Shown here: piece after piece, positions 1 to 64,000 of the stretch
How positions within the stretch are numbered: position 1 is the stretch's first letter
How the letters are laid out: the number at the start of each line of letters is the position of its first letter
Assembly: GCA_903854195.1 (NCBI GenBank)
Contig: CAINVO010000029.1
Coordinates: 2,557 to 66,556 of the forward strand
Length of the DNA stretch: 64,000 nt
DNA from: an uncultured bacterium
GTDB lineage: Bacteria > Patescibacteriota > Minisyncoccia > Phycocordibacterales > CAINVO01
Reading direction: 5' to 3'
The notes under the pieces: generated by a model
The model's database searches: none
What the model was told of the DNA's origin: nothing
The model's input: the letters and a program-made list of their open reading frames with translations, nothing else
Position numbers and translations under genes: made by a program

Positions 1-144
1 AGCTTTTGTTGTGAAATGGTTGAATGGAGGCATAGTTTTATTTTAAATAATTAAAGAAATAATGAGATTTCTAAAGTAAATGGAAAAGGTCTGAAAACGG
101 CTTATTTAATAGGTTTTACTGTAATTTTCCAACCTAATTGTACC

Positions 145-1425
145 TTAAAATATGATTTTTGCAATTGCCTTTACAAATAAATCAATATCTTTTTTAGTAG
201 TGAATCGTCCGAGACTAATGCGTAGTGAACTTTTTGCACATTCATTTTTTCCAAGTGCCTCTATAACGTACGAGGAGGAATCTTCACTTGATATTTTACA
301 ACTTGAAACTGATGAGATCGATACGCCTTTTACATCAAGCTGGAGGACGATGAACTCTGCATCAATCAGGTCAAGATTGGAATCACTATTTTTTTTAGAC
401 GATTTTAGACAGATGCTTAGAAAATTTGGAGCGACATCAGGATTGTCGATTGGGACATTTAAAGAAAAATTAAATCTGTTAGACATTTCTGATTTCTCGG
501 AAACATTTTTTAACTTTTCCAAACAATAACTCCTAAGTTCTAGGATCCTCAGAGACTCTTTTGAGTTTTCAGAAATCGCGATCCTAAGTGCTTCTGCAAA
601 ACCCACTATAGCTGCTGGATTTTCAGTACCTGACCGAAGACCATTCTCCTGCCCACCTCCATAGATAATTGGTAAAATATTTTTCTGAGCATTTCTATGC
701 ACAAATAGAACACCACTACCTTTTGGTCCATAAATCTTTGACGCATCCAACGTCATAAGGTCTATGCCGAGCTGGGGTACCCCTAAATTACAAAACAGGG
801 CTGCTTGACTTGCGTCAGTATGAAAATAAATTGGAAGACCTTCTTCCCTATTTTTTCTTTCTGCGCGGATAAGCTTAGCTATGTCTTTTATAGGCTGTAT
901 AGTCCCAACCTCATTATTTACATACATTATAGAAATCAAAATTGTTTCAGGCCGAATAGACTTCTTAATTTCACCGATATCCACAAGTCCATCTTCACTT
1001 ACAGAAATATATGTAACCTCAACAATGCCTTGATTTTCTAAAGCACGGCAAGTCTCAAGAACTGAACTATGCTCTATATTTGAAGTTACAATGTGTGGCT
1101 TAACTTTCGCCAGATCACTACTGTCAACAACATTGTTCGAATTTGAAATAGCCAATATTCCTCTAACCATACCCATGATTGCAAGATTATTTGATTCCGT
1201 TCCTCCACTTGTAAAAAATATTTCGTCTGAATGACCCCCAATAATATCTGCGACACTTTTGCGTGCCTCTAATATTTTTTTAGATACAAAAACTCCCTCT
1301 TTGTATAAAGATGATGCATTGCAAAAACCACCATCAAAACCCGCCATTAAAAAAGGCTTCATGGCTTTTAGAACTCTTTTGTCTAATGGTGTTGTAGATG
1401 CATAATCTAAATATACTCGTGACAT
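145..1425 (-). CDS. iscS: Cysteine desulfurase, class V aminotransferase (IscS/NifS group I)
   Basis: 426 aa; motifs FTSGGTESNN and HTDASQ, PLP-fold pattern; full-length similarity to IscS/NifS. Confidence 0.8.
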   Translation of the reverse strand: MSRVYLDYASTTPLDKRVLKAMKPFLMAGFDGGFCNASSLYKEGVFVSKKILEARKSVADIIGGHSDEIFFTSGGTESNNLAIMGMVRGILAISNSNNVVDSSDLAKVKPHIVTSNIEHSSVLETCRALENQGIVEVTYISVSEDGLVDIGEIKKSIRPETILISIMYVNNEVGTIQPIKDIAKLIRAERKNREEGLPIYFHTDASQAALFCNLGVPQLGIDLMTLDASKIYGPKGSGVLFVHRNAQKNILPIIYGGGQENGLRSGTENPAAIVGFAEALRIAISENSKESLRILELRSYCLEKLKNVSEKSEMSNRFNFSLNVPIDNPDVAPNFLSICLKSSKKNSDSNLDLIDAEFIVLQLDVKGVSISSVSSCKISSEDSSSYVIEALGKNECAKSSLRISLGRFTTKKDIDLFVKAIAKIIF

Positions 1426-1490
1426 ATACCACCCATATTACGACACTCTTGCTTTTTTGCAAAAAGTCAGTTTTAGTGTATACTTTTCAA

Positions 1491-1991
1491 ATGCTTTTCT
1501 TCTATCAAACCGTATCTCAAAATCCGGCTTTAATTTTAGAAATAGTCACAGTGTTGGCTGTATTTTTTTTGTTACTTCTTGCCTGGATCATCAGACTTGA
1601 AATTAGAATGAAAAGACTACTAGTAGGAGAACACACAAAAAATATTCCAGAATCACTTACCTTCATAAAAAACTCTCTTTCAGACTTATCATCTTTTCGT
1701 AAGGAGTCTGAGCAATATTTAGAGACAGTTGAAAAAAGACTACGTAACAGTGTACAAGCGGTTGAGACAGTACGCTTCAACCCATTCAAAGGAATGGGCA
1801 CCGGAGGTAATCAGAGCTTCTCTACTGCACTACTTGATGAAAAAGGAAACGGGGTTGTTATTTCAAGCCTATATTCAAACGACCGAGTTTCCGTTTTCGC
1901 CAAACCAATTGTATCTGGAAAATCTGTATACGAACTGAGTGACGAAGAAAAAGAAAGTCTCACCAAGGCAAAGACCGCATTAAAAAGATAG
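1491..1991 (+). CDS. DUF4446-family protein (N-terminal TM helix)
   Basis: ORF track 1398..1991 would overlap iscS start. Internal Met at 1491 gives a TM helix then the conserved RFNPFKGMGTGGNQSF...SLYSNDRVS core typical of DUF4446. Confidence 0.55.
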   Translation: MLFFYQTVSQNPALILEIVTVLAVFFLLLLAWIIRLEIRMKRLLVGEHTKNIPESLTFIKNSLSDLSSFRKESEQYLETVEKRLRNSVQAVETVRFNPFKGMGTGGNQSFSTALLDEKGNGVVISSLYSNDRVSVFAKPIVSGKSVYELSDEEKESLTKAKTALKR

Positions 1992-2018
1992 TATGACTCA
2001 CCTAACCAACAAAAAGCT

Positions 2019-3581
2019 ATGCAGAAAAATACTCCGGATAACTCCGAACAACAAAATCAAGAACGACCTCCTGTAGTAGCAATTATGGGTCATATTGACC
2101 ATGGAAAATCCACACTTCTTGATTTCATTCGTAAATCAAACATAGTAGACAAAGAAATTGGTGGTATTACACAAAACATGTCTGCATATGAGGTATTGCA
2201 CCCAGTTGCAGCTGTTGATGGTAAAAACGCAACAAACAAAAAAATAACTTTCCTAGACACACCAGGTCATGAGTCTTTTTCACTTCTACGCAGTCGTGGA
2301 GCAAGTGTGGCAGATCTTGCCGTGCTTGTTGTATCAGCAGAAGACGGAGTAAAACCTCAGACATTGGATGCATTCAAGGCAATAACAGACGCCAACCTTC
2401 CTTATATAGTTGCTATAAACAAAATCGACAGACCCGGTGCTGATATCGAAAGAACAAAACTAAGCCTTGCTGAGAATAATATTTTCGTTGAAGGATACGG
2501 CGGCAGCATCACAGTTGTACCTATTTCCGCCAAGCTTGGAACAAATGTACCTGAACTTTTGGACATGATACTTTTAACAGCCGAGATGTCTGAACTAGTT
2601 GGAGATGTGGCTCGTACTGGCGAAGGTGTAGTAATCGAAACAAATCGCGACAAATCTGGTGTGTCAGCAACCATGATAGTGAAAAATGGCACCATCCGTA
2701 AAGGAATGTTTGTTGTGTCCGAAAAAGTCGGTGGTGGTTATACAATTGCCCCTGTCCGTATTTTAGAAAATTCAAATTCAAAACCAATAAACGCAGGCAC
2801 ATTCTCATCCCCTGTTAGAGTTGTTGGGTTCAGTGATATGCCTCAAACTGGTTCTATTTTTCATTCATTTAATACAAAAAAAGAAGCTGAAGCTTACACA
2901 GAAGATGCCGCCAACGGAAAAGAGAAAACTAGTTCAAAAAACAACAACGGAAACAACGGCATTCGCAACAAAACTCAGGCTTATGTTCTACCTATTATCA
3001 TCAAGGCCAACACATCTGGTGTTATTGATGCAATTGATTATGAAATAAACAAAATAAAAAACGACCGTATTTGTTACAAAATATTATACAGTGGCATCGG
3101 CGACATTTCAGAGAATGATATAAAAATTGCTGCTGGAAAAGAAGGAACACTAGTTCTTGGTTTTTCAACAAAAATAGATGGTTCTGCAAAAGCACTAGCA
3201 GAAAGAGTTGGTATTGAAGTAAGAGTTTTTGACATTATTTACAAGCTCACAGAATGGCTACAAGAAACAGCTCAAGCTCGTACACCCAAAATGGAAGTTG
3301 AAGAACAAAAAGGCCGCGTCAAGATTCTTAAATTTTTTAGCCGCACAAAAGACAAACAGGTTATTGGTGCAAGAGTTGAAGAAGGAAAGATTTCTATTGG
3401 TGATATCGTAAGAATTATCCGCCGCGAATCAGAGATCGGACGAGGTACCGTAAGAGAGCTCCAACAGGCCAAATCAAAGACCGGAGAGATCACCGAAGGA
3501 GAGTTTGGTGCAATGATTGAATCAAAAATTGAACTCGCTCCAGGAGACAAAGTAGAGCCTTTCCATGTTGTAAGTAAATAA
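2019..3581 (+). CDS. infB: Translation initiation factor IF-2 (short, N-terminally reduced form)
   Basis: G-domain motifs GHIDHGKST, DTPGH, NKID; 520 aa; conserved infB-rbfA synteny. Confidence 0.92.
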   Translation: MQKNTPDNSEQQNQERPPVVAIMGHIDHGKSTLLDFIRKSNIVDKEIGGITQNMSAYEVLHPVAAVDGKNATNKKITFLDTPGHESFSLLRSRGASVADLAVLVVSAEDGVKPQTLDAFKAITDANLPYIVAINKIDRPGADIERTKLSLAENNIFVEGYGGSITVVPISAKLGTNVPELLDMILLTAEMSELVGDVARTGEGVVIETNRDKSGVSATMIVKNGTIRKGMFVVSEKVGGGYTIAPVRILENSNSKPINAGTFSSPVRVVGFSDMPQTGSIFHSFNTKKEAEAYTEDAANGKEKTSSKNNNGNNGIRNKTQAYVLPIIIKANTSGVIDAIDYEINKIKNDRICYKILYSGIGDISENDIKIAAGKEGTLVLGFSTKIDGSAKALAERVGIEVRVFDIIYKLTEWLQETAQARTPKMEVEEQKGRVKILKFFSRTKDKQVIGARVEEGKISIGDIVRIIRRESEIGRGTVRELQQAKSKTGEITEGEFGAMIESKIELAPGDKVEPFHVVSK

Positions 3582-3645
3582 ACAGGTAACACAATCTAGA
3601 TAAAATAATTGCAAAGAAACGATAAATAGACTATAAACAACGCAT

Positions 3646-3969
3646 ATGGCATACAGATCAGAAAAAATTACAGAGATGTTGAAGCATTTGGCGGGAAAAT
3701 TCCTTGCTGAGGAGTCCAATGGCCAATCACTAATTACTGTAACAAACGTTACCCTTTCAGATGATGAAAAAACTGCTGTAATTTTATTTACGGTTTTTCC
3801 TGATAGTAAAGAAGCAGCTGTTCTTGATTTTACAAAACGAAAGCGAAGTGAATTCAAAAAATACGTAAAATCCAATAGTTCAATCGGACGAATTCCCTTT
3901 TTTGATTTTTCAATTGATGGTGGCGAAAAAAATCGTCAATTGATAGACAACATAAGTCACAGCCTCTAA
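3646..3969 (+). CDS. rbfA: Ribosome-binding factor A
   Basis: 107 aa, RbfA-like pattern (KITEMLKH...ITVTNVTLSDD), immediately downstream of infB with no terminator between. Confidence 0.75.
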   Translation: MAYRSEKITEMLKHLAGKFLAEESNGQSLITVTNVTLSDDEKTAVILFTVFPDSKEAAVLDFTKRKRSEFKKYVKSNSSIGRIPFFDFSIDGGEKNRQLIDNISHSL

Positions 3970-4058
3970 TTTTGAGACCATTCCATCATATGTTATCCTA
4001 GTAATGCCCATGTGGCAGACCATACCTTGAGCTTAACTCAATACTTTGATCAAAACAT

Positions 4059-4133
4059 GGCGTAGTAGCCAAGTGGTAAGGCAAGGATCTGCAAAATCTT
4101 TATACGCCGGTTCGATTCCGGCCTACGCCTCCA
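4059..4133 (+). tRNA. tRNA-Cys (GCA), CCA encoded
   Basis: Cloverleaf: acceptor GGCGTAG/CTACGCC, anticodon loop CTGCAAA, T-loop TTCGATT. Confidence 0.85.
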
Positions 4134-4186
4134 AAAACATCTAACAGGTAGATTTATCAAGTCTTTTTTGCTAAAGTATATGTCAC

Positions 4187-4270
4187 GCCCGGGTGACGTA
4201 ATTGGTAGCCGTATGAGACTTAAAATCTCAGGATCGCAAGATCGTGTGGGTTCGATTCCCACCCCGGGCA
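4187..4270 (+). tRNA. tRNA-Leu (TAA), type II with long variable arm
   Basis: Acceptor GCCCGGG/CCCGGGC, anticodon loop CTTAAAA, long variable arm, T-loop TTCGATT. Confidence 0.85.
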
Positions 4271-4333
4271 CAATAAGAGAACACTACCGCAAAAAACATA
4301 ATTTCTAAAAATGTAAGTAAAAATAAGTTCAAA

Positions 4334-5170
4334 ATATTAGACGGCAAAAAGCTGAGTGTTTTACTTGCGGAAGATTTAAAAGAAAAAATACAAAAGTTAA
4401 AAATCAAGCCAAAACTGATCATTATTCAGATTGGTGATTTGGACGCCTCAAATATTTATATTCGTAGAAAAATTTCATTTGCCCAAAAAATTGGAGCTTT
4501 AGTGGAACATAAAAAATATCCTGAAAGTACAAAAGAATCAAAAATTATTCTAGACATCGTAAAATACAACTTAGACAAAACAGTCCACGGCATTATTGTA
4601 CAACTACCAATTCCGAGCCATTTTAATAAAAATAAAATTATTGAGTCAGTTGATCCAAATAAAGATATTGATGGACTAACCTCATTTAATACAAAACGCC
4701 TATTTGATAACCAAGAAATTATTACACCCGCCACAACAAAAGGCATACTAACTTTACTTGATTATTACAAAATAAAAATTGATGGGAAAAGAGTAGCAAT
4801 AGTTGGTCGTTCGTCTCTAGTTGGTAAACCTACAGCCCTTGCTTTCCTAAACAGAAACTCTACCGTAGTTGTCTGCCATTCACATACAAAGCATTTAGAA
4901 AAAATTACCAAGGACTGTGACATCATTATTGCAGCTATTGGTTACCCAAAATTTATAACAAAAAAGCATCTCTCAAAAAACCAGACTATTATTGATGTAG
5001 GCATCAATCTTGGTACAAACGGCAAACTCGTCGGTGACACTGATTATGAGGCCATAAAAGGCTCTGTAGGGGCAATTTCACCGGTTCCTGGGGGTGTAGG
5101 GCCAATGACCATAGTATCTATTTTCCAAAACCTTTTAATTACCCATTCCCTACAAATAAAGAAAAAATAA
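4334..5170 (+). CDS. folD: Bifunctional methylenetetrahydrofolate dehydrogenase / methenyl-THF cyclohydrolase
   Basis: Conserved FolD motifs (ILDGKKLS at N-terminus, GIIVQLPIP, DVDG, VVGRSSLVGKP, PVPGGVGPMT). ORF-track TTG at 4439 would remove the conserved N-terminal ~35 aa. The in-frame upstream run back to the TAA at 4274 has no ATG/GTG/TTG, so the start is set provisionally at ATA 4334. Confidence 0.8.
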   Translation: MLDGKKLSVLLAEDLKEKIQKLKIKPKLIIIQIGDLDASNIYIRRKISFAQKIGALVEHKKYPESTKESKIILDIVKYNLDKTVHGIIVQLPIPSHFNKNKIIESVDPNKDIDGLTSFNTKRLFDNQEIITPATTKGILTLLDYYKIKIDGKRVAIVGRSSLVGKPTALAFLNRNSTVVVCHSHTKHLEKITKDCDIIIAAIGYPKFITKKHLSKNQTIIDVGINLGTNGKLVGDTDYEAIKGSVGAISPVPGGVGPMTIVSIFQNLLITHSLQIKKK

Positions 5171-5328
5171 TTCCAGACATAGACAAAAAAACTTTAAACC
5201 TGTACTGTTTTTTGTTTACGAACACAGACCACGAATATTGACAATTTGATTTTTAGTGTTAGTCTGAGGCTAGAAACAAACTGTGTCGGGTGGATACCTA
5301 ACCAGTTTACAAACAGGAGGAATAACTT

Positions 5329-6048
5329 ATGATCATTAAAATATTGCTGGAGGATGCCCAAAAAATGGGACTCTTCGAAACATCGCTTATCATTGGGCTA
5401 ACAGTTGCCTACTTTTCAGCTTTATTCATTCAAGCTGAAGAAGTGCGAAAATACTACAAAACATTTCCGCCTTCCCAAACCATCTACCACGCAGGTCTGG
5501 CAAATTTATTTATTTACTTTTGCTTTTACTGCGATTCAATGAAACACCCCGTACTGGCAGTTGCAAGCTTTCTATGTGCCAGCGGTAACGAAACAATCGC
5601 GTTATGGGCATCAAAGATAGGCCCAACTAAAAAAACAATGACTGTCGTTGTGTCGTTCGGACTAGTACCCATCATTGTCATCATGGTTGCAATGATTAGT
5701 AAAATGACGGTTACAGGCGGTCACACAGAAATCCAGATGCTTCTAGCCACGGCCGTCCTTGTGAGTTTAATTGGACTTGCAATTTCCACAGAGATTTGGG
5801 AAAAGAAAAAAGTTGAAGGTTTTGCAAATACTTGTAAAATCTACAAAAGCCACCAAGCAATATGTATTGCAATACTGTTGTTCATTTGGATTCCGCTGTT
5901 CATTGGCGAGCCTATCGATTTCCTTGGATCAAAAAGTCTGATGATTATTTTTCTGAGTGTTGCCACAGCGGCAATTTCCAGAAGAATGTTGCTAACTGAT
6001 TTAAGTCAGCAAATCAACGAAACACAAAATCCCCCTATCACAACTTGA
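5329..6048 (+). CDS. Polytopic membrane protein, unknown function
   Basis: 239 aa, about 6 hydrophobic helices, strong SD (ACAGGAGGAATAACTTATG). Confidence 0.5.
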   Translation: MIIKILLEDAQKMGLFETSLIIGLTVAYFSALFIQAEEVRKYYKTFPPSQTIYHAGLANLFIYFCFYCDSMKHPVLAVASFLCASGNETIALWASKIGPTKKTMTVVVSFGLVPIIVIMVAMISKMTVTGGHTEIQMLLATAVLVSLIGLAISTEIWEKKKVEGFANTCKIYKSHQAICIAILLFIWIPLFIGEPIDFLGSKSLMIIFLSVATAAISRRMLLTDLSQQINETQNPPITT

Positions 6049-6173
6049 GACCAAAAATCATCAAGTTCAAAACCACCGACTGGCAACCGGTGGTTTTTAT
6101 TTTAAAAACATAGTTAAAAATACCATAGGCAAACATTGCTCTTTTTGGTTTTTTTTGGTATAAAAGTACCTAT

Positions 6174-6246
6174 CCGCCCATAGCTCAGATGGTAGAGCGC
6201 TCGCCTCTTAAGCGATTGGTCGTAGGTTCGATTCCTACTGGGCGGA
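6174..6246 (+). tRNA. tRNA-Lys (CTT)
   Basis: Acceptor CCGCCCA/TGGGCGG, D-arm GCTCAGATGGTAGAGC, anticodon loop CTCTTAA, T-loop TTCGATT. Confidence 0.8.
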
Positions 6247-6354
6247 CAAGTAAAATTGATTTTTTATTATTGAAATATTAATTTTATTTTATGTTTACTT
6301 TTCCTCAGTAAGAGGGTAAAGTATTCAGGAGCCGGAAAGTTGAAAGATAAATAT

Positions 6355-6438
6355 GCCGAGGTGGCGAAATTGGCAGACGCACTTGCCTTAGGAGCAAGCG
6401 GGGTTAAACCCATGGAGGTTCAAGTCCTCTCCTCGGCA
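6355..6438 (+). tRNA. tRNA-Leu (TAG), type II
   Basis: Acceptor GCCGAGG/CCTCGGC, anticodon loop CTTAGGA, long variable arm, T-loop TTCAAGT. Confidence 0.85.
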
Positions 6439-6443
6439 CAAAA

Positions 6444-6484
6444 AACAAAATACACAACCTTACGGTTGTGTATTTTGTTTTTTG
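6444..6484. terminator. Intrinsic terminator (bidirectional)
   Basis: acaaaatacacaacc-ttac-ggttgtgtattttgt flanked by an A-run and a T-run. Confidence 0.7.
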
Positions 6485-6623
6485 TAATAGCCGAAGAGAG
6501 GACTTGAAAGCCGGACTGAAGTCTCGATGTGAGCGACCTTGCGAACCGAGACGAGGGAGGCGGGGTCTCGTGGAAAATTGCGCAGCAATTTTAACATGTG
6601 ACCAAGTCCACAAAACACATAAC

Positions 6624-6662
6624 AAAAAAACACCACCTCTTTCGAAGTGGTGCTTTTTTATT
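6624..6662. terminator. Intrinsic terminator (bidirectional; serves the minus-strand pilin-like gene 6675..6950)
   Basis: aaaaaaa-CACCACCTCTTTCGAAGTGGTG-cttttttat. Confidence 0.65.
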
Positions 6663-6674
6663 TACTCGCTTTTA

Positions 6675-6950
6675 TTATTTCTTTATTTGATTGATAGCAG
6701 TTGAGTCAGCACCAATTGTGTTTATGATTACGTTCACAATGCCGAATGCAGAAAGCATAATGGCAAGACCTACAATTCCCCACAATATATGTCTACCTCC
6801 CTTTGTGCGTGCCTCCTCACTATCTGAGTGACCCACAAACTCTAATACCCCCCAAAGAAAAACCAGAAGTGCTACAGCAACCAAAAGCAGTATTATCGGA
6901 TTAACAATATACTGGTCAATTTTGTGAATGAAATTTAAAGCCGGAGTCAT
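6675..6950 (-). CDS. Small two-helix membrane protein, VirB2/TrbC-like pilin family (paralog 1)
   Basis: 91 aa; hydrophobic helix - charged loop (GHSDSEEARTKGG) - hydrophobic helix; paralogous to 6969..7343 and 7505..7801. Confidence 0.55.
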   Translation of the reverse strand: MTPALNFIHKIDQYIVNPIILLLVAVALLVFLWGVLEFVGHSDSEEARTKGGRHILWGIVGLAIMLSAFGIVNVIINTIGADSTAINQIKK

Positions 6951-6968
6951 TTATTAGTACTAATTGTA

Positions 6969-7343
6969 TTAGTTTACTTGACCACCTACATTTGGAAGTC
7001 CAGGTGCATTGATAGGTGTGTTATCTAGTCCAGGAATACTTGTCTTCAAAATGTTAACAAGTCCCCATACTGATACCATCACAAACAAAGCAATAATGCC
7101 CCAAAGCATAAAGCTTCTTGCTTCACGTCTTTTTTCTTCATCAGCACCTGACACAACGTACAAAAGAATACCCCAAAGAAAGACCAATACTGTCAATGAG
7201 ATAATGAAAGGTAGAAGCTGGTTGATAAGTGAACTTGCTTGTGTAAGCAAAAGGAAAATACCGTTGACACCTGTAGCTGCAAAAGCTAGGAAAGGTGCCG
7301 CACTGAGTGTCACTGTTGAAATACCTATGAGTGTTTTTTTCAT
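6969..7343 (-). CDS. Small secreted two-helix membrane protein, VirB2/TrbC-like pilin family (paralog 2)
   Basis: 124 aa; predicted signal peptide (..AFAATG), then LLPFIISLTVLVFLWG..SGADEEKRREAR..GLVNIL; about 70% identical to paralog 3 over the core. Confidence 0.6.
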   Translation of the reverse strand: MKKTLIGISTVTLSAAPFLAFAATGVNGIFLLLTQASSLINQLLPFIISLTVLVFLWGILLYVVSGADEEKRREARSFMLWGIIALFVMVSVWGLVNILKTSIPGLDNTPINAPGLPNVGGQVN

Positions 7344-7504
7344 TTAGTTCTATTAAAATAATAATTTTATAAAGCGAGCTTTGATATTGAAAGATATTCA
7401 AACTCCCTTACATTTTAGCAACTTTTGTTTTGAAATACAAAGGTTTTTAAATTTATGTGGGGATAGTAAATGTTTACTAAAAATTTAAATACAGATTATT
7501 AAAG

Positions 7505-7801
7505 CTACTGGAGCTGAGGAATAATAACTGCACCTCCAAAAAGAGTACCTGTGAGAATATTTACCAAACCCCAAACTGATACCATCACGGCAAGCCCGAT
7601 AATACCGTAGATCATGAAATTTCTTCCTTCTATGCGCTTATCCTCACTTCCTGCAGACATAACGAAGTTAAAAATACCCCAAAGAAAAACTAAAATCGTT
7701 AAACTTATAATTAAGGGCAGTAACTGATTTATAAGTGCGGCAATAAGGTGCACAACATCCGTAAAATTTGCAACAGCTGCTGTTTGTGTTGATGGCTTCA
7801 T
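7505..7801 (-). CDS. Small two-helix membrane protein, VirB2/TrbC-like pilin family (paralog 3)
   Basis: 98 aa; LLPLIISLTILVFLWG..SAGSEDKRIEGR..GLVNIL core. Confidence 0.6.
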   Translation of the reverse strand: MKPSTQTAAVANFTDVVHLIAALINQLLPLIISLTILVFLWGIFNFVMSAGSEDKRIEGRNFMIYGIIGLAVMVSVWGLVNILTGTLFGGAVIIPQLQ

Positions 7802-7807
7802 ATTTAT

Positions 7808-8212
7808 TTATTTTAATTGACCAACTGTACCAGTAATTGCAACTTGAATAACACTAGCTCCCAATATAATAGCTGCTCCGACAACAACCCATGTAAGAGT
7901 TTTGTGTGCTGTTTCAATTTTTTTCACATCCCCTCCCGATGTCACGTAAAGAAAACCTGCATAAATAATAAAGAACACTGTCACAAGTGCCCCAAGAACC
8001 TTAACGACACCTAGGAGCACATTTATAAAATCAGCAAGGGTGCTAGCTGTTTTTATTGGGTTATCCAACTTAGCTTGTGCATCAGCGTTTGAAGCAAAAG
8101 CCAATGTAGATAGAGCAACCATAATAAACCCTGCAGGTTGAACTAATTTCTTAAAAATTTGCTTAATTTTATTTTGTATTTTCATTATTTTAATTTTATC
8201 TTTATGAACCAA
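7808..8212 (-). CDS. Small secreted two-helix membrane protein, VirB2/TrbC-like pilin family (paralog 4, subfamily B)
   Basis: 134 aa; signal peptide (..AFASNADA), core YAGFLYVTSGGDVKK..AHK..; start may be the internal Met at 8185. Confidence 0.55.
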   Translation of the reverse strand: MVHKDKIKIMKIQNKIKQIFKKLVQPAGFIMVALSTLAFASNADAQAKLDNPIKTASTLADFINVLLGVVKVLGALVTVFFIIYAGFLYVTSGGDVKKIETAHKTLTWVVVGAAIILGASVIQVAITGTVGQLK

Positions 8213-8597
8213 GTAAACTATAACCAGGATTCACACCAAGCCCTGTCAAAATAAACTGAACAATTAACCACGCTAGTAAAGCAACAATAAGACCGACAAC
8301 AGCCTTAAACATGACACTATGGGCCTTTTTAACCTGCGTTTCACTTCCAGCTGCTGTAAGGTATAGGAAGCCTGCATAAACAAAAAGTAAAACAGCAGCG
8401 GTTATCGCAAGATAAAGTAAAAAACCCACAACAGTGTTGACCAAAATCATGAAATCACTCCAACCACAACCCTGAGCAGCACTAAAACATTGCAACTGCA
8501 ATGTTTTAGTCTGCGCACTAGCCAGTATTGGGAAAAATAAAAAAACAAATACAGAAAAAATTGATTGGATTTTAAATTTAATTATTTTCTGCATCAT
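8202..8597 (-). CDS. Small secreted two-helix membrane protein, VirB2/TrbC-like pilin family (paralog 5, subfamily B)
   Basis: 131 aa; signal peptide (..PILASA), core YAGFLYLTAAGSETQVKKAHS; similar to paralog 4. Confidence 0.55.
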   Translation of the reverse strand: MMQKIIKFKIQSIFSVFVFLFFPILASAQTKTLQLQCFSAAQGCGWSDFMILVNTVVGFLLYLAITAAVLLFVYAGFLYLTAAGSETQVKKAHSVMFKAVVGLIVALLAWLIVQFILTGLGVNPGYSLLGS

Positions 8598-8598
8598 C

Positions 8599-9903
8599 TT
8601 ATTGTGATTGTGTCTGTGTTTTTTTAATAATACTTTGAAAATCTACTCTTGCACCCATAATTGCATCTGAAGAACTTCTCTGGTTTGTTGCTACTGATTC
8701 TACCATATTTTGAAATGAGACATTACTTGTATCTGGATCTGGGTCAAACCATCCTCGACTCTGAAGTGCAGCTTGATAAAATACTGCCTGATAACTATCT
8801 GGTGCTTGTACAGCCAAAAGATCTCTTCTAACTGGTGGTAGGCTCAACTGATCAGACAAAAATGTGACAGAAGCCTGACTTGTCAAAGCAAGAATTGCAC
8901 TCAATGAACCGGCAACGTTTGTTGAGTTTTTTGTAATAGCCATTGCATAAAGTTTTCCGTAAGTTATTTTTGTAGAATTCTGATCAGGAACAGGTAGAAC
9001 AGCAACATCAAAATTTAGATTTGGGTTTTTAGCTCTAATTTGTGACGCCTCGCTTGCGTAGCCAACATACAAAGCTAAATTCCCTGCCAAAAAAGCATCA
9101 AGTGAATTTGGCATTGATCTATTCCATGAATAATATTTATTACTTGGATCTGAAAACTGATTATAAAAATCTAAAACAGACGCAGCTGTTGATGCACCAG
9201 GTAAATTTTGATCCAAAACGCTGACAATTTCATCCGTACTTGGGTTTCTAGTAACGATAGGATTACCAGCTTGAAGGAACATTGCAGAAAGAATTGCTTT
9301 TGCATTTGTAACATTTGAAAACTCACCAAATGACACCAAAGCTCTTTGAATATTCTGTTTGTTATCAACTGCGATGATTTTTGGAGCAAGAGATGACAAA
9401 TCTGACCAGTATTTTGGTGGATTTGGAATATTAGCAGAAGCAAAAATATCTTTGTTCCAATAAAGAACAAGTGGATCCACTAAAATCGGAACGCCGACAA
9501 CCCCAGTTGAATTTAGGAACAATTGTCCTTCATCTATAAAAGTATCTTGAAACGTTCGTTGAGGATAGTTTGCAAAAGGAATAGTGAAGATTTTATTTCT
9601 CAACCTGTTTATTTGTGAATCAGGGATAATAACAACATCTGGTCCATTTCCTTCAGCTAAGGCATTCACAAGATCACTATCAAAAGTGGCTTCTGATTTT
9701 TCAACATACCGTGCATTAATAACATTTGCCTGTTGATTTACATTTTTTATAAGAGCAGAAGCTGATTCATTAGGAATCGTACCCCAAATAGTTACCAAGG
9801 CTCCAGGACCATTACTAGTTGTTCCTAGTTTAGCGAAGGTCAAAACACCAAGCACAATAAGAAATATAAAGATTCCAATCACTGTCATTTTAAAAGGTGT
9901 CAT
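8599..9903 (-). CDS. Extracellular solute-binding protein, family 1 (ABC-type, membrane-anchored; orphan with no permease or ATPase adjacent)
   Basis: 434 aa; N-terminal TM anchor, then type-2 periplasmic-binding-fold pattern typical of sugar-binding SBPs. Confidence 0.6.
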   Translation of the reverse strand: MTPFKMTVIGIFIFLIVLGVLTFAKLGTTSNGPGALVTIWGTIPNESASALIKNVNQQANVINARYVEKSEATFDSDLVNALAEGNGPDVVIIPDSQINRLRNKIFTIPFANYPQRTFQDTFIDEGQLFLNSTGVVGVPILVDPLVLYWNKDIFASANIPNPPKYWSDLSSLAPKIIAVDNKQNIQRALVSFGEFSNVTNAKAILSAMFLQAGNPIVTRNPSTDEIVSVLDQNLPGASTAASVLDFYNQFSDPSNKYYSWNRSMPNSLDAFLAGNLALYVGYASEASQIRAKNPNLNFDVAVLPVPDQNSTKITYGKLYAMAITKNSTNVAGSLSAILALTSQASVTFLSDQLSLPPVRRDLLAVQAPDSYQAVFYQAALQSRGWFDPDPDTSNVSFQNMVESVATNQRSSSDAIMGARVDFQSIIKKTQTQSQ

Positions 9904-9943
9904 GAATATTTATATTATAACCCATCAAATTTTATTAAAACAG

Positions 9944-10483
9944 CTAAGGATGCTTTGGCACTGTGAACAGTAACCCGTAATGGTGATCTCCTGCATCAAA
10001 TTCTTTTTCAAAAAGAAACCCCGCTGATTTTGCAAGAGTAATTGTTTCTGATTTTGAAATCCTCTGATCCTTTTTAGGACCTATATTTACTTCAGACTCA
10101 TGTGACCAATCAATAATGGCTAATCTTCCTTTTGATCTCAATATTCTAAATGCTTCCCCAACAATTGTACTGCGCACCTCACTAAAAAATAATGTATTAA
10201 ATATAAAAACCCTATCAACAGAATGATCAGCAAGACCACTTCCTCTTTCTTGCTCCAAATCAGCGTGTAAAATATCTACATTATCTAGCCCCTGACGCTC
10301 TGCATCTTTTTTTATCTTATGAAGTAAGTCAATTTGAACATCTATAGCATAAACCTTTCCGTATTTACCAACTGCACGAGCTGCAGCAATTGCATGATGG
10401 CCTGAACCTGATCCAAAATCTGCAACAACCATTCCTTCACCGACATATGCCTGGGTAATATTTTTTTCAGGATGAGAAAACAT
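9944..10483 (-). CDS. Class I SAM-dependent methyltransferase
   Basis: 179 aa; motif I VADFGSGSGHH, acidic motif II, Rossmann MTase pattern. Confidence 0.7.
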   Translation of the reverse strand: MFSHPEKNITQAYVGEGMVVADFGSGSGHHAIAAARAVGKYGKVYAIDVQIDLLHKIKKDAERQGLDNVDILHADLEQERGSGLADHSVDRVFIFNTLFFSEVRSTIVGEAFRILRSKGRLAIIDWSHESEVNIGPKKDQRISKSETITLAKSAGFLFEKEFDAGDHHYGLLFTVPKHP

Positions 10484-10495
10484 GTAACTATTATA

Positions 10496-13009
10496 TTACA
10501 AGCAAATCAAAGAAGCGATAGAGTCACCTTCGCGAAGCTTCATGATTCGAACACCTTGTGTGTCTCGTCCAAGTGATGGAATTTCTTTTAGGTCACATCT
10601 AATCACCTGACTCTTCTTTGAAATTGCAACCGCTTCTTCTAATTCTTCTGTAACAATAATTGCAGAAATTAGATCACCTGTCTTTGGAGTAACTTTCGAT
10701 GTTTTGATACCAGACCCTCCACGATTTTGAGTTTTATATTCTGAAATTGGAGTCTTTTTACCATATCCATTTGCGGACACAGTTAGAATATGAGCTTTAA
10801 CGCCTTCGGAACCTTTTTTAGCCATATTAGCTTTGGCCACAGAAGCCCCAACAACATAGACATTTTTATCGATTTTCATTACTCTAACTCCTCCAGCACT
10901 TCGTCCCATTTCGCGTACATCTGATTCAGAAAAACGTATAGACTGTGCATCTGAAGAAACTACAATAACCTCATCATTTTTTTCTACAAAAGACGCTGAC
11001 ACTAGATCATCCCCGGCATCTAGACGTATCGCAATGATACCGCTTCGTCGAACATCCTTAAAACTGTCTGCAGAAACTTTTTTACCTGTACCATTTTTTG
11101 TAACCAAGAATAGAGAAAGCCCACCATTATCACTTCCCTTTTTAACATCCTTTGGCATTGGCAAAATAGAAGTTATTTTTTCTTCTGCAGAAAGAGCCAA
11201 GAAGTTCATCATTGATTTTCCACGAGTAGCACGCTTTCCTTCAGGAATATCATACATCTTGATCTGATATGCTTTTCCTTTATCTGTAAAGAAAAGTAAA
11301 TCACTATGAGTAGAGGCAGTCAAAAAATGAGTTATAAAATCTTCCTCTTTTGTGTTTAGATCCATAACACCAACACCCCCTCGTTTTTGTTTACGATATT
11401 CATCTGGATCAGTACGCTTGATGTAACCTCCAGATGTAAGAACAAGAACACTCTCTTCATCAGGAATAACATCTTCAATAGAAAAATTCTTTGCGGCATG
11501 TTTGATTACACGAGTTCTTCTTTCATCTGAATATTTTGCGCGCACTTCTGCAAGTTCATCCTTAATAATTTGTGGGATGCGCTTTGGATTTTTTAGAATA
11601 TCTTCAAGATCTTTAATAAGTTCCTGTATAGCTTTAAGCTCATCTTCTATCTTCTTTCTTTCAAGACCAGCAAGTCGCTGGAGCTTCATGTCCAAAATAG
11701 CAGTAGCCTGACGATCAGAAAACTTGAACTGCTTCATCAAATTCACATGGGCAGTAGGTGTATCTTTTGAGGCTTTGATAAGCTTGATAATTTCATCAAT
11801 ATGATCAAGAGCCTTTTTAAGACCAATCAAAATATGTTCACGGTCCTTTGCTTTATTAAGATCAAACTCTGTACGACGACGAATAACCACACGTCGGTGT
11901 GCAATAAACTCCTCTAGGCAAGATTTGAGTGATAAAGTCTGTGGGACACCATCAACAAGTGCTACCATGTTTAGATGGAACATTTGTTCAAGTTGTGTAT
12001 GTTTGTATATAAAGTTTAGAACGTTCTGTGGATAACTGCCGTTCTTTAGTTCGATCACAATACGAATATCCTTAGTAGACTCATCACGTAGATCCTTAAT
12101 GCCATCTATTTTTTTCTCTCGAACAAGGTCGGCAATTGCCTCGATAAGGGTAGACTTGTTTACACGAAAAGGAATACTAGTAATGATAATTTTTGAATGA
12201 CCCACCTTATCTTCAATGATTTCGGCCTCTCCACGTACAAGCATTCCTCCTTTTCCATGGTTGTAAGCATGCGCGATATCTTTTTCACCATAAAGCACTC
12301 CACCTGTTGGAAAATCTGGACCCTTAACAAACTGCAAGAGATCTTCAGTTGTTGCATCCTTGTTGGCAAGTAAGTGAGATGTAGCATCTACAATTTCACC
12401 AAGATTGTGAGGTGGAATATTTGTTGCCATACCTACAGCAATACCAAGCACTCCGTTTAGAAGAAGGTTTGGAACAGCAGTTGGCAAAACACCAGGCTCC
12501 TTTCTTGAACCGTCATAGTTTGGATGATAGTCAACAGTCTGCTTTTCAATATCACGAAGCAGTTCTGCAGAAAGACGAGCCATACGAGCTTCTGTATAAC
12601 GCATAGCAGCTGCACTATCTCCATCAATGTTACCGAAGTTTCCTTGACCTTGGATCAATGGGTATCGAAGTGAAAAATCCTGAGCCATATTTACAAGAGA
12701 ATCATAAATAGCAACGTCTCCATGAGGGTGATAATTACCCATCACTTCTCCGACTACGAAAGCTGATTTTCGAAACTTAGCTGAAGAAGTCAAACCTCGC
12801 TCATGCATAGCATAAAGAATACGACGGTGCACTGGTTTCAAACCATCACGCACATCGGGAAGAGCACGATCAGTAATAACTGACATGGCATAATCCACAA
12901 AGGATTTTTTCATTTCTGCTGTAAGCTCACGAGCAACCACATTTTCATTTGCAATGTTTGCTGCACTGTCTAGTGGTTTACTGTATCTGTCATCGGATGA
13001 TTTTGCCAT
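10496..13009 (-). CDS. gyrA: DNA gyrase subunit A
   Basis: 837 aa; [28 protein letters not shown], active-site Tyr region, C-terminal beta-pinwheel repeats. Confidence 0.95.
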
Positions 13010-13033
13010 AAAAAAATAATTAAAATTCTGATA

Positions 13034-13408
13034 TTACTGATTTGTTTGACTAGACTGACTGCTCTGGTCTGCCGGAACAAGAGGCACAACCTGATCATCT
13101 TGATTTTGCTGATCTGAAGTGGTTGCAGGCAACAACTCTATCTGTGACGAAGCATCACTGTCAGAACTTGGTGCAGTCGCATCCTTAATACTTTGATATG
13201 CCTCTGCAGCGTTATTCTTTAAAACATTCATAGGGTTACTTTCTTGAACTAAACCTTGTTCAGCAACAGTTGAATTTGATACAACATTTAAACGGGCATG
13301 GAGCCAAACTGCAAAAACTATAGAAGTTAAAAATAAACTGACAGCAATGGCAACCATTCTTCTGACTGGTTCTGGTTTTGCGTGAAGTTTTTCTATAATT
13401 TTTCGCAT
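13034..13408 (-). CDS. Hypothetical membrane-anchored protein with Ser/Gln/Asp-rich C-terminus
   Basis: 124 aa; one TM helix, low-complexity acidic tail. Confidence 0.4.
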   Translation of the reverse strand: MRKIIEKLHAKPEPVRRMVAIAVSLFLTSIVFAVWLHARLNVVSNSTVAEQGLVQESNPMNVLKNNAAEAYQSIKDATAPSSDSDASSQIELLPATTSDQQNQDDQVVPLVPADQSSQSSQTNQ

Positions 13409-13472
13409 TTTTTTATTTTAATTTGTAAGATTAAATGTAAGACATTTATATACAATAAACATGACACAACTA

Positions 13473-14111
13473 TTATACAACAGACAGGACCATAACTTCT
13501 CCCTCCTTACCTTCCAAATCTTTTTTCTTAATAGTTAGCTTATCAACCGGTGAAACACTCTCGCCCGCTTCCTTTAAAAAAGTTTTGAGAGCGTCTTTAT
13601 CACTACCACCCTTTTCATCATAGTGCATTGGAATAACGATTTTTGCCTCAAGTTTTACAGCAAGTTTATATGCCTCAGAAGCTGACAATACGCCATTACC
13701 ACCAATTGGCACAAAAAGAATATCAACTGAATCAATACCTTCTAGTGTTTCAGGATTTAAAGTAGTTTTATCAAGAGCTCCCAAAAAACAAATATTTATG
13801 CCGTCGAGCTGAAAAGTATAAACTGTATTAATTAGAGATTTACCGTCGTGTGAAGAAGTTTCTGGAAATCCTTTAATAAAAATTCCCCCGGTTTCATATT
13901 CTCCTGGTGAGGTAACAATGAAAGGACTCTTATCTCCGTAAGTAAAATCTGCTCCGCCATTTGTATCAGGATGATTTATCGTTTGCAAAACTATGTTTGC
14001 ACCGAACTTTGATGTTTTAAAAGCAGAATCCTTTGAAGCAGGATTAGTCACGAGCGTAAGATCGCCAAATTGCAATTTAAATGACTCCAATCCTTGATAT
14101 GTAATAACCAT
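13473..14111 (-). CDS. MBL-fold metallo-hydrolase (UlaG/UPF0173-like)
   Basis: Core begins MVITYQGLESFKLQF..; metallo-beta-lactamase fold pattern. ORF-track N-terminal extension to 14321 runs through an inverted-repeat spacer and is rejected. Confidence 0.7.
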   Translation of the reverse strand: MVITYQGLESFKLQFGDLTLVTNPASKDSAFKTSKFGANIVLQTINHPDTNGGADFTYGDKSPFIVTSPGEYETGGIFIKGFPETSSHDGKSLINTVYTFQLDGINICFLGALDKTTLNPETLEGIDSVDILFVPIGGNGVLSASEAYKLAVKLEAKIVIPMHYDEKGGSDKDALKTFLKEAGESVSPVDKLTIKKKDLEGKEGEVMVLSVV

Positions 14112-14147
14112 AATGGCGACATTGTAGCACAATATTAAATGTGTATA

Positions 14148-14265
14148 AAGTATTACAAATACACCTTTTTGGAGCACGGATAAATCCTTGCTAGGATTTT
14201 CCTCGTGCTCGCTCCGTCGAGTCTCGCAAGTCTCCAAAAAGGTGCATTTGTAATATTTGTAATAC
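14148..14265. repeat. Nested inverted repeats in the MBL-hydrolase / rpsA divergent spacer
   Basis: Arms ttacaaatacacctttttggag and ctccaaaaaggtgcatttgtaa (1 mismatch) enclose inner hairpins gagcacg..cgtgctc and aaatcct-tgct-aggattt. Confidence 0.6.
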
Positions 14266-14390
14266 TTTACCAACCTTAGATGTTGTGCTACATTAGCCCT
14301 ATTATTAATAGTTGTAGCCACAAGTAACCTCGCCCATTGTTACGACAGATTTGCAGGCGAAACTTGTGGCTAGACGCATATACATTATTT

Positions 14391-15551
14391 ATGGCAAAAA
14401 AAATTGACGGTTCTGTAGACGAAAATCTAAAGGACATCGTAAAGGACAACCAAACAACGGCTCAAGAAGAGGCTGAAAAGGAGATACGTTCTAAAAAGGA
14501 TAGCCCGATGGGCAAGCTTCTAAACGAAACTGCAACACCTCCAAGTGTAGCTGATATCGTTGAAGGACCCGTTATCGCTATCGACAAGAAAGGTGTTTTT
14601 GTGGATTTACATCCATATGGAACAGGTATTATTTATGGACGTGAATACATCAACGCTCGTGACATCATCAAGAAAGTAAACATTGGTGACAGTATCGCAG
14701 CTAAAGTTGTTGGATTTGATCACCCAGAAGGATACATTGAACTTTCTCTAAAAGAAGCTAAACAGGCATTGATTTGGAGTGAGGCTGAAATTGCTATTCG
14801 AGACAAGACTGCTTTTGATATTCCTGTTCTTGAAGCAAACAAAGGAGGACTTATTCTTTCATGGCAAGGTATCCAAGGTTTCCTTCCTGCATCACAACTT
14901 AAGACAGAACACTACCCACGCGTAACAGATGGTGATAAGGATAAAATCCTGGAAGAGCTTAAGAAACTTATTGGCAAGCGCATTTCTGTAGTTATCATTT
15001 CTGCCGCTCCAAAAGAAGGAAAACTTATCTTCTCAGAAAAGAACCCTGAACAAAAAGATAAAGAAAAGATGGTTGGAAAATACGCAGTTGCAGATGAAAT
15101 CGAAGGAACAGTTACAGGCATGGTAGATTTCGGAGTATTCGTAAAACTAGAAGAAGGTCTTGAAGGTCTAGTTCACATCTCAGAAATCGACTGGGCACTT
15201 GTAGAAGATCCTCGAGCTATCTTTAAGGTTGGCGATAAAGTAAAAGTAAAAATTATCGAAATCAAGGATGGTAAGATTTCTCTTTCTATCAAGGCTTTGA
15301 AAGAAAACCCATGGAAAGCTGCATCAAAGAAATACAAGAAAGATGATGTTGTAAGTGGTGTTGTTATCAAATTCAACAAACACGGCGCTCTTGCAAGCAT
15401 TGAAGAAGGTGTCGCAGGTCTTGTACATGTTTCAGAGTTTGGAACAGAAGCAAAACTTCGTGAGTCACTAGAGCTTGGTAAAAGCTATAACTTTAAGATC
15501 AATCTCTTTGATCCAAAAGAACAAAAGATGGCGTTAGGTTTTGTGAAGTAG
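14391..15551 (+). CDS. rpsA: 30S ribosomal protein S1 (short, 4 S1 domains)
   Basis: Repeated S1-domain motifs (G.V.G.V....FG.FV.L..G..GL.H.SE); ATG at 14391 gives MAKKIDG. Confidence 0.9.
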   Translation: MAKKIDGSVDENLKDIVKDNQTTAQEEAEKEIRSKKDSPMGKLLNETATPPSVADIVEGPVIAIDKKGVFVDLHPYGTGIIYGREYINARDIIKKVNIGDSIAAKVVGFDHPEGYIELSLKEAKQALIWSEAEIAIRDKTAFDIPVLEANKGGLILSWQGIQGFLPASQLKTEHYPRVTDGDKDKILEELKKLIGKRISVVIISAAPKEGKLIFSEKNPEQKDKEKMVGKYAVADEIEGTVTGMVDFGVFVKLEEGLEGLVHISEIDWALVEDPRAIFKVGDKVKVKIIEIKDGKISLSIKALKENPWKAASKKYKKDDVVSGVVIKFNKHGALASIEEGVAGLVHVSEFGTEAKLRESLELGKSYNFKINLFDPKEQKMALGFVK

Positions 15552-15555
15552 TTAG

Positions 15556-15650
15556 ATAAAATAAAAAAGCCGTTTGCGAAGTCCTTCGCTACCCTGTTTT
15601 AAGTCTTGAGACTTCAGAATAGAGTGCGGGACAAGCGAACGGCTTTTTTA
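15556..15650 (+). terminator. Composite rho-independent terminator after rpsA
   Basis: aaaaaagccgtttgcg ... cgcaaacggcttttttatttt with an inner hairpin gaagtc..gacttc. Confidence 0.65.
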
Positions 15651-15693
15651 TTTTGCCTGCTATTCACGCCCAGCGTGGTTATTTTTAATGGTA

Positions 15694-15721
15694 TTGACAC
15701 CTCAAAATCTTTGTGTAATAC
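15694..15721 (+). promoter_or_regulatory. Sigma70-like promoter upstream of the islet ORF
   Basis: TTGACA - 15/16 nt - TGtGTAATAc. Confidence 0.4.
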
Positions 15722-15749
15722 TTTCGCTCAGAAATTCAGATAAGTTTAT

Positions 15750-16154
15750 ATGCCGAAACAGCAAGTTCAATACGCAATACTGGCAACAATCACAGCAATC
15801 GTCGTTCCTGAGGAAAGCCTCACTAATGGTAACAACCACATTTCTTCGCACCCCAGGCTCCGGATGCTGATCCTGAACCTTGAAGGCAAAGAGCGGAAGA
15901 AAGTGAAGGTGAATATCCGTTATCATTTTGAACAAGACGAGCGTGTCCCCGCAAAGGCACACGTCGCGCTGGTGACCAGCAACCGAGGTCCGATCGACCA
16001 CGAACAAATTCGCACAGCCTTCGGAAGCGATGGAAAAGTGTTCGTCAAGACGTACCAAAACGTATCGACAGATCCGAACGTTTTGAACGATCTTTTTCTG
16101 CTTGCGGATAAGGATTCGCAGGCGACAAGAGATGCGATCCAGAAAGTCGCTTAG
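15750..16154 (+). CDS. Hypothetical protein in a GC-rich (about 50%) islet; no recognisable family
   Basis: 134 aa ORF with non-repetitive composition. The overlapping minus ORF 15702..16160 is Cys-rich and junk-like. Own promoter upstream and a GC hairpin downstream. Confidence 0.35.
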   Translation: MPKQQVQYAILATITAIVVPEESLTNGNNHISSHPRLRMLILNLEGKERKKVKVNIRYHFEQDERVPAKAHVALVTSNRGPIDHEQIRTAFGSDGKVFVKTYQNVSTDPNVLNDLFLLADKDSQATRDAIQKVA

Positions 16155-16263
16155 TATCATTAGCCCTTTTTAAAGCAAGGATGGGCAAAACCAGCCGGAA
16201 CGATTTGAATCGTTCCGGCTGTAACTATTTATAAGCTATTACATATTTAGACAATACCCGAAC

Positions 16264-16887
16264 TTATCCTTGGTTCATTTCATTCATTGCAGCCGCCCTA
16301 CCTTCTTCAATTATCATTTTTAAAGCATCCGCAGCTTTTTTTGAAACTTTCTTAATTTCCTCAGCTTCCACAAGTTTAAAATCACCTATAATAAAATCTA
16401 AGACTTTATCTCCTAATGGTTTTTTCAACTTTCCACCTGGAGTAGTTGGTGAAATACCAATTTTCAAACGAACAAACGCTTCTGTCTTGAGATTTTTTAT
16501 TATTGACTCAACCCCTCGATGACCTCCTGATCCCCTATTAAAAGAAATTTTAAAAGTACCTAGGGCAAGATCCAAATCATCATGAACAACAATAAGCTGT
16601 TCAGCTTTTTTTTCACTCGTTACAAGCGTCTTAACCGATGAACCGGATTTATTCATAAAAGTTTCAGGCATAATAACCACAACCTTTTCTTTATTTTTTT
16701 TACTTGGTTTTTTTAAATCTGCTGCAGACATAACACCTTCAGAAAATAATCCGGCAAATTTTTTACTTGGCACAGCAGCAGGAAAAGCATTTTTTTTGAT
16801 AAAAGCTTCTGCAACCATTCTTCCAATGTTATGGCGCGTATTTTTGTATTCCTCTCCTGGATTACCGAGTCCCGCTATTACAAACAT
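16264..16887 (-). CDS. pth: Peptidyl-tRNA hydrolase
   Basis: N-terminal MFVIAGLGNPG..Y..TRHN(I)G, full-length Pth pattern. Confidence 0.9.
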   Translation of the reverse strand: MFVIAGLGNPGEEYKNTRHNIGRMVAEAFIKKNAFPAAVPSKKFAGLFSEGVMSAADLKKPSKKNKEKVVVIMPETFMNKSGSSVKTLVTSEKKAEQLIVVHDDLDLALGTFKISFNRGSGGHRGVESIIKNLKTEAFVRLKIGISPTTPGGKLKKPLGDKVLDFIIGDFKLVEAEEIKKVSKKAADALKMIIEEGRAAAMNEMNQG

Positions 16888-17010
16888 AATTTTATTTTTA
16901 TTAATTAAATATTTAAAAAGACTTACCCACCCTTACATATTGACCATTCTTTGCAATTGGATTGTATCATATTTTAACAAAGTAATGTCTGCAACACACA
17001 GCTAACCCTT

Positions 17011-17622
17011 GTGTCAAACCCCCCTTTCCTATATCATTTTCTCCATATGGATGTTGAAACAAAAAAAATAACACCTGAAACTATTAAAAAAACTCCAGAA
17101 CCTTCAAAGTGGGAACTCACAAAATTTGCACTAATCCTTCTTATTATTTTTCTTCCTATTAGATTTTTTGCAATCGGCCCCTTTGTTGTTTACGGAAGTT
17201 CAATGGAACCAAATTTCTATACTGGAGAATATCTTATTGTTGATGAAATCTCATATGATTTCATTGCCCCACATCGTGGTGACGTAATAGTTCTTCGCCC
17301 ACCCATAAATACAAATACTCATTTTATAAAACGCGTTATTGGTCTTCCAAATGAAACTGTAAAAATAGACGGGACAATAGTAACAATCATCAATGCTGCA
17401 AACCCAAATGGTTTTGTATTAAATGAACCTTATCTTGCCCACCACAAAGGCCCTTCAGGTTCTTGGACACTTGGATCAGATGAGTACTTTGTACTTGGTG
17501 ACAATAGAGATGTCAGTGATGATTCTCGTATATGGGGTCCTCTAAAGAAAAATATGATTACAGGAAGAGCACTTCTCAGACTCTATCCATTCAAAAGGTT
17601 AAGCTTTCTGCCTGGTCAATAA
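17011..17622 (+). CDS. lepB: Signal peptidase I
   Basis: SSMEPNF (catalytic Ser box), GDNRDVSDDSR (box E); start may be the Met at 17047. Confidence 0.88.
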   Translation: MSNPPFLYHFLHMDVETKKITPETIKKTPEPSKWELTKFALILLIIFLPIRFFAIGPFVVYGSSMEPNFYTGEYLIVDEISYDFIAPHRGDVIVLRPPINTNTHFIKRVIGLPNETVKIDGTIVTIINAANPNGFVLNEPYLAHHKGPSGSWTLGSDEYFVLGDNRDVSDDSRIWGPLKKNMITGRALLRLYPFKRLSFLPGQ

Positions 17623-17659
17623 AAACCAATAAAAGTTAGTTAAAATAAAAAATACTGCA

Positions 17660-18859
17660 ATGCAACAACACAATCACTACAAAAAAGCATCGTCTATCGC
17701 TGAACACTATGGATTTGTTCAAGCTCCCGAGATTGAAGTTGAAAAGCAAGATATTCTAAAAGCAAAAGCATTCAAAGAAGTCCTAGCAAAGGACATGCAC
17801 CCTTTCAAAGATAACGGCACAGCATTTGCTGGATATGTGGAAGAAAAAATTGCCATAATCAGAAACACTATAGAAAAAAAGTTGGCACATCTCCCTCAGC
17901 CACCAATGATTTATTATGAAGGACCTCTCAAAGGAAACACTCACCTCAAAAGAAAAGGTGACGAAAGAACATTCAACCTGGAAATTATTGGCAACGGCAA
18001 AAGCATAGCTGACGCACTACTTATTGAAACATGTTATGTAGTGGTAAAGGAATGCCGGGCTGACAAAGAAATTGTCATCGAGTTAAACAGTATTGGGGAC
18101 AAGGATTCAATTAATAAATTTGCAAAAGAACTTACAAACTATTACAAGAAAAATGGAGCGGATCTTTGTGCAGAATGCAAAGGAAGCCTTAAAAAGGAAG
18201 TTTTTGCTGTACTAAATTCTTCTTGTAAAAAGTGCTCTGGATTAAAAGATGAAGCTCCGCCATCCATTAGTTTCCTTTCAGAACCAAGTCGAAATCATTT
18301 TAAGGAAGTGCTCGAGTACCTTGAATCATTAGATGTCCCCTACACTATTAATCACAGCATGGTTGGCAGTCGCTCATATTGTATGGGTACTCTTTTTGAA
18401 ATAAAAGTGAAATCAAAGACCTCAAAAAGTGGAGACTTCGAAACTGTTGCCATTGGTGAGAGATACAACTCCCTTACAAAAAAAGTCTGGGGCAAAAAAG
18501 AAATACCTGCTATAGGCGCATCAATTTTAATTCCTCAAGACAGTAAAGGTACCGGCAAAACAACAAAGGCTTCAAAACCTAAATTTTATTTTATTCAACT
18601 TGGAATGGACGCGAAGTTAAAAAGCCTCGGGATCATTGAAATGCTACGAAAAGCAAAAATACCAGTATCTCAGTCAATTTCCCGAGACAAACTCACAAGT
18701 CAACTTGGCCTAGCTGAGAAACTTGATGTCCCTTTTGTCCTACTTGTTGGACAAAAAGAGGCCATGGAGAATAGCGTCACCGTAAGAAATATGAAGAATA
18801 GGGCCCAAGATACGGTACCTATTGGTAAATTAATAGATTATCTTAAAAAGCTATCCTAA
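17660..18859 (+). CDS. hisS: Histidyl-tRNA synthetase family protein (class II aaRS core plus anticodon-binding domain; divergent motif 2)
   Basis: Alignable to HisRS: ELNSIG, insertion with DxxCKxx as in E. coli, motif 3 GERYNSL, C-terminal anticodon-binding fold. Motif 2 arginines partly replaced. Confidence 0.6.
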   Translation: MQQHNHYKKASSIAEHYGFVQAPEIEVEKQDILKAKAFKEVLAKDMHPFKDNGTAFAGYVEEKIAIIRNTIEKKLAHLPQPPMIYYEGPLKGNTHLKRKGDERTFNLEIIGNGKSIADALLIETCYVVVKECRADKEIVIELNSIGDKDSINKFAKELTNYYKKNGADLCAECKGSLKKEVFAVLNSSCKKCSGLKDEAPPSISFLSEPSRNHFKEVLEYLESLDVPYTINHSMVGSRSYCMGTLFEIKVKSKTSKSGDFETVAIGERYNSLTKKVWGKKEIPAIGASILIPQDSKGTGKTTKASKPKFYFIQLGMDAKLKSLGIIEMLRKAKIPVSQSISRDKLTSQLGLAEKLDVPFVLLVGQKEAMENSVTVRNMKNRAQDTVPIGKLIDYLKKLS

Positions 18860-18919
18860 TATAAACAAAAGGGATCATTTGCCACATTTTTCAAGATGTG
18901 ATAATATCTTTCTACTTAT

Positions 18920-19156
18920 ATGATAAATGTCCAAATAGAGAAAAACCCAACAGAACACACAACATCGACTATTCGTCGTTTTACAAAGCGCGTTCAAGAA
19001 GCCGGCATTCTTAACCGTGTACGAGGCTTAAGATACAGTACTAGAAAAGAATCAACATACGTTAGAAAGAAAAAAACACTTAAGTCACTTAGACGCCGCG
19101 AAGAGATTCAAACTCTTCTAAAACTTGGCAAAATGCCAGTAAAAACAAGAAGATAG
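18920..19156 (+). CDS. rpsU: 30S ribosomal protein S21
   Basis: 78 aa basic protein, S21 pattern (KRV.EAGIL..VR..RY..RKES). Confidence 0.75.
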   Translation: MINVQIEKNPTEHTTSTIRRFTKRVQEAGILNRVRGLRYSTRKESTYVRKKKTLKSLRRREEIQTLLKLGKMPVKTRR

Positions 19157-19178
19157 TTTCAAAACAAAAGTTATCAAA

Positions 19179-19607
19179 ATGTCCATGGTAAATTCTTCAA
19201 ACTTTTCCATAACATCAACGTTAAAAAGCAATCCCATAAAAGGATTGCTTTTTAATAATTTCATAAAAATTAAGAATGAAGTGGTTGGAGAAAAATATGA
19301 CCTTAGTCTCGTAATAATTGGTGACAAAAAAATGCGAACCCTCAATCGCACTCACCGAGGTATCGATAAAACCACAGATATCTTAAGTTTTGGTCTTGAA
19401 GGCGGTAAGGATAAAAACACTGGAGGTGTTGGTGAAATTTTTATAAATCCCTATCGTGCACGCATAAAATCTAAGAAATTTGATCGCTCATTTGATAATT
19501 TTTTATCATTCTTATTTATCCACGGACTATTCCATTTGAAAGGATTCGATCATGGTAGTACAATGGATGCAAAGGAAGAAAAAATAAGAAAAATTTTCAG
19601 TATTTAA
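19179..19607 (+). CDS. ybeY: rRNA maturation endoribonuclease YbeY
   Basis: HGLFHLKGFDH zinc-binding H..H..H motif, TDILSF motif. Confidence 0.85.
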   Translation: MSMVNSSNFSITSTLKSNPIKGLLFNNFIKIKNEVVGEKYDLSLVIIGDKKMRTLNRTHRGIDKTTDILSFGLEGGKDKNTGGVGEIFINPYRARIKSKKFDRSFDNFLSFLFIHGLFHLKGFDHGSTMDAKEEKIRKIFSI

Positions 19608-19689
19608 TTTATTTCTTATTTAGATTTAATTAATTTCATCCTGTTTAGTTTTAGAAAAAAGTTTAGTTTAATTTTAAAAATTTATAAGT

Positions 19690-20892
19690 ATGGCTCGCAC
19701 TATTGCAGTTGGCATAGATATTGGTACTTACCAAATCAAAGTGGTAGTGGCTGAGTTAGTACAAGAAAAAGATAAGGAGGTTCCACGCATAATTTCTACT
19801 GGATACGCCGAGTCTAGAGGGCTTCGTCATGGATACATCACAAGTGTTGCTGAGACAGCAAAAAGTATTAGAGCTGCTGTTGCTCAGGCTGAAAGAAGTG
19901 CTGGCATGAAAATCAGAAAAGCATATTTGTCAGTTGGAGGAGTTGGGCTATCTGGTGTCACAACAATCGGAGGAGTTGCCCTGACAAAAAACGATGGCGA
20001 GATATCTGATTCTGATGTAAAAAAAGTACTTGAAGCTAGTGAGAATGAACTTCCACAAGCTTTTACAATGAACCGTAAGATTTTGCATACAATACCTCTT
20101 ATGTTCCGAGTAGATGGTAAGACCGTTCTTGGTCGCCCACAAGGCATGAAAGGCACTAAACTAGAGGTCCGCACGCTTTTTATCACCTGCCTGTCACATC
20201 ATCTTAATGACCTTGTAGTAGCCCTAGGTGAGGCTGATGTTGAAGTTGAGGATGTTATTGCTGCACCTATCGCAGCTAGTTTTATAACGCTCACAAAAAC
20301 ACAAAAAATTGCCGGCTGTGTCTTGGCAAATATTGGTTCTGAAACTGTCACAATAATTGTTTTCGAAAACAACATACCTATCTCTGTGGAAGTTTTTCCT
20401 ATTGGATCAAATGATATTACTAACGACATTGCACTTGGTTTGAAAATTCCAATTGAAGATGCAGAAACAATAAAACTTGGTGGACCAAAATCAGTTGAAT
20501 ATCCAAAGAAAAAATTAGACGAAATTATTCTTGCTCGTCTCTCTGATATTTTTGAACTAATTGAAGCCCATCTTAAAAAAATTGAGCGAAGCGGTTTACT
20601 TCCAGCAGGTATTATTATCACCGGTGGAGGTGCTGGAGTTGCAAGTATTGAAGAGTTTGCACGAACATCACTACGTCTACCATCCAAACGTGCATCATTC
20701 AAATTCCCTATCCCTCTGAAAGGATCATTTCGTGAGTCTGAGTGGGCTGTTGCTTATGGACTTTGCGTACTTGGACTGACTACTGAAGATAATGATATTT
20801 TGCATATAAAACCCAGTCTACACCCCGTTACACAGGTTCGAAAAAACCTTTGGACCACCATTAAAAAGGCGTTTGCCCAGTTGCTTCCATAG
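19690..20892 (+). CDS. ftsA: Cell division protein FtsA
   Basis: Actin-fold ATPase, N-terminal IAVGIDIGT, ftsA-ftsZ synteny. Confidence 0.92.
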   Translation: MARTIAVGIDIGTYQIKVVVAELVQEKDKEVPRIISTGYAESRGLRHGYITSVAETAKSIRAAVAQAERSAGMKIRKAYLSVGGVGLSGVTTIGGVALTKNDGEISDSDVKKVLEASENELPQAFTMNRKILHTIPLMFRVDGKTVLGRPQGMKGTKLEVRTLFITCLSHHLNDLVVALGEADVEVEDVIAAPIAASFITLTKTQKIAGCVLANIGSETVTIIVFENNIPISVEVFPIGSNDITNDIALGLKIPIEDAETIKLGGPKSVEYPKKKLDEIILARLSDIFELIEAHLKKIERSGLLPAGIIITGGGAGVASIEEFARTSLRLPSKRASFKFPIPLKGSFRESEWAVAYGLCVLGLTTEDNDILHIKPSLHPVTQVRKNLWTTIKKAFAQLLP

Positions 20893-20965
20893 TGATATGA
20901 TTGTGACATTCTTTATTAAACGTTTAGAAAAACTTTAAAAATCCTTAATCAAACCCTTAATATCC

Positions 20966-22186
20966 ATGCCACAAGTAAAACCTGAAGTAGAAACATTTGC
21001 ACGAATAAAAGTCATTGGAGTTGGCGGTTCCGGAAAGAATGCCATCAATCATATGATCAACAGCAAGGTCCGCGGAGTTGATTTTATTGCTGTAAATACA
21101 GACGCTCAAGATTTGCATCATTCACTTGCAAAACAGAAAATTCATATTGGAAAAAATCTAACAAAAGGACTTGGAACTGGAATGAACCCAGAGCTTGGAA
21201 AACGCGCAGTGGAAGAAACAAAAGAAGAAGTTCAGGAAGCTATCAAAGGTGCTGACATGGTATTCATTGCATGTGGACTTGGAGGAGGTACTGGATCAGG
21301 CGCAAGCCCAATCGTTGCTCGCACATCAAAAGAGCTCGGTGCTCTTACTGTAGCTGTAGTTACAAAACCATTTTTCTTTGAAGGACAACAGCGTATGAAA
21401 GTTGCTGATATTGCACTTGAAGAACTTCGAAAAGAAGTAGACGCTATTATTGTTATTCCAAACGACCGTCTTCTAAACAACATCACAAAAGAAACTACTG
21501 CAAAATCAGCTTTTGCAATGTGTGATGAAATTCTAAAACAAGCCGTAGAAGGTATTTCTGACCTTATAACTACTCCTGGTATCATAAATATAGACTTTGC
21601 CGATATTCGAAGCGTTATGTCAAATGCTGGTGCCGCCCTTATGGGTATCGGTACTGCATCAGGAGAGAAACGTGCTGAAGAAGCTGCAAAAGCCGCAATC
21701 AGTTCTCCTCTACTCGAACTTTCAATGACAGGATCAAAGGGTGTTCTCTTCTCCATCGCTGGAGGTGATGACCTTACAATGTTTGAAATCCAAGACGCTG
21801 CAAAAATCATTACTGAGTCAGTGGATCCAAACGCCAAAATTATTTTTGGTACAGTAAAAGACGAAAAACTCAAGAAAAGCGAAATCAAAATTACAGTTAT
21901 TGCTTCAAGTTTTCCAGACAGTGGCCAGGGAAAGAAATCTCTTTTTGACAACACTTCATTTGGATCTGTTAGCAAATCTGATCTTGGTCTAGCAGGTGAA
22001 AAAGGTAAAATTTTTAACTCAATAGGTGGTGGTATGGCCAAAGAAACTCCAGCACCAGCCCCACAGCAATCAGAAGAAACATCTTCCTCTAGAGAAATGT
22101 CAATTGAAAAGAAATTAGATGTTATAAGTGATGAAGATGATTGGGCAGCAGTTCCCGCCTTTCTACGACGTTCAAAGCTTAAATAA
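20966..22186 (+). CDS. ftsZ: Cell division protein FtsZ
   Basis: GVGGSGKNA, tubulin signature GGGTGSG, C-terminal conserved peptide. Confidence 0.95.
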   Translation: MPQVKPEVETFARIKVIGVGGSGKNAINHMINSKVRGVDFIAVNTDAQDLHHSLAKQKIHIGKNLTKGLGTGMNPELGKRAVEETKEEVQEAIKGADMVFIACGLGGGTGSGASPIVARTSKELGALTVAVVTKPFFFEGQQRMKVADIALEELRKEVDAIIVIPNDRLLNNITKETTAKSAFAMCDEILKQAVEGISDLITTPGIINIDFADIRSVMSNAGAALMGIGTASGEKRAEEAAKAAISSPLLELSMTGSKGVLFSIAGGDDLTMFEIQDAAKIITESVDPNAKIIFGTVKDEKLKKSEIKITVIASSFPDSGQGKKSLFDNTSFGSVSKSDLGLAGEKGKIFNSIGGGMAKETPAPAPQQSEETSSSREMSIEKKLDVISDEDDWAAVPAFLRRSKLK

Positions 22187-22222
22187 TTTAAGACGAATTT
22201 AATCGAATAAAAATTTAAAGTC

Positions 22223-23149
22223 ATGACATATGATCTAGCAATCATCGGCGGTGGACCTGCTGGAGTAGCAGCTGGCGTATATGCCGCTCGCAAGCGACTT
22301 AAGTCCATACTAATTACTGACTCATTTGGTGGACAAAGCATTGTTTCTGAAGGCATTGAAAACTGGATTGGTACAATAAAAATTTCAGGATCGGATCTTG
22401 CAAAAAACCTTGAAGACCATCTCCGAGCTTATTCTTCAGATATTCTAGACATACACGACACTGAAAGAATCACCACACTATCAAAAAATTCTGATGGGGT
22501 CTTTGTAATTACAACAGGTAGCGGGTCATACCTTGCAAAAACCGTCCTCGTAACCACTGGTAGTCATCGTCGCAAACTTGATGCAATTGGTGCTGACATA
22601 TTTGAGCACAAAGGTCTTACCTACTGTGCTTCATGTGACGGACCACTTTTTGATGGTCAGGATGTTGCAGTGATTGGTGGTGGTAATGCTGGTTTTGAAA
22701 GTGCCGCACAACTTTTAGCATATTGTAAATCGGTCACAATTATTCATAAAAATCCAGAATTCAAAGCTGATCCTGTCACGGTTCAAACTGTCCTATCTGA
22801 CCCAAAAATGCGATCCATAATGAACGCTGATATCATTGAAGTAAAGGGTGAGAAATTTGTTTCAGGTCTTGTATATAAAGATAAAACTACTGGCCAAAAT
22901 TCAGAGCTTCCTGTCACAGGTATTTTTGTGGAAATTGGTGCACTACCAACAACAGATTTTCTTTCTGGTCTTGCAGATCTAACACCAACTGGATATGTAA
23001 AAGTAAATGCCCTAAACCAACAGACAACATGTCCAGGTATTTGGGCTGCAGGAGACTGTACAGACGGTCTATACCATCAAAACAATATTGCGGTTGGTGA
23101 TGCCGTTAAAGCTCTCGAAGATATATACGTACACATAAAAACTAAATAG
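22223..23149 (+). CDS. trxB: Thioredoxin-disulfide reductase
   Basis: FAD motif IIGGGPAG, redox CxxC (CASCDG), NADPH motif GGGNAG. Confidence 0.92.
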   Translation: MTYDLAIIGGGPAGVAAGVYAARKRLKSILITDSFGGQSIVSEGIENWIGTIKISGSDLAKNLEDHLRAYSSDILDIHDTERITTLSKNSDGVFVITTGSGSYLAKTVLVTTGSHRRKLDAIGADIFEHKGLTYCASCDGPLFDGQDVAVIGGGNAGFESAAQLLAYCKSVTIIHKNPEFKADPVTVQTVLSDPKMRSIMNADIIEVKGEKFVSGLVYKDKTTGQNSELPVTGIFVEIGALPTTDFLSGLADLTPTGYVKVNALNQQTTCPGIWAAGDCTDGLYHQNNIAVGDAVKALEDIYVHIKTK

Positions 23150-23189
23150 TTTGATTTAATTAGAAATAAATAAATATAAAAACAAAAGG

Positions 23190-23228
23190 AAAGGCGCAGG
23201 TCCACGGAGTGGACCTGCGCCTTTTAAA
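23190..23228. terminator. GC-rich intrinsic terminator (bidirectional) between trxB and the convergent ORF
   Basis: GGCGCAGGTCCAC-gga-GTGGACCTGCGCC followed by ttttaaatt. Confidence 0.75.
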
Positions 23229-24077
23229 TTACCCAACAAACTGAGCTGGTATCACCATGCGCGCTCCCATTGAGCTATTCTTAAAAACACATGGGCGATG
23301 CTCAACCCGAAAATCACCATCAAATTCAATACTCTGACCTTTTTCTCGTGTAGATATTTGCCAAGCTGCCTGAAGCCTGTTATTTGATTTTGAACAATCA
23401 TTCGGAAAACAAGTAGTGGACTCTCCCCAATCAAGATGTTTTCTTTCTGAGAAATAAGCTGCTCCAAAAGCCAAAACATACCCACGAAAAGTGAGCCACG
23501 ACTTACTTCTTAACAAAAGTTCATCAATGTTCCTATTTTTGGTATTCGAATCAGAAAAAATCTCATTTTTAATGATGCTCAGCGACGGAAGACCTTGAGC
23601 CTCAAACCCATAAAATTGAGTTAGGTCGCATTTTAAAGCAGGGTTGAGATTTTGGCTTCGGAGTACTTTGTTTATTACATCAAAGTTATCCGTCATGGTA
23701 CCAGGATCGAAAACAACAAACACATTCTCCCAAGGTAATTCCTCAGGGAGAGTGAACATTTTATTTAAATCGACCTTAATACCAAGGATGCTCTCTGTGA
23801 AACGCTCAGCATCTGAAACTGCATTGATGAGATTAGTTTCTGACACTTTAAAACGGTTTAGTGAAAGTGCCACCGATAACTGATCAACTCCGAAATTCCC
23901 TTCAATCAGATCTTGTAGACAGAGTGAGAGCTTTTCCAAATCGAATGGATAGCCATTTATTTGACGAAGTTGCCGTTTTATCTCAAACAGCTTTCCATCA
24001 AGGTTACGATACGTTTCGCCTTCGACATTAGTTGCCATGACGTTATTTTCCTTTATTGTTTGTGTTTTTTCCGACAA
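23229..24077 (-). CDS. Hypothetical cytoplasmic protein, no recognisable family
   Basis: 282 aa, non-repetitive, no TM helix; likely start at the second Met (MATNVEG). Confidence 0.4.
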   Translation of the reverse strand: MSEKTQTIKENNVMATNVEGETYRNLDGKLFEIKRQLRQINGYPFDLEKLSLCLQDLIEGNFGVDQLSVALSLNRFKVSETNLINAVSDAERFTESILGIKVDLNKMFTLPEELPWENVFVVFDPGTMTDNFDVINKVLRSQNLNPALKCDLTQFYGFEAQGLPSLSIIKNEIFSDSNTKNRNIDELLLRSKSWLTFRGYVLAFGAAYFSERKHLDWGESTTCFPNDCSKSNNRLQAAWQISTREKGQSIEFDGDFRVEHRPCVFKNSSMGARMVIPAQFVG

Positions 24078-24156
24078 TTATTAATCGCCAGAACATGTTG
24101 ACAAGGGCTTTGTGTTTTTATAAAAAACACTCTGCTGACTTATTTATTTAACAGCT

Positions 24157-25509
24157 TTATATCACAAAAATAGTATAAAACAAACCAACAGCAGAAAGGC
24201 CCATCACAAAAAATGTAGTCCACACGAGCAGTCTAGAAAAAGTGCCACCTTTGTGATCACCTAATATCTCGGTATTACCATTTATTCTTGCAATCAAAAA
24301 AAGCAATGGTACTGCCGCAACACCGTTGAACACTGCAGTAAATATAAGAGCTTTAATTGGATCAATGCCAATAAAATTAATTAAAAGACCAATTAAAGTA
24401 GAGACGATAATAACACCATAAAAACCTTTAGCTTTACTGAATTTTCTGTAAAGTCCTTCTTTCCATCCAAAGGCTTCGGAAAGTGCATAAGCTGCAGAAC
24501 CCGCAAGCACTGGTATTCCTAGAAGTCCTAGCCCTATAACTCCCACTGCAAATAAATCCTTTGCAAGTTGACCGGCATTTGGAAAAGAACTTACCAGAGG
24601 TTCAAGAGCCTTAGCTGCATCAGCCGCGGTATTAATATTCACAACACCATTACTAAAAAGAACTGTTGCTGTAGTAATAATAATAAACCATTGCACCAAC
24701 TCAGAAACAATCATTCCAATAGAATTATCAATTTTTAAATTTCTTAAAAACTTTTTTGTCACATGTGGCTTTCCACCATTTTGACTCAAAAGATGACTTT
24801 TGATTTCTTCTTCAACTTCCTCTGAAGTCTCCCAGAAAAACATATACGGTGAAATTGTTGTACCGAAAACTCCAGTTACGATAAAAAGGAAAGCGAAAGT
24901 AAATTCTACATGTGGCACAAGTGTCGCGTGTAAAATCTGTCCCCAAGGTTCCTTAATAATAAGAGCTGTGACTGGATATGCGAGCATCGACAAAACTAAC
25001 CATTTTAATATTTTTACGTATTGTCTATAACTTACAAAAATTTCGAGAAAAATAATTGCCAGAGCAGTTAAAACTGCAAGAAGAGCAAATGGAACATCAA
25101 CTACAAGTTTTGTTGCACTCGCTACAGCACCAATATCTGCTCCTATATTTATAGTGTTTGCAATAACAACTAGAAGCACAACAACTGTCAAAATTTTCTT
25201 CGAATAATGTTCTTTAACAACTCCAGCCAAACCCTTACCAGTAACAGCACCAATACGCGCGCAGGCCTCCTGTACTGCTATTAGAAGGGGTAACTGATAC
25301 AAAGCAGTCCAAAGCATCCCAAACCCAAATTGAGCGCCTGTTTGAGAATATGTGGCAATTCCCGACGGGTCGTCATCTGCTGCACCGGTAATCACCCCAG
25401 GACCAAGTAATCGTAAAAAACGATAAAGTCTCGACTGCTTTTTTTTCGAATGATTTATATTAAAATTTTGATCGGGTATTTCCGATGTTCTTGTTGTTTC
25501 GCTACTCAT
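24157..25509 (-). CDS. mntH: Nramp-family divalent metal (Mn2+/Fe2+) transporter
   Basis: GPG..TGAADDDPSGIATYSQTGAQFG motif and 11 TM helices. ATG at 25509 preferred over the ORF-track TTG at 25557. Confidence 0.9.
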   Translation of the reverse strand: MSSETTRTSEIPDQNFNINHSKKKQSRLYRFLRLLGPGVITGAADDDPSGIATYSQTGAQFGFGMLWTALYQLPLLIAVQEACARIGAVTGKGLAGVVKEHYSKKILTVVVLLVVIANTINIGADIGAVASATKLVVDVPFALLAVLTALAIIFLEIFVSYRQYVKILKWLVLSMLAYPVTALIIKEPWGQILHATLVPHVEFTFAFLFIVTGVFGTTISPYMFFWETSEEVEEEIKSHLLSQNGGKPHVTKKFLRNLKIDNSIGMIVSELVQWFIIITTATVLFSNGVVNINTAADAAKALEPLVSSFPNAGQLAKDLFAVGVIGLGLLGIPVLAGSAAYALSEAFGWKEGLYRKFSKAKGFYGVIIVSTLIGLLINFIGIDPIKALIFTAVFNGVAAVPLLFLIARINGNTEILGDHKGGTFSRLLVWTTFFVMGLSAVGLFYTIFVI

Positions 25510-25557
25510 ACACAGTATTGTATCAAATTTTTTTATAAAATATCCAAAAATTTCCAA

Positions 25558-25660
25558 TAAAAAAAACCGGATCGAAGTGATCCGGCCACAGGTCTCATTG
25601 AGACCTATATAGTGGGGATGTCATTTTCCGTTCAAAAATGACATCCCCGTTTTCCTTTCT
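25558..25660 (-). promoter_or_regulatory. Structured leader upstream of mntH: three perfect hairpins, the last followed by a T7 run
   Basis: Minus-strand read: GGGGATGTCATTTT-tgaacg-AAAATGACATCCCC; GGTCTCAATGAGACC; CCGGATCacttcGATCCGG-TTTTTTT; about 50 nt before the ATG. Confidence 0.5.
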
Positions 25661-25900
25661 ATAATCTTTCGCAAGATGTTGTAGATTGAGCCTGAACGGT
25701 GCCCAACCCACAATATCTCACTATCCCTGTCGTCATTTATGTAAATTCCGAGAAACGAATTTTCATAGTTGCTGTATCTTTTGCTTATTAGGTTCCCGCA
25801 ACGTCGAAACCCAGCTCAACTCCGTTCATAGTTCTACGGAATAGTTGTATATTAGCACAAATGATTTTTATTGTCAATAGGTGCCAATAAATGGGACTTT

Positions 25901-26512
25901 CTACATTTTCTTAACATGAACAGCAAGGAATAGACAAGACGGTTTCCAGCCATCCTCGCCAGTTGAGATTTTGAGACGGTTTTTAAGACCGTCTACCTTC
26001 TCGAAGCATGGGTACCCTGGCAAAACATTATTCATCTTACTCAAGAGAGTATCCCAAAGCCATCTGCAAATAGCCTTAGATTCGTGTTGGAAGTGAATAA
26101 AGCCTTCATTCGAAGACCCGAGGGCAATCAGCGGATCATCCCTAATTATGTTTCCGAATTTCCCCGCAAACACCATTAGTTCCTTTATAAAGGCAGGCCG
26201 AAGACCAGCTTGAGCAAATTCCTTTATAATCTCATCCCTTTTCCACCCAAAGAACTGGGGTCCGAGAGCATCGAATTTTACAACTTCAAAATTGACCGTG
26301 TAAACACCCGTAAGGTAATTTTCAAAAGTCATTGAAGTTATTTCGCTTTCATTTTCGACTGAGCAGTTTGCCTCATCGAGCAAGATACCGAGAGTCTTTC
26401 TCGCGTCAATCTGAATATCCCTGAAATCATTTGTTCCGGGCCAAAACCAGTCTCGACGATTAATCCCCTCCTCGTTATCGCAAAATACAATTCTTGGATC
26501 TATTACTTTCAT
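25901..26512 (-). CDS. Hypothetical protein in a GC-elevated islet
   Basis: 203 aa, no TM helix, no recognisable motifs; local GC about 44% versus about 36% in the flanks. Confidence 0.4.
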   Translation of the reverse strand: MKVIDPRIVFCDNEEGINRRDWFWPGTNDFRDIQIDARKTLGILLDEANCSVENESEITSMTFENYLTGVYTVNFEVVKFDALGPQFFGWKRDEIIKEFAQAGLRPAFIKELMVFAGKFGNIIRDDPLIALGSSNEGFIHFQHESKAICRWLWDTLLSKMNNVLPGYPCFEKVDGLKNRLKISTGEDGWKPSCLFLAVHVKKM

Positions 26513-26643
26513 TTTTCTCCTTTCTATTTTTATTTATATTTTTTCAAATATTCATAAAATATTTATGTAGCCAAAATCTAGGCCAAGATTACATAAATGA
26601 CTTAATAAAGTCAAACAAATTTTAACTATCCTACTAGATAAAT

Positions 26644-27879
26644 TTATTTTGTAAAAATTAAACTTTCAAGACTTTTTTCAATATTTTTGGTCACAATATC
26701 GCTATAATTTTTAAAGAAATAATTACATGAAGCAGCTATAGGATCACCTGAATATACCCCACAACCATTTGAAGTGTGCACCAAATACCCAATAGTTATA
26801 TAGTTCCCCTTTTGGTGAGTTGTATAATAATAATTAGTATATAACTGACTCATCCCAGCATCAGAAGAAGACGATAAACAGAAGTTAACATTATTTAATG
26901 TGACACTTGAATTTTTTTCAGGCATCGGAGCATTAGGAGAAACGTAACAGCCATTTGTTCCAATACTTGTACTTGTTGAAGTTGTAAAAACTTCTGGGGT
27001 ACCACTTTGGCCATAGTTTAAGCTGGCCATATCACTATAAAACTTGTTGGGATATTGAAACGAAAAACCAACATTAGAATCAACGTAAGTTTTCCATAAT
27101 TCAGAAGATGCTTGTTTTGTTTGTGTAAATGAATTTAATTCCTGCTGTACGATTTTGTTTTGACCATCAAAACTGATAGGTGTAGCAACGGATGGATCTG
27201 TAGCCAAAATAGTATTTGTCAAAAAGTTAGCATCGAATACTCCAATATTATTTACCACCACAAAGTTATCAGCACTCAAAGGAACAATTTCACCACGCCC
27301 ATATGTACTATCTTGCCCAGATGAACCAAAAATATGAAGACCTCCCATTGTATTGACCGAAACATTAGCTGTAGTTGACGCAGACAATTTGCCATTTGAG
27401 TCATACCCTGAGGTCATCCAAGTATGAGTTTTTGAATTAAAAAAATATGTTTGATTAGGTGAGATACCAAAAGTATCGGTAATTATCATTGATGATGAAT
27501 GAACTTTCTGTATGTATATTTCTGGTTTTGTGTTTCCTTTTGTGTCTTTCTCACCAAGAACTAAAATTGACATGACCTTTCCTGTTTGAATATTCGAATC
27601 TGTATCAGTACTTGGAGAAATTTCTGAAACCTGCCAATCACTTGGATACCAGAAAGAAAATCCAAAATCTGCATCAGTATACTGCTTTGCACTTGAAGTT
27701 GATGCAATTGTTGATGTTTGATTCTGTTGATCTGTACTAGTACCACTTGCAACGTCCTGATTTGTGATTGGAATAGAGGAATTACTTATATTATAAAAAT
27801 ACACGATTCCAATAATTACAAACAACACTACAATAATACTTACTAGAATTCCGACAAAACCTTTTTGTGATTTTTTCAT
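26644..27879 (-). CDS. Prepilin-like (class III signal) surface protein with a large Ser/Thr-rich extracellular domain
   Basis: N-terminus MKKSQKGF + hydrophobic helix (type IV pilin-like leader, no Glu+5); 411 aa. Confidence 0.55.
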   Translation of the reverse strand: MKKSQKGFVGILVSIIVVLFVIIGIVYFYNISNSSIPITNQDVASGTSTDQQNQTSTIASTSSAKQYTDADFGFSFWYPSDWQVSEISPSTDTDSNIQTGKVMSILVLGEKDTKGNTKPEIYIQKVHSSSMIITDTFGISPNQTYFFNSKTHTWMTSGYDSNGKLSASTTANVSVNTMGGLHIFGSSGQDSTYGRGEIVPLSADNFVVVNNIGVFDANFLTNTILATDPSVATPISFDGQNKIVQQELNSFTQTKQASSELWKTYVDSNVGFSFQYPNKFYSDMASLNYGQSGTPEVFTTSTSTSIGTNGCYVSPNAPMPEKNSSVTLNNVNFCLSSSSDAGMSQLYTNYYYTTHQKGNYITIGYLVHTSNGCGVYSGDPIAASCNYFFKNYSDIVTKNIEKSLESLIFTK

Positions 27880-27897
27880 ATATGTTAAGATAATACC

Positions 27898-28230
27898 ATG
27901 TTTATTTTTACAATTATTCCTTACTGGGTATGGATAAGTCTTTCAGCTATCTTCTTTGGAATTGGGGAATTTCTATCTAAAAAATTTGCAATGAATCCTG
28001 GCTGGGCATTATTTTCAATTTTTATTCTAGTAGACATTCTAAGCGCTGTTGCCTGGCTCCCGGCAATTTTTGAAAAGAATCAATTATCAATTACTGGGGT
28101 CATTTGGTCTATTGTTTCTTTGATGGCTACAGTAGCTATTGGTGTACTTGCTTTCAATGAAGAACTGACACTGACGCAATGCATTGGCTTAGCAACAGGC
28201 CTTGTATCTGTAGTTCTACTCAGCAGATAG
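27898..28230 (+). CDS. Small 4-TM membrane protein (SMR/DMT-superfamily-like)
   Basis: 110 aa, four helices, conserved Glu in TM1 (GIGEFLSKK). Confidence 0.45.
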   Translation: MFIFTIIPYWVWISLSAIFFGIGEFLSKKFAMNPGWALFSIFILVDILSAVAWLPAIFEKNQLSITGVIWSIVSLMATVAIGVLAFNEELTLTQCIGLATGLVSVVLLSR

Positions 28231-28244
28231 TTATAGTAATTTTT

Positions 28245-29240
28245 TTATAATTGTATTTGACTAGCCAATACTACAAATGTGACCACGTTACTTGTTCCGT
28301 TCAGATTTCTGACTGCTATGGTATTAACACCAGGGCTTATTATTCTCATGTACATGGCACACATCATTCCTGGTTGGCAATCTGCACCAACAGAACCTGG
28401 AACAGAAAACGACAAACTAGTCCCATTATTTGAGGATGAAACATTATTTACTGGACCACCAGAGAAAAGTACTGTGTTTGTTTGTTGAAAACCTGATCCG
28501 TAAATAGTTACCTGACTACCAATTCCTCCTGATGTTGGAGATACTGAATTTATTGCTGGAACCTGACTATTTACACTACCGTTTACATTTATACTTGCAC
28601 TTGTTTGAGCGCTCTGACCATTACTTCCACGTACAGTGAATGTTGGTGTAAACACACCTACTGAATGATACGCATGAGTGAATGTTGATGTTTGGTTGTA
28701 TATTTGTTGAGCTGTTACTGAATATGCCCCCATCATATTGCTATAAACTTCATCACCCCAAACAACACCATAACTCAACCCTCCTCCAGTAACGTCTGTT
28801 GCATGAACTGTCCACGTACCGCTTTGATCAACGTTTAAAGTAGTAGGACTATCTAGACCATTAATAACTGGTTGGTTCTGATTATTTTGATTAACAACGC
28901 AACCTATACCAACAATCAAAGCTCTAGTTTGAGGACCTACATATCCGGCTGAATAAAGATTGTTTTCTCTCTGAAATCTTTGCACTGCAGACAAAGTCAT
29001 TGAACCAAAATATCCAGTAGGTCCAACAGATAAATACCCCTTTCCATTTAAATACGCCTGCAAACGGCTAACTTCACCGTTCGTGTAGCCATCTCGGCTA
29101 CCATAACGCATATTATAGTTTAGAGTAACGCAGCCATATGGCTGAACATTATCTGCAGACACCAAAGAAAAACCGCCAGAAATAAAGGAAACCGCCATCA
29201 AACCGAAACAAAAAACACCTGAGATTATATATCTTTTCAT
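28245..29240 (-). CDS. Secreted protein with peptidoglycan-binding domain (PG_binding_1) and C-terminal IPT/TIG domain
   Basis: Signal peptide; GEVSRLQAYLNGKGYL..GYFGSMTLSAVQRFQ (PGBD); VPAINSVSPTSGGIGSQVTIYGSGF (IPT/TIG). Confidence 0.65.
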   Translation of the reverse strand: MKRYIISGVFCFGLMAVSFISGGFSLVSADNVQPYGCVTLNYNMRYGSRDGYTNGEVSRLQAYLNGKGYLSVGPTGYFGSMTLSAVQRFQRENNLYSAGYVGPQTRALIVGIGCVVNQNNQNQPVINGLDSPTTLNVDQSGTWTVHATDVTGGGLSYGVVWGDEVYSNMMGAYSVTAQQIYNQTSTFTHAYHSVGVFTPTFTVRGSNGQSAQTSASINVNGSVNSQVPAINSVSPTSGGIGSQVTIYGSGFQQTNTVLFSGGPVNNVSSSNNGTSLSFSVPGSVGADCQPGMMCAMYMRIISPGVNTIAVRNLNGTSNVVTFVVLASQIQL

Positions 29241-29294
29241 ACACCTAGAGACGTACAGAAATGATCACTATTACAGCGGTATTTAATTTAAAAA

Positions 29295-30995
29295 TTATTT
29301 CTTCATAACCAAACGGACCAAACGAATATCCAAATATGTAAATTTTGAGCCAAGCTTATTTTTTACAGGTGCAAGAAAGAAAACTTTTGAAGAAAGATTC
29401 TTCAATTCTCTTAACGCAGATTCTATTTTTTGTCGCTTAACTGATGAAATATGAGATGCAAGATATTCAACATCAATAGATGGATCTTCCTCTATGAGTT
29501 TTTCAATATGACTGACAACAGTTTCTGGAGTTAAATCTCTTTTTTCAGCAATTCTAGTAAGCGGAGTTTTTGAAACAACATACTCCAAAGTAACATCGAG
29601 AGTTGAAAGTTTTTTAGCCTTTTCGACAACCCCAGTAATTTTATTTATTATTTTCTTTCCACCATTTGCACCAACGACGCCCCCATTTCTAATCAAGAAA
29701 TCTTCCTGTGTTCTGTGAATAGCTTCTATGGATGTTTCAGCCAAAGCATTTTTAGCAGATTCGGAAAGACTCCGGAGCTTTTGATCAAACTCCAAGACTT
29801 CTTCATTCACCTGTAGTGCCATTTGATTAAAACCAAGCAAAGACAAACCAGCAAGGGTACGCACACGTGAAAGAGCAACGTACCCCATCCCTTTTTCAAA
29901 AGATCTAGATAAATCAACCTCTACAGCATCCAAACTCATTCCCTGACTTTTGTGTACTGTGATCGCCCAAGCAAGTCTCAAAGGATACTGAATAATTTCT
30001 GCTTTTACATTTCCTTCATCTTCAATGCGCCAACTCGCTTTTGCAATTGAAAGAATTTTTCCTGTTGCTGTTCGTATCACCGGATCCTCATTTTGCTTAC
30101 ATGAGATCACTACTCCTGAAGTCCCGTTTACAAACCCTGCTTCATAATTATTTTTTACACACATAACCCTGGCGCCGACTTTTAATTGTAAAAGTGTGGG
30201 CGCCAGACACGTTTTTTTTATCAAATCAACATACTGCTGTTTTCCGCGACTAGCCATTTCATAAGTTGTCACATCCCCGCCTATTTTATCAAGAGACTCG
30301 GCATTCACTTTATCAACATCAATATTATGAGTATATAGTCGCGTCGGCTCAATATCCATTTCCACTTTTTTCTGATAACGCTCTTCTAGAAAAGAACCTA
30401 TGTCCGAATCTAAATCATTAGAACGAATAGCGTTAAGAACCGTCAAAAAATTATCATCAGTCTGTCTATACTGAGTAGTGAGATAGCATATTGCAAACTC
30501 GGAGTCTTCCCAAGCTTTTGATCTAAAAACAAAAAAAGCTTTTGGCTCCCCCATGCGGGAAACTGGCGGCAACTGAAAAAAATCACCGACAAGCACAACT
30601 TGTATTCCCCCAAAAGGTTTGGTAGAACGTCTAAAATTTTTCAATATCTTATCAATCAAATCCAATCGAAAATGGTGAAGCATAGACACTTCGTCAATTA
30701 TCAAAACTTTTACCCTTTCAAAACGTTTCCAAAGATACTGTCTACCCTCTAAATAGTCTATATCCTTTTCTGACAACGTATCGCGAATACCAAGCCCTGA
30801 CCATGAATGAATAGTCACTCCCCCCATATGAGTAGCGGCAATACCAGTAGATGCAGTAACGGCCACTTCAACGTCATTTTCATGTAAGTAGGAAATATAA
30901 CGATTTACCAAGTGTGTTTTACCTGATCCAGCGGATCCTGTAATAAAAACATTGATGCCTGTCTTTAAGATTTCGAATGCTTCGTCTTGATTCAT
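29295..30995 (-). CDS. PIF1/RecD-family ATP-dependent DNA helicase with C-terminal HTH-like region
   Basis: Walker A GSAGSGKTH, motif II LIIDEVSM, QLPPV motif, 566 aa. Confidence 0.8.
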   Translation of the reverse strand: MNQDEAFEILKTGINVFITGSAGSGKTHLVNRYISYLHENDVEVAVTASTGIAATHMGGVTIHSWSGLGIRDTLSEKDIDYLEGRQYLWKRFERVKVLIIDEVSMLHHFRLDLIDKILKNFRRSTKPFGGIQVVLVGDFFQLPPVSRMGEPKAFFVFRSKAWEDSEFAICYLTTQYRQTDDNFLTVLNAIRSNDLDSDIGSFLEERYQKKVEMDIEPTRLYTHNIDVDKVNAESLDKIGGDVTTYEMASRGKQQYVDLIKKTCLAPTLLQLKVGARVMCVKNNYEAGFVNGTSGVVISCKQNEDPVIRTATGKILSIAKASWRIEDEGNVKAEIIQYPLRLAWAITVHKSQGMSLDAVEVDLSRSFEKGMGYVALSRVRTLAGLSLLGFNQMALQVNEEVLEFDQKLRSLSESAKNALAETSIEAIHRTQEDFLIRNGGVVGANGGKKIINKITGVVEKAKKLSTLDVTLEYVVSKTPLTRIAEKRDLTPETVVSHIEKLIEEDPSIDVEYLASHISSVKRQKIESALRELKNLSSKVFFLAPVKNKLGSKFTYLDIRLVRLVMKK

Positions 30996-31118
30996 TGGGA
31001 GTGATTATACTACATACCCCAATGAAATAAATATGATCAATATATGGTATTAACGCTTAGGTGGATAACCGAGGTATAATTGTGTCTGTTACTATATTTA
31101 ATAATTAAAATAAAAAAC

Positions 31119-31427
31119 ATGTCAAAAAAAATTATAATATCGATAATAATTGCGCTATTGGTAATAGTTGGTGCTGTCTGGTATTTTAGTCAGCCTGCAA
31201 ATCCTTTAACACCAGATACTTCGGATCTATCAGCCTCAAGTTCTCAACAAATAGATCAAAATAGTGACACCAGTTCAACCACCCCCACAAACGAAACATC
31301 AGTTTCAAACACAAGCAACACAGACGTTTCAATTAATCAGGATTTAAATGGAGTTGATACACAACTCAATGCACTAGGTACTGATAATGCAACAACAGAC
31401 AAAGGTCTAAACAACCCAAATCAATAA
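31119..31427 (+). CDS. Small membrane-anchored Ser/Thr/Asn-rich protein
   Basis: MSKKIIISIIIALLVIVGAVWYF anchor followed by a low-complexity tail. Confidence 0.4.
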   Translation: MSKKIIISIIIALLVIVGAVWYFSQPANPLTPDTSDLSASSSQQIDQNSDTSSTTPTNETSVSNTSNTDVSINQDLNGVDTQLNALGTDNATTDKGLNNPNQ

Positions 31428-31452
31428 ACAATAATTTTAAAAAATAAAATAT

Positions 31453-32268
31453 ATGAATACTAAAAAAATTACCACAGCCCTTATTACCATTGCTACTAGT
31501 GCATCTTTACTAGCTGGTGTAGCAATTGTACCAACTACCTATGCTGATTCTACAAGTACAGCCAACACAGCAGGTCTAAAATCAGGCGCAAACGCCGCTG
31601 CCCGACTAGCAAAAATAATTGCAAGAAGTGATACAGCAATCACCGCACGGATTGCAGACCTAAACAAACTAAACACAAGAGTTCAGGGATTAAAAAATGT
31701 ATCTTCAACCGAAAAAACAAATATCTCCAATGATGTCCAGACTAACATCTCGGGGCTTACATCATTAAAAGCAAAAATTGATGCAGACACTGATGCAACA
31801 GCAGCACTTAATGACGAAAAAACAATAACAGGTAGTTTCAGAATTTACGCATTGGTAGTTCCTCAAGGTTCCATTTTGGCATCAGTAGATAGAGTAAATA
31901 CAATAGTTGACCTAATGACACCTATTGGATCAAAGATTCAATCACGGATCACAGCTGACCAAACTGCAGGAAAAGATGTATCAGCTCTACAAACACTACT
32001 ATCAGATTTTAATTCAAAAATAGCTGACGCAAAAATCCAAGCAGTAGCAGCTCAATCTGGTGTTGTATCCCTAGTTCCAGACCAGGGCAACAAAACAACA
32101 CTTGCTTCAAACACAGCAGCTCTAAAGGCAGCAAGAGCAAACATCAAGACAGCCACAAATGATTTACAAACTGCACGACAAGATGCAAAAAAAATCACAC
32201 AAAGCTTAAAGACTATGGACAAACAGTCTTCAACAAGCTCATCCGCTTCATCTACAGTTAGCCAGTAG
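31453..32268 (+). CDS. Secreted coiled-coil / alanine-rich protein, unknown function
   Basis: Signal peptide (..TTYADS), heptad-like Ala/Thr/Lys-rich repeats, 271 aa; followed by a terminator. Confidence 0.45.
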   Translation: MNTKKITTALITIATSASLLAGVAIVPTTYADSTSTANTAGLKSGANAAARLAKIIARSDTAITARIADLNKLNTRVQGLKNVSSTEKTNISNDVQTNISGLTSLKAKIDADTDATAALNDEKTITGSFRIYALVVPQGSILASVDRVNTIVDLMTPIGSKIQSRITADQTAGKDVSALQTLLSDFNSKIADAKIQAVAAQSGVVSLVPDQGNKTTLASNTAALKAARANIKTATNDLQTARQDAKKITQSLKTMDKQSSTSSSASSTVSQ

Positions 32269-32299
32269 GTTTGTAGTATTTCAAAAAAATTATTTAATT

Positions 32300-32331
32300 T
32301 AAAAAAACACCCCTTGCGGGGTGTTTTTTTA
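32300..32331. terminator. Intrinsic terminator (bidirectional)
   Basis: aaaaaaa-CACCCCttgcGGGGTG-ttttttt. Confidence 0.75.
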
Positions 32332-32347
32332 ATATATAAATACAAAT

Positions 32348-32656
32348 TTATTTTACATTTGAAACTTCCTTAACATTCTCAATTTCAGAATTGTCTGTAC
32401 ACCTAAGTGGATTACTTCCTGGCGCAGGAACACTAATAGTATACAAATATCCAGTATTACATCTGTACAAATAGCAATGCGACGGAACTGTTGCAGAACA
32501 AAAAACTTCTTCTGTCTTTTTCCCTGAGACAGCTTGCTGAATTGACGTTTGGTCGCTTGTCGACATGTATCCTATTTTCTCGTTTGACTTAAAGTAAAAG
32601 AAACCTGCAGAAACCAAAACAACCACAATCGCACCGATAGCAATATTTTTTTTCAT
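32348..32656 (-). CDS. Small secreted Cys-containing protein
   Basis: 102 aa, signal anchor, 6 Cys in the C-terminal half. Confidence 0.4.
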   Translation of the reverse strand: MKKNIAIGAIVVVLVSAGFFYFKSNEKIGYMSTSDQTSIQQAVSGKKTEEVFCSATVPSHCYLYRCNTGYLYTISVPAPGSNPLRCTDNSEIENVKEVSNVK

Positions 32657-32764
32657 TTGCTAATTGTACCAAAGTTTTAAATACAAAAACTGTTTATAAG
32701 GTTGAATAGTGCAAACATTATCACAACAAGGCCAGCTGTCTTAAAAAATACTACAGATTTTAAA

Positions 32765-33343
32765 CTATTGTTTAATCATAAAATCCAACTTATTACTAAT
32801 CACACTCCAAGGTTTAACATAAACCTTATATAGACCTGGTCTCATACCCACATATGATGAACAAGGTAACCCTGACTCACCCAAAGATTTCGTACACAAC
32901 TGATTGGGTAAGGTTATCGTAAGGGTTGTGGCACCAGCTGGAACATAACTGTTAGTTTCAATCACCCCAGATTGCCCTGTTTCATTTTCAAACCAAATGG
33001 CTGTTCCACCTTCAAATCCATTAAGGTAAATACCTTTAATTGTAAGAACTGTTCCTTGGTGGTCAGTCTGCTTAGGATTTATGGAATATATTTTTGGAAT
33101 TTTTGTTCCATCATTTACGAAAGAGTCTTTGGTGCTGGTAGCTATTGGGGCGACTTCACTTGAAGTACCAATCGACACACTCGTATCACTCTGAGCATTG
33201 TTTAATGAGTTAACATCCTGAGTATTTTTAATCTCAGGTTTTTTGTTATTTTGTAAATAAAGATACAAAATGAAACTGGCAATTAGAACTACAATTACAG
33301 TAATTAAAAATGGAACAATAAATCCTCTTTGTGATTTTTTCAT
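32765..33343 (-). CDS. Prepilin-like (class III signal) protein with IPT/TIG-like beta-sandwich domain
   Basis: N-terminus MKKSQRGFIVPFLITVIVVLI; C-terminal GTVLTIKGIYLNGFEGGTAIWFEN. Confidence 0.5.
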   Translation of the reverse strand: MKKSQRGFIVPFLITVIVVLIASFILYLYLQNNKKPEIKNTQDVNSLNNAQSDTSVSIGTSSEVAPIATSTKDSFVNDGTKIPKIYSINPKQTDHQGTVLTIKGIYLNGFEGGTAIWFENETGQSGVIETNSYVPAGATTLTITLPNQLCTKSLGESGLPCSSYVGMRPGLYKVYVKPWSVISNKLDFMIKQ

Positions 33344-33503
33344 ATTCTTTTAATTATATAATAAATTTATCAAACCTAAAGTAAAAATAATATATTGAGA
33401 CACCTCAACTGGTGGACTACTCGGTTTCAGTACTAAGGTAGTGAGACACTATATGGGGTTTTTAGTGCAATTTCAGGGCCTTGCTCAAGGTTCTCGGGTC
33501 GGA

Positions 33504-34097
33504 CTATAATTTTCGGAAAATGAAGTTCAGATAATTCTTTGAGCGTGGTTTAAAAGTTTCGAAATACACAAGTTCAAAACCATGATTTTTACATAAGCCT
33601 ACAACTTCATCTTTCTGATAGAAACTAAACCAGCGAGGCATATCAATCCCTGAACTTTCTTTATATTCTTCGGTGTCACCCTCAATGAGGCCAAGAGCAA
33701 AGATCCCAGAATAGTTGAGAACGCGAGAAATTTCCTTGAGAGAAATAGTAAAAGATTTCTTAGGAATATGGAGAAGTGCTGTATATGACCATACACCATC
33801 AAATGACTCGTTTTCAAATGGCAGGCTATCAAACCCTGCAAGGATAGATTTGAGACCTCTTTCGGAAGAGAGTTTCACCATCGCTTCCGAGGCATCTACA
33901 CAAAAGACTTCCTTTCCAGATTGTTGAAGCAATAATCCGTCTCTACCTGGACCACTCCCAGCATCGATTATTTTCTTACCAGACAATTCGATGAATTTAT
34001 CTAAGAACGCACGAGGAAAACGCTCCCAGAAATCGATGGTTTCGTCGTCATACTCCTTCGCCATTTTGTTGTACGTGTCGATTGTTTGTTGATCCAT
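33504..34097 (-). CDS. Class I SAM-dependent methyltransferase
   Basis: Motif I IIDAGSGPGRDG, 197 aa. Confidence 0.7.
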   Translation of the reverse strand: MDQQTIDTYNKMAKEYDDETIDFWERFPRAFLDKFIELSGKKIIDAGSGPGRDGLLLQQSGKEVFCVDASEAMVKLSSERGLKSILAGFDSLPFENESFDGVWSYTALLHIPKKSFTISLKEISRVLNYSGIFALGLIEGDTEEYKESSGIDMPRWFSFYQKDEVVGLCKNHGFELVYFETFKPRSKNYLNFIFRKL

Positions 34098-34186
34098 GAT
34101 TGATGATTTTAACTTATATTTTCGGATTCAGGTAATTGAGCCGCTATACTTAGCAAGTCTTCGGTCATACCGATATTAAGTTTTAT

Positions 34187-34276
34187 TGGCGGAGGAGGTG
34201 GGATTTGAACCCACGAGAAGCTTTCGCCCCTGCCGATGTTCGAGATCGGTGCTTTCAACCACTCAGCCACTCCTCC
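34187..34276 (-). tRNA. tRNA-Ser (CGA), type II, CCA encoded
   Basis: Reverse complement folds: acceptor GGAGGAG/CTCCTCC, anticodon loop CTCGAAC, long variable arm, T-loop TTCAAAT. Confidence 0.8.
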
Positions 34277-34377
34277 ATAATCTAATTAGCCTCATGAATA
34301 TAGCAGTTTTTTGCCTTTTTTACAAAAAATGTTATAGTACTTGAGTTATTTTTGGACAGTCAGATATTTAATTTTAT

Positions 34378-34449
34378 GGCCCTATCGTCTATCGGTTAGG
34401 ACATCGCCTTTTCAAGGCGAGAAGCAGAGTTCGACTCTCTGTAGGGTCA
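34378..34449 (+). tRNA. tRNA-Glu (TTC)
   Basis: Acceptor GGCCCTA/TAGGGTC, anticodon loop TTTTCAA, T-loop TTCGACT. Confidence 0.8.
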
Positions 34450-34493
34450 CAAATTTTAGCCAAATACAGTAATAGGAGTATACTTATCTGTAT

Positions 34494-34694
34494 ATGAACG
34501 AAGACAAAGAAAATAAAGATTCTTGCCGGAATAGTAGGCGTCATTTTCATGGGAGAGTATTCCCAGGCATTTGGCTTATTGTTATTGGTGGTATTTTTCT
34601 TTTAAATAATTTTGGATATTTACAAGGGGAAGCTTGGGGAAAGTTATGGCCCATATTTATTATCATCCCGGGATTATTTATGATATTTCGTTAA
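34494..34694 (+). CDS. Small 2-TM membrane protein
   Basis: 66 aa, basic N-terminus then two hydrophobic helices. Confidence 0.35.
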   Translation: MNEDKENKDSCRNSRRHFHGRVFPGIWLIVIGGIFLLNNFGYLQGEAWGKLWPIFIIIPGLFMIFR

Positions 34695-34708
34695 ATTCTT
34701 GATAGATA

Positions 34709-34963
34709 ATGAAAAAAATATTTAGCACGAAGAAAATTATTGAATTGTTTGGATGGTATGGAACGATTGCAATAATTCTTGCGTATATTCTAGTCAGTTT
34801 TTCTATTATCAGTGTGACCAATATTTGGTATCAATTACTCAACGGGACTGGGGCTTTAGGTATTATTTTTGATGCTTTTTATAAAAAAGATTATCAGCCT
34901 GGTGTACTAAACATTGTTTGGGCTAGTGTTGCTGTAATTGCTATTTTACGAATACTTTTTTAA
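34709..34963 (+). CDS. Small membrane protein
   Basis: 84 aa, 2-3 hydrophobic helices. Confidence 0.35.
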   Translation: MKKIFSTKKIIELFGWYGTIAIILAYILVSFSIISVTNIWYQLLNGTGALGIIFDAFYKKDYQPGVLNIVWASVAVIAILRILF

Positions 34964-34974
34964 TTTAAAATACT

Positions 34975-35466
34975 ATGAAAAATTCACAAAAAGGATTTGC
35001 TGTTCCCTTTTTAACTACTATAATTGTAATTCTGATTGTGAGCTTCGGTGTATATCTTTATTCACAAAGCAAAAGATCTCAACCTATCACCCCAGAGAGC
35101 ACAATCTCCACATCAACTCCCCCATCTGAATCTGACTTAAATAAATCGTTAAGTATTTCAACAACCACTTCTACAAACGTACCGGTAACTATTAACATTG
35201 ATTTATGTGACAACAATAGCCCCGGATACTGTTTTGGAAGTGGCGGACAACCAAGCAACAAAACAATGAAGGACGTTACTTTATGGTACAGAATTTCAAC
35301 AGATACCATGTATGTTATTGGGATACAAACTACTAACACTAATGGGAATGATAAATTTTATGGTGTCGACATTGATTTTAGTAATCATATATATACAAAC
35401 AAAGAGACTAATGAAATGGAAAATGTTGTGTTATCACTTTTTGCGGATAAAAAAATAAAATTATAG
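34975..35466 (+). CDS. Prepilin-like (class III signal) protein with Ser/Thr-rich linker and small C-terminal domain
   Basis: N-terminus MKNSQKGFAVPFLTTIIVILIV; 163 aa; followed by a terminator. Confidence 0.5.
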   Translation: MKNSQKGFAVPFLTTIIVILIVSFGVYLYSQSKRSQPITPESTISTSTPPSESDLNKSLSISTTTSTNVPVTINIDLCDNNSPGYCFGSGGQPSNKTMKDVTLWYRISTDTMYVIGIQTTNTNGNDKFYGVDIDFSNHIYTNKETNEMENVVLSLFADKKIKL

Positions 35467-35490
35467 TTTTTTTGTAATATTAGAATAAAT

Positions 35491-35537
35491 AAAAAACCTG
35501 TTCCGCAAAATCAATTGCAAAACAGGTTTTATTTTTA
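35491..35537 (+). terminator. Intrinsic terminator
   Basis: AAACCTGTT..ccgcaaaatcaattgca..AACAGGTTT-tatttttaaaa. Confidence 0.65.
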
Positions 35538-35577
35538 AAATCATATACCGACTTGGGTCGCTGATAACTGATAAATT

Positions 35578-36378
35578 TTATCTTTTAAACATCGACGCTC
35601 TTTGAAACATCTTGAGCGCTTTGATTGGATATTTTTTTGCCATGTGCCAATCAATTGGATCATGTGCATCACCGCTTGGACGAAGCCTCCCTTGGGCATC
35701 AAGACTGATGTCAGGAAACTCCTTTATCAGAGGTTCAGCCAGATACATCGTATCGGGGCCAAGACCTCCGGCGACAGCAATACCAAGATCTGGAAAGTTT
35801 TCTTTGATGGCACGGACGAATGGTATCATCTTGAGACCATTCATACCCAAACCTTTTCCTCCGCTTTTATCCAACAAAACGAAGTCAACAACCTCAGCAT
35901 AATCCTCTAGTCTTTCGACTAGTGCCGCCGGATCATCCCCCACCTGATCAAAGGCATCTCTGCCAACCTGAAGGATGACCTCCAAACGTTTCCTTGATCC
36001 GTGAACTGCGTTTGAGATTTCCGCGGGTTCAGGCCAAATCATATCCAGCTGTAGAGCGTTTACACCCATACCGCCATAGCCTATTGCGCGACAAAGCGTC
36101 TCGGCGAGATTTGGATTATTCTCGTAGTCAGCAAAATGAAGACAATTCATAACCCGAGGAGAATCAGAAGAAAATATTCCAGAAATCTCCTCCTTCTTAG
36201 GAAAAATCGAAGACCACTGTGTCTCCAACCCGTTCAGTGTTTTGTAGCTCATCATCACGCCGACGTGGAGCCTTCGGAACAAACCGAACCTGCGGCTGCT
36301 GTTAAAAACTTCAAGCATTTTCAGTACTTGGTCATACTTCGTAAAATCGGTAATACCGATATATGGAACTTTTGTCAT
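35578..36378 (-). CDS. TIM-barrel protein of the phosphoribosylanthranilate isomerase (TrpF/PRAI) family, GC-elevated
   Basis: N-terminal KVPYIGIT, VDFVLLDKSGGKGLGMNGLKM and IAVAGGLGPDTM match PRAI phosphate-binding motifs; 266 aa; about 50% GC. Confidence 0.5.
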   Translation of the reverse strand: MTKVPYIGITDFTKYDQVLKMLEVFNSSRRFGLFRRLHVGVMMSYKTLNGLETQWSSIFPKKEEISGIFSSDSPRVMNCLHFADYENNPNLAETLCRAIGYGGMGVNALQLDMIWPEPAEISNAVHGSRKRLEVILQVGRDAFDQVGDDPAALVERLEDYAEVVDFVLLDKSGGKGLGMNGLKMIPFVRAIKENFPDLGIAVAGGLGPDTMYLAEPLIKEFPDISLDAQGRLRPSGDAHDPIDWHMAKKYPIKALKMFQRASMFKR

Positions 36379-36467
36379 TCTAAAATCCTCCCAATATTTG
36401 AATTTACTTATCTAGAATGACATTAAAATAAGTGGCAAAGAAAGTCAAATATCCAAAATTACGGAAA

Positions 36468-38624
36468 TTATTTCATCAATAACGCATTTACAAAACTTCT
36501 TGTAGCTTTGAAAAAATTACCAGTTCCATGTATTAGATTAGAAGGTTTCAAAATTTCAACAGCATTAGCTTCTTGAAATTTGATAAGTGCATTTCTGGTA
36601 GCTTGGCCAAATATGTTTGTTTCATAACCCAACGATCCTGCACCTTTTTTTGAAACAAGGAATCCTTTATTATTTAAAAATTTCTGAAGACGCATTACGT
36701 CTAAATCTTTTAATCCTAACTTCAAATCCTTCAAGAAAAGAGCAATTTGACCATGTTTGAGAATATTGTCCTGGGTTGATGTCGCAACCAATCTGCCACC
36801 ACCAATTGGTCCAATTCTTGGACCTACGGACACAACCGGAAGATTTATTGAAACCACCGGCGCCACAAAATCCGGATAATTGTCTGAGTGACCATACCAA
36901 ACTGGAGATGAAAAATCCCATAACGGTTCAGAATTTAATGTTGTGGTAAAAATATCTTTAGTCTTATCATAAAACCATGTTTGGTCTCCATCTATATATC
37001 CGTCCCCTCCTCCAGATAAAATATTATATGTTACATTTGTACTCGTACCCATATTATCTACATTTCCAATTGCAAATGTTGGACCACTTGGAGAAACAAA
37101 CCAACCTAAATTTGACATAGAATCCAAATAACTTATTTGACCATCAAGTTCACCTATCAATCCTCCAACATTCGATGTTAACCCAACAACTAAACCTGTA
37201 GAGAAAGAATTACTAATAGGATCATTGTTTACCCTGCCAATGAGACCTCCGACATAGTCCTCTCCAGTAACGTTTCCTGTAGCATATGAATTCACGACAG
37301 ATGTTGGGAAAGGATAACCTCCTGCTGAACTTTCTCCAACAAGGCCTCCGACATTGTTGGTACCATGAATATTTGCTGTAGAGTATGTATTTTCAATGTG
37401 ACCCTTGTCGTTAAAGCCCACGAGACCTCCTGTGTAACTTCCTCCGGTAATGTTTCCTTTTGTAAAAACTTTCACCACCTGACCATGGACATTATATCCA
37501 ACTACCCCACCAACAGAGTTGCTACCAGTAATATTTTCATTCAATAAACCAAAATTTTTAATAACTGCACCATTAGTTTGAGAAAATAAACCGGCAAAAA
37601 ATTCAGACGAATTTTCAAATAAGTTTGAAATTACATGACCTTGACCATTAAATGTGCCGGAAAAATAAGGTGAGACTGAACCAATTGGTGTAAATCCCGC
37701 ACCATTGTTGAATAAATTAGAATTAAAATTTGGATTTAGAGAATCAGAAATATTTGTAGCAGAGCAATCAACATCATCAGTGAGTATGAAATTTTTGTTT
37801 AAAAAAATACCACTTGCTGCTGCTATGTTTTGAAGTTGTATACAGCTGTTTATTTGAAATGGACTTCCTACACTTCCGTCACCACCTGCAAAAAATGGTT
37901 CCATTGTTGTAAAGGTTTGATTTGAACTAGTAGCAAAATGACCATTTCCATCATCCATAATCACCCTAAAATTATAAGTTGTGCTAGGAGTAAGGCCATT
38001 AATATCTACAGACCATCCAGGATTTGCATTTATATTTTGACCATAACTTTCTGTTTTTCCATACTGAACAACTGCATTAATCAATGCAGGATCTGCATTC
38101 CAAACAATATTTGCAATTGTGTCTAAAGTGTTTGTGCCCCATGCATCAATACTACCGGCTGGACTTATATTTATTATGATTGGATCAATACTAACTACTG
38201 AGTCTGAGTCATTATTTATATAGTTAAAATTATAACTGCCAGAATATTTGGCATTAGCAACATTATGCAAAGTTACAGTAATAGCAGATCCTACAGGAAT
38301 ATCAGAATCAATATAAATATAGGCATCACTACCACTATAAAATGGTGCCGCGAGATTTTTCAAAACCCCATCAACAGATACAGTTGCCGTTGCATTGCTT
38401 AAATCAAAAGATCCATCAAAACTAAAATGTGCAACCACCCCGGTTGCAGGAATGTCTGTTTCGTTTGTAAAGTTGAAAGTATAGTCAGTGTTGGTATTCG
38501 CCACATAAGAATTAGCTGAATAGGAAAAATTACTAAGTGTGCCAGCGTAAACGTAATTTACCCCTGCAAAGAACAAAACCACTAAATAAAAAATACAACA
38601 AAAAAAACCGATACTTCTTTCCAT
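36468..38624 (-). CDS. Large secreted surface protein: FN3-like domain, GLUG-type repeats, C-terminal peptidoglycan-binding domain
   Basis: Signal peptide; repeats NVGGLVGES / YVGGLIGRV / NVGGLIGEL / SVGGVVGYN / YTGGLVGFN; C-terminal DLDVMRLQKFLNNKGFL..GYETNIFGQATRNALIKFQ (PG_binding_1); 718 aa. Confidence 0.6.
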   Translation of the reverse strand: MERSIGFFCCIFYLVVLFFAGVNYVYAGTLSNFSYSANSYVANTNTDYTFNFTNETDIPATGVVAHFSFDGSFDLSNATATVSVDGVLKNLAAPFYSGSDAYIYIDSDIPVGSAITVTLHNVANAKYSGSYNFNYINNDSDSVVSIDPIIINISPAGSIDAWGTNTLDTIANIVWNADPALINAVVQYGKTESYGQNINANPGWSVDINGLTPSTTYNFRVIMDDGNGHFATSSNQTFTTMEPFFAGGDGSVGSPFQINSCIQLQNIAAASGIFLNKNFILTDDVDCSATNISDSLNPNFNSNLFNNGAGFTPIGSVSPYFSGTFNGQGHVISNLFENSSEFFAGLFSQTNGAVIKNFGLLNENITGSNSVGGVVGYNVHGQVVKVFTKGNITGGSYTGGLVGFNDKGHIENTYSTANIHGTNNVGGLVGESSAGGYPFPTSVVNSYATGNVTGEDYVGGLIGRVNNDPISNSFSTGLVVGLTSNVGGLIGELDGQISYLDSMSNLGWFVSPSGPTFAIGNVDNMGTSTNVTYNILSGGGDGYIDGDQTWFYDKTKDIFTTTLNSEPLWDFSSPVWYGHSDNYPDFVAPVVSINLPVVSVGPRIGPIGGGRLVATSTQDNILKHGQIALFLKDLKLGLKDLDVMRLQKFLNNKGFLVSKKGAGSLGYETNIFGQATRNALIKFQEANAVEILKPSNLIHGTGNFFKATRSFVNALLMK

Positions 38625-38691
38625 ATTGGCTATATTATATCAATCCAAACCTTAAAAGTAAAAACCAAAAAATTACTTGAAAAAAGTCAAA

Positions 38692-39084
38692 TTAAGAAAG
38701 TATCTCTCTAATTTTTGCAATAAGGTCGTTAATTGGCCAGTCTGACTTTACAAGATAATAAGCCGATTTATCTTCCTTTATTTCTTTCATAACTTTTTCA
38801 TCATCTGCACCAAGGTTTGTAAGAAGAATAACTGGCACATTTTTTCCCCATTCATTTTCCAGTCGTAATTTTTTTAACATAGATATTCCATCCATCTTAG
38901 GCATCACCACATCAAGCAGAATAACGTGGGGTTGTTCCTTAAGTGCTGTTGAAAGACCTGTTTCTCCATCATTAGCACTTATCACAAAAAAGCCTTCTCT
39001 CGAAAATTTATCACGCAAGGCGTTCCGTAAAGAAACCTCATCCTCAATTATTAATATGATATGTCTTACAGGTATAGTGTTCAT
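38692..39084 (-). CDS. Stand-alone response regulator receiver (CheY-like)
   Basis: IIEDE, LLDVVMP (phospho-acceptor Asp), T and K signature residues. Confidence 0.8.
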   Translation of the reverse strand: MNTIPVRHIILIIEDEVSLRNALRDKFSREGFFVISANDGETGLSTALKEQPHVILLDVVMPKMDGISMLKKLRLENEWGKNVPVILLTNLGADDEKVMKEIKEDKSAYYLVKSDWPINDLIAKIREILS

Positions 39085-39090
39085 TATTTA

Positions 39091-39567
39091 TTATTTTAAG
39101 ATTCCGGCTGGCAGTAAGGATAAATTTATATCAGAGATTATATTTTCAAGTTTATTTTCAGACTTTACATAGTATTTACTTACGCCAAGTTTTTTATATG
39201 TATCAACAAGCTCAGCATCTGAAGTGTTTGAAACAACAAAAATAGGAACATCCTTCCAACGATCACCATTTGATTTAAATTTTGTGACAAAATCAAGTCC
39301 ATCATCTTCACCTAAAAGATTATGATCTAACCAAATAGCATCAACTTTTTCTAAACTTTCAAGATAGGCGAGAACAGCTGCAACACTATTAGATGTTACA
39401 TTTCCAGATCTATTTTTTTTCATGTCTACACTAAAAGCCCTTTCGACACTACGAGAAGTCATGACATTAAAATCACTCTTTTCAAGCTTAGCTTTAATAA
39501 CTTCGAGCAAAGATTTTTCGTCCTCGATTAGCAATATTGTTTTCTTTTCCTGAGATTTGGTTTTCAT
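39091..39567 (-). CDS. Atypical receiver-domain protein (REC with about 25 aa insertion)
   Basis: LIEDE, IWLDHNL (Asp), VVSN, KYYVKS; insertion between beta2 and alpha2. Confidence 0.6.
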   Translation of the reverse strand: MKTKSQEKKTILLIEDEKSLLEVIKAKLEKSDFNVMTSRSVERAFSVDMKKNRSGNVTSNSVAAVLAYLESLEKVDAIWLDHNLLGEDDGLDFVTKFKSNGDRWKDVPIFVVSNTSDAELVDTYKKLGVSKYYVKSENKLENIISDINLSLLPAGILK

Positions 39568-40770
39568 TTATTTAAATAATTTATTTGCTTCTTTGTTAAT
39601 ACTAATCGGAAACTCAACGTGAAAAATGGTACCTTTATCCTCTTTTGACTCGAACCAAACCTTCCCCCCTGAATTATCAACAACGGCCTTAACTATATAC
39701 AGCCCAAGCCCTGTACCCTCAGTATCCCTTTGTCTCACATTATCAGCTCTAAAAAGTTTTGAGAAAATCCGATTTTGCTGATTTTCTGGTATTCCATAAC
39801 CCGTATCTGAAATTGAAAATGTAAAAGTTTTATTTTTTAAATTTTGAGATAGAGTCAATTTTATTTTACCCCTATCTGGTGTGTATTTAACCGAGTTAGA
39901 TAATAAATTTTCAAAAATTATTCTTAGAACTTTAGGGTCAGACTGCACTATGGGAAATTTTGTTTCAAAATCAAAAGAAGTCTTTATTCCTTTTGCTTCT
40001 ATTTGAGGTTTTTGATCGTTAACTACGTTTTGTACAAGCTGAGTTACGTCTGTTTGTTCAAGTTCAAAAGTGAATGTTCCAAGATCCATTCGAGAAACAC
40101 TAAGAAGTGCATTTACAAGACTTACCATTCTCTGATTTCCCCTATACACCTCCTTTAGATATTTTTCTTGTTCTGGATTTAATTTTCCAACATCCCCAGC
40201 AAGAAGCATCTCTGTGTACCAATTAATAGTAGAGAGCGGCGTACGTAGTTGATGTGAAGCAAGTGAAACAAATTCCGTTTTAGTTTTATCAATTTCTTTC
40301 TCTTTTGTTATGTCTCTGAATGTCTCTACCACGCCAATAATTTCATTATTCAAAATAATTGGGGTCACAATACTACTTGCAGGAAACCTGCTTTTATTTT
40401 TACAAATATAGTAAAAGGGATTTGTTAAATCAGCCATAACAATTTCTCCTGATAAAACTTTAGTAAGAATTCTTTCATTAAACTCCACAACTTCACCCTT
40501 TTCTGACTCACGAGGCACAACCTCTACCACGTACTTTCCAATAACTTCTGCGGATTTCCAACCAACCATTTGTTCAAAGGCCTGATTAACGTAAGTTATT
40601 TTTCCCTCTTTATCCACAACCACCAGACCCTCACCAATACTTGAAAGAATCGCTTCGTCTAGCGCTTTTTTTTGAAGAAGTTCTTTTTCGTTATCAGCCA
40701 AGTCCTCAAGAATGTTTAAAATCGCTTTTTTTAATGGCATATAATCTCGTTTAACTTTTAAGACTGGCAT
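39568..40770 (-). CDS. Cytoplasmic PAS-sensor histidine kinase (HisKA + HATPase_c)
   Basis: H-box SHQLRTPL, N-box NLLSNSVKYT, G-boxes DTGYGIP and GTGLGLYIVK; N-terminal PAS; no TM helix. Confidence 0.85.
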   Translation of the reverse strand: MPVLKVKRDYMPLKKAILNILEDLADNEKELLQKKALDEAILSSIGEGLVVVDKEGKITYVNQAFEQMVGWKSAEVIGKYVVEVVPRESEKGEVVEFNERILTKVLSGEIVMADLTNPFYYICKNKSRFPASSIVTPIILNNEIIGVVETFRDITKEKEIDKTKTEFVSLASHQLRTPLSTINWYTEMLLAGDVGKLNPEQEKYLKEVYRGNQRMVSLVNALLSVSRMDLGTFTFELEQTDVTQLVQNVVNDQKPQIEAKGIKTSFDFETKFPIVQSDPKVLRIIFENLLSNSVKYTPDRGKIKLTLSQNLKNKTFTFSISDTGYGIPENQQNRIFSKLFRADNVRQRDTEGTGLGLYIVKAVVDNSGGKVWFESKEDKGTIFHVEFPISINKEANKLFK

Positions 40771-41368
40771 TTTTGAATTCTTTAAGTTCTCTAATTTCTT
40801 TTTTTAATTCTATCATTTTTAACTCTCTACCAACCATTGTCCCATTCAAAAACTCTAAATCTTTTACCTTATCAGCAATTTCTCTTGTTCTCTCTTCAAC
40901 TTTATGTTCAAGCTCTGTTGTGTATTCGGCCAGTCTTTGTTCAAGCTCCTTTCTAGCAGTAATGTCTTCCATCGCCAACACAATCATATGTGCTGTATCT
41001 ATATCTATTTGTCTAGCGTTAAGTAAAATTGTTTTTTCCCCAATTTGTTGAAACGTATGTTTAACCTCATAATCCTTAACAACTTTTTTCATCGGCAAAA
41101 TTTCTTCTAGCAAACTTTTTAAAAGTGGTATGTTCCATTGTCCATTACCTAATTCATACAAAAAAACATTCTCCGTCTGTTCTGGAGAAACTTGAAAATT
41201 TTGGTAGAAAGTTATGTTTGCTGAAACAACTCTTAGATCGGAATCCAGAATCAAAAAAGACTCTCTGGCTACCTCTACTAGGGTTTTCATATAATGTAAC
41301 GCGAGTTCTTGGGATGCTTTTAATCTATTCTTTTTGGCTTTAAGCGTTTTTTTATTGTTCATTGTCAT
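40751..41368 (-). CDS. PAS-domain protein with C-terminal coiled coil (overlaps HK start by 20 nt)
   Basis: PAS-fold pattern (FLILDSDLRVVSAN..F..ELG), coiled-coil tail; SD GGAG upstream. Confidence 0.6.
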   Translation of the reverse strand: MTMNNKKTLKAKKNRLKASQELALHYMKTLVEVARESFLILDSDLRVVSANITFYQNFQVSPEQTENVFLYELGNGQWNIPLLKSLLEEILPMKKVVKDYEVKHTFQQIGEKTILLNARQIDIDTAHMIVLAMEDITARKELEQRLAEYTTELEHKVEERTREIADKVKDLEFLNGTMVGRELKMIELKKEIRELKEFKNASLKS

Positions 41369-41653
41369 TTTTTACTCCTTCCTATTGAAAGCCAAGGCTA
41401 AGATACTATAATAAATTACTGTCTTATAAGGGTTATTTCTAATTTTACATGGAATTTTATTTATGGATGTTAGTGAAAGTCTATCTTCACTAATGGTATT
41501 GCCGGCCCAAACAACAAACCATTACAAAATACTTAAGATAAGCAAATTAGCCCTAAAAACTACATATTCATAAGGCAACTTGAGTCATATTGCCACCAAG
41601 CGAAAATTCATATATCTTGGTAGAATATTAGGCAGTTAGATAATAAAAATTAT

Positions 41654-41726
41654 GCGCGGTTAGCTCAGTTGGTAGAGCGCAACATTGACGTTGTTGATGT
41701 CGGGGGTTCGAATCCCTCACCGCGCA
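41654..41726 (+). tRNA. tRNA-Val (GAC)
   Basis: Acceptor GCGCGGT/ACCGCGC, D-arm GCTCAGTTGGTAGAGC, anticodon loop TTGACGT, T-loop TTCGAAT. Hand indexing here disagreed by 1 nt with the ORF track, so coordinates are shifted to match the track. Confidence 0.8.
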
Positions 41727-41755
41727 CAAAAAAAACACATAAAATTTTATTTATT

Positions 41756-43021
41756 ATGAAAATACTAGGAATAGAAACGAGCTGCGACGAAACAGCAATA
41801 TGCATAATTGAAGCGACAGAAAGTAATCAGGAAAACCTTGGAACTCTAGCATCGACATCGGCTCCAACGTCGACATCAACCTCAAACATTTCCATTCTAG
41901 GCAATGCTCTAAATTCTCAAACAAAAATACATGAAAAATATGGTGGAGTATTTCCAATGATGGCTAAACGTGAGCATGTCGCAAACATCATGCCCCTACT
42001 CGAGAATGCACTTAGTGAAGCTGAGCTTTTGCAAAAAAACAATCCAGTTAAAATATCACAAAATGACCTTGAAAAAATAAAAGGAATATTCAAAAAAGAA
42101 ATTGGCTTATGTGAAAATTTTATAAATTTTATTTCAACTTTTAATAAGCCTGAGATAGAGGCTATTGCCGTTACCGAAGGACCAGGACTTGAACCAGCAC
42201 TTTGGGTGGGAATAAACACTGCAATTTGTCTTGGAATCGTTTGGAGTATTCCTGTCATCCCTACCAACCACATGGAGGGTCATATAGTTTCATCTCTACT
42301 TGTTCCAAATATTTCACCAAAAGATGATAAAGAAAAAATAGTAACAGAACAAATCGCAAAAATATCATTTCCAGCAATTTCCCTACTCATTTCTGGTGGG
42401 CACACTGAGCTTGTACTACTGAACGATTGGCACTCCTATGAAATTATTGGTCAAACGAAAGATGACGCTGTTGGCGAAGCCTTTGATAAAGTAGCTCGAA
42501 TGCTTGAACTACCCTATCCAGGAGGACCTCACATTTCCACACTTGCAGCAGAATATAGATCATCAGGAATATATAGCAAAAACCACAAGGAGTCAGGCGA
42601 ACTAGAAAAAATATCTTTTCCACGCCCAATGATTAAATCTCCCGATTTTGATTTTTCTTTTTCTGGACTGAAAACTGCTGTTTTGTATTTTTTGAAAAAA
42701 AACCCTGATGCAAATAAAAACGCTGTCGCTTGTGAGTTTGAAGATGCAGCCACTGAAGTTTTGATTGAAAAAACAAAAAAAGCCTTAGAAAAATATGCTG
42801 CACAAACACTCATCCTTGGAGGTGGGGTGACTGCAAATACTTACATACGAAAAAATTTTGCTGATTTAGCTGAAAATCTTAATATAAAAATTTATTTGCC
42901 AATTCAACAACTCTCCACAGACAACGCCATAATGATAGCCATAGCTGGATACCTAAAATATTCACATGACGGGGTTAGCACTTTAGATATCAAGGCTCGA
43001 GGAAATTTATCATTGCAATAA
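41756..43021 (+). CDS. tsaD: tRNA N6-adenosine threonylcarbamoyltransferase TsaD (Kae1/Gcp family) with low-complexity insertion
   Basis: MKILGIETSCDETA N-terminus, conserved His pair region (HMEGH) and GGV motifs. The ORF-track N-terminal extension runs through tRNA-Val and is rejected. Confidence 0.85.
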   Translation: MKILGIETSCDETAICIIEATESNQENLGTLASTSAPTSTSTSNISILGNALNSQTKIHEKYGGVFPMMAKREHVANIMPLLENALSEAELLQKNNPVKISQNDLEKIKGIFKKEIGLCENFINFISTFNKPEIEAIAVTEGPGLEPALWVGINTAICLGIVWSIPVIPTNHMEGHIVSSLLVPNISPKDDKEKIVTEQIAKISFPAISLLISGGHTELVLLNDWHSYEIIGQTKDDAVGEAFDKVARMLELPYPGGPHISTLAAEYRSSGIYSKNHKESGELEKISFPRPMIKSPDFDFSFSGLKTAVLYFLKKNPDANKNAVACEFEDAATEVLIEKTKKALEKYAAQTLILGGGVTANTYIRKNFADLAENLNIKIYLPIQQLSTDNAIMIAIAGYLKYSHDGVSTLDIKARGNLSLQ

Positions 43022-43125
43022 CAAGTTGCATGTGTAATAATTTTTTTGTGTGAGTGGCAGTCATCACATGCCTAGTCGACGAGGGTATTTTCGTCACACC
43101 TACCTGCACATTGAGGTAGCATATA

Positions 43126-43190
43126 GCTCCTCGGCTCTTGTTTTGCCACATTCCATGTGTGCAAGCTAGGGCTGAGGAGCTTCTTTTTTT
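43126..43190 (+). terminator. Intrinsic terminator with a large loop in the tsaD-valS spacer
   Basis: GCTCCTCGGC ... GCTGAGGAGC (10 bp including one G-U) followed by ttcttttttt. Confidence 0.55.
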
Positions 43191-43214
43191 AGAAATTTGC
43201 ATAAATATAAATAC

Positions 43215-43243
43215 TTCAAAAAACAGTGTGTTTCTGGTAGAAT
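43215..43243 (+). promoter_or_regulatory. Candidate sigma70 promoter for valS with extended -10 (would make valS nearly leaderless)
   Basis: TTCAAA - 17 nt - TGgTAGAAT; the -10 ends 8 nt before the ATG at 43252. Confidence 0.35.
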
Positions 43244-43251
43244 AGCCTGCA

Positions 43252-45519
43252 ATGAAAGACCAAATAAACGAACAGAATACTTTTATAAATTCAGCCAACA
43301 TTCCCGAGGAATTTCTAAAACCTTACGAACCAACAGAAGTTGAACCGAATATTCTAAAATCATGGGAAGAAAGTGGTTTTTTCAATCCTGATGTATGTAT
43401 AGAGAAAGGCCTAACAAAACCTGACGCAGAAGCATTTAGTATAGTACTACCACCTCCAAATGTAACAGGCACCCTTCACATGGGTGGAGCTCTTATGGTG
43501 GCTATCGAAGACACTCTTGTTCGATATCACAGAATGAATGGTAAAAAAACTCTTTGGATACCTGGCACTGACCATGCAGGCATTGCAACCCAATCAAAAG
43601 TTGAAAAAATAATTCTAAAAGAAGAAGGCCTTAGAAGACACGATCTTGGCCGCGAAGAACTTGTTAAAAGAATTGAAAAATTTGCAAAAGAAAGTCACGA
43701 TACCCTGGTAAGTCAAATTAAAAATATGGGTGCAAGTATAGACTGGTCACGTGAAGCTTTTACTTTAGATGAAAAGCGTTCAATTTCTGTACGTACTGCT
43801 TTTAAAAAAATGTATGATGACGGATTAATTTATCAAGGAGATCGTGTGGTGAACTGGGATCCCAAAGGTCAGACTACAATTTCTGACGATGAAATTGTTT
43901 ACGGGGAACGCAAAGCTATTTTTTATACTTTTAAATATTCTAAGGATTTTCCAATTTCAATCTCGACTACACGCCCTGAAACAAAAGTTGGAGATACAGC
44001 TGTTGCGGTCCACCCAGATGACACTAGATACCAAGAGTATGTTGGAAAAGAATACGATATAAACTTTGCTGGTGTTCCAATCCATATTCGCATCATCGCT
44101 GATCGTGAAGTTGACCCAGAGTTTGGAACTGGTGCACTTGGAGTGACTCCAGCGCACAGTCAAACTGATGCTGATATTGGACGCCGACATGGTTTGCCAA
44201 CAGTTCAAGTTATAAATGAATATGCAAAAATGATGGTTGTAGGTGATCTTAATGGTCTAAAAACCACTGAGGCTCGTGAAAAAATAGTTGAATGGCTCCG
44301 ATCAGAGAGTCTGCTAGAAAAAGAAGAGGAAGTTACTCAAAATGTTTCTACAGCTGAACGCACAGGTGGCATCATAGAACCACTTCCAAAGCTACAGTGG
44401 TTTATAAATGTAAATAAAAAATTTACAATTCCTCACTCAAACATTTCTGGTATCTCTTCAGGCCAAGAGATCAGTCTTAAAGAACTTATGCATCAAGCTG
44501 TTGCTGGTGGAGATATTTCTATTCTCCCTGATCGATTTGAAAAAACATATTCACATTGGATAGATAATCTACGTGATTGGTGTATTAGTCGTCAGATTTG
44601 GTATGGACATCGCATACCAGTTTGGTACAAAAAAAATGCAGAGGAAACAGAAATGCATGTTGGAGTAGAAGCACCAGTTGGTGAAGGGTGGGAACAAGAC
44701 CCTGATACACTCGACACTTGGTTTTCATCAAGCCTTTGGACTTTCTCCACTCTTGGATGGCCAGAGAAAACATTGGATTTAAAAACATATCATTCCACTT
44801 CCCTTCTTGAAACAGGATATGACATACTTTTTTTCTGGGTAGCCCGCATGATTTTAATGAGCACCTATCTTCTTGGTGATGTGCCCTTCAAAACAGTTTA
44901 CTTACACGGACTTATTCGTGATGCTCAGGGTAGAAAAATCAGCAAATCTCTTGGAAATAACATTGATCCCGTAGACATGATACAAAAATATGGAGCTGAT
45001 GCCGTAAGAATGTCACTTATCGTAGGAACAGGTCCAGGCAATGACAGTAAAATGTCCGAGGACAAACTCAAAGCCTACAAGCATTTTGGAAATAAAATCT
45101 GGAATATTACTCGTTTTATCCTGCAATCTACTGACGGGGTAACCTTTGATGAAAATTTTGACAAATGGAGTGAGTCTGACATTGAACTGATTAAAACTAG
45201 AGATGAAGAAATAAAATCAATAACAAAAGAAACCGAGGAATACAAAATACATCTTGCGGCAGATAGACTTTACCAATACATTTGGCATGTGCTTGCTGAT
45301 AATATTCTTGAAGATAGTAAAAAAATATTTGAATCTGATCACCAAGCAAACAAAACATCTAGACAGCAATTTTTGCTTCACACCTTACGCAAGCTTTTGA
45401 TTGTTCTTCATCCATTTATGCCATTTATTACAGAAAAAATATGGGACACACTTTCTGAAGACAAAATCGGTAAAAAGTCAGCACAACTTTTGATGGTAGA
45501 AAATTGGCCGAAGGATTAA
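43252..45519 (+). CDS. valS: Valyl-tRNA synthetase (C-terminal coiled-coil domain absent)
   Basis: HMGG (HIGH) motif, KISKS (KMSKS), editing domain; 755 aa. Confidence 0.93.
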   Translation: MKDQINEQNTFINSANIPEEFLKPYEPTEVEPNILKSWEESGFFNPDVCIEKGLTKPDAEAFSIVLPPPNVTGTLHMGGALMVAIEDTLVRYHRMNGKKTLWIPGTDHAGIATQSKVEKIILKEEGLRRHDLGREELVKRIEKFAKESHDTLVSQIKNMGASIDWSREAFTLDEKRSISVRTAFKKMYDDGLIYQGDRVVNWDPKGQTTISDDEIVYGERKAIFYTFKYSKDFPISISTTRPETKVGDTAVAVHPDDTRYQEYVGKEYDINFAGVPIHIRIIADREVDPEFGTGALGVTPAHSQTDADIGRRHGLPTVQVINEYAKMMVVGDLNGLKTTEAREKIVEWLRSESLLEKEEEVTQNVSTAERTGGIIEPLPKLQWFINVNKKFTIPHSNISGISSGQEISLKELMHQAVAGGDISILPDRFEKTYSHWIDNLRDWCISRQIWYGHRIPVWYKKNAEETEMHVGVEAPVGEGWEQDPDTLDTWFSSSLWTFSTLGWPEKTLDLKTYHSTSLLETGYDILFFWVARMILMSTYLLGDVPFKTVYLHGLIRDAQGRKISKSLGNNIDPVDMIQKYGADAVRMSLIVGTGPGNDSKMSEDKLKAYKHFGNKIWNITRFILQSTDGVTFDENFDKWSESDIELIKTRDEEIKSITKETEEYKIHLAADRLYQYIWHVLADNILEDSKKIFESDHQANKTSRQQFLLHTLRKLLIVLHPFMPFITEKIWDTLSEDKIGKKSAQLLMVENWPKD

Positions 45520-45599
45520 AAACAAAAGTCACAGATAACTATTGGCAACTAGATTAGATAGATACTAAAAAATCAGATATAATATACGCAAGTAATATT

Positions 45600-46340
45600 A
45601 TGTTCTCAAAGTCATTTGATTTATTCTTTCACAGCCTCCCTGTTTTTACTGCAAGCGCAGACACTATATCTTATGCATTTATCGGTGGAATTTTTCCAGC
45701 ATTAGTTTGGCTTTGGTTTTGGCTACACGAAGACCAACACCCTGAACCAATTAGACTTATCGTTCGAACTTTTCTAATGGGAATGTTAGCGGTTATTTTA
45801 GTAGCACCAATTGAGCAAATTATTGCAAACTTTTTTCCTTCACAAAGTTTTCAGGTTTATTATTTTTGGGCTGCCGCTGAAGAAATTTTAAAATTTTTAG
45901 CTGCCTGGGTAATAGCACTAAGGAGCAAGGCATTTGATGAGCCAGTTGACGCTTTTATATACCTAACAACAGCTGCACTTGGCTTTGCAGCCCTTGAAAA
46001 TACTTTTTTTACACTTACACCACTACTACACAACGACCCAATACAGAGTATCCTCACGGGTAATATGCGCTTTATTGGAGCTAGTCTTCTACACATAGTT
46101 ACGTCTGGAACATTAGCAATTTTTATTGGATTATCTTATTACAAAAAGCCATGGCTCAAAAGAGTCGCAACAGGTGTGGGATTATTCCTTGCAATTACAT
46201 TGCATGCTATCTTCAATTTCTTTATAATGATAAATGAAGGTAGTGGAACCTTTATTGTTTTTGCTTCCGTATGGGTCGCAATAATAATAATAATTTTCTC
46301 TCTTGAAAAAATAAAATCAATTAACTATAAAACAACATGA
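45600..46340 (+). CDS. PrsW-family intramembrane metalloprotease
   Basis: EEILKF (ExxxK), FAALENTFF, HIVTSG motifs across 7-8 TM helices. Confidence 0.7.
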   Translation: MFSKSFDLFFHSLPVFTASADTISYAFIGGIFPALVWLWFWLHEDQHPEPIRLIVRTFLMGMLAVILVAPIEQIIANFFPSQSFQVYYFWAAAEEILKFLAAWVIALRSKAFDEPVDAFIYLTTAALGFAALENTFFTLTPLLHNDPIQSILTGNMRFIGASLLHIVTSGTLAIFIGLSYYKKPWLKRVATGVGLFLAITLHAIFNFFIMINEGSGTFIVFASVWVAIIIIIFSLEKIKSINYKTT

Positions 46341-46864
46341 AAGACAAAAGATCTTTTTTTGAACGATTAACTGGCAGCGTCAGCCTAGATGACGAGTACA
46401 CTGACGAACTAGAAGAAGAAACAGTGGAAGAAGAAACCTCACTCAAAACCTCTAAAAAAGCTAAGCACATTGGAGTCACAGCTTCAGCTGCTGGTAGTGG
46501 GCTTGCTTCTTGGATAGAAGAAGAAGCCGGAGAAGGCCAACTTTCTGTTGACGTGTATGAGACAGACAAAGAAATTATCATTAAAACCATGGTAGCTGGT
46601 GTTAAACGTGAAGATATGGATATTTCCCTAACACGGGACATGGTCACAATCAGAGGTAAACGAGAAGAGGAACAAAACATCTCCGATGAAGACTACATTC
46701 ATCAAGAACTTTACTGGGGTTCATTTTCAAGAAGTATTTTATTGCCCCATGAAGTAGAAATCGAAGAAGCTGAAGCCTCCGAAAGTCAGGGACTGCTTGT
46801 TATAAAACTCCCAAAGATTGACAAAGATCGTCAGACAAAACTTAAAGTTACAAAGTCACTTTAG
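46337..46864 (+). CDS. Hsp20/alpha-crystallin family small heat-shock protein
   Basis: ACD pattern LSVDVYETDKEIIIKT..GV..EDMDIS..RDMVTIRGKRE, GLLVIKLPK; overlaps the PrsW stop by 4 nt. Confidence 0.8.
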   Translation: MKDKRSFFERLTGSVSLDDEYTDELEEETVEEETSLKTSKKAKHIGVTASAAGSGLASWIEEEAGEGQLSVDVYETDKEIIIKTMVAGVKREDMDISLTRDMVTIRGKREEEQNISDEDYIHQELYWGSFSRSILLPHEVEIEEAEASESQGLLVIKLPKIDKDRQTKLKVTKSL

Positions 46865-46888
46865 GATTCAATCAAAAAAACAAAAGAA

Positions 46889-46932
46889 AAACTCGGTCGG
46901 AACAATGTTCCGACCGAGTTTTTTATTTTTTT
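46889..46932 (+). terminator. Intrinsic terminator
   Basis: ACTCGGTCGGAAC..GTTCCGACCGAGT-tttttatttttttt. Confidence 0.8.
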
Positions 46933-46953
46933 TCACCAAATATCAAATGGTTA

Positions 46954-47541
46954 TTAGACTCTCTCTGAGCTTTTTTCGTATTCGTCAGTCTTCCCTTTTA
47001 AAACAAGGAAACAGACCAAAACACAACTCATAACCAATGTGGTTATAATGCCATATGGCAGAAACAGTCCCAGCAGGAGACCAGTAACATAATATGCCGC
47101 GAACGGATCTGTGATGTCAGAATTCTTCCAAATGATGGGCCTGATAAGGCAGACCAATGCTCCAACAAAAATTCCCAAAACAATTTGAGCAAAAATGTTC
47201 CAAGCAACAATCCCCTTGTTCATAACTGAAATCATAAAGATGTCAAAGCCCACCATAATCCCAATTAAGGCGCCGTGTAGCGCATACTCTGAGTTCTTCT
47301 TGATACAGAACGGCTGCACCAAAATCCAAAGAAGAATCCCCGCTGGAATAAATGCCGTCAGGTTCCACAATGGATTTACATCCAAAGGTTTGATGAAGAT
47401 CAAATCCCAGATTTTGATTTGTGGGTTTTGACCAATATGCATCATGTAAACTGGTGGCGATATGGATGCAATGATAACAAGCATGAAGAGAAGGCTCTTC
47501 AGAATGACAAGCTCGTTGCTATTGTTACTTTCCTTTTTCAT
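46954..47541 (-). CDS. Polytopic membrane protein, unknown function
   Basis: 195 aa, about 5 TM helices. Confidence 0.4.
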   Translation of the reverse strand: MKKESNNSNELVILKSLLFMLVIIASISPPVYMMHIGQNPQIKIWDLIFIKPLDVNPLWNLTAFIPAGILLWILVQPFCIKKNSEYALHGALIGIMVGFDIFMISVMNKGIVAWNIFAQIVLGIFVGALVCLIRPIIWKNSDITDPFAAYYVTGLLLGLFLPYGIITTLVMSCVLVCFLVLKGKTDEYEKSSERV

Positions 47542-47604
47542 ATTTTCAATTTTCTCCTTTCTGTATATTACATATCTGCATGTTTGTCAAAAAAATGCAG
47601 ACAC

Positions 47605-47633
47605 AAAAAAACACCCAAATGGGTGCTTTTTTG
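47605..47633 (-). terminator. Intrinsic terminator downstream of tRNA-Phe (minus strand)
   Basis: ACACCCAAATGGGTG flanked by an A-run and a T-run. Confidence 0.6.
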
Positions 47634-47636
47634 TAT

Positions 47637-47712
47637 TGGTGCCGAGGGGCGGACTTGAACCGCCGACCCCATGCTCTTCAGGCACATGCTCTACCAACTG
47701 AGCTACCTCGGC
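47637..47712 (-). tRNA. tRNA-Phe (GAA), CCA encoded
   Basis: Reverse complement: acceptor GCCGAGG/CCTCGGC, anticodon loop CTGAAGA, T-loop TTCAAGT. Confidence 0.85.
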
Positions 47713-47796
47713 ATATATTTATCATCCTACTCAACCAACAACTATACTTACATATTACTTATAATTTAAATTTCAAAATAAGGCAAATCCTCAAAT

Positions 47797-48051
47797 CTAT
47801 ATACCTCTAAGTAAGGTATCAATACCAGGGAGATTAGTGCCAGTTACTGAATGGTATACCTCGTTCATCCTTTCAAAAACAGGCTGAATATAGTACACAC
47901 CTCCCACAATAATCGCGACCAAAATCATCCATCTAATAACGGAGAAAAACTGTGAAATCTTAACGGATCTCTGCATTTTTTTGAGGATTTTATGGTTTTC
48001 CTCAACAACGCGTCTTAGGGCAATTATTTCCTCTTTCAATTCTTCATCCAT
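47797..48051 (-). CDS. Small protein with one TM helix
   Basis: 84 aa, charged N-terminus, one hydrophobic helix. Confidence 0.35.
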   Translation of the reverse strand: MDEELKEEIIALRRVVEENHKILKKMQRSVKISQFFSVIRWMILVAIIVGGVYYIQPVFERMNEVYHSVTGTNLPGIDTLLRGI

Positions 48052-48074
48052 GGGCTAATTGTAGCAAAAGTGAC

Positions 48075-49013
48075 CTATTTTGACCAGCGAGCAAAGATAC
48101 CGCAAGAAAGTAATCTTGCAGACCTATCCTTAATTGAAAGCTCTCCTGACTCAATTTTTCCACCTAGACTATCTTTTAATGGCAGGATGATGTTTTCATA
48201 TGCTAGCGGTGAATATCCAGCAGCATATCCATTTACTAAAAAGAAAACTGGATTATCTGACAAAAGTTTAAAGCAAAGATCAAGCAATTCTGGAAGTTGT
48301 TTTTCAATTTTCCAGGTTTTACCTGTTGGGCTTCTTCCAAAGGCTGGGGGGTCCATTAGAATAGCATCGTATTTTTTACCTCGACGAACTTCTTTTTGAA
48401 CAAACTCAAGAGCGTCATCCAACATCCATCTAATGGAATCGGTTTTATTATTTTCTTTTCCCCCTTCTTTTTTTACCCCAAGACCCGACAAAACCGCATT
48501 TTCTTTTGCCCAAGCAATTGCCGCCTTTGATGCATCCACGTGAGTCACGTTCGCGCCAGACATCGCACATGATATCGTTGCTCCACCCGTGTATCCAAAT
48601 AAATTAAGAACTTCTATTTTTTTGTCTTCACCAAAGACTTGATCATCTATTCTTTTTTCAATCTGTTCTTTCATCCACATCCACTGAACTTCTTGTTCTG
48701 GAAAAAGACCCATATGCTTAAAAGGTGTTGGTTTTATAACTAGCTTTAATCCAGAATAATCAATATTCCATTTTTCAGGCATATCAGTTTTCTTTTTCCA
48801 ACTACCAGTGCGACCATCACCAACTTCAAAAGATGCGTCGATTTTTTTCCACTCTGAATCAGCCAATGCTGGTTGCCACAAAGCTTGTGGGTCGGGTCTT
48901 GATACTAAAAATGACCCGAATCTTTCGAGTTTTTTTCCATCACCCGTATCCAAAAGCTCATATTCTGGCTGGCTTTCTGTAATTAAAATTAGACTATTCT
49001 TTGAATCTTTCAT
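48075..49013 (-). CDS. Class I SAM-dependent rRNA methyltransferase (RlmI/RlmK-like)
   Basis: VLNLFGYTGGATIS (motif I), DAILMDPPAFGRS (motif IV). Confidence 0.7.
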   Translation of the reverse strand: MKDSKNSLILITESQPEYELLDTGDGKKLERFGSFLVSRPDPQALWQPALADSEWKKIDASFEVGDGRTGSWKKKTDMPEKWNIDYSGLKLVIKPTPFKHMGLFPEQEVQWMWMKEQIEKRIDDQVFGEDKKIEVLNLFGYTGGATISCAMSGANVTHVDASKAAIAWAKENAVLSGLGVKKEGGKENNKTDSIRWMLDDALEFVQKEVRRGKKYDAILMDPPAFGRSPTGKTWKIEKQLPELLDLCFKLLSDNPVFFLVNGYAAGYSPLAYENIILPLKDSLGGKIESGELSIKDRSARLLSCGIFARWSK

Positions 49014-49015
49014 AT

Positions 49016-49273
49016 TTAAAAGTCAGCATTATCGCTGGCTAAATCCAAGATAGCATCATTCATCTGAAAATCAAAACTGGCCTCAAGATCTGACTGCTCT
49101 TCAACCTCATCAACCATATCCATACGTGATTCATCAGAATCATCTTCTTTCGTATATTTACTATATTTTACATCAATATCAAGTAGTAATTTTTTTACTC
49201 TTTCTCTATCCTCTTTTAGAAATTTTCTTAGTTCCTCACCTTTTAGATTTTTTAATTTTGATTGTATGGTCAT
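49016..49273 (-). CDS. Small acidic protein
   Basis: 85 aa, highly acidic C-terminal half. Confidence 0.35.
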   Translation of the reverse strand: MTIQSKLKNLKGEELRKFLKEDRERVKKLLLDIDVKYSKYTKEDDSDESRMDMVDEVEEQSDLEASFDFQMNDAILDLASDNADF

Positions 49274-49276
49274 ATT

Positions 49277-50818
49277 TTATTCTTGGCTTAAAGAGGCCAA
49301 AGTCTTAATTGCACGCATAATATCTTTTTTTATAAGTGGAAAAGTTTTAATTTTTTTAGCTTCTGCAAGAAATACCATAGCTTTCTCTGCTATTTTTTGT
49401 TCATCCTCGTCCAAACTACCTAAATTACTTTTTAAGGACCTCTCCAATGCTGCCGCCTTCTTTTTAATTACAACCTCCTTAGGATTTCCTGAGATCAAAA
49501 CATTCTCTAAAACTTCAATCTTTTCATTTATATCTTCCAATGCCCCTTTCCTTTCATTCGAAGATTCTTCCTCTTCTAAGGCACCTGGAGGTACAACTGA
49601 TTCACCCTCTAGTTCTTGAGGTGGTTGCTGCTCATCTTCTACGTTGCCACCCTCAGATGTTTGAACAGGTGTATGAGTTTGGGTAGGGTCGACATCAACT
49701 GTTGAGCTGGAATTATTGCCCTGATCTACAACATCCTCATCCACCCCGTCTTCAGAAATGGTTTCACCTGAAGAATGATTTGGGGTGTGTTTATTCCTAA
49801 ACCTTTCCCATGATTTTATTTTTGATTCAACCCCATCAAGATATTCATCTCTTCTTTCTTTCTCACGTTTCATTGCGTCAATCTTCATATCCAAAAGTTC
49901 AGCACTATTTATATGATCCTTTAATGCTTCAGAGATTTGATGATAAGCATCCTCACCAATAAGTTCTCGATCTTCAAGCACAGTCTCATACTCAGTGATA
50001 GTATTTTCCAATTCACCCAAACTGTTTATTGCCTCCTCTATTCCCCTTCCAAGTTCAACACTTTGAATAGCCTTATTTTCATAGTCTGCTCTTTTCTTTA
50101 GACTATCAATAGCTACATCAACTTTTCCGTTAAAATCTGACTCCAGTTGAGCCATTTTTTCTTTATATTTTTCAATATCAGCTTTATATAAATCTTGTTT
50201 TCTAGCTCTCTCATCAATAGCTGTATTTAGTCTCTGTATTTTTTCATCGGCTTGAGCTTGCTTTTCATTTTTAGTCCTTTCGTAAAGTTCAACGAGAAAA
50301 GGATCTTTGATTGCTGACAAGCGTTCAGTAAAAATCTGTTGATCTTCATCGTTCTTTTTGGCAACCAACACTGACTGCTCCCTAAGATCACCTATCTCTC
50401 CAGATAATTCTTGAATGTCGCTCTCTTTCAAATCTATAAGATCAGCAGCTCCTCCGCTAGCACGTTTAAATTTCCATTTATCAACTGTTCTGAGTTTTAC
50501 ATAGTCATAAACATTACTAATCCATTCAGGTTTTTTTCTAGAAATTTTATTAATCCTAGAAGCTCTCCAATCTGCATCCTTCTTTTTCTTTTCTGTCTCA
50601 GCTCCTTCCACCTTATCTACTTGGTCCATCCTATCCACTACATCAGCTTTCTCCGCATGTATAGTTTCAGGTGGAGTAGCAGAAGAAGACTCCGCAACCC
50701 CTGGTGCATCTTTTTCAGTCACTGGAATATTTAGTGGTACTTCAGATTCTGGAACGATAGCTTTTGGAAGTTCATTAGTCTTAATGGGAATTGCACCCGG
50801 GTTTGATTCATTTGTCAT
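49277..50818 (-). CDS. Long coiled-coil / disordered acidic protein
   Basis: 513 aa, Glu/Lys-rich heptad regions, no TM helix. Confidence 0.45.
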   Translation of the reverse strand: MTNESNPGAIPIKTNELPKAIVPESEVPLNIPVTEKDAPGVAESSSATPPETIHAEKADVVDRMDQVDKVEGAETEKKKKDADWRASRINKISRKKPEWISNVYDYVKLRTVDKWKFKRASGGAADLIDLKESDIQELSGEIGDLREQSVLVAKKNDEDQQIFTERLSAIKDPFLVELYERTKNEKQAQADEKIQRLNTAIDERARKQDLYKADIEKYKEKMAQLESDFNGKVDVAIDSLKKRADYENKAIQSVELGRGIEEAINSLGELENTITEYETVLEDRELIGEDAYHQISEALKDHINSAELLDMKIDAMKREKERRDEYLDGVESKIKSWERFRNKHTPNHSSGETISEDGVDEDVVDQGNNSSSTVDVDPTQTHTPVQTSEGGNVEDEQQPPQELEGESVVPPGALEEEESSNERKGALEDINEKIEVLENVLISGNPKEVVIKKKAAALERSLKSNLGSLDEDEQKIAEKAMVFLAEAKKIKTFPLIKKDIMRAIKTLASLSQE

Positions 50819-50976
50819 ATGTTGTACAAATTATAACTCAAAAAAAATTTGTGTGCGACTGCGACATTGTTTGATTTATCAAATAATAAGTACTCCTGTG
50901 GTGCGGCATTGTTATCAGCAGGAATCGGTCACAAGTCACTAAGTCTGCTCGGCATGAAGTCGGGATTTTTTATATG

Positions 50977-51048
50977 TGCCACCAGCAGGAATCGAACCTG
51001 CAATTACTCCTTAGGACGGAGTAGTTATATCCATTTAACTATAGCGGC
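50977..51048 (-). tRNA. tRNA-Arg (CCT)
   Basis: Reverse complement: acceptor GCCGCTA/TGGTGGC (two G-U pairs), anticodon loop GTCCTAA, T-loop TTCGATT. Confidence 0.65.
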
Positions 51049-51133
51049 AAAGTGACCAAAAAAAATTTGGCCAGCAATTATAACTAGGTAAACCATAAAA
51101 CAGACTGCGAGAAGTCTGCAAACAATCTACAAA

Positions 51134-51367
51134 CTACCCTTGTGCCAACTCGAGAAGATGCTCGCGATCAAAACCAACCATGATCTGACCATCAATTTCA
51201 ATTACAGGCACCCCCATTTGACCACTTTTTTCAATCATTTCCTTACGTCTGATGATATCCGCCTGAACATTTACTTCTTCAAAAGAAATATTTTTCTCTG
51301 TTAATAAATCTTTTGCCATCTTACAATATGTACAGGTTGGTGTGCTATAAATTGTGATTTTTTTCAT
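51134..51367 (-). CDS. Glutaredoxin / NrdH-like redoxin
   Basis: MKKITIYSTPTCTYCK (CxxC), GVPVIEIDG; internal Met start preferred over the ORF-track TTG at 51436. Confidence 0.75.
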   Translation of the reverse strand: MKKITIYSTPTCTYCKMAKDLLTEKNISFEEVNVQADIIRRKEMIEKSGQMGVPVIEIDGQIMVGFDREHLLELAQG

Positions 51368-51548
51368 ATTACGACAATTATACCTGAAAGGAATTTGGTA
51401 GCAACTAAGGAAATAAATCCCAAAAAATCGAGACAATTTAAAGTTTTAACAAGAAATATATCCCCACCGGCCCCGGGCAACGCCACAAAAATAAAGACCA
51501 CCAAACGTTGTTACGTTCGGCGGTCTATTTTTACATTGCCCATTGGCG

Positions 51549-52949
51549 CTATTTTGAACGACGCAATCGTCCTAACAGGCGCGAACATTTAAAGAGAAAC
51601 TTCCTGAGGAAACCCTTTGCAAATGGGTTAAAAACACTAGTCACAACAAACGCACCATAGATCGCACGAATTGCATTTTCATAGTCATTGTTTTCAACTC
51701 CAATGATAATGCTAATTTCACTCGAACCCTGACTAATCATTCTTATATTGATTCCTTTTTTTGCTAAAGCCAAAAAAACTTTGGCCGCAACCCCTGGGGT
51801 GTGTACCATTTCCTTACCCACTACAGCGATCAATGCCATGTTGGGAATAGTCACAACAAGGTCTGGTGACATTGTGTTCCTAATAATACTTGCCACAACC
51901 TCAAGCTGCCCTCTTAGTTGACGGTCATCTATGATGACGCTCCAAGTATCAATACCACTTGGTGTATGTTCAAAACTAATACGCTTCCTTTCTAGAATTG
52001 TACAAATTTGACGAACGAAACCAACTTGAAGATTCATCAACATTTTTTCAACTTTGATTACTGAGAAATCTTTTCGGCCGGCAACACCAACAATGATATT
52101 AGGATTTTTCCCTTTAGGGCTTTCTGAAACAATCAAAGTGCCTGGATCATTTGGTTTGTTTGTATTTTTGATAACTGTGTTAATCTTTGCTTCCCATACA
52201 GGAAACATAGCCTCTTCATGAAAAACATTTGCTCCCATATAAGTGAGCTCACGTAGTTCTTGATAAGTAACGACTTCGATCCTTTGCGGATCTTTTACCA
52301 CACGAGGATCTGCCATCAAAATACCGGAAACGTCGGTCCAATTTTCATATAAGTCTGCCTTAGTTGCTCGGGCAATTATCGCCCCAGTAACATCAGAACC
52401 CCCACGTGAGAAAGTCTTGATTGTTCCATCAGGTTTTGACCCATAGAACCCGGGTATAACAACCCTGCGACCTTTCAAACTTTCTAATGCATCGCGAATA
52501 TGTTGATCATCTTTTATATGACGACCATTTTTATCAAACCGAATACAATCGGCTGCATCAAGAAATTCACAACCAAGAGCTCCTGCAACAATCTTTGCCA
52601 TGAGATATTCACCTCTACTGACAAGATAGTCTTCTGAAGCCCCCAATCTCATGTTGTTACTTATCTCATCGAACTCGCTGTTCATATTTATCTTTAAACT
52701 GAATCCGTTTGCGATTTCAACAAAACGATCAATCACGAGATTTTTAATTTCCTCCGATGACTGACCAAGACTATTTAGTCTGTACCATTCTTTGAGAAGA
52801 TCGGTGACCTTCACATCAAATGGTGATCTTTTTCCTGGAGCTGAGACTACGATATATCGACGTGAAGAATCCAAAAATACTATACATTGGACCTTCACAA
52901 TCTGGCGCGCATCAGCAAGTGATGTTCCTCCAAATTTACAAACTTTAAT
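51549..52949 (-). CDS. lysC: Aspartate kinase (with C-terminal ACT domains)
   Basis: KFGGTSLADA N-terminal kinase motif lies upstream of the ORF-track GTG at 52898. In-frame ATA/ATT at 52952/52949 is preceded by a perfect SD, AGGAGG; ACT domains at the C-terminus. Confidence 0.85.
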   Translation of the reverse strand: MKVCKFGGTSLADARQIVKVQCIVFLDSSRRYIVVSAPGKRSPFDVKVTDLLKEWYRLNSLGQSSEEIKNLVIDRFVEIANGFSLKINMNSEFDEISNNMRLGASEDYLVSRGEYLMAKIVAGALGCEFLDAADCIRFDKNGRHIKDDQHIRDALESLKGRRVVIPGFYGSKPDGTIKTFSRGGSDVTGAIIARATKADLYENWTDVSGILMADPRVVKDPQRIEVVTYQELRELTYMGANVFHEEAMFPVWEAKINTVIKNTNKPNDPGTLIVSESPKGKNPNIIVGVAGRKDFSVIKVEKMLMNLQVGFVRQICTILERKRISFEHTPSGIDTWSVIIDDRQLRGQLEVVASIIRNTMSPDLVVTIPNMALIAVVGKEMVHTPGVAAKVFLALAKKGINIRMISQGSSEISIIIGVENNDYENAIRAIYGAFVVTSVFNPFAKGFLRKFLFKCSRLLGRLRRSK

Positions 52950-53094
52950 TATTTTTCCTCCTATTTTTTACGTTATTTAAGTCAAAGATTCATTAGATTT
53001 CTAATTCGTATACTACGTAAAAGAAGTAAAAAAGCAAGGGGCCTAAAATTTTCAAAATCAACTTAATTTAAAGAAAAACATCTGTGCAAATCTG

Positions 53095-53165
53095 TGCGGG
53101 TAGCGAGAATCGAACTCGCGTCTCAACCTTGGGAAGGTCGCATTCTACCACTAGACCATACCCGC
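53095..53165 (-). tRNA. tRNA-Gly (CCC)
   Basis: Reverse complement: acceptor GCGGGTA/TACCCGC, anticodon loop TTCCCAA, T-loop TTCGATT. Confidence 0.8.
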
Positions 53166-53180
53166 ATCACCAATTTCAAA

Positions 53181-53561
53181 TTAAAAAATATTTTTAATGT
53201 CGTTCCATATATTACCAAAAAAACCCGCCTTCTCTTCTGTTGTACTAGCACTAGAAGTCGAATCAACTATTACAAAAACTTTTTCTCCATCTTTTGACAC
53301 TTGAAATTTTTGACGTATCTCCTCCTCTACCCCTTCATCAGTATCGAGGTGAGATAAAGATTTTTGTAAATCAGCCTGGCGACCCTGAAGTTTGGCTAGT
53401 TCGACTGACACACGGTCGGCATTTTGGGAACTTTCTTGATATTTTTGATAGATATTCCACGTACCTCTACCTACTAAAATAATGAGAAAAAATAATATTA
53501 CGGCAGTAGTTTTAGAATATATTTTTCTGCGTGTATTCCTCTTCTGTTGAAATTCTCTCAT
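53181..53561 (-). CDS. Septum formation initiator (FtsB/DivIC-like)
   Basis: N-terminal TM helix followed by a coiled coil (LAKLQGRQADLQKSL). Confidence 0.5.
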   Translation of the reverse strand: MREFQQKRNTRRKIYSKTTAVILFFLIILVGRGTWNIYQKYQESSQNADRVSVELAKLQGRQADLQKSLSHLDTDEGVEEEIRQKFQVSKDGEKVFVIVDSTSSASTTEEKAGFFGNIWNDIKNIF

Positions 53562-53912
53562 TAAAATGTATTATACATTAATGCTATTCGAACGAAAACA
53601 CAAAAAAACAATAAATTTCATCTGGGGAGTACTTTGTATATTGATAGCAATCAGTATGATCTTACTCTACATGCCAAACCTTTTCAGTTAGATAGAGGGC
53701 TGATTTAATAATATCCACATAGTCAAAGATTAGGAATAATAATCATTCTCTGTTTCTGAACGAGTTAGTGTAGACAGCTACAACATCATGAACTTTTTAG
53801 AACATGTTCACTGTCTGACGAGTGAAACGAGGAGTTTGAAAATATTCGTAAAAAAAGTGAATAGATATTGTTTGCTGTCGAAACGCTTTAGTGAAGGGAC
53901 GGGGGATGAATA

Positions 53913-55769
53913 TTATTCCCCACTCTTCATCATCTTCAAAAAAGTCTCATGCGGAATATTTACATTACCTCTACCCCTTTCAGCCATTTTCTTTTTACCT
54001 TTTTTCTGTTTTTCACGGAGCTTCATTTTTCGAGTAATATCTCCTCCGTACATATGTTGAGTCACATCTTTTCTCATAGCAGACAATGTCTTTGAAGCAA
54101 TAATGCGTCCAAGACCTCTTCCTTGAATCTTAGTTACGAACATTTGCTGTGGCAAAATATTTGCGAGTTTTTCTACTGCTTTTTCAGCATCCTCTTGTAC
54201 GCGACGCACTGACACTACTTTTGCAAAAGCCACTACTGGCTCATCTGCTACCAATATATCAAGTCGGCACACATCAGCCTTTCTCATGCCATCATAATCA
54301 TAAGATAGTGAAGCAAAACCGGATGACACACTTTTCAACTCATCAAAAAAGTTACGCATGAGCTCGCGCAATGGCATTTTGATAGTTAGAGCTGTACGAG
54401 TATCTCCACCGCTATCATGCCCAAAAGTTTCAGTCTCTCCTGCTTCAGCTTCATGTTCATAAAGCATTGGCATAATTGCACCAAGATATTCTGATGGGCT
54501 AATTATTTTTACTTTTACCCAAGGCTCGAGAATTTCTACTACTTCGTGCAGATCTGGAAAAAGTGAAGGTGAATAAATGATTTTTTTCTGACCATTTTTA
54601 TAAGTAACTTCGTATGTGATTGAAGGTGTGGCAATTATAAGATTTAGACGGAACTCTCGTTTAAGTCTTTCTGTAATAATTTCTAGGTGAAGCAGTCCCA
54701 AAAAACCACAACGGAAACCTCGTCCGAGTGAACCTGATGATTCTTCTTCAAAAGTAAAGGATGAGTCAGACAAACGAAGTCTACCAAGTGCCTGTCTAAA
54801 CAAATCAAAATCGTCCTGACTTTCTGGATAAATAGATGCCCATACGACTGGCGCTGGACTCATGTATCCGGGAAGTTCTGGTAAGGGTGTGCGGAAAGCA
54901 GTAACGGTATCTCCCACTGATGCAATACCTGGTTTTTTAATACCAGTCACAATATATCCAATTTCTCCAGCTGAAAGATTTTCACATGGAGTTTCTATAG
55001 GATTAAAAGTACCGACTTCTAGTGCTGTAAATTTTTCATCTGCAATTTTAAAAAGTAATGGTGTATTTTTTGCTACCATTCCATCGAAGCATCGTATAAA
55101 AACAATTACACCCTTGTGATTTGAATATTGAAAATCAAAAACCAGAGAACGAAAACTTTGACTGTTTTCAAACTCTTCGTGTGGTGGAGGAACTTTGCGA
55201 ACAATCTCCTGTAAAAGTTTTTCTACACCCTGTCCTGTTTTTCCAGAAGTCTCAAGGATTTCATCCGCTGAACACTTGAGAAGTTTCATAACTTCATCCT
55301 TTATGTCAGCAATACGAGCCAAAGGTGAATCTACCTTTGAAAGCACCGGAATGATTGTAAGCCCACTATTTCGTGCCATTTCAAGTGTGGTAAGAGTCTG
55401 TGCTTGAACCCCTTGAGTAGCGTCTACGAGCAAAATACAGCCTTCTACAGCCTTTAGGGCACGAGATACTTCATAGAAGAAATCTATATGTCCGGGGGTA
55501 TCAATAAGATTCAAGATATATTCTGGAGCACCTATCTCCTTTTCCAAATCAGCCTTAGTTTTACCAGTTGGAGTGTAATCCATGCGTACTGGACGCATTT
55601 TTATAGTAATCCCCTTTTCCTGCTCAAGTTCCATATCATCAAGGACACGATCATGCATTTTTCTTTTCTCAATCGTATTGGTAATTTCAAGCATGCGGTC
55701 AGCCAAAGTGGACTTACCGTGATCAATATGGGCTATGATACTAAAGTTTCTAATGTGACGTAAATTCAT
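53913..55769 (-). CDS. lepA: Elongation factor 4 (LepA)
   Basis: NFSIIAHIDHGKSTL, DTPGH, LepA-specific C-terminal domain; start taken at MNLRHIRNF. Confidence 0.93.
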   Translation of the reverse strand: MNLRHIRNFSIIAHIDHGKSTLADRMLEITNTIEKRKMHDRVLDDMELEQEKGITIKMRPVRMDYTPTGKTKADLEKEIGAPEYILNLIDTPGHIDFFYEVSRALKAVEGCILLVDATQGVQAQTLTTLEMARNSGLTIIPVLSKVDSPLARIADIKDEVMKLLKCSADEILETSGKTGQGVEKLLQEIVRKVPPPHEEFENSQSFRSLVFDFQYSNHKGVIVFIRCFDGMVAKNTPLLFKIADEKFTALEVGTFNPIETPCENLSAGEIGYIVTGIKKPGIASVGDTVTAFRTPLPELPGYMSPAPVVWASIYPESQDDFDLFRQALGRLRLSDSSFTFEEESSGSLGRGFRCGFLGLLHLEIITERLKREFRLNLIIATPSITYEVTYKNGQKKIIYSPSLFPDLHEVVEILEPWVKVKIISPSEYLGAIMPMLYEHEAEAGETETFGHDSGGDTRTALTIKMPLRELMRNFFDELKSVSSGFASLSYDYDGMRKADVCRLDILVADEPVVAFAKVVSVRRVQEDAEKAVEKLANILPQQMFVTKIQGRGLGRIIASKTLSAMRKDVTQHMYGGDITRKMKLREKQKKGKKKMAERGRGNVNIPHETFLKMMKSGE

Positions 55770-55861
55770 AATTGTTGTGCAAATATTCACCAGCATCTGC
55801 TGGAAAAATGCGATTGGGGTCACTATATCACAAAATACCTATATAGAAAAAATTTAAAAAA

Positions 55862-56539
55862 CTATCTATTCTTTCTATCCTCAACAACTTTTCCATCACT
55901 TAGACGAATAGTTCTTTCGGTCATTTTTCCATATTCCTCTTCGTGAGTAACCATAATAATAGTCTGTCCTTCTTTATGAAGTTCCTTAAATAAATCTATA
56001 ACTACCCGAGATGACTCCGTATCTAGATTGGCGGTTGGCTCATCTGCAAAAAGTATTTTTGGTTTATGAGCAATCGCTCTTGCAACGCTAACGCGCTGTT
56101 GTTCTCCACCAGAAAGTTGACTAGGTAGATTTCCTGGCCGATGACCAAGGTTTACTCTATCTAAGGCCTTCTTAGCTACACTATATGCATGTTCAGTTGT
56201 TTTCCCTTGCATTATTAAAGGTAGTGCAACATTTTCAAGAGCCGTAAGATCTGGAAGCAATGCATAATCCTGAAAAACATATCCAAGCTTATGGAGGCGA
56301 TATTTTGTACGATCATCACTTGAAAGATCTGTTGCATTGACCCCATCAATAATAATATCTCCGGAGCTAGGATGATCTAGTAAACTGATTTGATAAAGCA
56401 AAGTACTTTTACCTGCACCTGATCGCCCCATAATTGCAACAAACTCTCCATCCTCAATAGAAAAATTTATATCCTTAAGCACAGGTGTTTCAACCTTTCC
56501 GTCGTGATATGTTTTTATTAAGTTTTTTATTTCTATCAT
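55862..56539 (-). CDS. ABC transporter ATP-binding protein (MacB/LolD-type)
   Basis: Walker A GRSGAGKST, ABC signature LSGGEQQR, Walker B ILFADE. Confidence 0.88.
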   Translation of the reverse strand: MIEIKNLIKTYHDGKVETPVLKDINFSIEDGEFVAIMGRSGAGKSTLLYQISLLDHPSSGDIIIDGVNATDLSSDDRTKYRLHKLGYVFQDYALLPDLTALENVALPLIMQGKTTEHAYSVAKKALDRVNLGHRPGNLPSQLSGGEQQRVSVARAIAHKPKILFADEPTANLDTESSRVVIDLFKELHKEGQTIIMVTHEEEYGKMTERTIRLSDGKVVEDRKNR

Positions 56540-56568
56540 TTTTTTTATTTTATTTATCTGCAGATATT

Positions 56569-57819
56569 TTACCTACCTAGAATAGCGTCCAAAGTGTTTC
56601 TCTTTACAATAATTCTGGCTGGAATATATCCGGCGACAACTGTCGTAATCAATAGAATAATCACTCTAATTGATGTCCCGGCAACGGTTACATAAATTAT
56701 GCCATCACTAAATGGAAAATTTATAGGATGTGCATTCACATATGGCACCAAAAAACCATACAAGAACAACACCCCAAGCCCCGTACCCGAAAGTGCATAG
56801 AAAATTGATTGAAAAATATATGAATACTCAATTGCCCGTGAATCAATACCTATACCTTTCAAAATACCGATAAACTTTCTACGAGTAATTGCGTTAACGA
56901 AAATAACAATAAATATAGTAATAGATGCAACAACAAGACCGATAGAACCGAGCATATTTCCTAGAAGTGAAAATGTCTGAGCAATATCCTTAAGAAATTT
57001 AGGTTGTGCCTCTAAATATGTCTGAATTTTTGCACCCTGATCAAAACCATTTTTGACTAAAATATTTTTTACAAACAAAGGATCTACCCCAGGTTTTAGA
57101 ACAACAGAAATTTCATTAAGATTTAAATCATCTCTACCTATAATACTTCGGAGTTGAGAATCTACCATAAAAATACGTTGATCGAGCTCCCCGACCTTAC
57201 TTTTAACTATTCCTTTTATCAACACCTCTCTTGTTGTTGATCCAATATGAAGTCTGACCAACGAGCCTACCCCTGCGGTTTTTAAGTTTTTAAGTCCAGG
57301 TGTATCAATTGGTGTGTACTTATACAAAAGATCAGCACCAAGCAAAATTTTGTCATAATCATCCGGTGCCAAATATGAACCTTCAATCATTAAACCTCCT
57401 ATACCAGAAAAATTATTTTCTTTTACCGGATCAATACCAGCAATGACACCACCAGCACTTTCAGTGACATCACTATCACGTGTTTTTGTTTTATATCCTG
57501 ATTCAACAGTACCTCCTGCAAGATACCTCCCACTTAGAAGACTGACCTGCGGCAAGCCATTTAGTATGTTTAATATTCCACTTGTATTTTCAATATAGGC
57601 CTTTTGATTTAAATTAGAAATAATCAAATCCCCAGTATATTTATTTTTTTCTGCGGTCACCGCTCCTTGCATCAAACCCACCAAAACTCCGTTAATAACA
57701 ACAAGATTTAAGAATGTTAAGGTCATAACAAACATAATCAAAATTGTAGTCCAAAGACTAGCATGCTTTATTTGCCTAATTGCTAGAAAAAATCCTACTC
57801 TTATTGGAACAAATGACAT
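56569..57819 (-). CDS. ABC transporter permease (FtsX/MacB-type, 4 TM helices with large periplasmic loop)
   Basis: 416 aa, FtsX-like C-terminal helices. Confidence 0.75.
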   Translation of the reverse strand: MSFVPIRVGFFLAIRQIKHASLWTTILIMFVMTLTFLNLVVINGVLVGLMQGAVTAEKNKYTGDLIISNLNQKAYIENTSGILNILNGLPQVSLLSGRYLAGGTVESGYKTKTRDSDVTESAGGVIAGIDPVKENNFSGIGGLMIEGSYLAPDDYDKILLGADLLYKYTPIDTPGLKNLKTAGVGSLVRLHIGSTTREVLIKGIVKSKVGELDQRIFMVDSQLRSIIGRDDLNLNEISVVLKPGVDPLFVKNILVKNGFDQGAKIQTYLEAQPKFLKDIAQTFSLLGNMLGSIGLVVASITIFIVIFVNAITRRKFIGILKGIGIDSRAIEYSYIFQSIFYALSGTGLGVLFLYGFLVPYVNAHPINFPFSDGIIYVTVAGTSIRVIILLITTVVAGYIPARIIVKRNTLDAILGR

Positions 57820-57821
57820 TT

Positions 57822-59336
57822 TTATATTTTGGGATTTAGAGAAATAATTTCACCAACAGAAAGTCCTGATACAATCTCTACATTTCCCAGTACATCAGTA
57901 GCGCCAATTGTGACCAGTCTTGTTTCAAATTTATCTCCATTTTTTACTTGAACAAAATTTTGATTTCCTTTCAGAATCACAGCCTGTTGTGGAAGCGTAA
58001 TTACATTTGGTCTATTATCAATTTGAATACCAATAGTAGCCGTCATTCCAGATCTAACACGATCGTCAGGAGCATCAAACTGTAATTTTGTTTTATAAGT
58101 CGAAACTCCATCTTTTACTGTTTCTGCAGGGTCTATTGAAATAACTTTCGCAGGAAAAATAGTGTCAGCGCCATATGCATCAAGAGTGATACTTGCTGGT
58201 TGACCAACTGCAACTTTTGCAATATCAGTTTCAGGTATGTAACTGTCTATTTCATAATTTGAATTACTAATTAGACTTATAACTGGAACATTTGGTGAGG
58301 CAATTTGACCCGTCTTTGCATTTACAACAGTTACTGTGCCATCAAATGGTGCAGTTATAACAGTCTGACCAAGAGCAGCCTGAGCTTGTTCCACGGCTGC
58401 TGTTTGAATAGCAATGTCTTGCGAAGTCGCACCAGCTTTTTTTAGATTGAGTTGATTTTTTGCAACTTCAACTGCTGATAAACCACTACTATAAACCTGA
58501 TCAGCTGAATTAATTGCAGTGATCGCATTATTGATATTTGCCCTAGCTGTGGAGACATCATTTTTATATTTATCAATATTTGCTTGAGTTAGAGATCCAC
58601 CAGGAACAAAAGATGATACAGCTATAGTAATATTGCTCAAATACTGACTTAATAAATTTAAATTATTTTGAGCCTCTTGCAAATATGTATCAGAATATGA
58701 ATCCAACCCTAAACCTTGTAATTCAATACCCCAAGAAGTTAGAGTGCTGCCCCAACGTAAACGCTGATCATTAAGCGACTGACTTAATGTGTAATTATCA
58801 AATGGAATAATTGTTGGAGTTGCTGATCTTGGATTTGTATAAACTTGATCAACTTTATTTTTTACAGCATCATCTGCATTTGCATATCCAAGTTTTATTG
58901 CATTGATTAATGAAATTTCTGATTGAGTAACAGAACTTTTTGCACTAGCGACATTTGATTCTGAAACGGCCACATCCTCTGGACGTGTACCTGTTTTTAT
59001 TTGATCAAGTCTCGCAACTTGGGCATCGAGGGCAGCTTTAAGCTCTGAGTTTGAAAGATATGCCAAAGTTGAACCTTGAGAAACCTTATCGCCAACAGAC
59101 ACATTTACGGCACCAATTTTACCTGCAGTTTCAAAACCAAGGTCAACATCTTGTACTGGAACAACCTGACCAGAAACAGAAACCTTCTTTATAAAAGTTG
59201 TGGGTTTTACAGTGAGTGTATTTACTTGTGTCGATTGAAAATTCCCAAAAATAAAATATGCAACTGCGGCAAGTACAATTACAACAACTGATGCCGTGAT
59301 AATAATTTGTTTTTTCTTCATATTTCTTTTTTTCAA
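57822..59336 (-). CDS. Efflux periplasmic adaptor (HlyD/MacA-type membrane fusion protein)
   Basis: N-terminal anchor, long coiled coil, C-terminal beta-barrel domain; operon with the two genes above. Confidence 0.75.
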   Translation of the reverse strand: MKKRNMKKKQIIITASVVVIVLAAVAYFIFGNFQSTQVNTLTVKPTTFIKKVSVSGQVVPVQDVDLGFETAGKIGAVNVSVGDKVSQGSTLAYLSNSELKAALDAQVARLDQIKTGTRPEDVAVSESNVASAKSSVTQSEISLINAIKLGYANADDAVKNKVDQVYTNPRSATPTIIPFDNYTLSQSLNDQRLRWGSTLTSWGIELQGLGLDSYSDTYLQEAQNNLNLLSQYLSNITIAVSSFVPGGSLTQANIDKYKNDVSTARANINNAITAINSADQVYSSGLSAVEVAKNQLNLKKAGATSQDIAIQTAAVEQAQAALGQTVITAPFDGTVTVVNAKTGQIASPNVPVISLISNSNYEIDSYIPETDIAKVAVGQPASITLDAYGADTIFPAKVISIDPAETVKDGVSTYKTKLQFDAPDDRVRSGMTATIGIQIDNRPNVITLPQQAVILKGNQNFVQVKNGDKFETRLVTIGATDVLGNVEIVSGLSVGEIISLNPKI

Positions 59337-59358
59337 TCTAAATATTAATATTTTTTTA

Positions 59359-59844
59359 TTATAAATAATGCTTCAACTTTTCAGGGTTTGGCACTTCCTC
59401 AATCAACACCTGTTCTCCGTCACTCTTACTTATAATCAGCGTACCATAATTAAACCTTTTTTCTATACCAGTTTGAGGCTTCATGGTTATCTGAATTATC
59501 TGATTCCTGTCCACTGATTTTATTTCTCGAGAAAATATTCCTTTTTGACTTATATTAATAATTCTTCTATTTGTAAGAATCCAAATATCTAAATAATGAT
59601 CAGATATCGCGATTGCAAAAAATACAATAACAACAACAAGCCATAAACAATAAAACCCCACAAAAACCAATGTCATTTTTATGGTCAAAAGAGTTTTTAC
59701 GCTACTAAAAAATAGTATATTTAATCTAGCAAAAACATATGGGGCGACTGAAGCAATAGATAAACAAATGATTTCAATCCAAAGCGCAAGCGAGTGCCTT
59801 CTTGTAGTTTTTAATATCTCCTCATCTTTATAAAAAGCGATCAT
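59359..59844 (-). CDS. Membrane protein with bacterial PH domain (YdbS/YdbT-like)
   Basis: Two N-terminal TM helices then a bPH_2-like C-terminus. Confidence 0.5.
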   Translation of the reverse strand: MIAFYKDEEILKTTRRHSLALWIEIICLSIASVAPYVFARLNILFFSSVKTLLTIKMTLVFVGFYCLWLVVVIVFFAIAISDHYLDIWILTNRRIINISQKGIFSREIKSVDRNQIIQITMKPQTGIEKRFNYGTLIISKSDGEQVLIEEVPNPEKLKHYL

Positions 59845-59854
59845 TTAATAAAAA

Positions 59855-60121
59855 TTAGAGTGTATAAGCTATATAAAATGAAATTGCTGAAAAACTTATC
59901 AAAACAAGGCTCAAAGAAACATAAAGGACTATCAGAAGGTCAGAATACTTGTTTGGTATTGAAAAGGCTCTCCATTGATGAATGCCTACTGAGGTGACAG
60001 TAAGCCATCCTGTAAAGACAGCTAACCATGGTGCAAATGTTCTGATAGGGCCACCTTTTATAAAGAAATTTAATATACTCATAGTCATTTTTATTATACC
60101 AAACAATAAAATTAATGTCAT
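59855..60121 (-). CDS. Small 2-3 TM membrane protein
   Basis: 88 aa hydrophobic. Confidence 0.35.
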   Translation of the reverse strand: MTLILLFGIIKMTMSILNFFIKGGPIRTFAPWLAVFTGWLTVTSVGIHQWRAFSIPNKYSDLLIVLYVSLSLVLISFSAISFYIAYTL

Positions 60122-60242
60122 TGCTGGACATTGCTCGATTTCAATACTTGTGATATAAATATTGTCTTAAATGTGTCATCAATGCATTTACAAGAAAGGC
60201 GCCTCGGCGCATTTTATTTTACCCTTTTAATTTAAGAAAATT

Positions 60243-62045
60243 ATGGAAGTTAGAAACATAGCAATTATTGCCCACGTGGACCATGGAAAGACAACCTTAA
60301 CTGATGCCCTAATGCGTCAAACTGGAATGGTTGAAGAAGGTGTATCTATGGACTCAAACGCTCTAGAACTTGAGCGTGGTATTACTATTTACGCAAAAAA
60401 TACTTCCGTTGTATATAAAGGTACAAAAATAAACATTGTTGACACACCAGGACATGCTGACTTTGGATCAGAAGTTGAACGAGTACTTCGATCAATTGAC
60501 TCTGTTCTACTAGTTGTTGATGCTCAAGAAGGACCTATGCCTCAGACACGTTTCGTTTTGAAAAAGTCTCTCGAGCTTGGACTAAAGCCTATAGTTGTTA
60601 TTAACAAGATAGACAAACCAGCAGCCGCCCCAGATCGAGCACATGAGGAAGTCCTTGAACTATTTATGGATCTTGGTGCTAATGACGAGCAATTAGATTT
60701 TACAACTGTCTATGCTATTGGACGTCAAGGCATTGCAATGAAAAATCTCGGTGACGAAAGTACAAATCTTGATCCTCTACTTGATATAATTTTAGAGAAA
60801 GTTCCTGCTGCAAAAGCTGATGTAAATGCACCCCTACTGGCACAACCTTTCAACCTTGCTTTTGATAATTTCCTAGGACGTATGGGCGTGGCTCGCATAT
60901 ATGACGGTAAAATTTCTCTAGGACAAACAGTTTTTATTAAAAAACCAACTGGCGAAACTCGTACAGGACGTGTCACAAAACTATACACTTTTGATGGTGT
61001 TGCGAAAAAAGAGGTAAATGAAGCTACTGCTGGTGACATTGTTATGATCGCCGGTCTTCCAGAAATTTACATTGGAGAAACCGTCTGCGAAAGCGAAGGT
61101 CAGAACACTCTTCCATCTATTAAGATTGACGAACCTACAATTTCCCTAGATTTCTTGATTAATGACTCCCCTTTTGCGGGACGTGAAGGAAAATTTGTAA
61201 CAACAAGACAAATCAGAGAAAGACTTGAAAAGGAACTCGAAATTAACGTTGGGCTTAAAGTTGATTTTACAGGCGAAGGTAGTGATATGTATAAGGTTTA
61301 TGGACGAGGAGAACTACACATTGCCGTTCTTTTGGAAAACATGCGCCGCGAAGGATACGAACTTCAAGTTTCTCAACCAAAGGTTATTATAAAAGAAATT
61401 GATGGTAAAAGAATGGAACCTTTTGAAGAAGCAGTTGTCGAAGTTCCAACAGAATCATCAGGTGCTGTTATCGAAAAACTAGGTAAAAGAAAAGGTATCA
61501 TGACCTCAATGAAGCAGGATGGCAACATTGTCCGAATGATTTTTGATATCCCAACACGAGGACTTCTAGGTTACCGTAACCAGTTTGTTATCGACACAAA
61601 AGGCGAAGGTATTCTATCAAGCCGTTTTATTGACTTTAAGGACTACGTTGGAGAAATTGAGAAAAGAGAAACTGGCTCTATGGTATCCATGGAAAATGGA
61701 AAAGTGCTTACTTTTGCATTAGGAAACTTACAAGACCGAGGTGTGCTATATGTCACACCTGGCACAGAAGTATACGTTGGTATGGTTATTGGTAACGTAA
61801 CAAAAGGCGATGAACTTGATGTGAACCCAACTAAAGGTAAACAACTTACAAACATGCGAGCTTCAGGATCGGATGGAACGACCTATCTGAACCCAGCAGT
61901 TGAAGTAACTATCGAGCGTGGTCTTGAAACTATGGCTGAAGACGAATACTTGGAGATTACTCCAAAGAGTACTCGTATTCGAAAGAAATATTTGAACAAA
62001 ACAGAACGTACAAAAAACGCTTCTAAAATTCAAATAACTGCCTAG
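60243..62045 (+). CDS. typA: Translational GTPase TypA/BipA
   Basis: [27 protein letters not shown]; EF-G-like domains; 600 aa. Confidence 0.93.
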
Positions 62046-62228
62046 TTAAAAACCGGCTAATTGTCCGAAACAATCTCCAGACCTTTTTTAGTTTAACTTC
62101 TAGACGATTCCATTCGTCTAAATGAGCATTTATATCTTTAGTGATTCTCATGATTAATCTCCTTTTGATAAATTCTGACAAGAGTATATCAAGTGGTGTA
62201 TTAAATTTCGCTCAAAAAATAATAAAAA

Positions 62229-62261
62229 AAATCCCAATGATTGCTCATTGGGATTTTTTTT
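62229..62261. terminator. Intrinsic terminator (bidirectional) downstream of the RRM gene
   Basis: aaaaaaaa-TCCCAATGAttgcTCATTGGGA-ttttttttt. Confidence 0.8.
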
Positions 62262-62275
62262 TGGAACCTGAAAGC

Positions 62276-62572
62276 TTAGAAGCTTCTTCGATCTCCACCT
62301 CCAAAACTTCTTCGTTCTGGTCGGTCTGTCATAGGACGAGCCTCGTTGACTGTAAGAGTACGACCGTCCACATCTTTACCATTGAACATGTCAATAGCTC
62401 CCTGTGCGTCTGCATCTTCCATTTCTACGAAACCAAATCCACGTGACTTGCCAGTCATCTTGTCTGTAATAACATTTGTTGATACTACTGTGCCAGCTTT
62501 TGAAAAAGCGTCACGTAGAGAATCAGCAGTTGTATTCCAAGAAAGATTTCCAACATACAATTTTTTTGCCAT
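62276..62572 (-). CDS. RRM-type RNA-binding protein (glycine/arginine-rich tail)
   Basis: RNP-2 LYVGNL and RNP-1 RGFGFVEM; C-terminal RRSFGGGDRRSF. Confidence 0.85.
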   Translation of the reverse strand: MAKKLYVGNLSWNTTADSLRDAFSKAGTVVSTNVITDKMTGKSRGFGFVEMEDADAQGAIDMFNGKDVDGRTLTVNEARPMTDRPERRSFGGGDRRSF

Positions 62573-62717
62573 TGTGTATCTTTGTTTTACTTATATCGAT
62601 TATCGATTGCGATAGACGACCTTCCCTACGTCATAAGTAAACTTAAGACCACGAGAAATCTACGAATCACATAAAGTATAGCACAGTTGATAGAAAAAAG
62701 CAAGCGATATATCCACC

Positions 62718-63941
62718 CTAAAACTCCTTAAAGTTAGGGTTTAATCTGCAAGTCGCATGCTTCACCACTGACCCCCCTGCATTTGAACATGTCAAAGTAT
62801 ACGTAGTAGTTGAACCAATTGGAGATGACGGGGTGTATGTTCCAGATGATGAAGTAGCCACCTGAATATTCAGACCTGCTGAAGAAATTAGAGTACAAGT
62901 ATCTGGTGCGCCACCCGTTAGAGTCCAAGAAAGAACACATTTGTTTTGAGAGCTGCCGGAATTGATAATTTGTGGTGTCAAAACAATGCCTGCAGTTGTA
63001 AGAGCGGGAGGAAGAGGAAAAACACTACATGATGGATATGAATATGAACCATTTAGAGCTGGGGGGTTCCCCGCTGTACATATGCGGTTCTGAATATCCT
63101 GAGCATTACTACATGTTGATGAAGCTGAGTATCGATAAAAAATGGCACCAGAACCAATTGAGTATGGTGAATTCGGATCTAGTGGGTTGATACACTTTGA
63201 CTGACAGGTACCTCCAATCATGTTTTGGCTTGTAGAACATACTGAACAAGTTGGATAGTCAGTAGCACCATTAGAACAAGTTGTGATCACTGTAACTCCT
63301 GGGTAACTTAATGTTGTTGATCCTGCAAAACTTATCCACCCAACAACATCTGAACCCCAAGCATACCCTGTTATATTTCCAGTACTTGATGCGTAAGTTA
63401 CACCTCTTGTTCCGTTAGGTGTTGGTGATGGGTAGTTTGTTCCAGAAAGACTAATCCAACCGTCCCAACCATCAATACGAGAATCTGTAGTGGTCGTTGG
63501 ACCAGAAGGCGGAGTGTAGTATGTAAAGGTTCCTCCACCACAGATACCGTCATAAGTTCCAGCACATGCCCTAGCCCATCCAGTAACGGCACCAGTAGAG
63601 ATATTAATATTCGGCTGACATGTTCCTGATGGACATCCAGTAGTTTGGTTAAAACTAACCCAACCTATACCATCCGACCATGCGTATCCAGACAAGTTAC
63701 CAGTATTTGAATTGTAAGAAACTTGATATGGGGAATTATCTGTAGATGTTCCATTAAAACTAATCCACCCAACATTATCAGACCAGGCATACCCATTTAC
63801 AGGAAGGGATGACGACTGTGCCTTTACAGGAACTCTCACAAAAGCAAGTCCAATAAAAATAAAGGCAGCTATTGGAACTATGGCGGAAATATATTTTATG
63901 TTTTTTCTCATATTTTCTGATTTATTTTTAATGGACTGCAT
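62718..63941 (-). CDS. Secreted Cys-rich protein with three GYAWSDxxGWISF repeats
   Basis: Signal peptide; repeats GYAWSDNVGWISFNG / GYAWSDGIGWVSFNQ / GYAWGSDVVGWISFAG; more than 25 Cys in the C-terminal half. Confidence 0.5.
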   Translation of the reverse strand: MQSIKNKSENMRKNIKYISAIVPIAAFIFIGLAFVRVPVKAQSSSLPVNGYAWSDNVGWISFNGTSTDNSPYQVSYNSNTGNLSGYAWSDGIGWVSFNQTTGCPSGTCQPNINISTGAVTGWARACAGTYDGICGGGTFTYYTPPSGPTTTTDSRIDGWDGWISLSGTNYPSPTPNGTRGVTYASSTGNITGYAWGSDVVGWISFAGSTTLSYPGVTVITTCSNGATDYPTCSVCSTSQNMIGGTCQSKCINPLDPNSPYSIGSGAIFYRYSASSTCSNAQDIQNRICTAGNPPALNGSYSYPSCSVFPLPPALTTAGIVLTPQIINSGSSQNKCVLSWTLTGGAPDTCTLISSAGLNIQVATSSSGTYTPSSPIGSTTTYTLTCSNAGGSVVKHATCRLNPNFKEF

Positions 63942-64000
63942 TGTAAAAATTTTTATTCTTAATTCTATTCTATTTTTATTTTATTTTTTGTTCAAGAATT

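What the first reader, a model, noticed from the sequence alone, without database searches (positions are those of the whole stretch)
6675..9903. Tandem array of five paralogous VirB2/TrbC-like two-helix proteins beside an orphan solute-binding protein, with no secretion machinery in cis
Five consecutive minus-strand genes (91-134 aa) share one architecture: an optional cleavable signal peptide, then hydrophobic helix, short charged loop, hydrophobic helix. They fall into two subfamilies. Genes 6675, 6969 and 7505 share LLPxIISLTxLVFLWG..S(A/G)(G/A)(S/D)E(D/E)KR..GLVNIL; genes 6969 and 7505 are about 70% identical over the core. Genes 7808 and 8202 share YAGFLY(L/V)T..G...KKxxAHK. This fold is typical of conjugative or T4SS pilins (VirB2/TrbC/TraA). 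It is not a type IV pilin, because there is no GFTLIE motif. I see no VirB4, VirB6 or VirD4 gene in the window. The array is bounded by tRNA-Leu(TAG) plus an inverted tRNA 3' fragment on one side and a membrane-anchored family-1 SBP lacking a permease or ATPase on the other. This could be a diversifying pilin/surface-subunit locus of an episymbiont, or a family of membrane-active peptides.
Basis: partly seen in the sequence, partly recalled or inferred. Interest (0 to 1): 0.72.

Follow-up and report, generated by a model that had tools for sequence, protein, structure and literature searches.

The report
Binding protein with five pilin genes
The five small genes do encode relatives of the pilus subunit of type IV secretion machines, as already reported for these ultra-small bacteria, but here they form a fixed, ordered set that is always encoded together with a sugar-binding protein (fused to it in two cases), which points to a filament that senses or grips host sugars.

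Summary
Five tandem minus-strand genes (6675-8597) all score above Pfam's curated cut-off for PF18895 (T4SS_pilin, VirB2-like). The window contains no VirB4 or VirD4 gene. Tandem VirB2-like pilin arrays in Patescibacteria are already published (Wang 2023; Quinonero-Coronel 2025), so the core finding is a known kind.

The interpretation needs correction on two points:
- **The binding protein is not an orphan neighbour.** In 79 of 81 related Paceibacteria loci the orthologous solute-binding protein (SBP) is followed at once, on the same strand, by the array (median gap 1 nt). A SAM-methyltransferase sits just upstream. In two cases the SBP is fused to the first pilin type.
- **The array is not diversifying.** Gene order is fixed:
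  - P1: signal peptide, two invariant Cys.
  - P2: NP motif.
  - A variable middle (P3/P4-like copies).
  - P4.
  - P5: no signal peptide.

A roughly 100-nt gap before P4 carries a promoter-like region with a DnaA-box-like motif.

The best reading is an operon for differentiated subunits of a T4SS-dependent filament. It would carry an oligosaccharide-type binding module and be assembled by machinery encoded elsewhere; six of eight operon-bearing genomes I could check are listed as VirB4-positive.

I file it as a new variant of a known kind, of moderate interest.

The parts
9944..10483 (-). Class I SAM-dependent methyltransferase (179 aa), the conserved gene immediately upstream of the SBP. Its substrate is unknown.
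   Evidence: It hits Pfam Methyltransf_31, Methyltransf_11 and Methyltransf_25, with no specific NCBIfam assignment. It lies directly upstream of the SBP in about 73 of 80 related loci, with a median gap of 10 nt and a -4 overlap in 14 loci.
8599..9903 (-). Family-1 (MalE/oligosaccharide-type) solute-binding protein, 434 aa. It has an N-terminal hydrophobic segment and no lipobox.
   Evidence: - Pfam: SBP_bac_1 at 72.9 bits and SBP_bac_8 at 63.7 bits.
- AF2 model: pLDDT 93.
- Foldseek: best matches are sucrose/maltotriose, mannotriose and maltotetraose binding proteins, E about 1e-21, TM 0.65-0.8.
- Family size: about 1900 representatives at 50% identity with E <= 1e-30.
- Linkage: followed directly by the pilin array in 79/81 loci.
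8202..8597 (-). P1-type pilin (131 aa): signal peptide (ASA|Q), a Cys-x6-Cys loop, then a two-helix hairpin. Its start lies 1 nt after the SBP stop codon.
   Evidence: - PF18895 at 30.4 bits.
- Across 53 orthologues taken from the first array position, both Cys are invariant.
- The first-position protein has at least 2 Cys in 64/64 arrays.
- This is the pilin type found fused to the SBP in P0329 and P0368.
7808..8185 (-). P2-type pilin (125 aa from the ATG at 8185): signal peptide (ADA|Q), an invariant N-P motif, then a two-helix hairpin.
   Evidence: PF18895 at 33.0 bits and PF04956 TrbC/VirB2 at 28.0 bits against a cut-off of 27.9. N42-P43 are invariant in 59 orthologues taken from the second array position. 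The exact 125-aa product is on record.
7505..7801 (-). P3-type (middle) pilin, 98 aa. It has no signal peptide in this genome and is 65% identical to P4 over the core.
   Evidence: PF18895 at 30.3 bits. BLASTP against 6969. The middle positions vary from 1 to 4 copies in relatives and are sometimes tandem-fused.
7344..7504 (-). Internal regulatory gap before P4. In order it contains:
- a DnaA-box-like CTATCCCCA (7466-7458);
- a -10-like TGCTAAAAT (7420-7412);
- a 5'-UTR hairpin GAGUUUG..CAAAGCUC (7405-7376).
   Evidence: - The gap before the penultimate pilin has a median of 102 nt, against 5-15 nt for the other gaps.
- TTATCCACA (up to 1 mismatch) occurs in 29/57 gaps, 4.1/kb against 0.17/kb background.
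- TATAAT occurs at 4.4/kb against 0.47/kb, and the AWDGGTCNYT motif at 2.3/kb against 0.046/kb.
- The hairpin is seen in the closest relatives.
- Function is inferred, not shown.
6969..7343 (-). P4-type pilin (124 aa): signal peptide (AFA|A) and a two-helix hairpin. It is a candidate major subunit.
   Evidence: PF18895 at 38.5 bits. AF2 hairpin model. A profile of its orthologues has as its best PDB sequence match the pKM101 pilin TraM (8cw4), but only weakly (E = 0.031). The penultimate and last positions are the most conserved (0.39 mean pairwise identity).
6675..6950 (-). P5-type pilin (91 aa): no signal peptide, an N-terminal LNP motif, then a two-helix hairpin. It is always the last gene of the array.
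   Evidence: PF18895 at 40.7 bits. The last-position protein has only two hydrophobic segments in 61/64 arrays, with a median length of 91 aa. P18 is invariant in 56 orthologues.
6621..6662 (-). Intrinsic-terminator-like hairpin plus a T-run that closes the operon.
   Evidence: the sequence was read.

Best explanation
The locus is one copy of a conserved Paceibacteria operon: SAM-methyltransferase, solute-binding protein (SBP), then five differentiated VirB2-like (PF18895) pilin paralogues in the fixed order P1-P2-P3-[internal promoter]-P4-P5.

**Proposed mechanism**
1. The pilins are inserted into the membrane as two-helix hairpins. P1, P2 and P4 have Sec-type signal peptides; P3 and P5 do not.
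2. They are then extracted and assembled by the monoderm-type T4SS (VirB4, TrsD, PrgI), which in these genomes is encoded elsewhere. The product is a heteromeric filament or stalk.
3. P4 and P5, which have their own promoter-like region, are the bulk subunits.
4. P1 and P2, which are translationally coupled to the SBP, are low-copy initiator or tip subunits.
5. The oligosaccharide-type SBP is held on the outer (N-terminal) side of P1. It acts as the ligand-recognition module, binding a glycan of the host cell or of the environment.

**Shown**
- Family membership.
- Operon conservation.
- Positional orthology.
- SBP-P1 gene fusions.
- The SBP fold.
- Absence of T4SS genes in cis.

**Inferred**
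- Assembly by a T4SS in trans.
- Filament formation.
- Major and minor subunit roles.
- Ligand class.
- Promoter function.
For: **Family membership**
- All five genes score above the PF18895 cut-off, and P2 also reaches TrbC/VirB2.
- Profile-profile comparison of the P1 class against the P4 class gives probability 99.6%.

**Operon conservation**
- Among the 80 best GTDB species loci plus one further related locus, the SBP is followed directly by the array wherever downstream sequence exists (79/81), with a median gap of 1 nt.
- Among arrays not cut by a contig end, 39 of 69 have 6 genes, 11 have 5 and 12 have 7.
- Independent gene calls with precomputed Pfam hits show the same layout.

**Fixed order**
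- The order P1-P2-(P3/P4)n-P5 holds across arrays, with conserved class features.

**Fusions**
- Natural SBP~P1 fusions exist: P0329 and P0368.
- In L088 the fusion takes the place of the separate P1 gene. The ORF is continuous and the P1 signal peptide is lost.
- The fused domain matches the P1 profile at 75 and 62 bits, against at most 23 bits for the other classes.

**T4SS in trans**
- 6 of 8 operon-bearing genomes are VirB4-positive.
- In Paceibacteria virB4 usually lies near dnaA (PMC12102498).
- The homologous six-pilin array of Southlakia lies in the T4SS cluster and is essential (PMC10633639).

**SBP fold**
- The SBP model has an oligosaccharide-SBP fold.
Against: - No filament made of PF18895 proteins has ever been seen, so the pilin role is a family annotation.
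- The rest of the source genome could not be searched, so a T4SS in this particular organism is not shown. Two of eight related genomes are listed as VirB4-negative; both are draft, scaffold-level assemblies.
- The fold search with the pilin model was non-specific. Class profiles gave no significant PDB match apart from a weak TraM hit.
- The major/minor assignment rests only on the internal promoter-like region and slightly higher conservation.
- Whether the SBP's N-terminal segment is an anchor or a cleaved signal peptide is unresolved.
- The wider gyrA-methyltransferase-SBP neighbourhood is also conserved. Adjacency alone would therefore be weak evidence; the fusions and the 1-nt coupling carry the argument.
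Confidence: 0.55

Rival explanations
1. The operon forms a T4SS-independent membrane complex. The SBP delivers or senses a sugar, and the two-helix pilin-like proteins form its membrane partner (a new kind of channel or sensor). No pilus is made and the T4SS plays no part.
For: - No T4SS gene lies in the window or within 10 kb in 80 relatives.
- No ABC permease or ATPase for the SBP lies nearby.
- The SBP is fused to a membrane hairpin protein in two cases.
- Two related genomes are listed as VirB4-negative.
- The SBP's N-terminal helix has conserved residues F4, F12, G19 and F23.
Against: - Family members in Southlakia sit inside the T4SS cluster and share its essentiality.
- Most operon-bearing genomes that could be checked have VirB4.
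- In Table S3 of PMC12102498, PF18895 genes commonly flank virB4 in other Patescibacteria.
- Five to seven differentiated paralogues in a fixed order resemble pilus or pseudopilus subunit sets more than a transporter.
Confidence: 0.2
2. The array is a diversifying or antigenically variable pilin locus. Under this reading the paralogues are interchangeable variants that adapt the cell to different hosts. The first reader proposed this, and PMC12102498 suggests it for such arrays in general.
For: Paralogues within the array are divergent (24-36% identity to the first). The number of middle copies varies from 1 to 4 between species.
Against: - Each position has its own conserved hallmarks across 64 arrays: two invariant Cys in P1, the NP motif in P2, and no signal peptide in P5.
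- The order is the same in nearly all loci.
- Copy number is stable.
- There is no sign of recombination cassettes or silent copies elsewhere in the window.
Confidence: 0.05
3. The SBP and the methyltransferase are unrelated housekeeping neighbours, kept next to the array only by inherited synteny.
For: The whole block (metallo-beta-lactamase-fold gene, gyrA, methyltransferase, SBP, pilins) is syntenic in most of the 80 loci.
Against: - The SBP-P1 gap has a median of 1 nt, with frequent overlaps.
- The SBP-P1-P2 core persists where P3-P5 are absent (L017, L018, L048, L064, L081).
- The gyrA linkage is broken by insertions while the SBP-pilin linkage is not.
- Two SBP~P1 fusion proteins exist.
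Confidence: 0.05
4. The small proteins are membrane-active peptides: holins, bacteriocins or toxins.
For: They are small two-helix hydrophobic proteins, and some lack signal peptides.
Against: - All five exceed the PF18895 cut-off.
- There are no PHROGs holin hits.
- No immunity, lysis or phage genes lie nearby.
- Base composition is ordinary.
- The genes are conserved in the core genome of hundreds of species.
Confidence: 0.02

Closest known systems
Essential six-gene VirB2-like pilin array of Ca. Southlakia epibionticum ML1 (SEML1_0014-0019; Wang et al. 2023, PMC10633639)
   Same: It is a tandem array of PF18895 proteins of about 100-185 aa in a Patescibacterium, with a similar copy number (6 against 5-7). 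The members are sequence-divergent but share the hairpin architecture.
   Different: - The Southlakia array lies inside the T4SS cluster, next to VirB6-like genes, and has no SBP or methyltransferase beside it.
- The present array is detached from any T4SS gene and is coupled to an SBP.
- Position-by-position orthology between the two arrays was not tested.
VirB2 arrays of Patescibacteria catalogued by Quinonero-Coronel et al. 2025 (PMC12102498): 441 arrays of 2-11 genes in 383 assemblies
   Same: Same protein family and same tandem layout. The paper also records pilin genes that are not near virB4 (near it in 1135 of 1948 assemblies).
   Different: - In the part of Table S3 that I read, PF18895 hits appear only near virB4, and remote genes appear as T_virB2 or PrgF hits.
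- The text has no occurrence of "solute-binding" or "substrate-binding", and the array passages I read describe no fixed paralogue order and no fusion.
- The paper reports arrays as most abundant in Microgenomatia and Saccharimonadia; this one is a Paceibacteria type.
- It reports a maximum identity of 54% within arrays; P3/P4 here are 65% identical over the core.
Conjugative and effector T4SS pilins VirB2/TrbC/TraA, with the tip protein VirB5
   Same: Signal peptide plus a two-helix hairpin. P2 reaches the PF04956 cut-off. The pKM101 pilin TraM is the best, though weak, PDB sequence match of the P4 profile.
   Different: - Canonical systems have one major pilin encoded within the virB operon, plus VirB5. 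Here there are 5-7 differentiated paralogues and no VirB5.
- The host is a monoderm.
- The machinery is not in cis.
- Pilus formation is unproven.
Two-domain tip adhesins such as FimH (lectin domain plus pilin domain), and the minor-pilin sets of type IV pili and type II secretion (from my own knowledge; an analogy only)
   Same: A ligand-binding domain is joined to a pilin module, as in the SBP~P1 fusion. There is also an ordered set of low-copy subunits alongside separately expressed bulk subunits.
   Different: The folds and assembly machines are unrelated (chaperone-usher, or type IV pili with the PilD peptidase). This is a comparison of how the system may work, not a claim of membership.
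SBPs that serve T4SS-related functions without their own permease: PrgZ of pCF10, and ChvE of Agrobacterium, which signals to VirA (from my own knowledge)
   Same: An SBP-fold protein is genetically or functionally tied to a T4SS and acts as a ligand sensor or capture device rather than as part of a dedicated ABC importer.
   Different: - PrgZ is a family-5 peptide binder that uses the Opp permease.
- ChvE is a monosaccharide binder that signals through a kinase.
- Neither is co-translated with pilins or fused to one.

Membership tests
Pfam PF18895 T4SS_pilin | Score at or above the curated gathering cut-off (26.6 bits) | tested here: met
   The five proteins score 40.7, 38.5, 30.3, 33.0 and 30.4 bits.
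Pfam PF18895 T4SS_pilin | Two hydrophobic helices joined by a short polar loop, with or without an N-terminal signal peptide | tested here: met
   Hydropathy segments and the AF2 hairpin model of P4. Signal-peptide cleavage was judged only from AXA-like sites, because SignalP was not available.
Canonical VirB2/TrbC pilin (PF04956) | Profile score at or above the cut-off (27.9 bits) | tested here: inconclusive
   Only P2 reaches it (28.0 bits). In relatives the first or second array protein also carries precomputed TrbC hits. The other four do not.
Canonical VirB2/TrbC pilin (PF04956) | Encoded within or next to the T4SS operon (virB3/virB4/virB6) | tested here: not met
   No such family occurs in any window ORF of 120 aa or more that I took to be a gene, nor among conserved neighbours within 10 kb in 80 related loci.
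Canonical VirB2/TrbC pilin (PF04956) | Sequence or structural match to pilins of solved conjugative pili | tested here: inconclusive
   The P4 profile's best PDB hit is TraM of pKM101 at E = 0.031. The Foldseek search was non-specific, with the A. pernix conjugative pilus at rank 22 and E = 2.5. The P1, P2 and P5 profiles gave no pilin hit.
Canonical VirB2/TrbC pilin (PF04956) | Polymerises into an extracellular pilus | not testable with these tools
   This needs microscopy or biochemistry.
Patescibacteria VirB2-like pilin array (Wang 2023; Quinonero-Coronel 2025) | Two or more PF18895 genes in tandem in a Patescibacteria genome | tested here: met
   Five genes lie in tandem. Relatives are Paceibacteria/Parcubacteria MAGs.
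Patescibacteria VirB2-like pilin array (Wang 2023; Quinonero-Coronel 2025) | A VirB4-type T4SS present in the same genome | not testable with these tools
   Only 64 kb of the source genome is available. Table S1 of PMC12102498 lists 6 of 8 related operon-bearing genomes as VirB4-positive.
ABC-transporter solute-binding protein, family 1 | SBP_bac_1 profile and a two-lobe SBP fold | tested here: met
   72.9 bits. AF2 pLDDT 93. Foldseek E about 1e-21 to oligosaccharide SBPs.
ABC-transporter solute-binding protein, family 1 | Cognate permease and ATPase genes in the same operon | tested here: not met
   None lies in the window; the only ABC set is a MacB-type ABC_tran/FtsX/HlyD group at 55862-59336. 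None appears among the conserved neighbours of 80 loci. The rest of the genome was not searched.
Type IV (PilA-like) pilin | Class III signal peptide with G|F(T/S)LIE and an N_methyl profile | tested here: not met
   There is no N_methyl hit and no such motif in the translations.
Holin or phage membrane protein | Match to a phage protein family, in a lysis or phage context | tested here: not met
   No PHROGs holin hit. The neighbouring genes are housekeeping.

The most novel reading that the evidence does not exclude
The operon may encode a previously undescribed device: a T4SS-built filament that carries an SBP on its P1 subunit. The SBP would capture a host-derived oligosaccharide, and perhaps feed it into the T4SS conduit for uptake in place of an ABC importer. 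This would give the enigmatic, relaxase-less T4SS of Patescibacteria a concrete nutrient-acquisition or host-recognition role. The conserved methyltransferase (a possible pilin modifier) and the DnaA-box-like motif (a possible link to the cell cycle) would be further parts of this system.
Probability: 0.12. Interest if true: 0.85.

Novelty: new variant of a known kind. Interest (0 to 1): 0.58.

Why it matters
What the T4SS and its unusual pilin arrays do in Patescibacteria is an open question. In Southlakia they are essential for epibiotic growth, no relaxase is present, and reviews speculate about uptake from the host (PMC10633639, PMC12857230).

This locus offers three concrete handles on that question:
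- **A conserved partner.** The array in a large Paceibacteria lineage has a soluble, expressible partner of known fold. Its ligand can be screened, and it is covalently fused to one specific pilin type in two cases.
- **A fixed subunit order.** This argues for a built structure with distinct roles rather than antigenic variation.
- **A defined internal regulatory region.**

Together these make "what does the filament bind, and which subunit sits where" directly testable. The family annotation and the existence of arrays are not new.

Tried and rejected
- **Fold search with the AF2 pilin model against the PDB.** Only non-specific helical-hairpin matches, none with E <= 0.001. Rejected as evidence either way.
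- **PDB sequence searches with P1, P2 and P5 class profiles.** No pilin matches. The top hits (PsaF, a phospholipid phosphatase, designed proteins) look like chance.
- **An apparent 506-aa SBP-pilin fusion in L076.** It is an artefact of a masked run of N and was discarded. The real fusions came later from the representative search.
- **Rfam on 6250-7600 at E <= 1.** Only the tRNA, plus sub-threshold miRNA/sRNA matches that fall on hairpins. No known RNA family lies in either intergenic region.
- **NCBIfam.** The Mycoplasma ICE family "Mbov_0395 pilin-like" matched all five, but below its cut-off (24-32 bits against 40). This counts as supporting similarity, not membership.
- **Tracing the source genome.** Look-ups returned only two short duplicate contigs and no accession, so virB4 could not be sought in this organism.
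- **Methyltransferase substrate.** Only generic class I matches were found (arsenite, UbiE and PIMT-like, all far below their cut-offs).
- **Integrated-element reading (a site-specific element next to the tRNA).** The tRNA fragment is an inverted 19-mer that forms part of a hairpin. No integrase is present, composition is ordinary, and the array is core-syntenic in relatives that lack the tRNA. Rejected.

Full report
**1. The observation**

The five minus-strand ORFs exist as described (sequence read):

| Gene | Coordinates | Length |
|---|---|---|
| P5 | 6675-6950 | 91 aa |
| P4 | 6969-7343 | 124 aa |
| P3 | 7505-7801 | 98 aa |
| P2 | 7808-8185 | 125 aa from ATG (the TTG at 8212 would give 134 aa) |
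| P1 | 8202-8597 | 131 aa |

- The 125-aa form of P2 is the one held in the public protein collection.
- A simple hydropathy scan finds a signal-peptide-like segment plus two hydrophobic helices in P1, P2 and P4, and two helices only in P3 and P5.
- AXA-type sites follow the first segment: ASA|Q, ADA|Q and AFA|A.
- P3 and P4 are 65% identical over a 69-aa core. P1 and P2 are 27% identical and share YAGFLY.
- An intrinsic-terminator-like hairpin closes the set at 6662-6621.
- tRNA-Leu(tag) lies at 6355-6439. An 18/19 inverted copy of its 3' end lies at 6490-6508.

**2. Family assignment**

[quoted passage not shown] P2 also just reaches PF04956 TrbC/VirB2 (28.0 against 27.9).
- NCBIfam's Mycoplasma ICE pilin-like family matches all five, but below its cut-off.
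- The P1-class and P4-class profiles are homologous (hhalign probability 99.6%).
- An AF2 model of P4 (pLDDT 79) is a helical hairpin behind an N-terminal helix. A hairpin is too simple for fold search, and Foldseek gave only non-specific matches.
- The best PDB sequence match of the P4 profile is the pKM101 pilin TraM, but only at E = 0.031.
- There are no phage or holin family hits and no type IV pilin signature.

**3. Setting in the window**

- I scanned with Pfam all the ORFs of 120 aa or more that I took to be genes. They are housekeeping genes or genes of unknown function:
  - IF-2, FolD, gyrA, S1, Pth, signal peptidase I, FtsA and FtsZ;
  - a Pif1-type helicase, Nramp, LeuRS, TsaD, LepA and BipA;
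  - a MacB-type ABC/FtsX/HlyD set, two-component proteins, and others.
- None is VirB4, VirD4, TrbL/VirB6 or PrgI. Very divergent small components cannot be excluded among about nine unannotated ORFs.
- GC content is even across the window (0.33-0.40).
- The closest relatives are Paceibacteria ("Parcubacteria") MAGs.

**4. The SBP is part of the unit**

- The 434-aa SBP (8599-9903) ends 1 nt before P1 starts.
- A scan of one genome per GTDB species found 443 relatives, and I examined the best 80 loci (38-47% identity, full length).
- An HMM of the five pilins, run on six-frame ORFs of these loci, found an array on the same strand directly after the SBP in every locus with downstream sequence. 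That is 79 of 81 loci (counting one further related locus); the other two end at the SBP. No pilin hits occur elsewhere in the 10-kb flanks.
- The median gap from the SBP stop to the first pilin start is 1 nt.
- Among arrays not cut by a contig end, 39 have six genes, 12 have seven, 11 have five, and 5 have only two (SBP-P1-P2).
- Independent gene calls with precomputed Pfam hits show the same layout in NCBI and JGI assemblies.
- No ABC permease or T4SS gene is a conserved neighbour.

**5. The array is an ordered set, not a variable one**

Assigning each pilin of each locus to its closest window paralogue gives the pattern P1-P2-(P3/P4 type, one to four copies)-P4-P5 almost everywhere. Each position keeps its own hallmarks across 64 arrays:

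| Position | Median length | Conserved features |
|---|---|---|
| First (P1) | about 141 aa | Signal peptide; two invariant Cys |
| Second (P2) | about 137 aa | Signal peptide; invariant N-P motif |
| Penultimate (P4) | about 120 aa | Signal peptide; mostly no Cys (59/64) |
| Last (P5) | about 91 aa | No signal peptide (61/64); L-N-P near the N-terminus |

- The penultimate and last positions are slightly the most conserved (0.39 mean pairwise identity, against 0.31-0.36 elsewhere).
- Middle genes are sometimes fused in tandem into four-helix proteins. The top database hits of about 225 aa are the same kind.

**6. Fusions**

- A profile of the SBP family, searched against 1.84 billion representative proteins, gave 1900 hits at E <= 1e-30. 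Among the best 150, two proteins are unusually long.
- P0329 (586 aa) and P0368 (579 aa) consist of the SBP, a linker of about 60 aa, and then a pilin domain with the Cys loop.
- Pfam sees SBP_bac_1 plus T4SS_pilin (30.0 bits) in P0368.
- My class profiles assign both pilin domains to the P1 class: 75 and 62 bits, against at most 23 for the other classes.
- In the NCBI assembly GCA_034680565.1 (L088) the fusion occupies the SBP and P1 slots between the methyltransferase and four further pilins. The ORF is uninterrupted, has no N, and has lost the P1 signal peptide.
- The fusion keeps the expected topology, with the SBP outside, joined to the outward-facing N-terminus of the pilin hairpin.
- This is the strongest evidence that the SBP and P1 work together physically.

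**7. Other conserved parts**

- A 179-aa class I SAM-methyltransferase lies directly upstream of the SBP in about 73 of 80 loci (median gap 10 nt, a -4 overlap in 14 loci). gyrA, further upstream, is often separated by insertions. The methyltransferase substrate cannot be named.
- The gap before the penultimate pilin has a median of 102 nt, against 5-15 nt for all other gaps.
- That gap is enriched for three motifs in a fixed order:

| Motif | Occurrence in gaps | Density in gaps | Background density |
|---|---|---|---|
| TTATCCACA-like box, identical to the classical DnaA-box consensus | 29/57 | 4.1/kb | 0.17/kb |
| TATAAT, about 35 nt downstream of the box | 27/57 | 4.4/kb | 0.47/kb |
| AWDGGTCNYT, about 42 nt before the start codon | 16/57 | 2.3/kb | 0.046/kb |

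- In the closest relatives the third motif is the 3' arm of a short hairpin.
- The window carries CTATCCCCA (7466-7458), TGCTAAAAT (7420-7412) and GAGUUUG..CAAAGCUC (7405-7376).
- I read this gap as an internal promoter with a stabilising 5' stem-loop for P4-P5. That is inference from sequence only.

**8. The SBP itself**

- The AF2 model has pLDDT 93.
- Foldseek places it among oligosaccharide-binding MalE-like SBPs (Atu4361 with sucrose/maltotriose, the mannotriose binder CpMnBP1, MalE2), at E about 1e-21 and TM 0.65-0.8 (sequence-level matches).
- Many aromatic and polar residues are invariant in 51 orthologues. This is compatible with a conserved sugar pocket, but I did not map them onto the model.
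- The N-terminal hydrophobic segment has no lipobox. It has unusually conserved residues (F4, F12, G19, F23) and ends in (V/T/A)-F-A, which could be a signal-peptidase site. Anchor versus cleavage is unresolved.

**9. What is already known**

- Wang et al. [quoted passage not shown] Their tables show six PF18895 genes, SEML1_0014-0019, all essential, with no SBP beside them.
- Quinonero-Coronel et al. 2025 (PMC12102498) report the following:
  - VirB2-like pilins in 1948 assemblies, near virB4 in 1135 of them.
  - 441 arrays of 2-11 genes, with 25% average identity within arrays.
  - Antigenic-variation-like versatility as their suggested explanation.
  - virB4 of Paceibacteria lying near dnaA and dnaN.
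- In the part of their Table S3 that I read, PF18895 hits are listed only near virB4, and remote pilin-like genes appear as T_virB2 or PrgF hits.
- Their text has no occurrence of "solute-binding" or "substrate-binding". The reviews and tables I read do not mention an SBP beside an array. A full-text search combining "solute-binding protein" with pilin, type IV secretion and Candidate Phyla Radiation found nothing.
- Their Table S1 lists 6 of the 8 operon-bearing genomes I could match as VirB4-positive.

**10. Most likely mechanism**

*Shown:*
- A conserved operon encodes a methyltransferase, an oligosaccharide-type SBP and five to seven differentiated VirB2-like hairpin proteins in fixed order.
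- The SBP is fused to the P1 type in two cases.
- The operon is remote from any T4SS gene.

*Inferred:*
- The pilins insert into the membrane and are assembled by the T4SS encoded elsewhere into a heteromeric filament or stalk.
- P4 and P5 are bulk subunits.
- P1 and P2 are low-copy subunits that carry the SBP as a ligand-recognition module for a host or environmental glycan.
- Confidence in the whole chain is about 0.55. Confidence in the family and operon statements alone is above 0.9.

**11. Rivals**

- A T4SS-independent SBP-plus-hairpin membrane complex: about 0.2.
- A diversifying locus: about 0.05, contradicted by positional orthology.
- Incidental synteny of the SBP: about 0.05, contradicted by the fusions and the 1-nt coupling.
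- Membrane-active peptides: about 0.02.

**12. Verdict**

The array as such is a further example of a published phenomenon. The conserved coupling to an SBP (including fusions) and to a methyltransferase, the fixed paralogue order and the internal regulatory region are features I did not find described. They turn a vague "pilin array" into a testable model. I therefore file it as a new variant of a known kind, with interest 0.58.

**Main limits**
- The source genome beyond the window is unavailable.
- No multimer modelling or signal-peptide predictor was available.
- All functional steps rest on sequence inference.

Noticed in passing
window 7344-7504 (minus strand); same position in L005-L084: The roughly 100-nt gap before the penultimate pilin carries three elements in a fixed order: a DnaA-box-like TTATCCACA motif (29/57 loci, about 24-fold enriched), a TATAAT, and a conserved AWDGGTCNYT motif or hairpin. 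In Paceibacteria the T4SS genes themselves are reported to lie near dnaA, so a link to DnaA or the cell cycle is conceivable but untested.
   Followed up: partly
window 9944-10483 (minus strand): A generic class I SAM-methyltransferase is almost always the gene directly upstream of the SBP (about 73/80 loci, often overlapping by 4 nt). It may belong to the operon, for example as a pilin or SBP modifier. Its substrate is unknown.
   Followed up: partly
L088 5931-7691 (P0329) and L089 155-1894 (P0368): Natural fusion proteins consist of the SBP, a linker and a P1-type pilin domain. In L088 the fusion takes the place of the separate P1 gene.
   Followed up: yes
L021 12643-13446, L041 11423-12151, L050 12559-13290, L076 12281-13216; database proteins P0001, P0002, P0004 and others (about 225 aa): Tandem fusions of two middle-type pilin domains form one four-helix protein, at the array position just before the internal gap. 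This suggests that these two subunits are neighbours in the assembled structure.
   Followed up: partly
L017, L018, L048, L064, L081 (and L045): A minority of genomes keep only SBP-P1-P2 at this site (L045 keeps the SBP plus two P2-like genes). The P3-P5 genes are absent locally; whether they lie elsewhere in those genomes is unknown.
   Followed up: no
L062 11268-13874: In one genome the operon is interrupted by small inserted genes that look like toxin-antitoxin pairs (an HTH protein; nucleotidyltransferase and HEPN-like proteins). I judged this from their N-terminal sequences only. The pilin genes around them are retained.
   Followed up: no
window 6419-6625: The 3' end of tRNA-Leu(tag) and an inverted copy of it form a 39-nt imperfect inverted repeat (6419-6453 / 6470-6508). 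It is followed by a relatively GC-rich segment (47% against 37%) whose plus strand folds somewhat better than shuffles (z = -2.7). No Rfam family matches. The same 156 nt occur in two short metagenome contigs (L001, L002) but not in the related loci.
   Followed up: partly
window 5329-6048 (+), 49277-50818 (-), 62718-63941 (-), 23229-24077 (-), 35578-36378 (-): Several sizeable ORFs have no Pfam family. One is a 239-aa ORF rich in hydrophobic stretches just beyond the tRNAs, and another is a 513-aa protein. Divergent envelope or T4SS-accessory proteins could hide among them.
   Followed up: no
window 17011-17622 (+): A type I signal peptidase (Peptidase_S26), the enzyme expected to process the pilin precursors, lies about 7 kb from the array. 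It is syntenic in 33 of the related loci. This may be coincidental.
   Followed up: no
window 41654-41727 / 41669-43021: The mechanically listed TTG start of the TsaD-like ORF (41669) lies inside the tRNA-Val gene. The real start is probably further downstream.
   Followed up: no

Follow-up and report, generated by a model that had tools for sequence, protein, structure and literature searches.

A probable one-gene accessory cassette in the variable interval between rpsA and pth of a Paceibacteria-like genome

Taxonomically restricted (orphan) genes are abundant in Patescibacteria/CPR genomes. Hotspots of horizontal gene transfer (HGT), in which the interval flanked by conserved core genes is variable, have been described (Oliveira et al. 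2017, Nat Commun 8:841, PMC5635113). Other described systems that come close to the locus considered here are the REP/RAYT and IS200/IS605-type elements, including their transposase-less derivatives, the bidirectional intrinsic terminators found between convergent genes and the shadow ORFs that lie opposite GC3-rich genes. The locus is a GC-rich island between rpsA and pth in a 64,000-nucleotide stretch of DNA (the window), which is a chromosome segment of approximately 37% GC (37.2% over the whole 64 kb) from a Paceibacteria-like member of the Patescibacteria. The island is best explained as a one-gene accessory cassette, that is, a real and horizontally acquired gene, ORF134, residing in a variable slot between rpsA and pth, and we put the probability of this statement as a whole at about 70%. 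That ORF134 is a coding sequence of foreign derivation in a variable slot is very likely, and that it is currently expressed and functional is a possibility towards which we lean slightly. Among the options left open by the initial annotation, acquired cargo is the one supported. The three-base periodicity of ORF134, its host-like codon positions 1 and 2, its foreign codons, its orphan status and the variability of the interval were observed directly, and the horizontal acquisition is inferred from such observations. The features of the locus, in window coordinates, are:

14337-15551, plus strand: rpsA, core gene on the left side of the island, encoding ribosomal protein S1 (four S1 domains, Pfam E 3.8e-40)
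15553-15658, no strand assigned: 106-nt hairpin ending rpsA, with an A-run before it and a T-run after it, resembling a bidirectional intrinsic terminator
15664-15688, plus strand: second small terminator-like hairpin, CACGC-CCA-GCGTG (15664-15678) and then TTATTTTTAA (terminator scan and fold)
15694-15722, plus strand: sigma-70-type promoter-like site, TTGACA (15694-15699), 17 nt, TG, AATACT (15717-15722), scoring 10/12
15702-16160, minus strand: antisense ORF of 152 aa with 10 Cys, overlapping ORF134
15750-16154, plus strand: ORF134 (MPKQQVQYAIL...), 134 aa, 15.1 kDa, pI 9.3
15752-16220, no strand assigned: compositional island proper from a two-change-point maximum-likelihood fit, GC 49.3% inside versus 35.9% outside
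16192-16221, no strand assigned: GC-rich hairpin between the convergent ORF134 and pth, arms CAGCCGGAACGATT / AATCGTTCCGGCTG
16264-16887, minus strand: pth, peptidyl-tRNA hydrolase, the right core-gene flank (Pfam Pept_tRNA_hydro E 1.2e-50)

The flanking genes rpsA and pth are convergent and lie 712 bp apart, and the interval between them contains, in this order, the 106-nt hairpin, the small hairpin with its T-run, the sigma-70-like site, ORF134 and the GC-rich hairpin, which is separated from the pth stop codon by 42 AT-rich bases. The true start of rpsA is probably the ATG at 14391 or the one at 14508. The best matches of the S1 protein are MAGs labelled Paceibacterota, Taylorbacteria or Zambryskibacteria with amino-acid identities of 68–82%, and in the nearest sequenced relative Pth is 65% and S1 82% identical. 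Conspecific genomes were sought with an exact 22-mer from the 3' end of rpsA, which had no match among metagenome contigs, and with exact-protein look-ups of Pth and of S1 (three candidate starts), for which no record was found; hence, the collections searched yielded no close relative.

The locus was compared across 80 relatives, and gap lengths were taken from the 70 in which pth lies within the fetched locus. The gene order gyrA-, rpsA+, pth-, lepB+, hisZ+, s21+ is conserved in the 80 relatives, and pth is the convergent neighbour of rpsA in 69/70. The length of the rpsA-pth gap varies from 3 to 2707 bp (median 611 bp, interquartile range 96–1022 bp) and exceeds 300 bp in 47/70 relatives, whereas gaps of this size are found in only 1/65 pth-lepB and 2/59 lepB-hisZ intervals. 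The initial annotation had raised the question of whether rpsA and pth are directly adjacent in relatives; they are in 21 of them (less than 170 bp apart), and elsewhere the gap holds cargo unrelated to ORF134. This cargo is mostly unrelated between genomes as well (of 100 ORFs with a length of 90 aa or more, 79 are singletons), and its GC content departs from that of the host in both directions. Transposases of the REP-associated tyrosine (Y1) type are present in the slot of three relatives (L061, L076 and L078), IS630 transposases in three and an IS481 transposase has also been found. Other cargo comprises a DUF559 endonuclease, CYTH/class IV cyclases (two), a NUDIX protein, purC/purE, ECF sigma factors and many proteins without a family, and in L003 a REP-like module is located at the apices of the hairpins flanking the slot. 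In its behaviour, the rpsA-pth interval corresponds to a hotspot of gene turnover as described by Oliveira et al. 2017 (PMC5635113). At the window locus itself, no integrase, transposase, tRNA or att site was detected, Pfam gave no Y1_Tnp match, no convincing direct repeat or terminal inverted repeat flanks the island, and neither the island nor its hairpins have dispersed copies within the 64-kb window.

All the elements listed in the initial annotation are present, at or close to where it had placed them, beginning with the GC-rich island itself. The GC content is 46.3% across 15690-16235 and 49.6% across ORF134, compared with 37.2% for the window, and rises to as much as 53.5% in local 200-nt windows, and the island is the top 400-nt GC peak of the 64 kb. 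The two-change-point fit (log-likelihood gain of 14 in natural-log units) places the block at 15752-16220, so that it begins at the ATG of ORF134, and leaves the promoter region at 15690-15749 outside it, AT-rich and host-like.

ORF134 is a full ORF from ATG to stop codon, covers nearly the whole of the GC-rich block and has already been called as a gene in public records (entry P0001). Its three-base periodicity (chi2 33.6, p 8e-6) exceeds that of all 2000 dinucleotide shuffles (shuffle maximum 27.0), and the base compositions of codon position 1 (A.32, C.26, G.33, T.09) and position 2 (A.37, C.22, G.12, T.29) are both close to those of host coding sequence. The amino-acid log-likelihood ratio against the host proteome is +7.7 bits, compared with 10.9±8.1 for host gene segments. 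The earlier view that long ORFs are expected by chance at this GC content was too lenient, as the island sequence, when dinucleotide-shuffled 5000 times, yielded an ORF of 134 aa or more in 1.6% of cases and of 152 aa or more in 0.34%. The N-terminal stretch of ORF134 is moderately hydrophobic, below the hydropathy typical of a membrane helix, and the product is probably a soluble, beta-rich, basic 15-kDa protein. An AlphaFold2 model built without an alignment has a mean pLDDT of 36.9, a low value that is expected for a single sequence and does not speak against a fold.

At the third codon position, ORF134 departs from its host. Its GC3 is 0.567, compared with 0.285±0.065 for host genes (59 window ORFs, z = 4.3; GC3 of the pooled host genes 27%), and its synonymous-codon score under host usage (z = -5.5) is the lowest of all window genes, in agreement with the foreign composition recognised initially. 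The best-fitting codon tables, all of them small, are those of relatives with 47–50% GC; for instance, the table of L041 gives ORF134 a score of 0.071, compared with 0.061±0.022 for L041's own genes, and the donor need not be outside the clade. De novo gene birth was rejected because GC3 is foreign; such codon usage argues against birth from the local AT-rich DNA and also against long residence in this genome. Hence, we hypothesize that ORF134 came from a donor of roughly 47–50% GC and was inserted between the convergent rpsA and pth. As the nearest relative is distant (Pth 65%, S1 82%), the recency of such an acquisition cannot be dated.

The initial annotation had found no recognisable family for the 134-aa ORF, and extended searches lead to the same result. 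ORF134 matched only itself both in a word-indexed search of 5.8 billion clusters and when 1.84 billion representative proteins were searched in full with HMMER. It belongs to no Pfam, NCBIfam or PHROG family, and JGI metagenome contigs, IMG/VR, phage records and plasmid records contained nothing related to it. It does not resemble the slot cargo of the relatives by tblastn, phmmer or profile comparison, the last of which gave a probability of at most 0.25% against their two recurrent slot families, and the DNA of the island is not similar to that of any relative examined. NCBIfam NuoD matches (E 0.03 or worse) are noise, as is the best PDB sequence match, the BAH domain of plant EBS (E 0.85), for which the Pfam BAH family gave no match. 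The sole PADLOC match is to PDLC00746 (E 0.0038, 14.3 bits, 63 residues; none at E ≤ 0.001), and an identity as an 'endonuclease effector' or part of a defence system was rejected, the match being too weak and a partner gene missing. The orphan status is in part a sampling effect, since sampling of the lineage is poor, with a next-best Pth that shares only 65% identity, and because ORF134 has no homolog, purifying selection on it cannot be demonstrated.

The signals that might serve its expression are of host type. A near-consensus promoter had been noted upstream of the ORF, and a site scoring 10/12 with an additional TG is indeed found there, ending 28 nt before the ATG; it was recognised by sequence match only and would place the start of transcription near 15729. 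On its own such a match is not unusual: the window contains 28 sites with a score of 10/12 or better against the sigma-70 consensus, and a 2-kb promoter scan returned 3 sites where 3.9 were expected. A Shine-Dalgarno sequence is absent before ORF134, which is not a problem for the gene because only 6/54 window genes have one, and in many window genes a TATAAT-like box is located a few bases upstream of the ATG. Upstream, the arms of the 106-nt hairpin (15558-15577 and 15635-15654) are 95% complementary and fold with an MFE of -57 kcal/mol (z = -8.2), and comparably long hairpins follow rpsA in the relatives L003, L011, L016, L033 and L048, while the small hairpin at 15664-15688 directly precedes the -35 box. 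Downstream, the hairpin at 16192-16221, described initially as a 12-bp GC hairpin, has 14-nt arms that are 100% complementary and folds as 13 bp with a 4-nt loop. Its U-tracts are weak, being short or interrupted, with GUUUUG on the minus strand and the interrupted UAACUAUUUAU on the plus strand, and it was not called by the terminator scan. It is probably a terminator shared by ORF134 and pth and suits pth better, because it is on the minus strand that GUUUUG follows. GC-rich hairpins with flanking A- or T-runs are common native terminators in the window. Hence, the promoter and terminator style, which the initial annotation took to be foreign, is native, given the 28 comparable promoter sites and the similar host hairpins.

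Taken together, these signals suggest how the gene may be used. Read-through from rpsA would be stopped by the 106-nt hairpin and the second small terminator, and ORF134 would be transcribed from its own sigma-70-like promoter at 15694-15722, with a start near 15729 and a leader of about 20 nt. Translation would proceed without a Shine-Dalgarno sequence, as for most genes here, and the transcript would end at or near the hairpin at 16192-16221, which would also terminate pth from the opposite side.

Alternatively, the island could be a remnant of foreign DNA, that is, part of a gene that arrived recently from another genome, with its coding signature and frame still intact, which is neither expressed nor useful and will decay. 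This would account for an ORF134 that has no homologs or detectable selection and no Shine-Dalgarno sequence, for the rapid turnover of the slot in relatives and for a GC-rich block that starts exactly at the ATG, as is possible for a captured fragment. However, the ORF runs complete from ATG to stop and nearly fills the GC-rich block, a promoter-like site is located at a suitable distance before it and a hairpin after it, only 1.6% of the shuffles contain an intact ORF of this length or more, and genes without a Shine-Dalgarno sequence are the norm in this genome. We therefore regard a decaying remnant as unlikely, although among the alternatives it survives best.

It has also to be considered that ORF134 might be a native, fast-evolving, lineage-specific gene, in which case its composition would be the mark of a particular host gene class and not of a transfer. 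Four other window genes without a family have a raised GC3 (0.41–0.50) and atypical codon use, and, as there is no close sequenced relative, a fast-evolving native gene would appear as an orphan too. However, ORF134 deviates much more strongly (codon score -0.34, compared with -0.08 to -0.02 for these four genes), and, unlike them, it has no Shine-Dalgarno sequence. In addition, nothing similar is found at the same position in any relative, and in the 21 relatives mentioned above rpsA and pth adjoin directly. A native origin is accordingly improbable, and the accessory cassette remains the preferred reading.

An assembly chimera, in which foreign reads were wrongly joined into the contig, had been among the initial options and is very improbable. 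The compositional jump at the island is what such an error would produce, and the evidence from a second assembly is one-sided. The contig L001 (ENA ERZ27229609 k141_225046, 1176 bp) is 100% identical to the window over 15684-16840 and thereby independently crosses the right island junction, whereas its left end lies at 15684, 6 nt before the -35 box, so that the left junction is supported by one assembly only. The far end of L001 runs into Illumina adapter, as is typical for contigs of low coverage, and the coincidence of its left end with the island edge may reflect poor coverage beside the very stable 106-nt hairpin. Against a chimera, the flanks belong to one conserved syntenic block, with rpsA and pth as neighbours in relatives, which means that two precise false joins would be needed, and the island shares no repeat with the rest of the window that could have seeded a misjoin.

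Equally improbable is a structured ncRNA with its own promoter and terminator, in which both ORFs would be incidental, another option of the initial annotation that has found no support. The promoter-like site and the terminal hairpin do bracket approximately 490 nt, and the putative transcript of 462 nt has a folding z of -2.40 on the plus strand. However, the minus strand gives -2.37, and such equal values point to ordinary local palindromes and not to a strand-specific RNA. Rfam had no match at the gathering score within the island, with only noise at E ≤ 10, and the strong three-base periodicity and a position-specific composition like that of proteins are not what one would expect from an ncRNA.

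The Cys-rich antisense ORF noted initially is present (152 aa, 10 Cys), but it is not independent of ORF134. The two are in exact reverse-complement codon register, and the antisense frame is open because the sense strand of ORF134 uses no TTA, CTA or TCA codon (p = 6e-4 under host codon usage); both ORFs are therefore one signal and not independent chance events. The antisense frame has an amino-acid log-likelihood ratio of -7.6 bits and a position-1 composition that is not gene-like, and it lacks a homolog, is absent from the protein collection and falls into no Pfam, NCBIfam or PHROG family. It is a shadow, a by-product of GC3-rich codon usage, rather than a gene. That this minus-strand ORF is instead the true gene, for which its greater length than ORF134 could be cited, is the least probable of all readings, since it is open only through the absent codons, is rich in Cys (10) and un-gene-like in composition, would emerge head-on from the pth terminator without a promoter and has never been called as a gene.

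An acquired orphan gene in a hotspot together with an antisense shadow ORF is a known kind of feature and represents ordinary genome turnover. Across a broad range of Paceibacteria-like genomes, the convergent rpsA-pth interval recurs as a variable slot and could serve as a marker locus for gene flux in reduced genomes. The case also shows how a real foreign coding sequence can be told from an antisense shadow ORF when homologs are lacking. Should ORF134 be functional, it would establish a new family of small proteins, for which no particular activity is indicated.

With the HGT hotspots described by Oliveira et al. (PMC5635113), the locus shares syntenic core flanks, rpsA and pth, a content that varies between them while the neighbouring intervals are tight, transposases in the slots of some relatives and an insert, ORF134, of atypical composition. 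It differs in that the insert is a single 0.5-kb gene without an integrase, tRNA or att site, and in that the comparison made here is approximately at the genus to family level (S1 68–82% identical) and not between strains of one species, so that rates of gain and loss cannot be estimated from it. The resemblance to REP/RAYT and IS200/IS605-type elements, including transposase-less derivatives, lies in the hairpins near both island edges (15664-15678 and 16192-16221) and in the REP-associated tyrosine transposases found in the same slot of L061, L076 and L078. In contrast to these elements, there is no Y1 transposase at the window locus, and the edge hairpins are unique within the 64-kb window and have no sequence similarity to the elements of the relatives. 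A bolder reading, to which we give only a slim chance, is that ORF134 is a functional founding member of a new protein family carried on a small hairpin-bounded cassette that targets the rpsA-pth terminator region. If this were so, the slot would be a dedicated landing site in Paceibacteria, for example, for strain-specific host-interaction or anti-phage cargo.

Similar to bidirectional intrinsic terminators, a perfect GC-rich hairpin is located between the 3' ends of ORF134 and pth, and comparable hairpins occur elsewhere in the host sequence, whereas the short or interrupted U-tracts of the hairpin at 16192-16221 and the lack of a call by the terminator scan set it apart. Like other taxonomically restricted genes, ORF134 is small and has no homolog or family; however, its third-position composition and codon usage are foreign to the host. 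Lastly, the antisense 152-aa ORF fits the known pattern of shadow ORFs opposite GC3-rich genes fully and without any difference.

Y1 transposases, named REP-associated tyrosine transposases in NCBIfam, occupy the interval of variable content between rpsA and pth in three relatives (coordinates are those of each rpsA-pth locus):

L061 5083-5766, minus strand, Y1 transposase
L076 5182-5835, minus strand, Y1 transposase
L078 5090-5746, minus strand, Y1 transposase

IS630-family transposases were found in three further relatives, distinct from these. A GC-rich module of ~38 nt (CTCGGGCAAGCGCCCCGGAG...) is present in three copies within 1.3 kb at the related locus L003:

L003 1072-1110, at the apex of the long hairpin after rpsA
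L003 1580-1617, at the apex of the long hairpin after pth
L003 2279-2320, upstream of pth

The copy after pth is inverted relative to that after rpsA, so that each of the two reads in the same direction with respect to the gene it follows. The module is a REP-like repeat family. Also, directly 3' of the rpsA stop codon, four relatives carry a non-coding-looking element of ~170 nt with 83-90% identity, for which an Rfam scan of the L030 and L013 copies gave no match:

L030 5061-5230, post-rpsA element
L021 5145-5311, post-rpsA element
L028 1299-1466, post-rpsA element
L013 5142-5308, post-rpsA element

The hairpin that follows rpsA in the window (15553-15658) is unusually long and very stable (z = -8.2), and comparable hairpins follow rpsA in L003 (1044-1140) and, ~150 nt past the gene, in L011, L016, L033 and L048. 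All are 80-110 nt long with A/T-rich outer stems, and there is no conservation of the apical sequences. One possibility is that these hairpins are bidirectional terminators of extended length; another is that small palindromic elements have inserted there. On the other side of rpsA, folding revealed a further structure next to a divergently transcribed gene:

13473-14321, minus strand, metallo-beta-lactamase-fold gene (Lactamase_B_3), between gyrA and rpsA
14110-14305, long imperfect inverted repeat between this gene and rpsA

The inverted repeat forms a hairpin of ~175 nt (z = -8.3, computed for 14100-14400). It is possibly an insertion of the MITE type, or else a structure with a regulatory role upstream of rpsA. 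The Lactamase_B_3 gene was found in the gyrA-rpsA interval of none of the 80 relatives; this interval exceeds 780 bp in every case, and its content is therefore also variable.

The ENA contig L001 (ERZ27229609 k141_225046), an independent second assembly of the same sequence, corresponds over positions 1-1176 to window 15684-16840 and begins 6 nt upstream of the TTGACA -35 box of the GC-rich island between rpsA and pth; its start coincides with the island edge. The far end of the contig consists of Illumina adapter sequence (AGATCGGAAGAGC...), indicating that the reads were untrimmed.

Shine-Dalgarno sequences are absent from most window genes, and in front of many genes a TATAAT-like box ends 7-12 nt upstream of the ATG, which suggests that leaderless or very short-leader mRNAs are widespread in the source genome. 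Strong Shine-Dalgarno sequences, present at only 6 of 54 genes in the window overall, precede all four of the following genes, which have raised GC3 (0.41-0.50), rank next to ORF134 of the island as the most atypical in codon usage in the window, and match no Pfam or NCBIfam family:

5329-6048, plus strand, no-family gene
25901-26512, minus strand, no-family gene
35578-36378, minus strand, no-family gene
46954-47541, minus strand, no-family gene

These genes may represent a second acquired set from Shine-Dalgarno-using donors. Matches to the T4SS_pilin family, a typical CPR feature, were obtained for five ORFs of the window (best E 2.6e-10).

Follow-up and report, generated by a model that had tools for sequence, protein, structure and literature searches.

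A metal-transporter gene preceded by three RNA hairpins and a run of T residues raises the question of whether its transcript carries a metal-sensing switch. The preliminary description of such a locus, in the genome of a member of the Paceibacteria (CPR), had proposed a metal-responsive attenuator or riboswitch leader immediately ahead of a gene labelled ‘mntH’, and had named as alternatives an operator for a dimeric repressor of the MntR/DtxR/Fur type, the border of a GC-elevated islet and, as a fallback, the terminator of the upstream unit. Set against the whole 64-kb stretch of DNA that was analysed (the window), the evidence favours the fallback: most likely, the hairpins are an ordinary feature accompanied by a candidate orphan small RNA (sRNA). 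We consider it fairly probable that they constitute the 3′-terminal module of the upstream unit and that the transporter gene starts from a promoter of its own, an arrangement that would make the locus ordinary gene punctuation and not a metal-sensing switch.

The hairpins fall in the 390 nt that separate two minus-strand genes, an orphan open reading frame (ORF) upstream and the transporter gene downstream. In the direction of transcription, the features of the locus are as follows:

25901..26512, minus strand: orphan ORF of 203 amino acids, with a strong Shine–Dalgarno (SD) sequence, AAAGGAG
25872..25877, minus strand: −35 hexamer TTGACA of the candidate promoter of the intergenic RNA, a sigma-70-type match
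25849..25857, minus strand: extended −10 element TGcTAATAT, at 17-nt spacing from the −35 hexamer, with a predicted start at ~25842
25559..25842, minus strand: candidate non-coding transcript of ~284 nt, proposed from a predicted promoter and terminator, its fold and the lack of an ORF
25819..25842, minus strand: 5′ hairpin, AUUCCGU-AGAACUAUGA-ACGGAGU, which holds one UGAACGG(A)
25671..25721, minus strand: P5, a long imperfect hairpin rich in G·U pairs, whose 9-nt loop ACCGUUCAG contains CCGUUCA at 25699-25693
25649..25670, minus strand: single-stranded purine-rich linker GAAAGAUUAUAGAAAGGAAAAC, as read from the sequence
25614..25648, minus strand: HP1, 14 perfect pairs plus an inner U·G pair, loop UGAACGG, −22.7 kcal/mol
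25648-25614, minus strand: arms of HP1, GGGGAUGUCAUUUU / AAAAUGACAUCCCC
25587..25609, minus strand: HP2, 10 pairs including two U·G pairs, −12.0 kcal/mol
25565..25587, minus strand: HP3, GC-rich terminator stem GGCCGGAUC-ACUUC-GAUCCGGUU, −13.4 kcal/mol
25559..25566, minus strand: U8 tract directly after HP3, completing an intrinsic terminator
25517..25546, minus strand: predicted promoter of the transporter gene, comprising a −35-like TGGATA (25546-25541), an 18-nt spacer and an extended −10 element TGaTACAAT (25525-25517)
24157..25509, minus strand: Nramp-family transporter gene of 450 amino acids, NRMT-like and probably leaderless

Read from 25648 to 25559 on the minus strand, the DNA encodes three consecutive stem-loops followed by the U8 run, much as first described, with the ATG of the transporter gene (25509) 49 nt past the U-run. 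The 14 perfect pairs attributed to HP1 are likewise present; its spacer, given as 6 nt, is in fact the 7-nt UGAACGG, and the reported 34-nt perfect palindrome is a 35-nt inverted repeat around that non-palindromic spacer. HP1 carries no U-run on the minus strand and has a T-rich tail on the plus strand. HP2 is built on a core of six pairs, GGUCUC-AAU-GAGACC (25605-25591), which extends to its full length on the minus strand only, by way of the two U·G pairs. The core of HP3, CCGGAUC-ACUUC-GAUCCGG, is flanked by two outer G·U pairs, giving a stem of 8–9 pairs, five of them G–C, closed by a loop of 5 nt. The G·U pairs in HP2, HP3 and the hairpins further upstream argue that selection has acted on the RNA of the minus strand.

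These structures are exceptionally stable. The 166-nt hairpin stretch folds at −57.7 kcal/mol (z = −6.5), a value that none of 200 shuffled sequences attained. Among all 100-nt windows of both strands, which average −16.1 kcal/mol (s.d. 5.9), the segment 25551-25650 of the minus strand reaches −50.2 kcal/mol, so that only one locus of the window, a tRNA together with its terminator, is more stable. Ensemble calculations on the full RNA give HP1 and HP2 pairing probabilities of at least 0.97 and HP3 values of 0.83–1.0, its outermost G·U pair standing at 0.15. The base composition is less distinctive: the GC content at the hairpins (0.427 versus a window mean of 0.372, s.d. 0.06) is marginally elevated, as the idea of a GC-elevated islet would have it, but 20% of 103-nt windows are equally rich or richer, and an islet border finds no compositional support.

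HP3 is a GC-rich stem-loop with a U-tract, downstream of a co-directional unit; together with U8 it has the make-up of a canonical intrinsic terminator, just upstream of which stand the stable stem-loops HP1 and HP2. The likeness to known intrinsic terminators, including those whose stem-loops stabilize RNA 3′ ends, lies in the GC-rich stem, the 5-nt loop and the U8 tract, whereas here HP3 is preceded by two extra, very stable hairpins without U-runs (HP1 with 15 pairs and HP2 with 10), neither of which is needed for termination. Elsewhere in the window, the usual terminator style is a single long perfect hairpin (14–22 bp), found after most genes. The end of the HP3 stem at 25565 lies 336 nt past the stop codon of the orphan ORF, with no other terminator in between; in particular, none was found between that stop codon (25901) and the promoter of the intergenic RNA. 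The mRNA of the orphan ORF should thus also end at HP3, in keeping with the fallback of the preliminary description.

The stretch upstream of the hairpins suggests that they belong to a larger RNA. HP1 to HP3 would form the 3′ part of a structured minus-strand transcript running from ~25842 to 25559, whose synthesis most likely begins at a strong promoter of its own. The promoter sequence, TTGACA-17-TGcTAATAT, begins 25 nt past the stop codon of the orphan ORF and is the second-best sigma-70-type match in the window when both strands (128 kb) are scored. The extended −10 pattern TGnTAnnnT is also found upstream of most of the window's tRNA genes (about 6 of 10); TGGTAATAT ahead of tRNA-Gly is one instance. 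Folding of the ~284-nt region depends on the strand, with −102.2 kcal/mol (z = −6.9) for the minus strand versus −76.7 kcal/mol (z = −4.3) for the plus strand, and the upstream 186 nt retain a z of −3.2 when folded alone. No plausible ORF was found in the ~284-nt region. In silico, it therefore has the attributes by which a small-RNA gene is recognized, namely its own promoter, its own terminator and no coding capacity.

Transcripts of the orphan ORF would probably run into the same region, which would then double as their 3′ UTR. The RNA is thus probably a candidate orphan sRNA, a structured 3′ UTR of the orphan ORF, or both. Comparable arrangements exist among the enterobacteria, where DapZ and MicL are sRNAs of the 3′-UTR type that are made from an internal promoter and share the terminator of the mRNA. 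Our candidate resembles them in that its promoter lies near a stop codon, its length is a few hundred nucleotides and it ends at the terminator of the gene; it differs in lacking conservation and in belonging to the Paceibacteria, in which we know of no characterized sRNAs. An orphan sRNA candidate in a CPR genome with such unusually clear promoter, terminator and loop complementarity would be a by-product of this analysis in its own right.

The loop complementarity concerns HP1 and P5. UGAACGG, the loop of HP1, and CCGUUCA, in the loop of P5, are exactly complementary, and the two could pair in a 7-bp duplex of −8.7 kcal/mol. A 7-nt match of this kind was reached in 26 of 5,000 trials with random loops, a frequency to be read in the knowledge that the pattern was noticed after the fact. 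The heptamer recurs in the 5′ hairpin, so that three of the five copies of UGAACGG or its complement in the window fall inside the RNA (P ~2e-4, corrected for ~280 7-mers). This suggests that the HP1 and P5 loops can form a kissing contact or share a binding motif. A contact of this type would resemble that of kissing-loop RNAs such as ColE1 RNA I and RNA II, which touch through 7-nt loops; the likeness is the complementarity of two loops over 7 nt, whereas the contact predicted here is intramolecular, with both loops in one RNA. If it forms, HP1 would seem to be part of the RNA fold and not a spare terminator.

The transporter gene, for its part, probably has its own extended −10 promoter and a leaderless mRNA. 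The TGaTACAAT element sits between the T-run and the ATG and ends 7 nt ahead of the start codon, and the gene has no SD sequence. Several observations across the window indicate that such an arrangement is common. Among its 46 genes, −10-like hexamers occur 5–11 nt before start codons 11 times, where 4.4 would be expected per bin (Poisson P = 0.006); of the 8 perfect TATAAT hexamers, 6 fall in this same interval. In five genes, valS among them, a TGnTAnnnT element ends 6–10 nt before the ATG, and the best promoter match of the window (60093, minus strand) lies right at the ATG of an ORF for a small membrane protein. The pattern extends beyond this genome, with a (TGn)TATAAT-like element 5–11 nt before the predicted ATG in 8 of 30 CPR homologues of the transporter gene.

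Leaderless mRNAs thus appear to be common in this organism, which fits the report that a detectable anti-SD motif is kept in only 48% of Parcubacteria (PMC9297842). This in silico sign of many leaderless mRNAs made from extended −10 promoters is a second by-product of the analysis; where such mRNAs are widespread, apparent ‘5′ leaders’ in genomes of this kind need a different reading. With a leaderless transporter mRNA, an attenuator at the locus itself would have no 5′ leader to work in.

The terminator is consequently flanked by two predicted promoters, the extended −10 element downstream at leaderless spacing and the stronger match upstream, and HP3 would shield the transporter promoter from upstream transcription. 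The NRMT-like gene would then be transcribed from the extended −10 element that ends 7 nt before its ATG. Some read-through of HP3 into the transporter gene may occur and, given that many genes of the window have no SD sequence, a read-through transcript could still be translated.

The same layout is found elsewhere in the window. Three hairpins and a U7 run lie downstream of tsaD, the leaderless ATG of valS comes 60 nt later, 8 nt past TGGTAGAAT, and the terminator of tRNA-Phe lies 70 nt ahead of the next gene. The succession of hairpin terminator, promoter and ATG is therefore not special to the transporter gene. Taken as found, the locus is of little import: an intrinsic terminator, two accessory stem-loops and the promoter of the next gene, in an order that recurs.

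The alternative to be taken most seriously, although we consider it unlikely, dispenses with the independent sRNA. All that the hairpins would then provide is a terminator and structured 3′ UTR for the orphan 203-aa gene, and the promoter at 25877-25849 would go unused. This would account for the uninterrupted path from the ORF stop codon (25901) to HP3, for the three hairpins after tsaD, in a structured 3′ region of comparable length, and for an RNA that is conserved nowhere; it sits poorly with a promoter match that only one other in the window surpasses, that shares the extended −10 type seen at tRNA genes and that lies exactly where the structured region begins.

The lack of conservation recurs in every search. 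No homologues of the RNA were found in the genome, metagenome or viral collections searched, and the sole other copy of the locus among exact look-ups is an identical contig of 1053 nt; the identical contigs derive from ENA assemblies ERZ27229609 and ERZ18630316. DNA pattern scans of the metagenome and viral collections returned nothing, or unrelated coding matches, and a covariance model of P5 through HP3 matches only itself in 506 kb. On neither strand did Rfam yield a family match, whether in the scan of the whole window at gathering thresholds, at E ≤ 1 on 3 kb or, with the most permissive filters, at E ≤ 10 on 401 nt; the yybP-ykoY (RF00080) and M-box (RF00380) models gave no match at any of these three settings. 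The look-alikes are all sub-threshold: SurA (21.7 bits; gathering score, 100), Yfr19, rli60 and PrrB/RsmZ (10 bits).

These searches bear directly on the alternative closest to the preliminary description, in which the RNA that starts at ~25842 would be a cis-regulatory leader, a new metal riboswitch or attenuator whose 5′ domain senses Mg2+/Mn2+ or another signal and controls read-through of HP3. We regard this as quite improbable. Promoter, structured RNA, terminator and gene do follow one another in the classic order, and it was behind M-box riboswitches, in Clostridium, that NRMT genes first drew attention. Their proposed role as Mg2+ transporters (PMC8806188) would further suit a leader of this kind. 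The 3′ arm of the terminator also has a 9-nt complement, with four G·U pairs, near the 5′ end of the RNA. Against this, the expectation that an Rfam scan would recover yybP-ykoY or another metal riboswitch was not borne out even at E ≤ 10 on the 401 nt, M-box included.

Folding likewise yields no credible antiterminator of the mutually exclusive kind that had been envisaged. The stems of HP1 to HP3 are stable, and HP1 and HP2, which form at a probability of at least 0.97, lie between the putative sensor and the terminator. The sequence adjoining the terminator, the usual site of an antiterminator, is thus locked in HP1 and HP2, and the best alternative partner open to the HP3 5′ arm while the 3′ arm has yet to be transcribed is a weak contact of 4 kcal/mol, 230 nt away, that would cost 6.5 kcal/mol to force. 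The predicted transporter promoter, downstream of the terminator at leaderless spacing, and the absent SD sequence also argue against a leader; a start downstream of the T-run, at odds with leader status, is what the TGaTACAAT element predicts.

Related transporter genes do not share the arrangement. Blastn and nhmmer searches for leader homologues returned nothing in 80 homologous loci. The gap upstream of the homologues is short (median ~56 nt, 69 loci), and the two closest homologues, 75–78% identical, overlap or abut the upstream gene on contigs that have no leader. None of the 16 homologue loci scanned for riboswitches, two of them from Clostridium, contains one, M-box included, and the covariance model of the element itself, as noted, recovers nothing else in 506 kb.

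Comparison with the two obvious riboswitch classes leads to the same place. The M-box (ykoK, RF00380) shares with our locus an NRMT-like downstream gene and a structured region of ~180 nt followed by a terminator, whereas here there is no covariance match, no antiterminator and a predicted promoter between terminator and gene. The yybP-ykoY Mn2+ riboswitch (RF00080), a four-helix aptamer with conserved L1/L3 sequences, would fit the ‘mntH’ label; here, however, its covariance model finds no match and the gene is not a canonical MntH. The proposal of a metal-responsive attenuator or riboswitch leader is therefore not supported by Rfam matches, by an antiterminator or by conservation; of the two predicted promoters, the one downstream of the T-run also speaks against it in silico.

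A more speculative version, which we would call a long shot, makes the ~284-nt RNA an undescribed regulatory RNA of the Paceibacteria: the kissing contact and the multi-stem 5′ domain would sense Mg2+/Mn2+ or translation status and tune read-through of the terminator into the NRMT-type gene. We know of no metal-responsive leader class in this phylum. Were the RNA to control the transporter, a metal-responsive leader of a new kind would have been found, but the evidence speaks against such control.

Very improbable, in our view, is a translation-coupled attenuator, in which ribosomes that translate a chain of mini-ORFs spanning HP1 to HP3 (MSFLNGK, MTSPLYRSQ and a 21-codon ORF) would melt the terminator. 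The linker does present an SD-like AAAGGA 8 nt ahead of the AUG at 25644 inside HP1, two successive AUGA stop/start overlaps follow, and the third ORF crosses HP3. This first AUG, however, is buried in the 15-pair stem of −22.7 kcal/mol, and the AUG and UGA triplets come automatically from the AUGUCAU/AUGACAU palindrome. The chain has a chance probability of ~1 in 100 and was noticed after the fact; it is unconserved, and the downstream gene has its own predicted promoter.

The chance that a dimeric metal repressor (MntR/DtxR/Fur-like) acts on the transporter promoter with the HP1 inverted repeat as its operator is close to negligible: a perfect 14-bp inverted repeat with a 7-bp spacer and three occurrences of TGAACGG/CCGTTCA within 200 bp could be read as protein-binding sites, but the centre of the repeat (25631) lies ~120 bp upstream of the predicted start at 25509-25510 and, overlapping neither the −35 nor the −10 element, is out of place for an operator; the window shows no recurrence of the repeat, with 7 matches at up to 3 mismatches versus 8.4 expected; no MntR, DtxR or Fur homologue was found in the 64-kb window among annotated ORFs or by tblastn; its 14-bp half-sites are, to our knowledge, far longer than known metal-repressor boxes; and the G·U pairs of the neighbouring hairpins indicate selection on RNA.

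The identity of the transporter itself also shifts. The label ‘mntH’ is doubtful, as the protein scores 107.7 bits against the canonical MntH model NF001923 (NCBIfam), below the cut-off of 430, and does not have the DPGN / A-x-x-M metal site of MntH: its helix-1 motif is DPSG and its helix 6 reads GTTISPY, without a methionine. Among solved structures, the closest relative is EleNRMT (7qia; E = 3.7e-57), with MntH structures at ~1e-14. NRMTs, which transport both Mg2+ and Mn2+ and whose genes have been put forward as Mg2+ transporters, carry DxxG-TxxA/T in place of the DPGN-A/CxxM of classical NRAMPs (PMC8806188). In our protein, the DxxG half of this signature is present as DPSG, and helix 6 has T-T-I-S, which is TxxS and not TxxA/T. 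We conclude that ‘mntH’ is probably an NRMT-type Mg2+/Mn2+ transporter, closer by sequence to the NRMT clade than to MntH, and count this reassignment as a third by-product, of modest value like the other two. The nearest relatives of the protein, at 72–78% identity, come from Saccharibacteria, Paceibacterota and other MAGs.

Other identities considered for the intergenic RNA were set aside. ARAGORN finds no tmRNA, a possibility considered for the string GGUUUCGACG; a CsrA sponge has little to commend it, with 8 GGA motifs where ~5 are expected and neither a CsrA nor an Hfq homologue found in the window; and a repeat or MITE would have required a second copy, which is absent from the window. 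A scan for sRNA–target duplexes across all start regions gave no meaningful result, with the transporter gene ranking 36th of 47. A link to a defence system or phage was rejected too, the only neighbours flagged by PADLOC and PHROGs being a Pif1/Dda-like helicase and a methyltransferase, each several kilobases away.

The orphan ORF has no relatives among 5.8 billion protein clusters and is the sole member of its family; a single-sequence AlphaFold model of its product, at a pLDDT of 35, is unusable. The nearest relative of the genome is a ‘Candidatus Pacebacteria’ MAG, whose FtsZ is 88% identical, and in which the hairpin locus has no counterpart at the syntenic position. Synteny with this MAG begins at about position 16.2 kb of the window, breaks off where trxB ends (23149) and resumes, inverted, at tRNA-Ser/tRNA-Glu (34187-34450), which marks the 11 kb in between, including the hairpin locus, as a lineage-specific segment, of unremarkable GC content.

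On sequence comparison, the gene at 24157-25509 on the minus strand, termed mntH in the preliminary description, appears nearer to the NRMT Mg2+/Mn2+ transporters: it matches EleNRMT (7qia) with an E value of 3.7e-57, carries the motifs DPSG and TTIS, and scores far under the cut-off of the NCBIfam MntH model. The layout upstream of this transporter, with three hairpins and a U-run at the end of a candidate non-coding RNA (25559-25842, minus strand), is the same as that found after tsaD (43075-43254, plus strand), where a second array of three hairpins is terminated by U7 and valS begins 60 nt further on, its start lying 8 nt after TGGTAGAAT.

Across the window, the ends of 11 hexamers resembling a -10 element fall 5-11 nt before start codons, against 4.4 expected, and they frequently take the extended form TGnTAnnnT. 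Their position would imply that leaderless mRNAs are widespread here; some of the remaining genes carry clear GGAG Shine-Dalgarno sites. Examples of genes with such an element just before the start are as follows.

9944-10483, minus strand, gene with a -10-like element just before its start
26644-27879, minus strand, likewise
27898-28230, plus strand, likewise
29295-30995, minus strand, likewise
36468-38624, minus strand, likewise
43252-45519, plus strand, likewise

The top-ranked promoter match of the window, ATGACA-17-TGnTATAAT, lies right at the ATG of a hydrophobic ORF of approximately 75 amino acids (locus 59855-60093, minus strand) that falls outside the list of ORFs of at least 150 amino acids. 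The region is unstructured (z 0.08), and the ORF likely encodes a small membrane protein from a leaderless mRNA.

Within the candidate RNA, the 7-mer UGAACGG occurs twice and its complement CCGUUCA once, together making up three of the five copies of either motif in the window. They could form a kissing loop or serve as a protein-binding motif.

25628-25634, UGAACGG in the loop of HP1, the first of the three hairpins before the U-run
25693-25699, CCGUUCA in the loop of the long hairpin P5
25822-25828, UGAACGG in the 5' hairpin

Three mini-ORFs (MSFLNGK, MTSPLYRSQ and a 21-codon ORF), chained by AUGA stop/start overlaps and preceded by an AAAGGA Shine-Dalgarno-like site before the first, span all three hairpins (HP1, HP2 and HP3) at 25533-25644 on the minus strand; the palindromes probably create this chain incidentally.

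On the plus strand, a promoter-like ATGACA-16-TATAAT (25638-25665, 11 of 12 matches) lies partly within HP1 and points antisense into the 5' domain of the RNA. HP1 read on this strand also scores as terminator-like, with a T-rich tail.

Upstream of the RNA, a 203-aa orphan ORF (25901-26512, minus strand) has a strong Shine-Dalgarno site. It matched nothing in Pfam, NCBIfam, PADLOC or PHROG, no homologues were found among 5.8 billion protein clusters, and single-sequence AlphaFold prediction gave a pLDDT of 35. Transporter, RNA and orphan ORF all belong to an 11-kb segment (23150-34186) that is missing at the syntenic position of the nearest relative, a Pacebacteria MAG (L087; FtsZ 88% identical), and that showed no GC shift against its flanks. 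The segment further holds a 282-aa ORF and genes for a PsbP-like protein, a peptidoglycan-binding protein, a Pif1/Dda-like helicase and a methyltransferase. Synteny with the relative stops at trxB and resumes, inverted, at a tRNA-Ser/tRNA-Glu pair.

Elsewhere, a stretch of about 2.1 kb downstream of tRNA-Leu (6440-8598) is devoid of ORFs of at least 150 amino acids. Two composite long hairpins, at 14140-14270 (minus strand) and 15550-15680 (plus strand), are very stable (z -8.9 and -9.0, respectively). The latter sits between convergent genes with A- and T-runs on its flanks, an arrangement that makes a bidirectional terminator the probable reading; in the case of the former there is overlap with the 5' extension of an ORF called from a GTG start, which is probably a mis-call.
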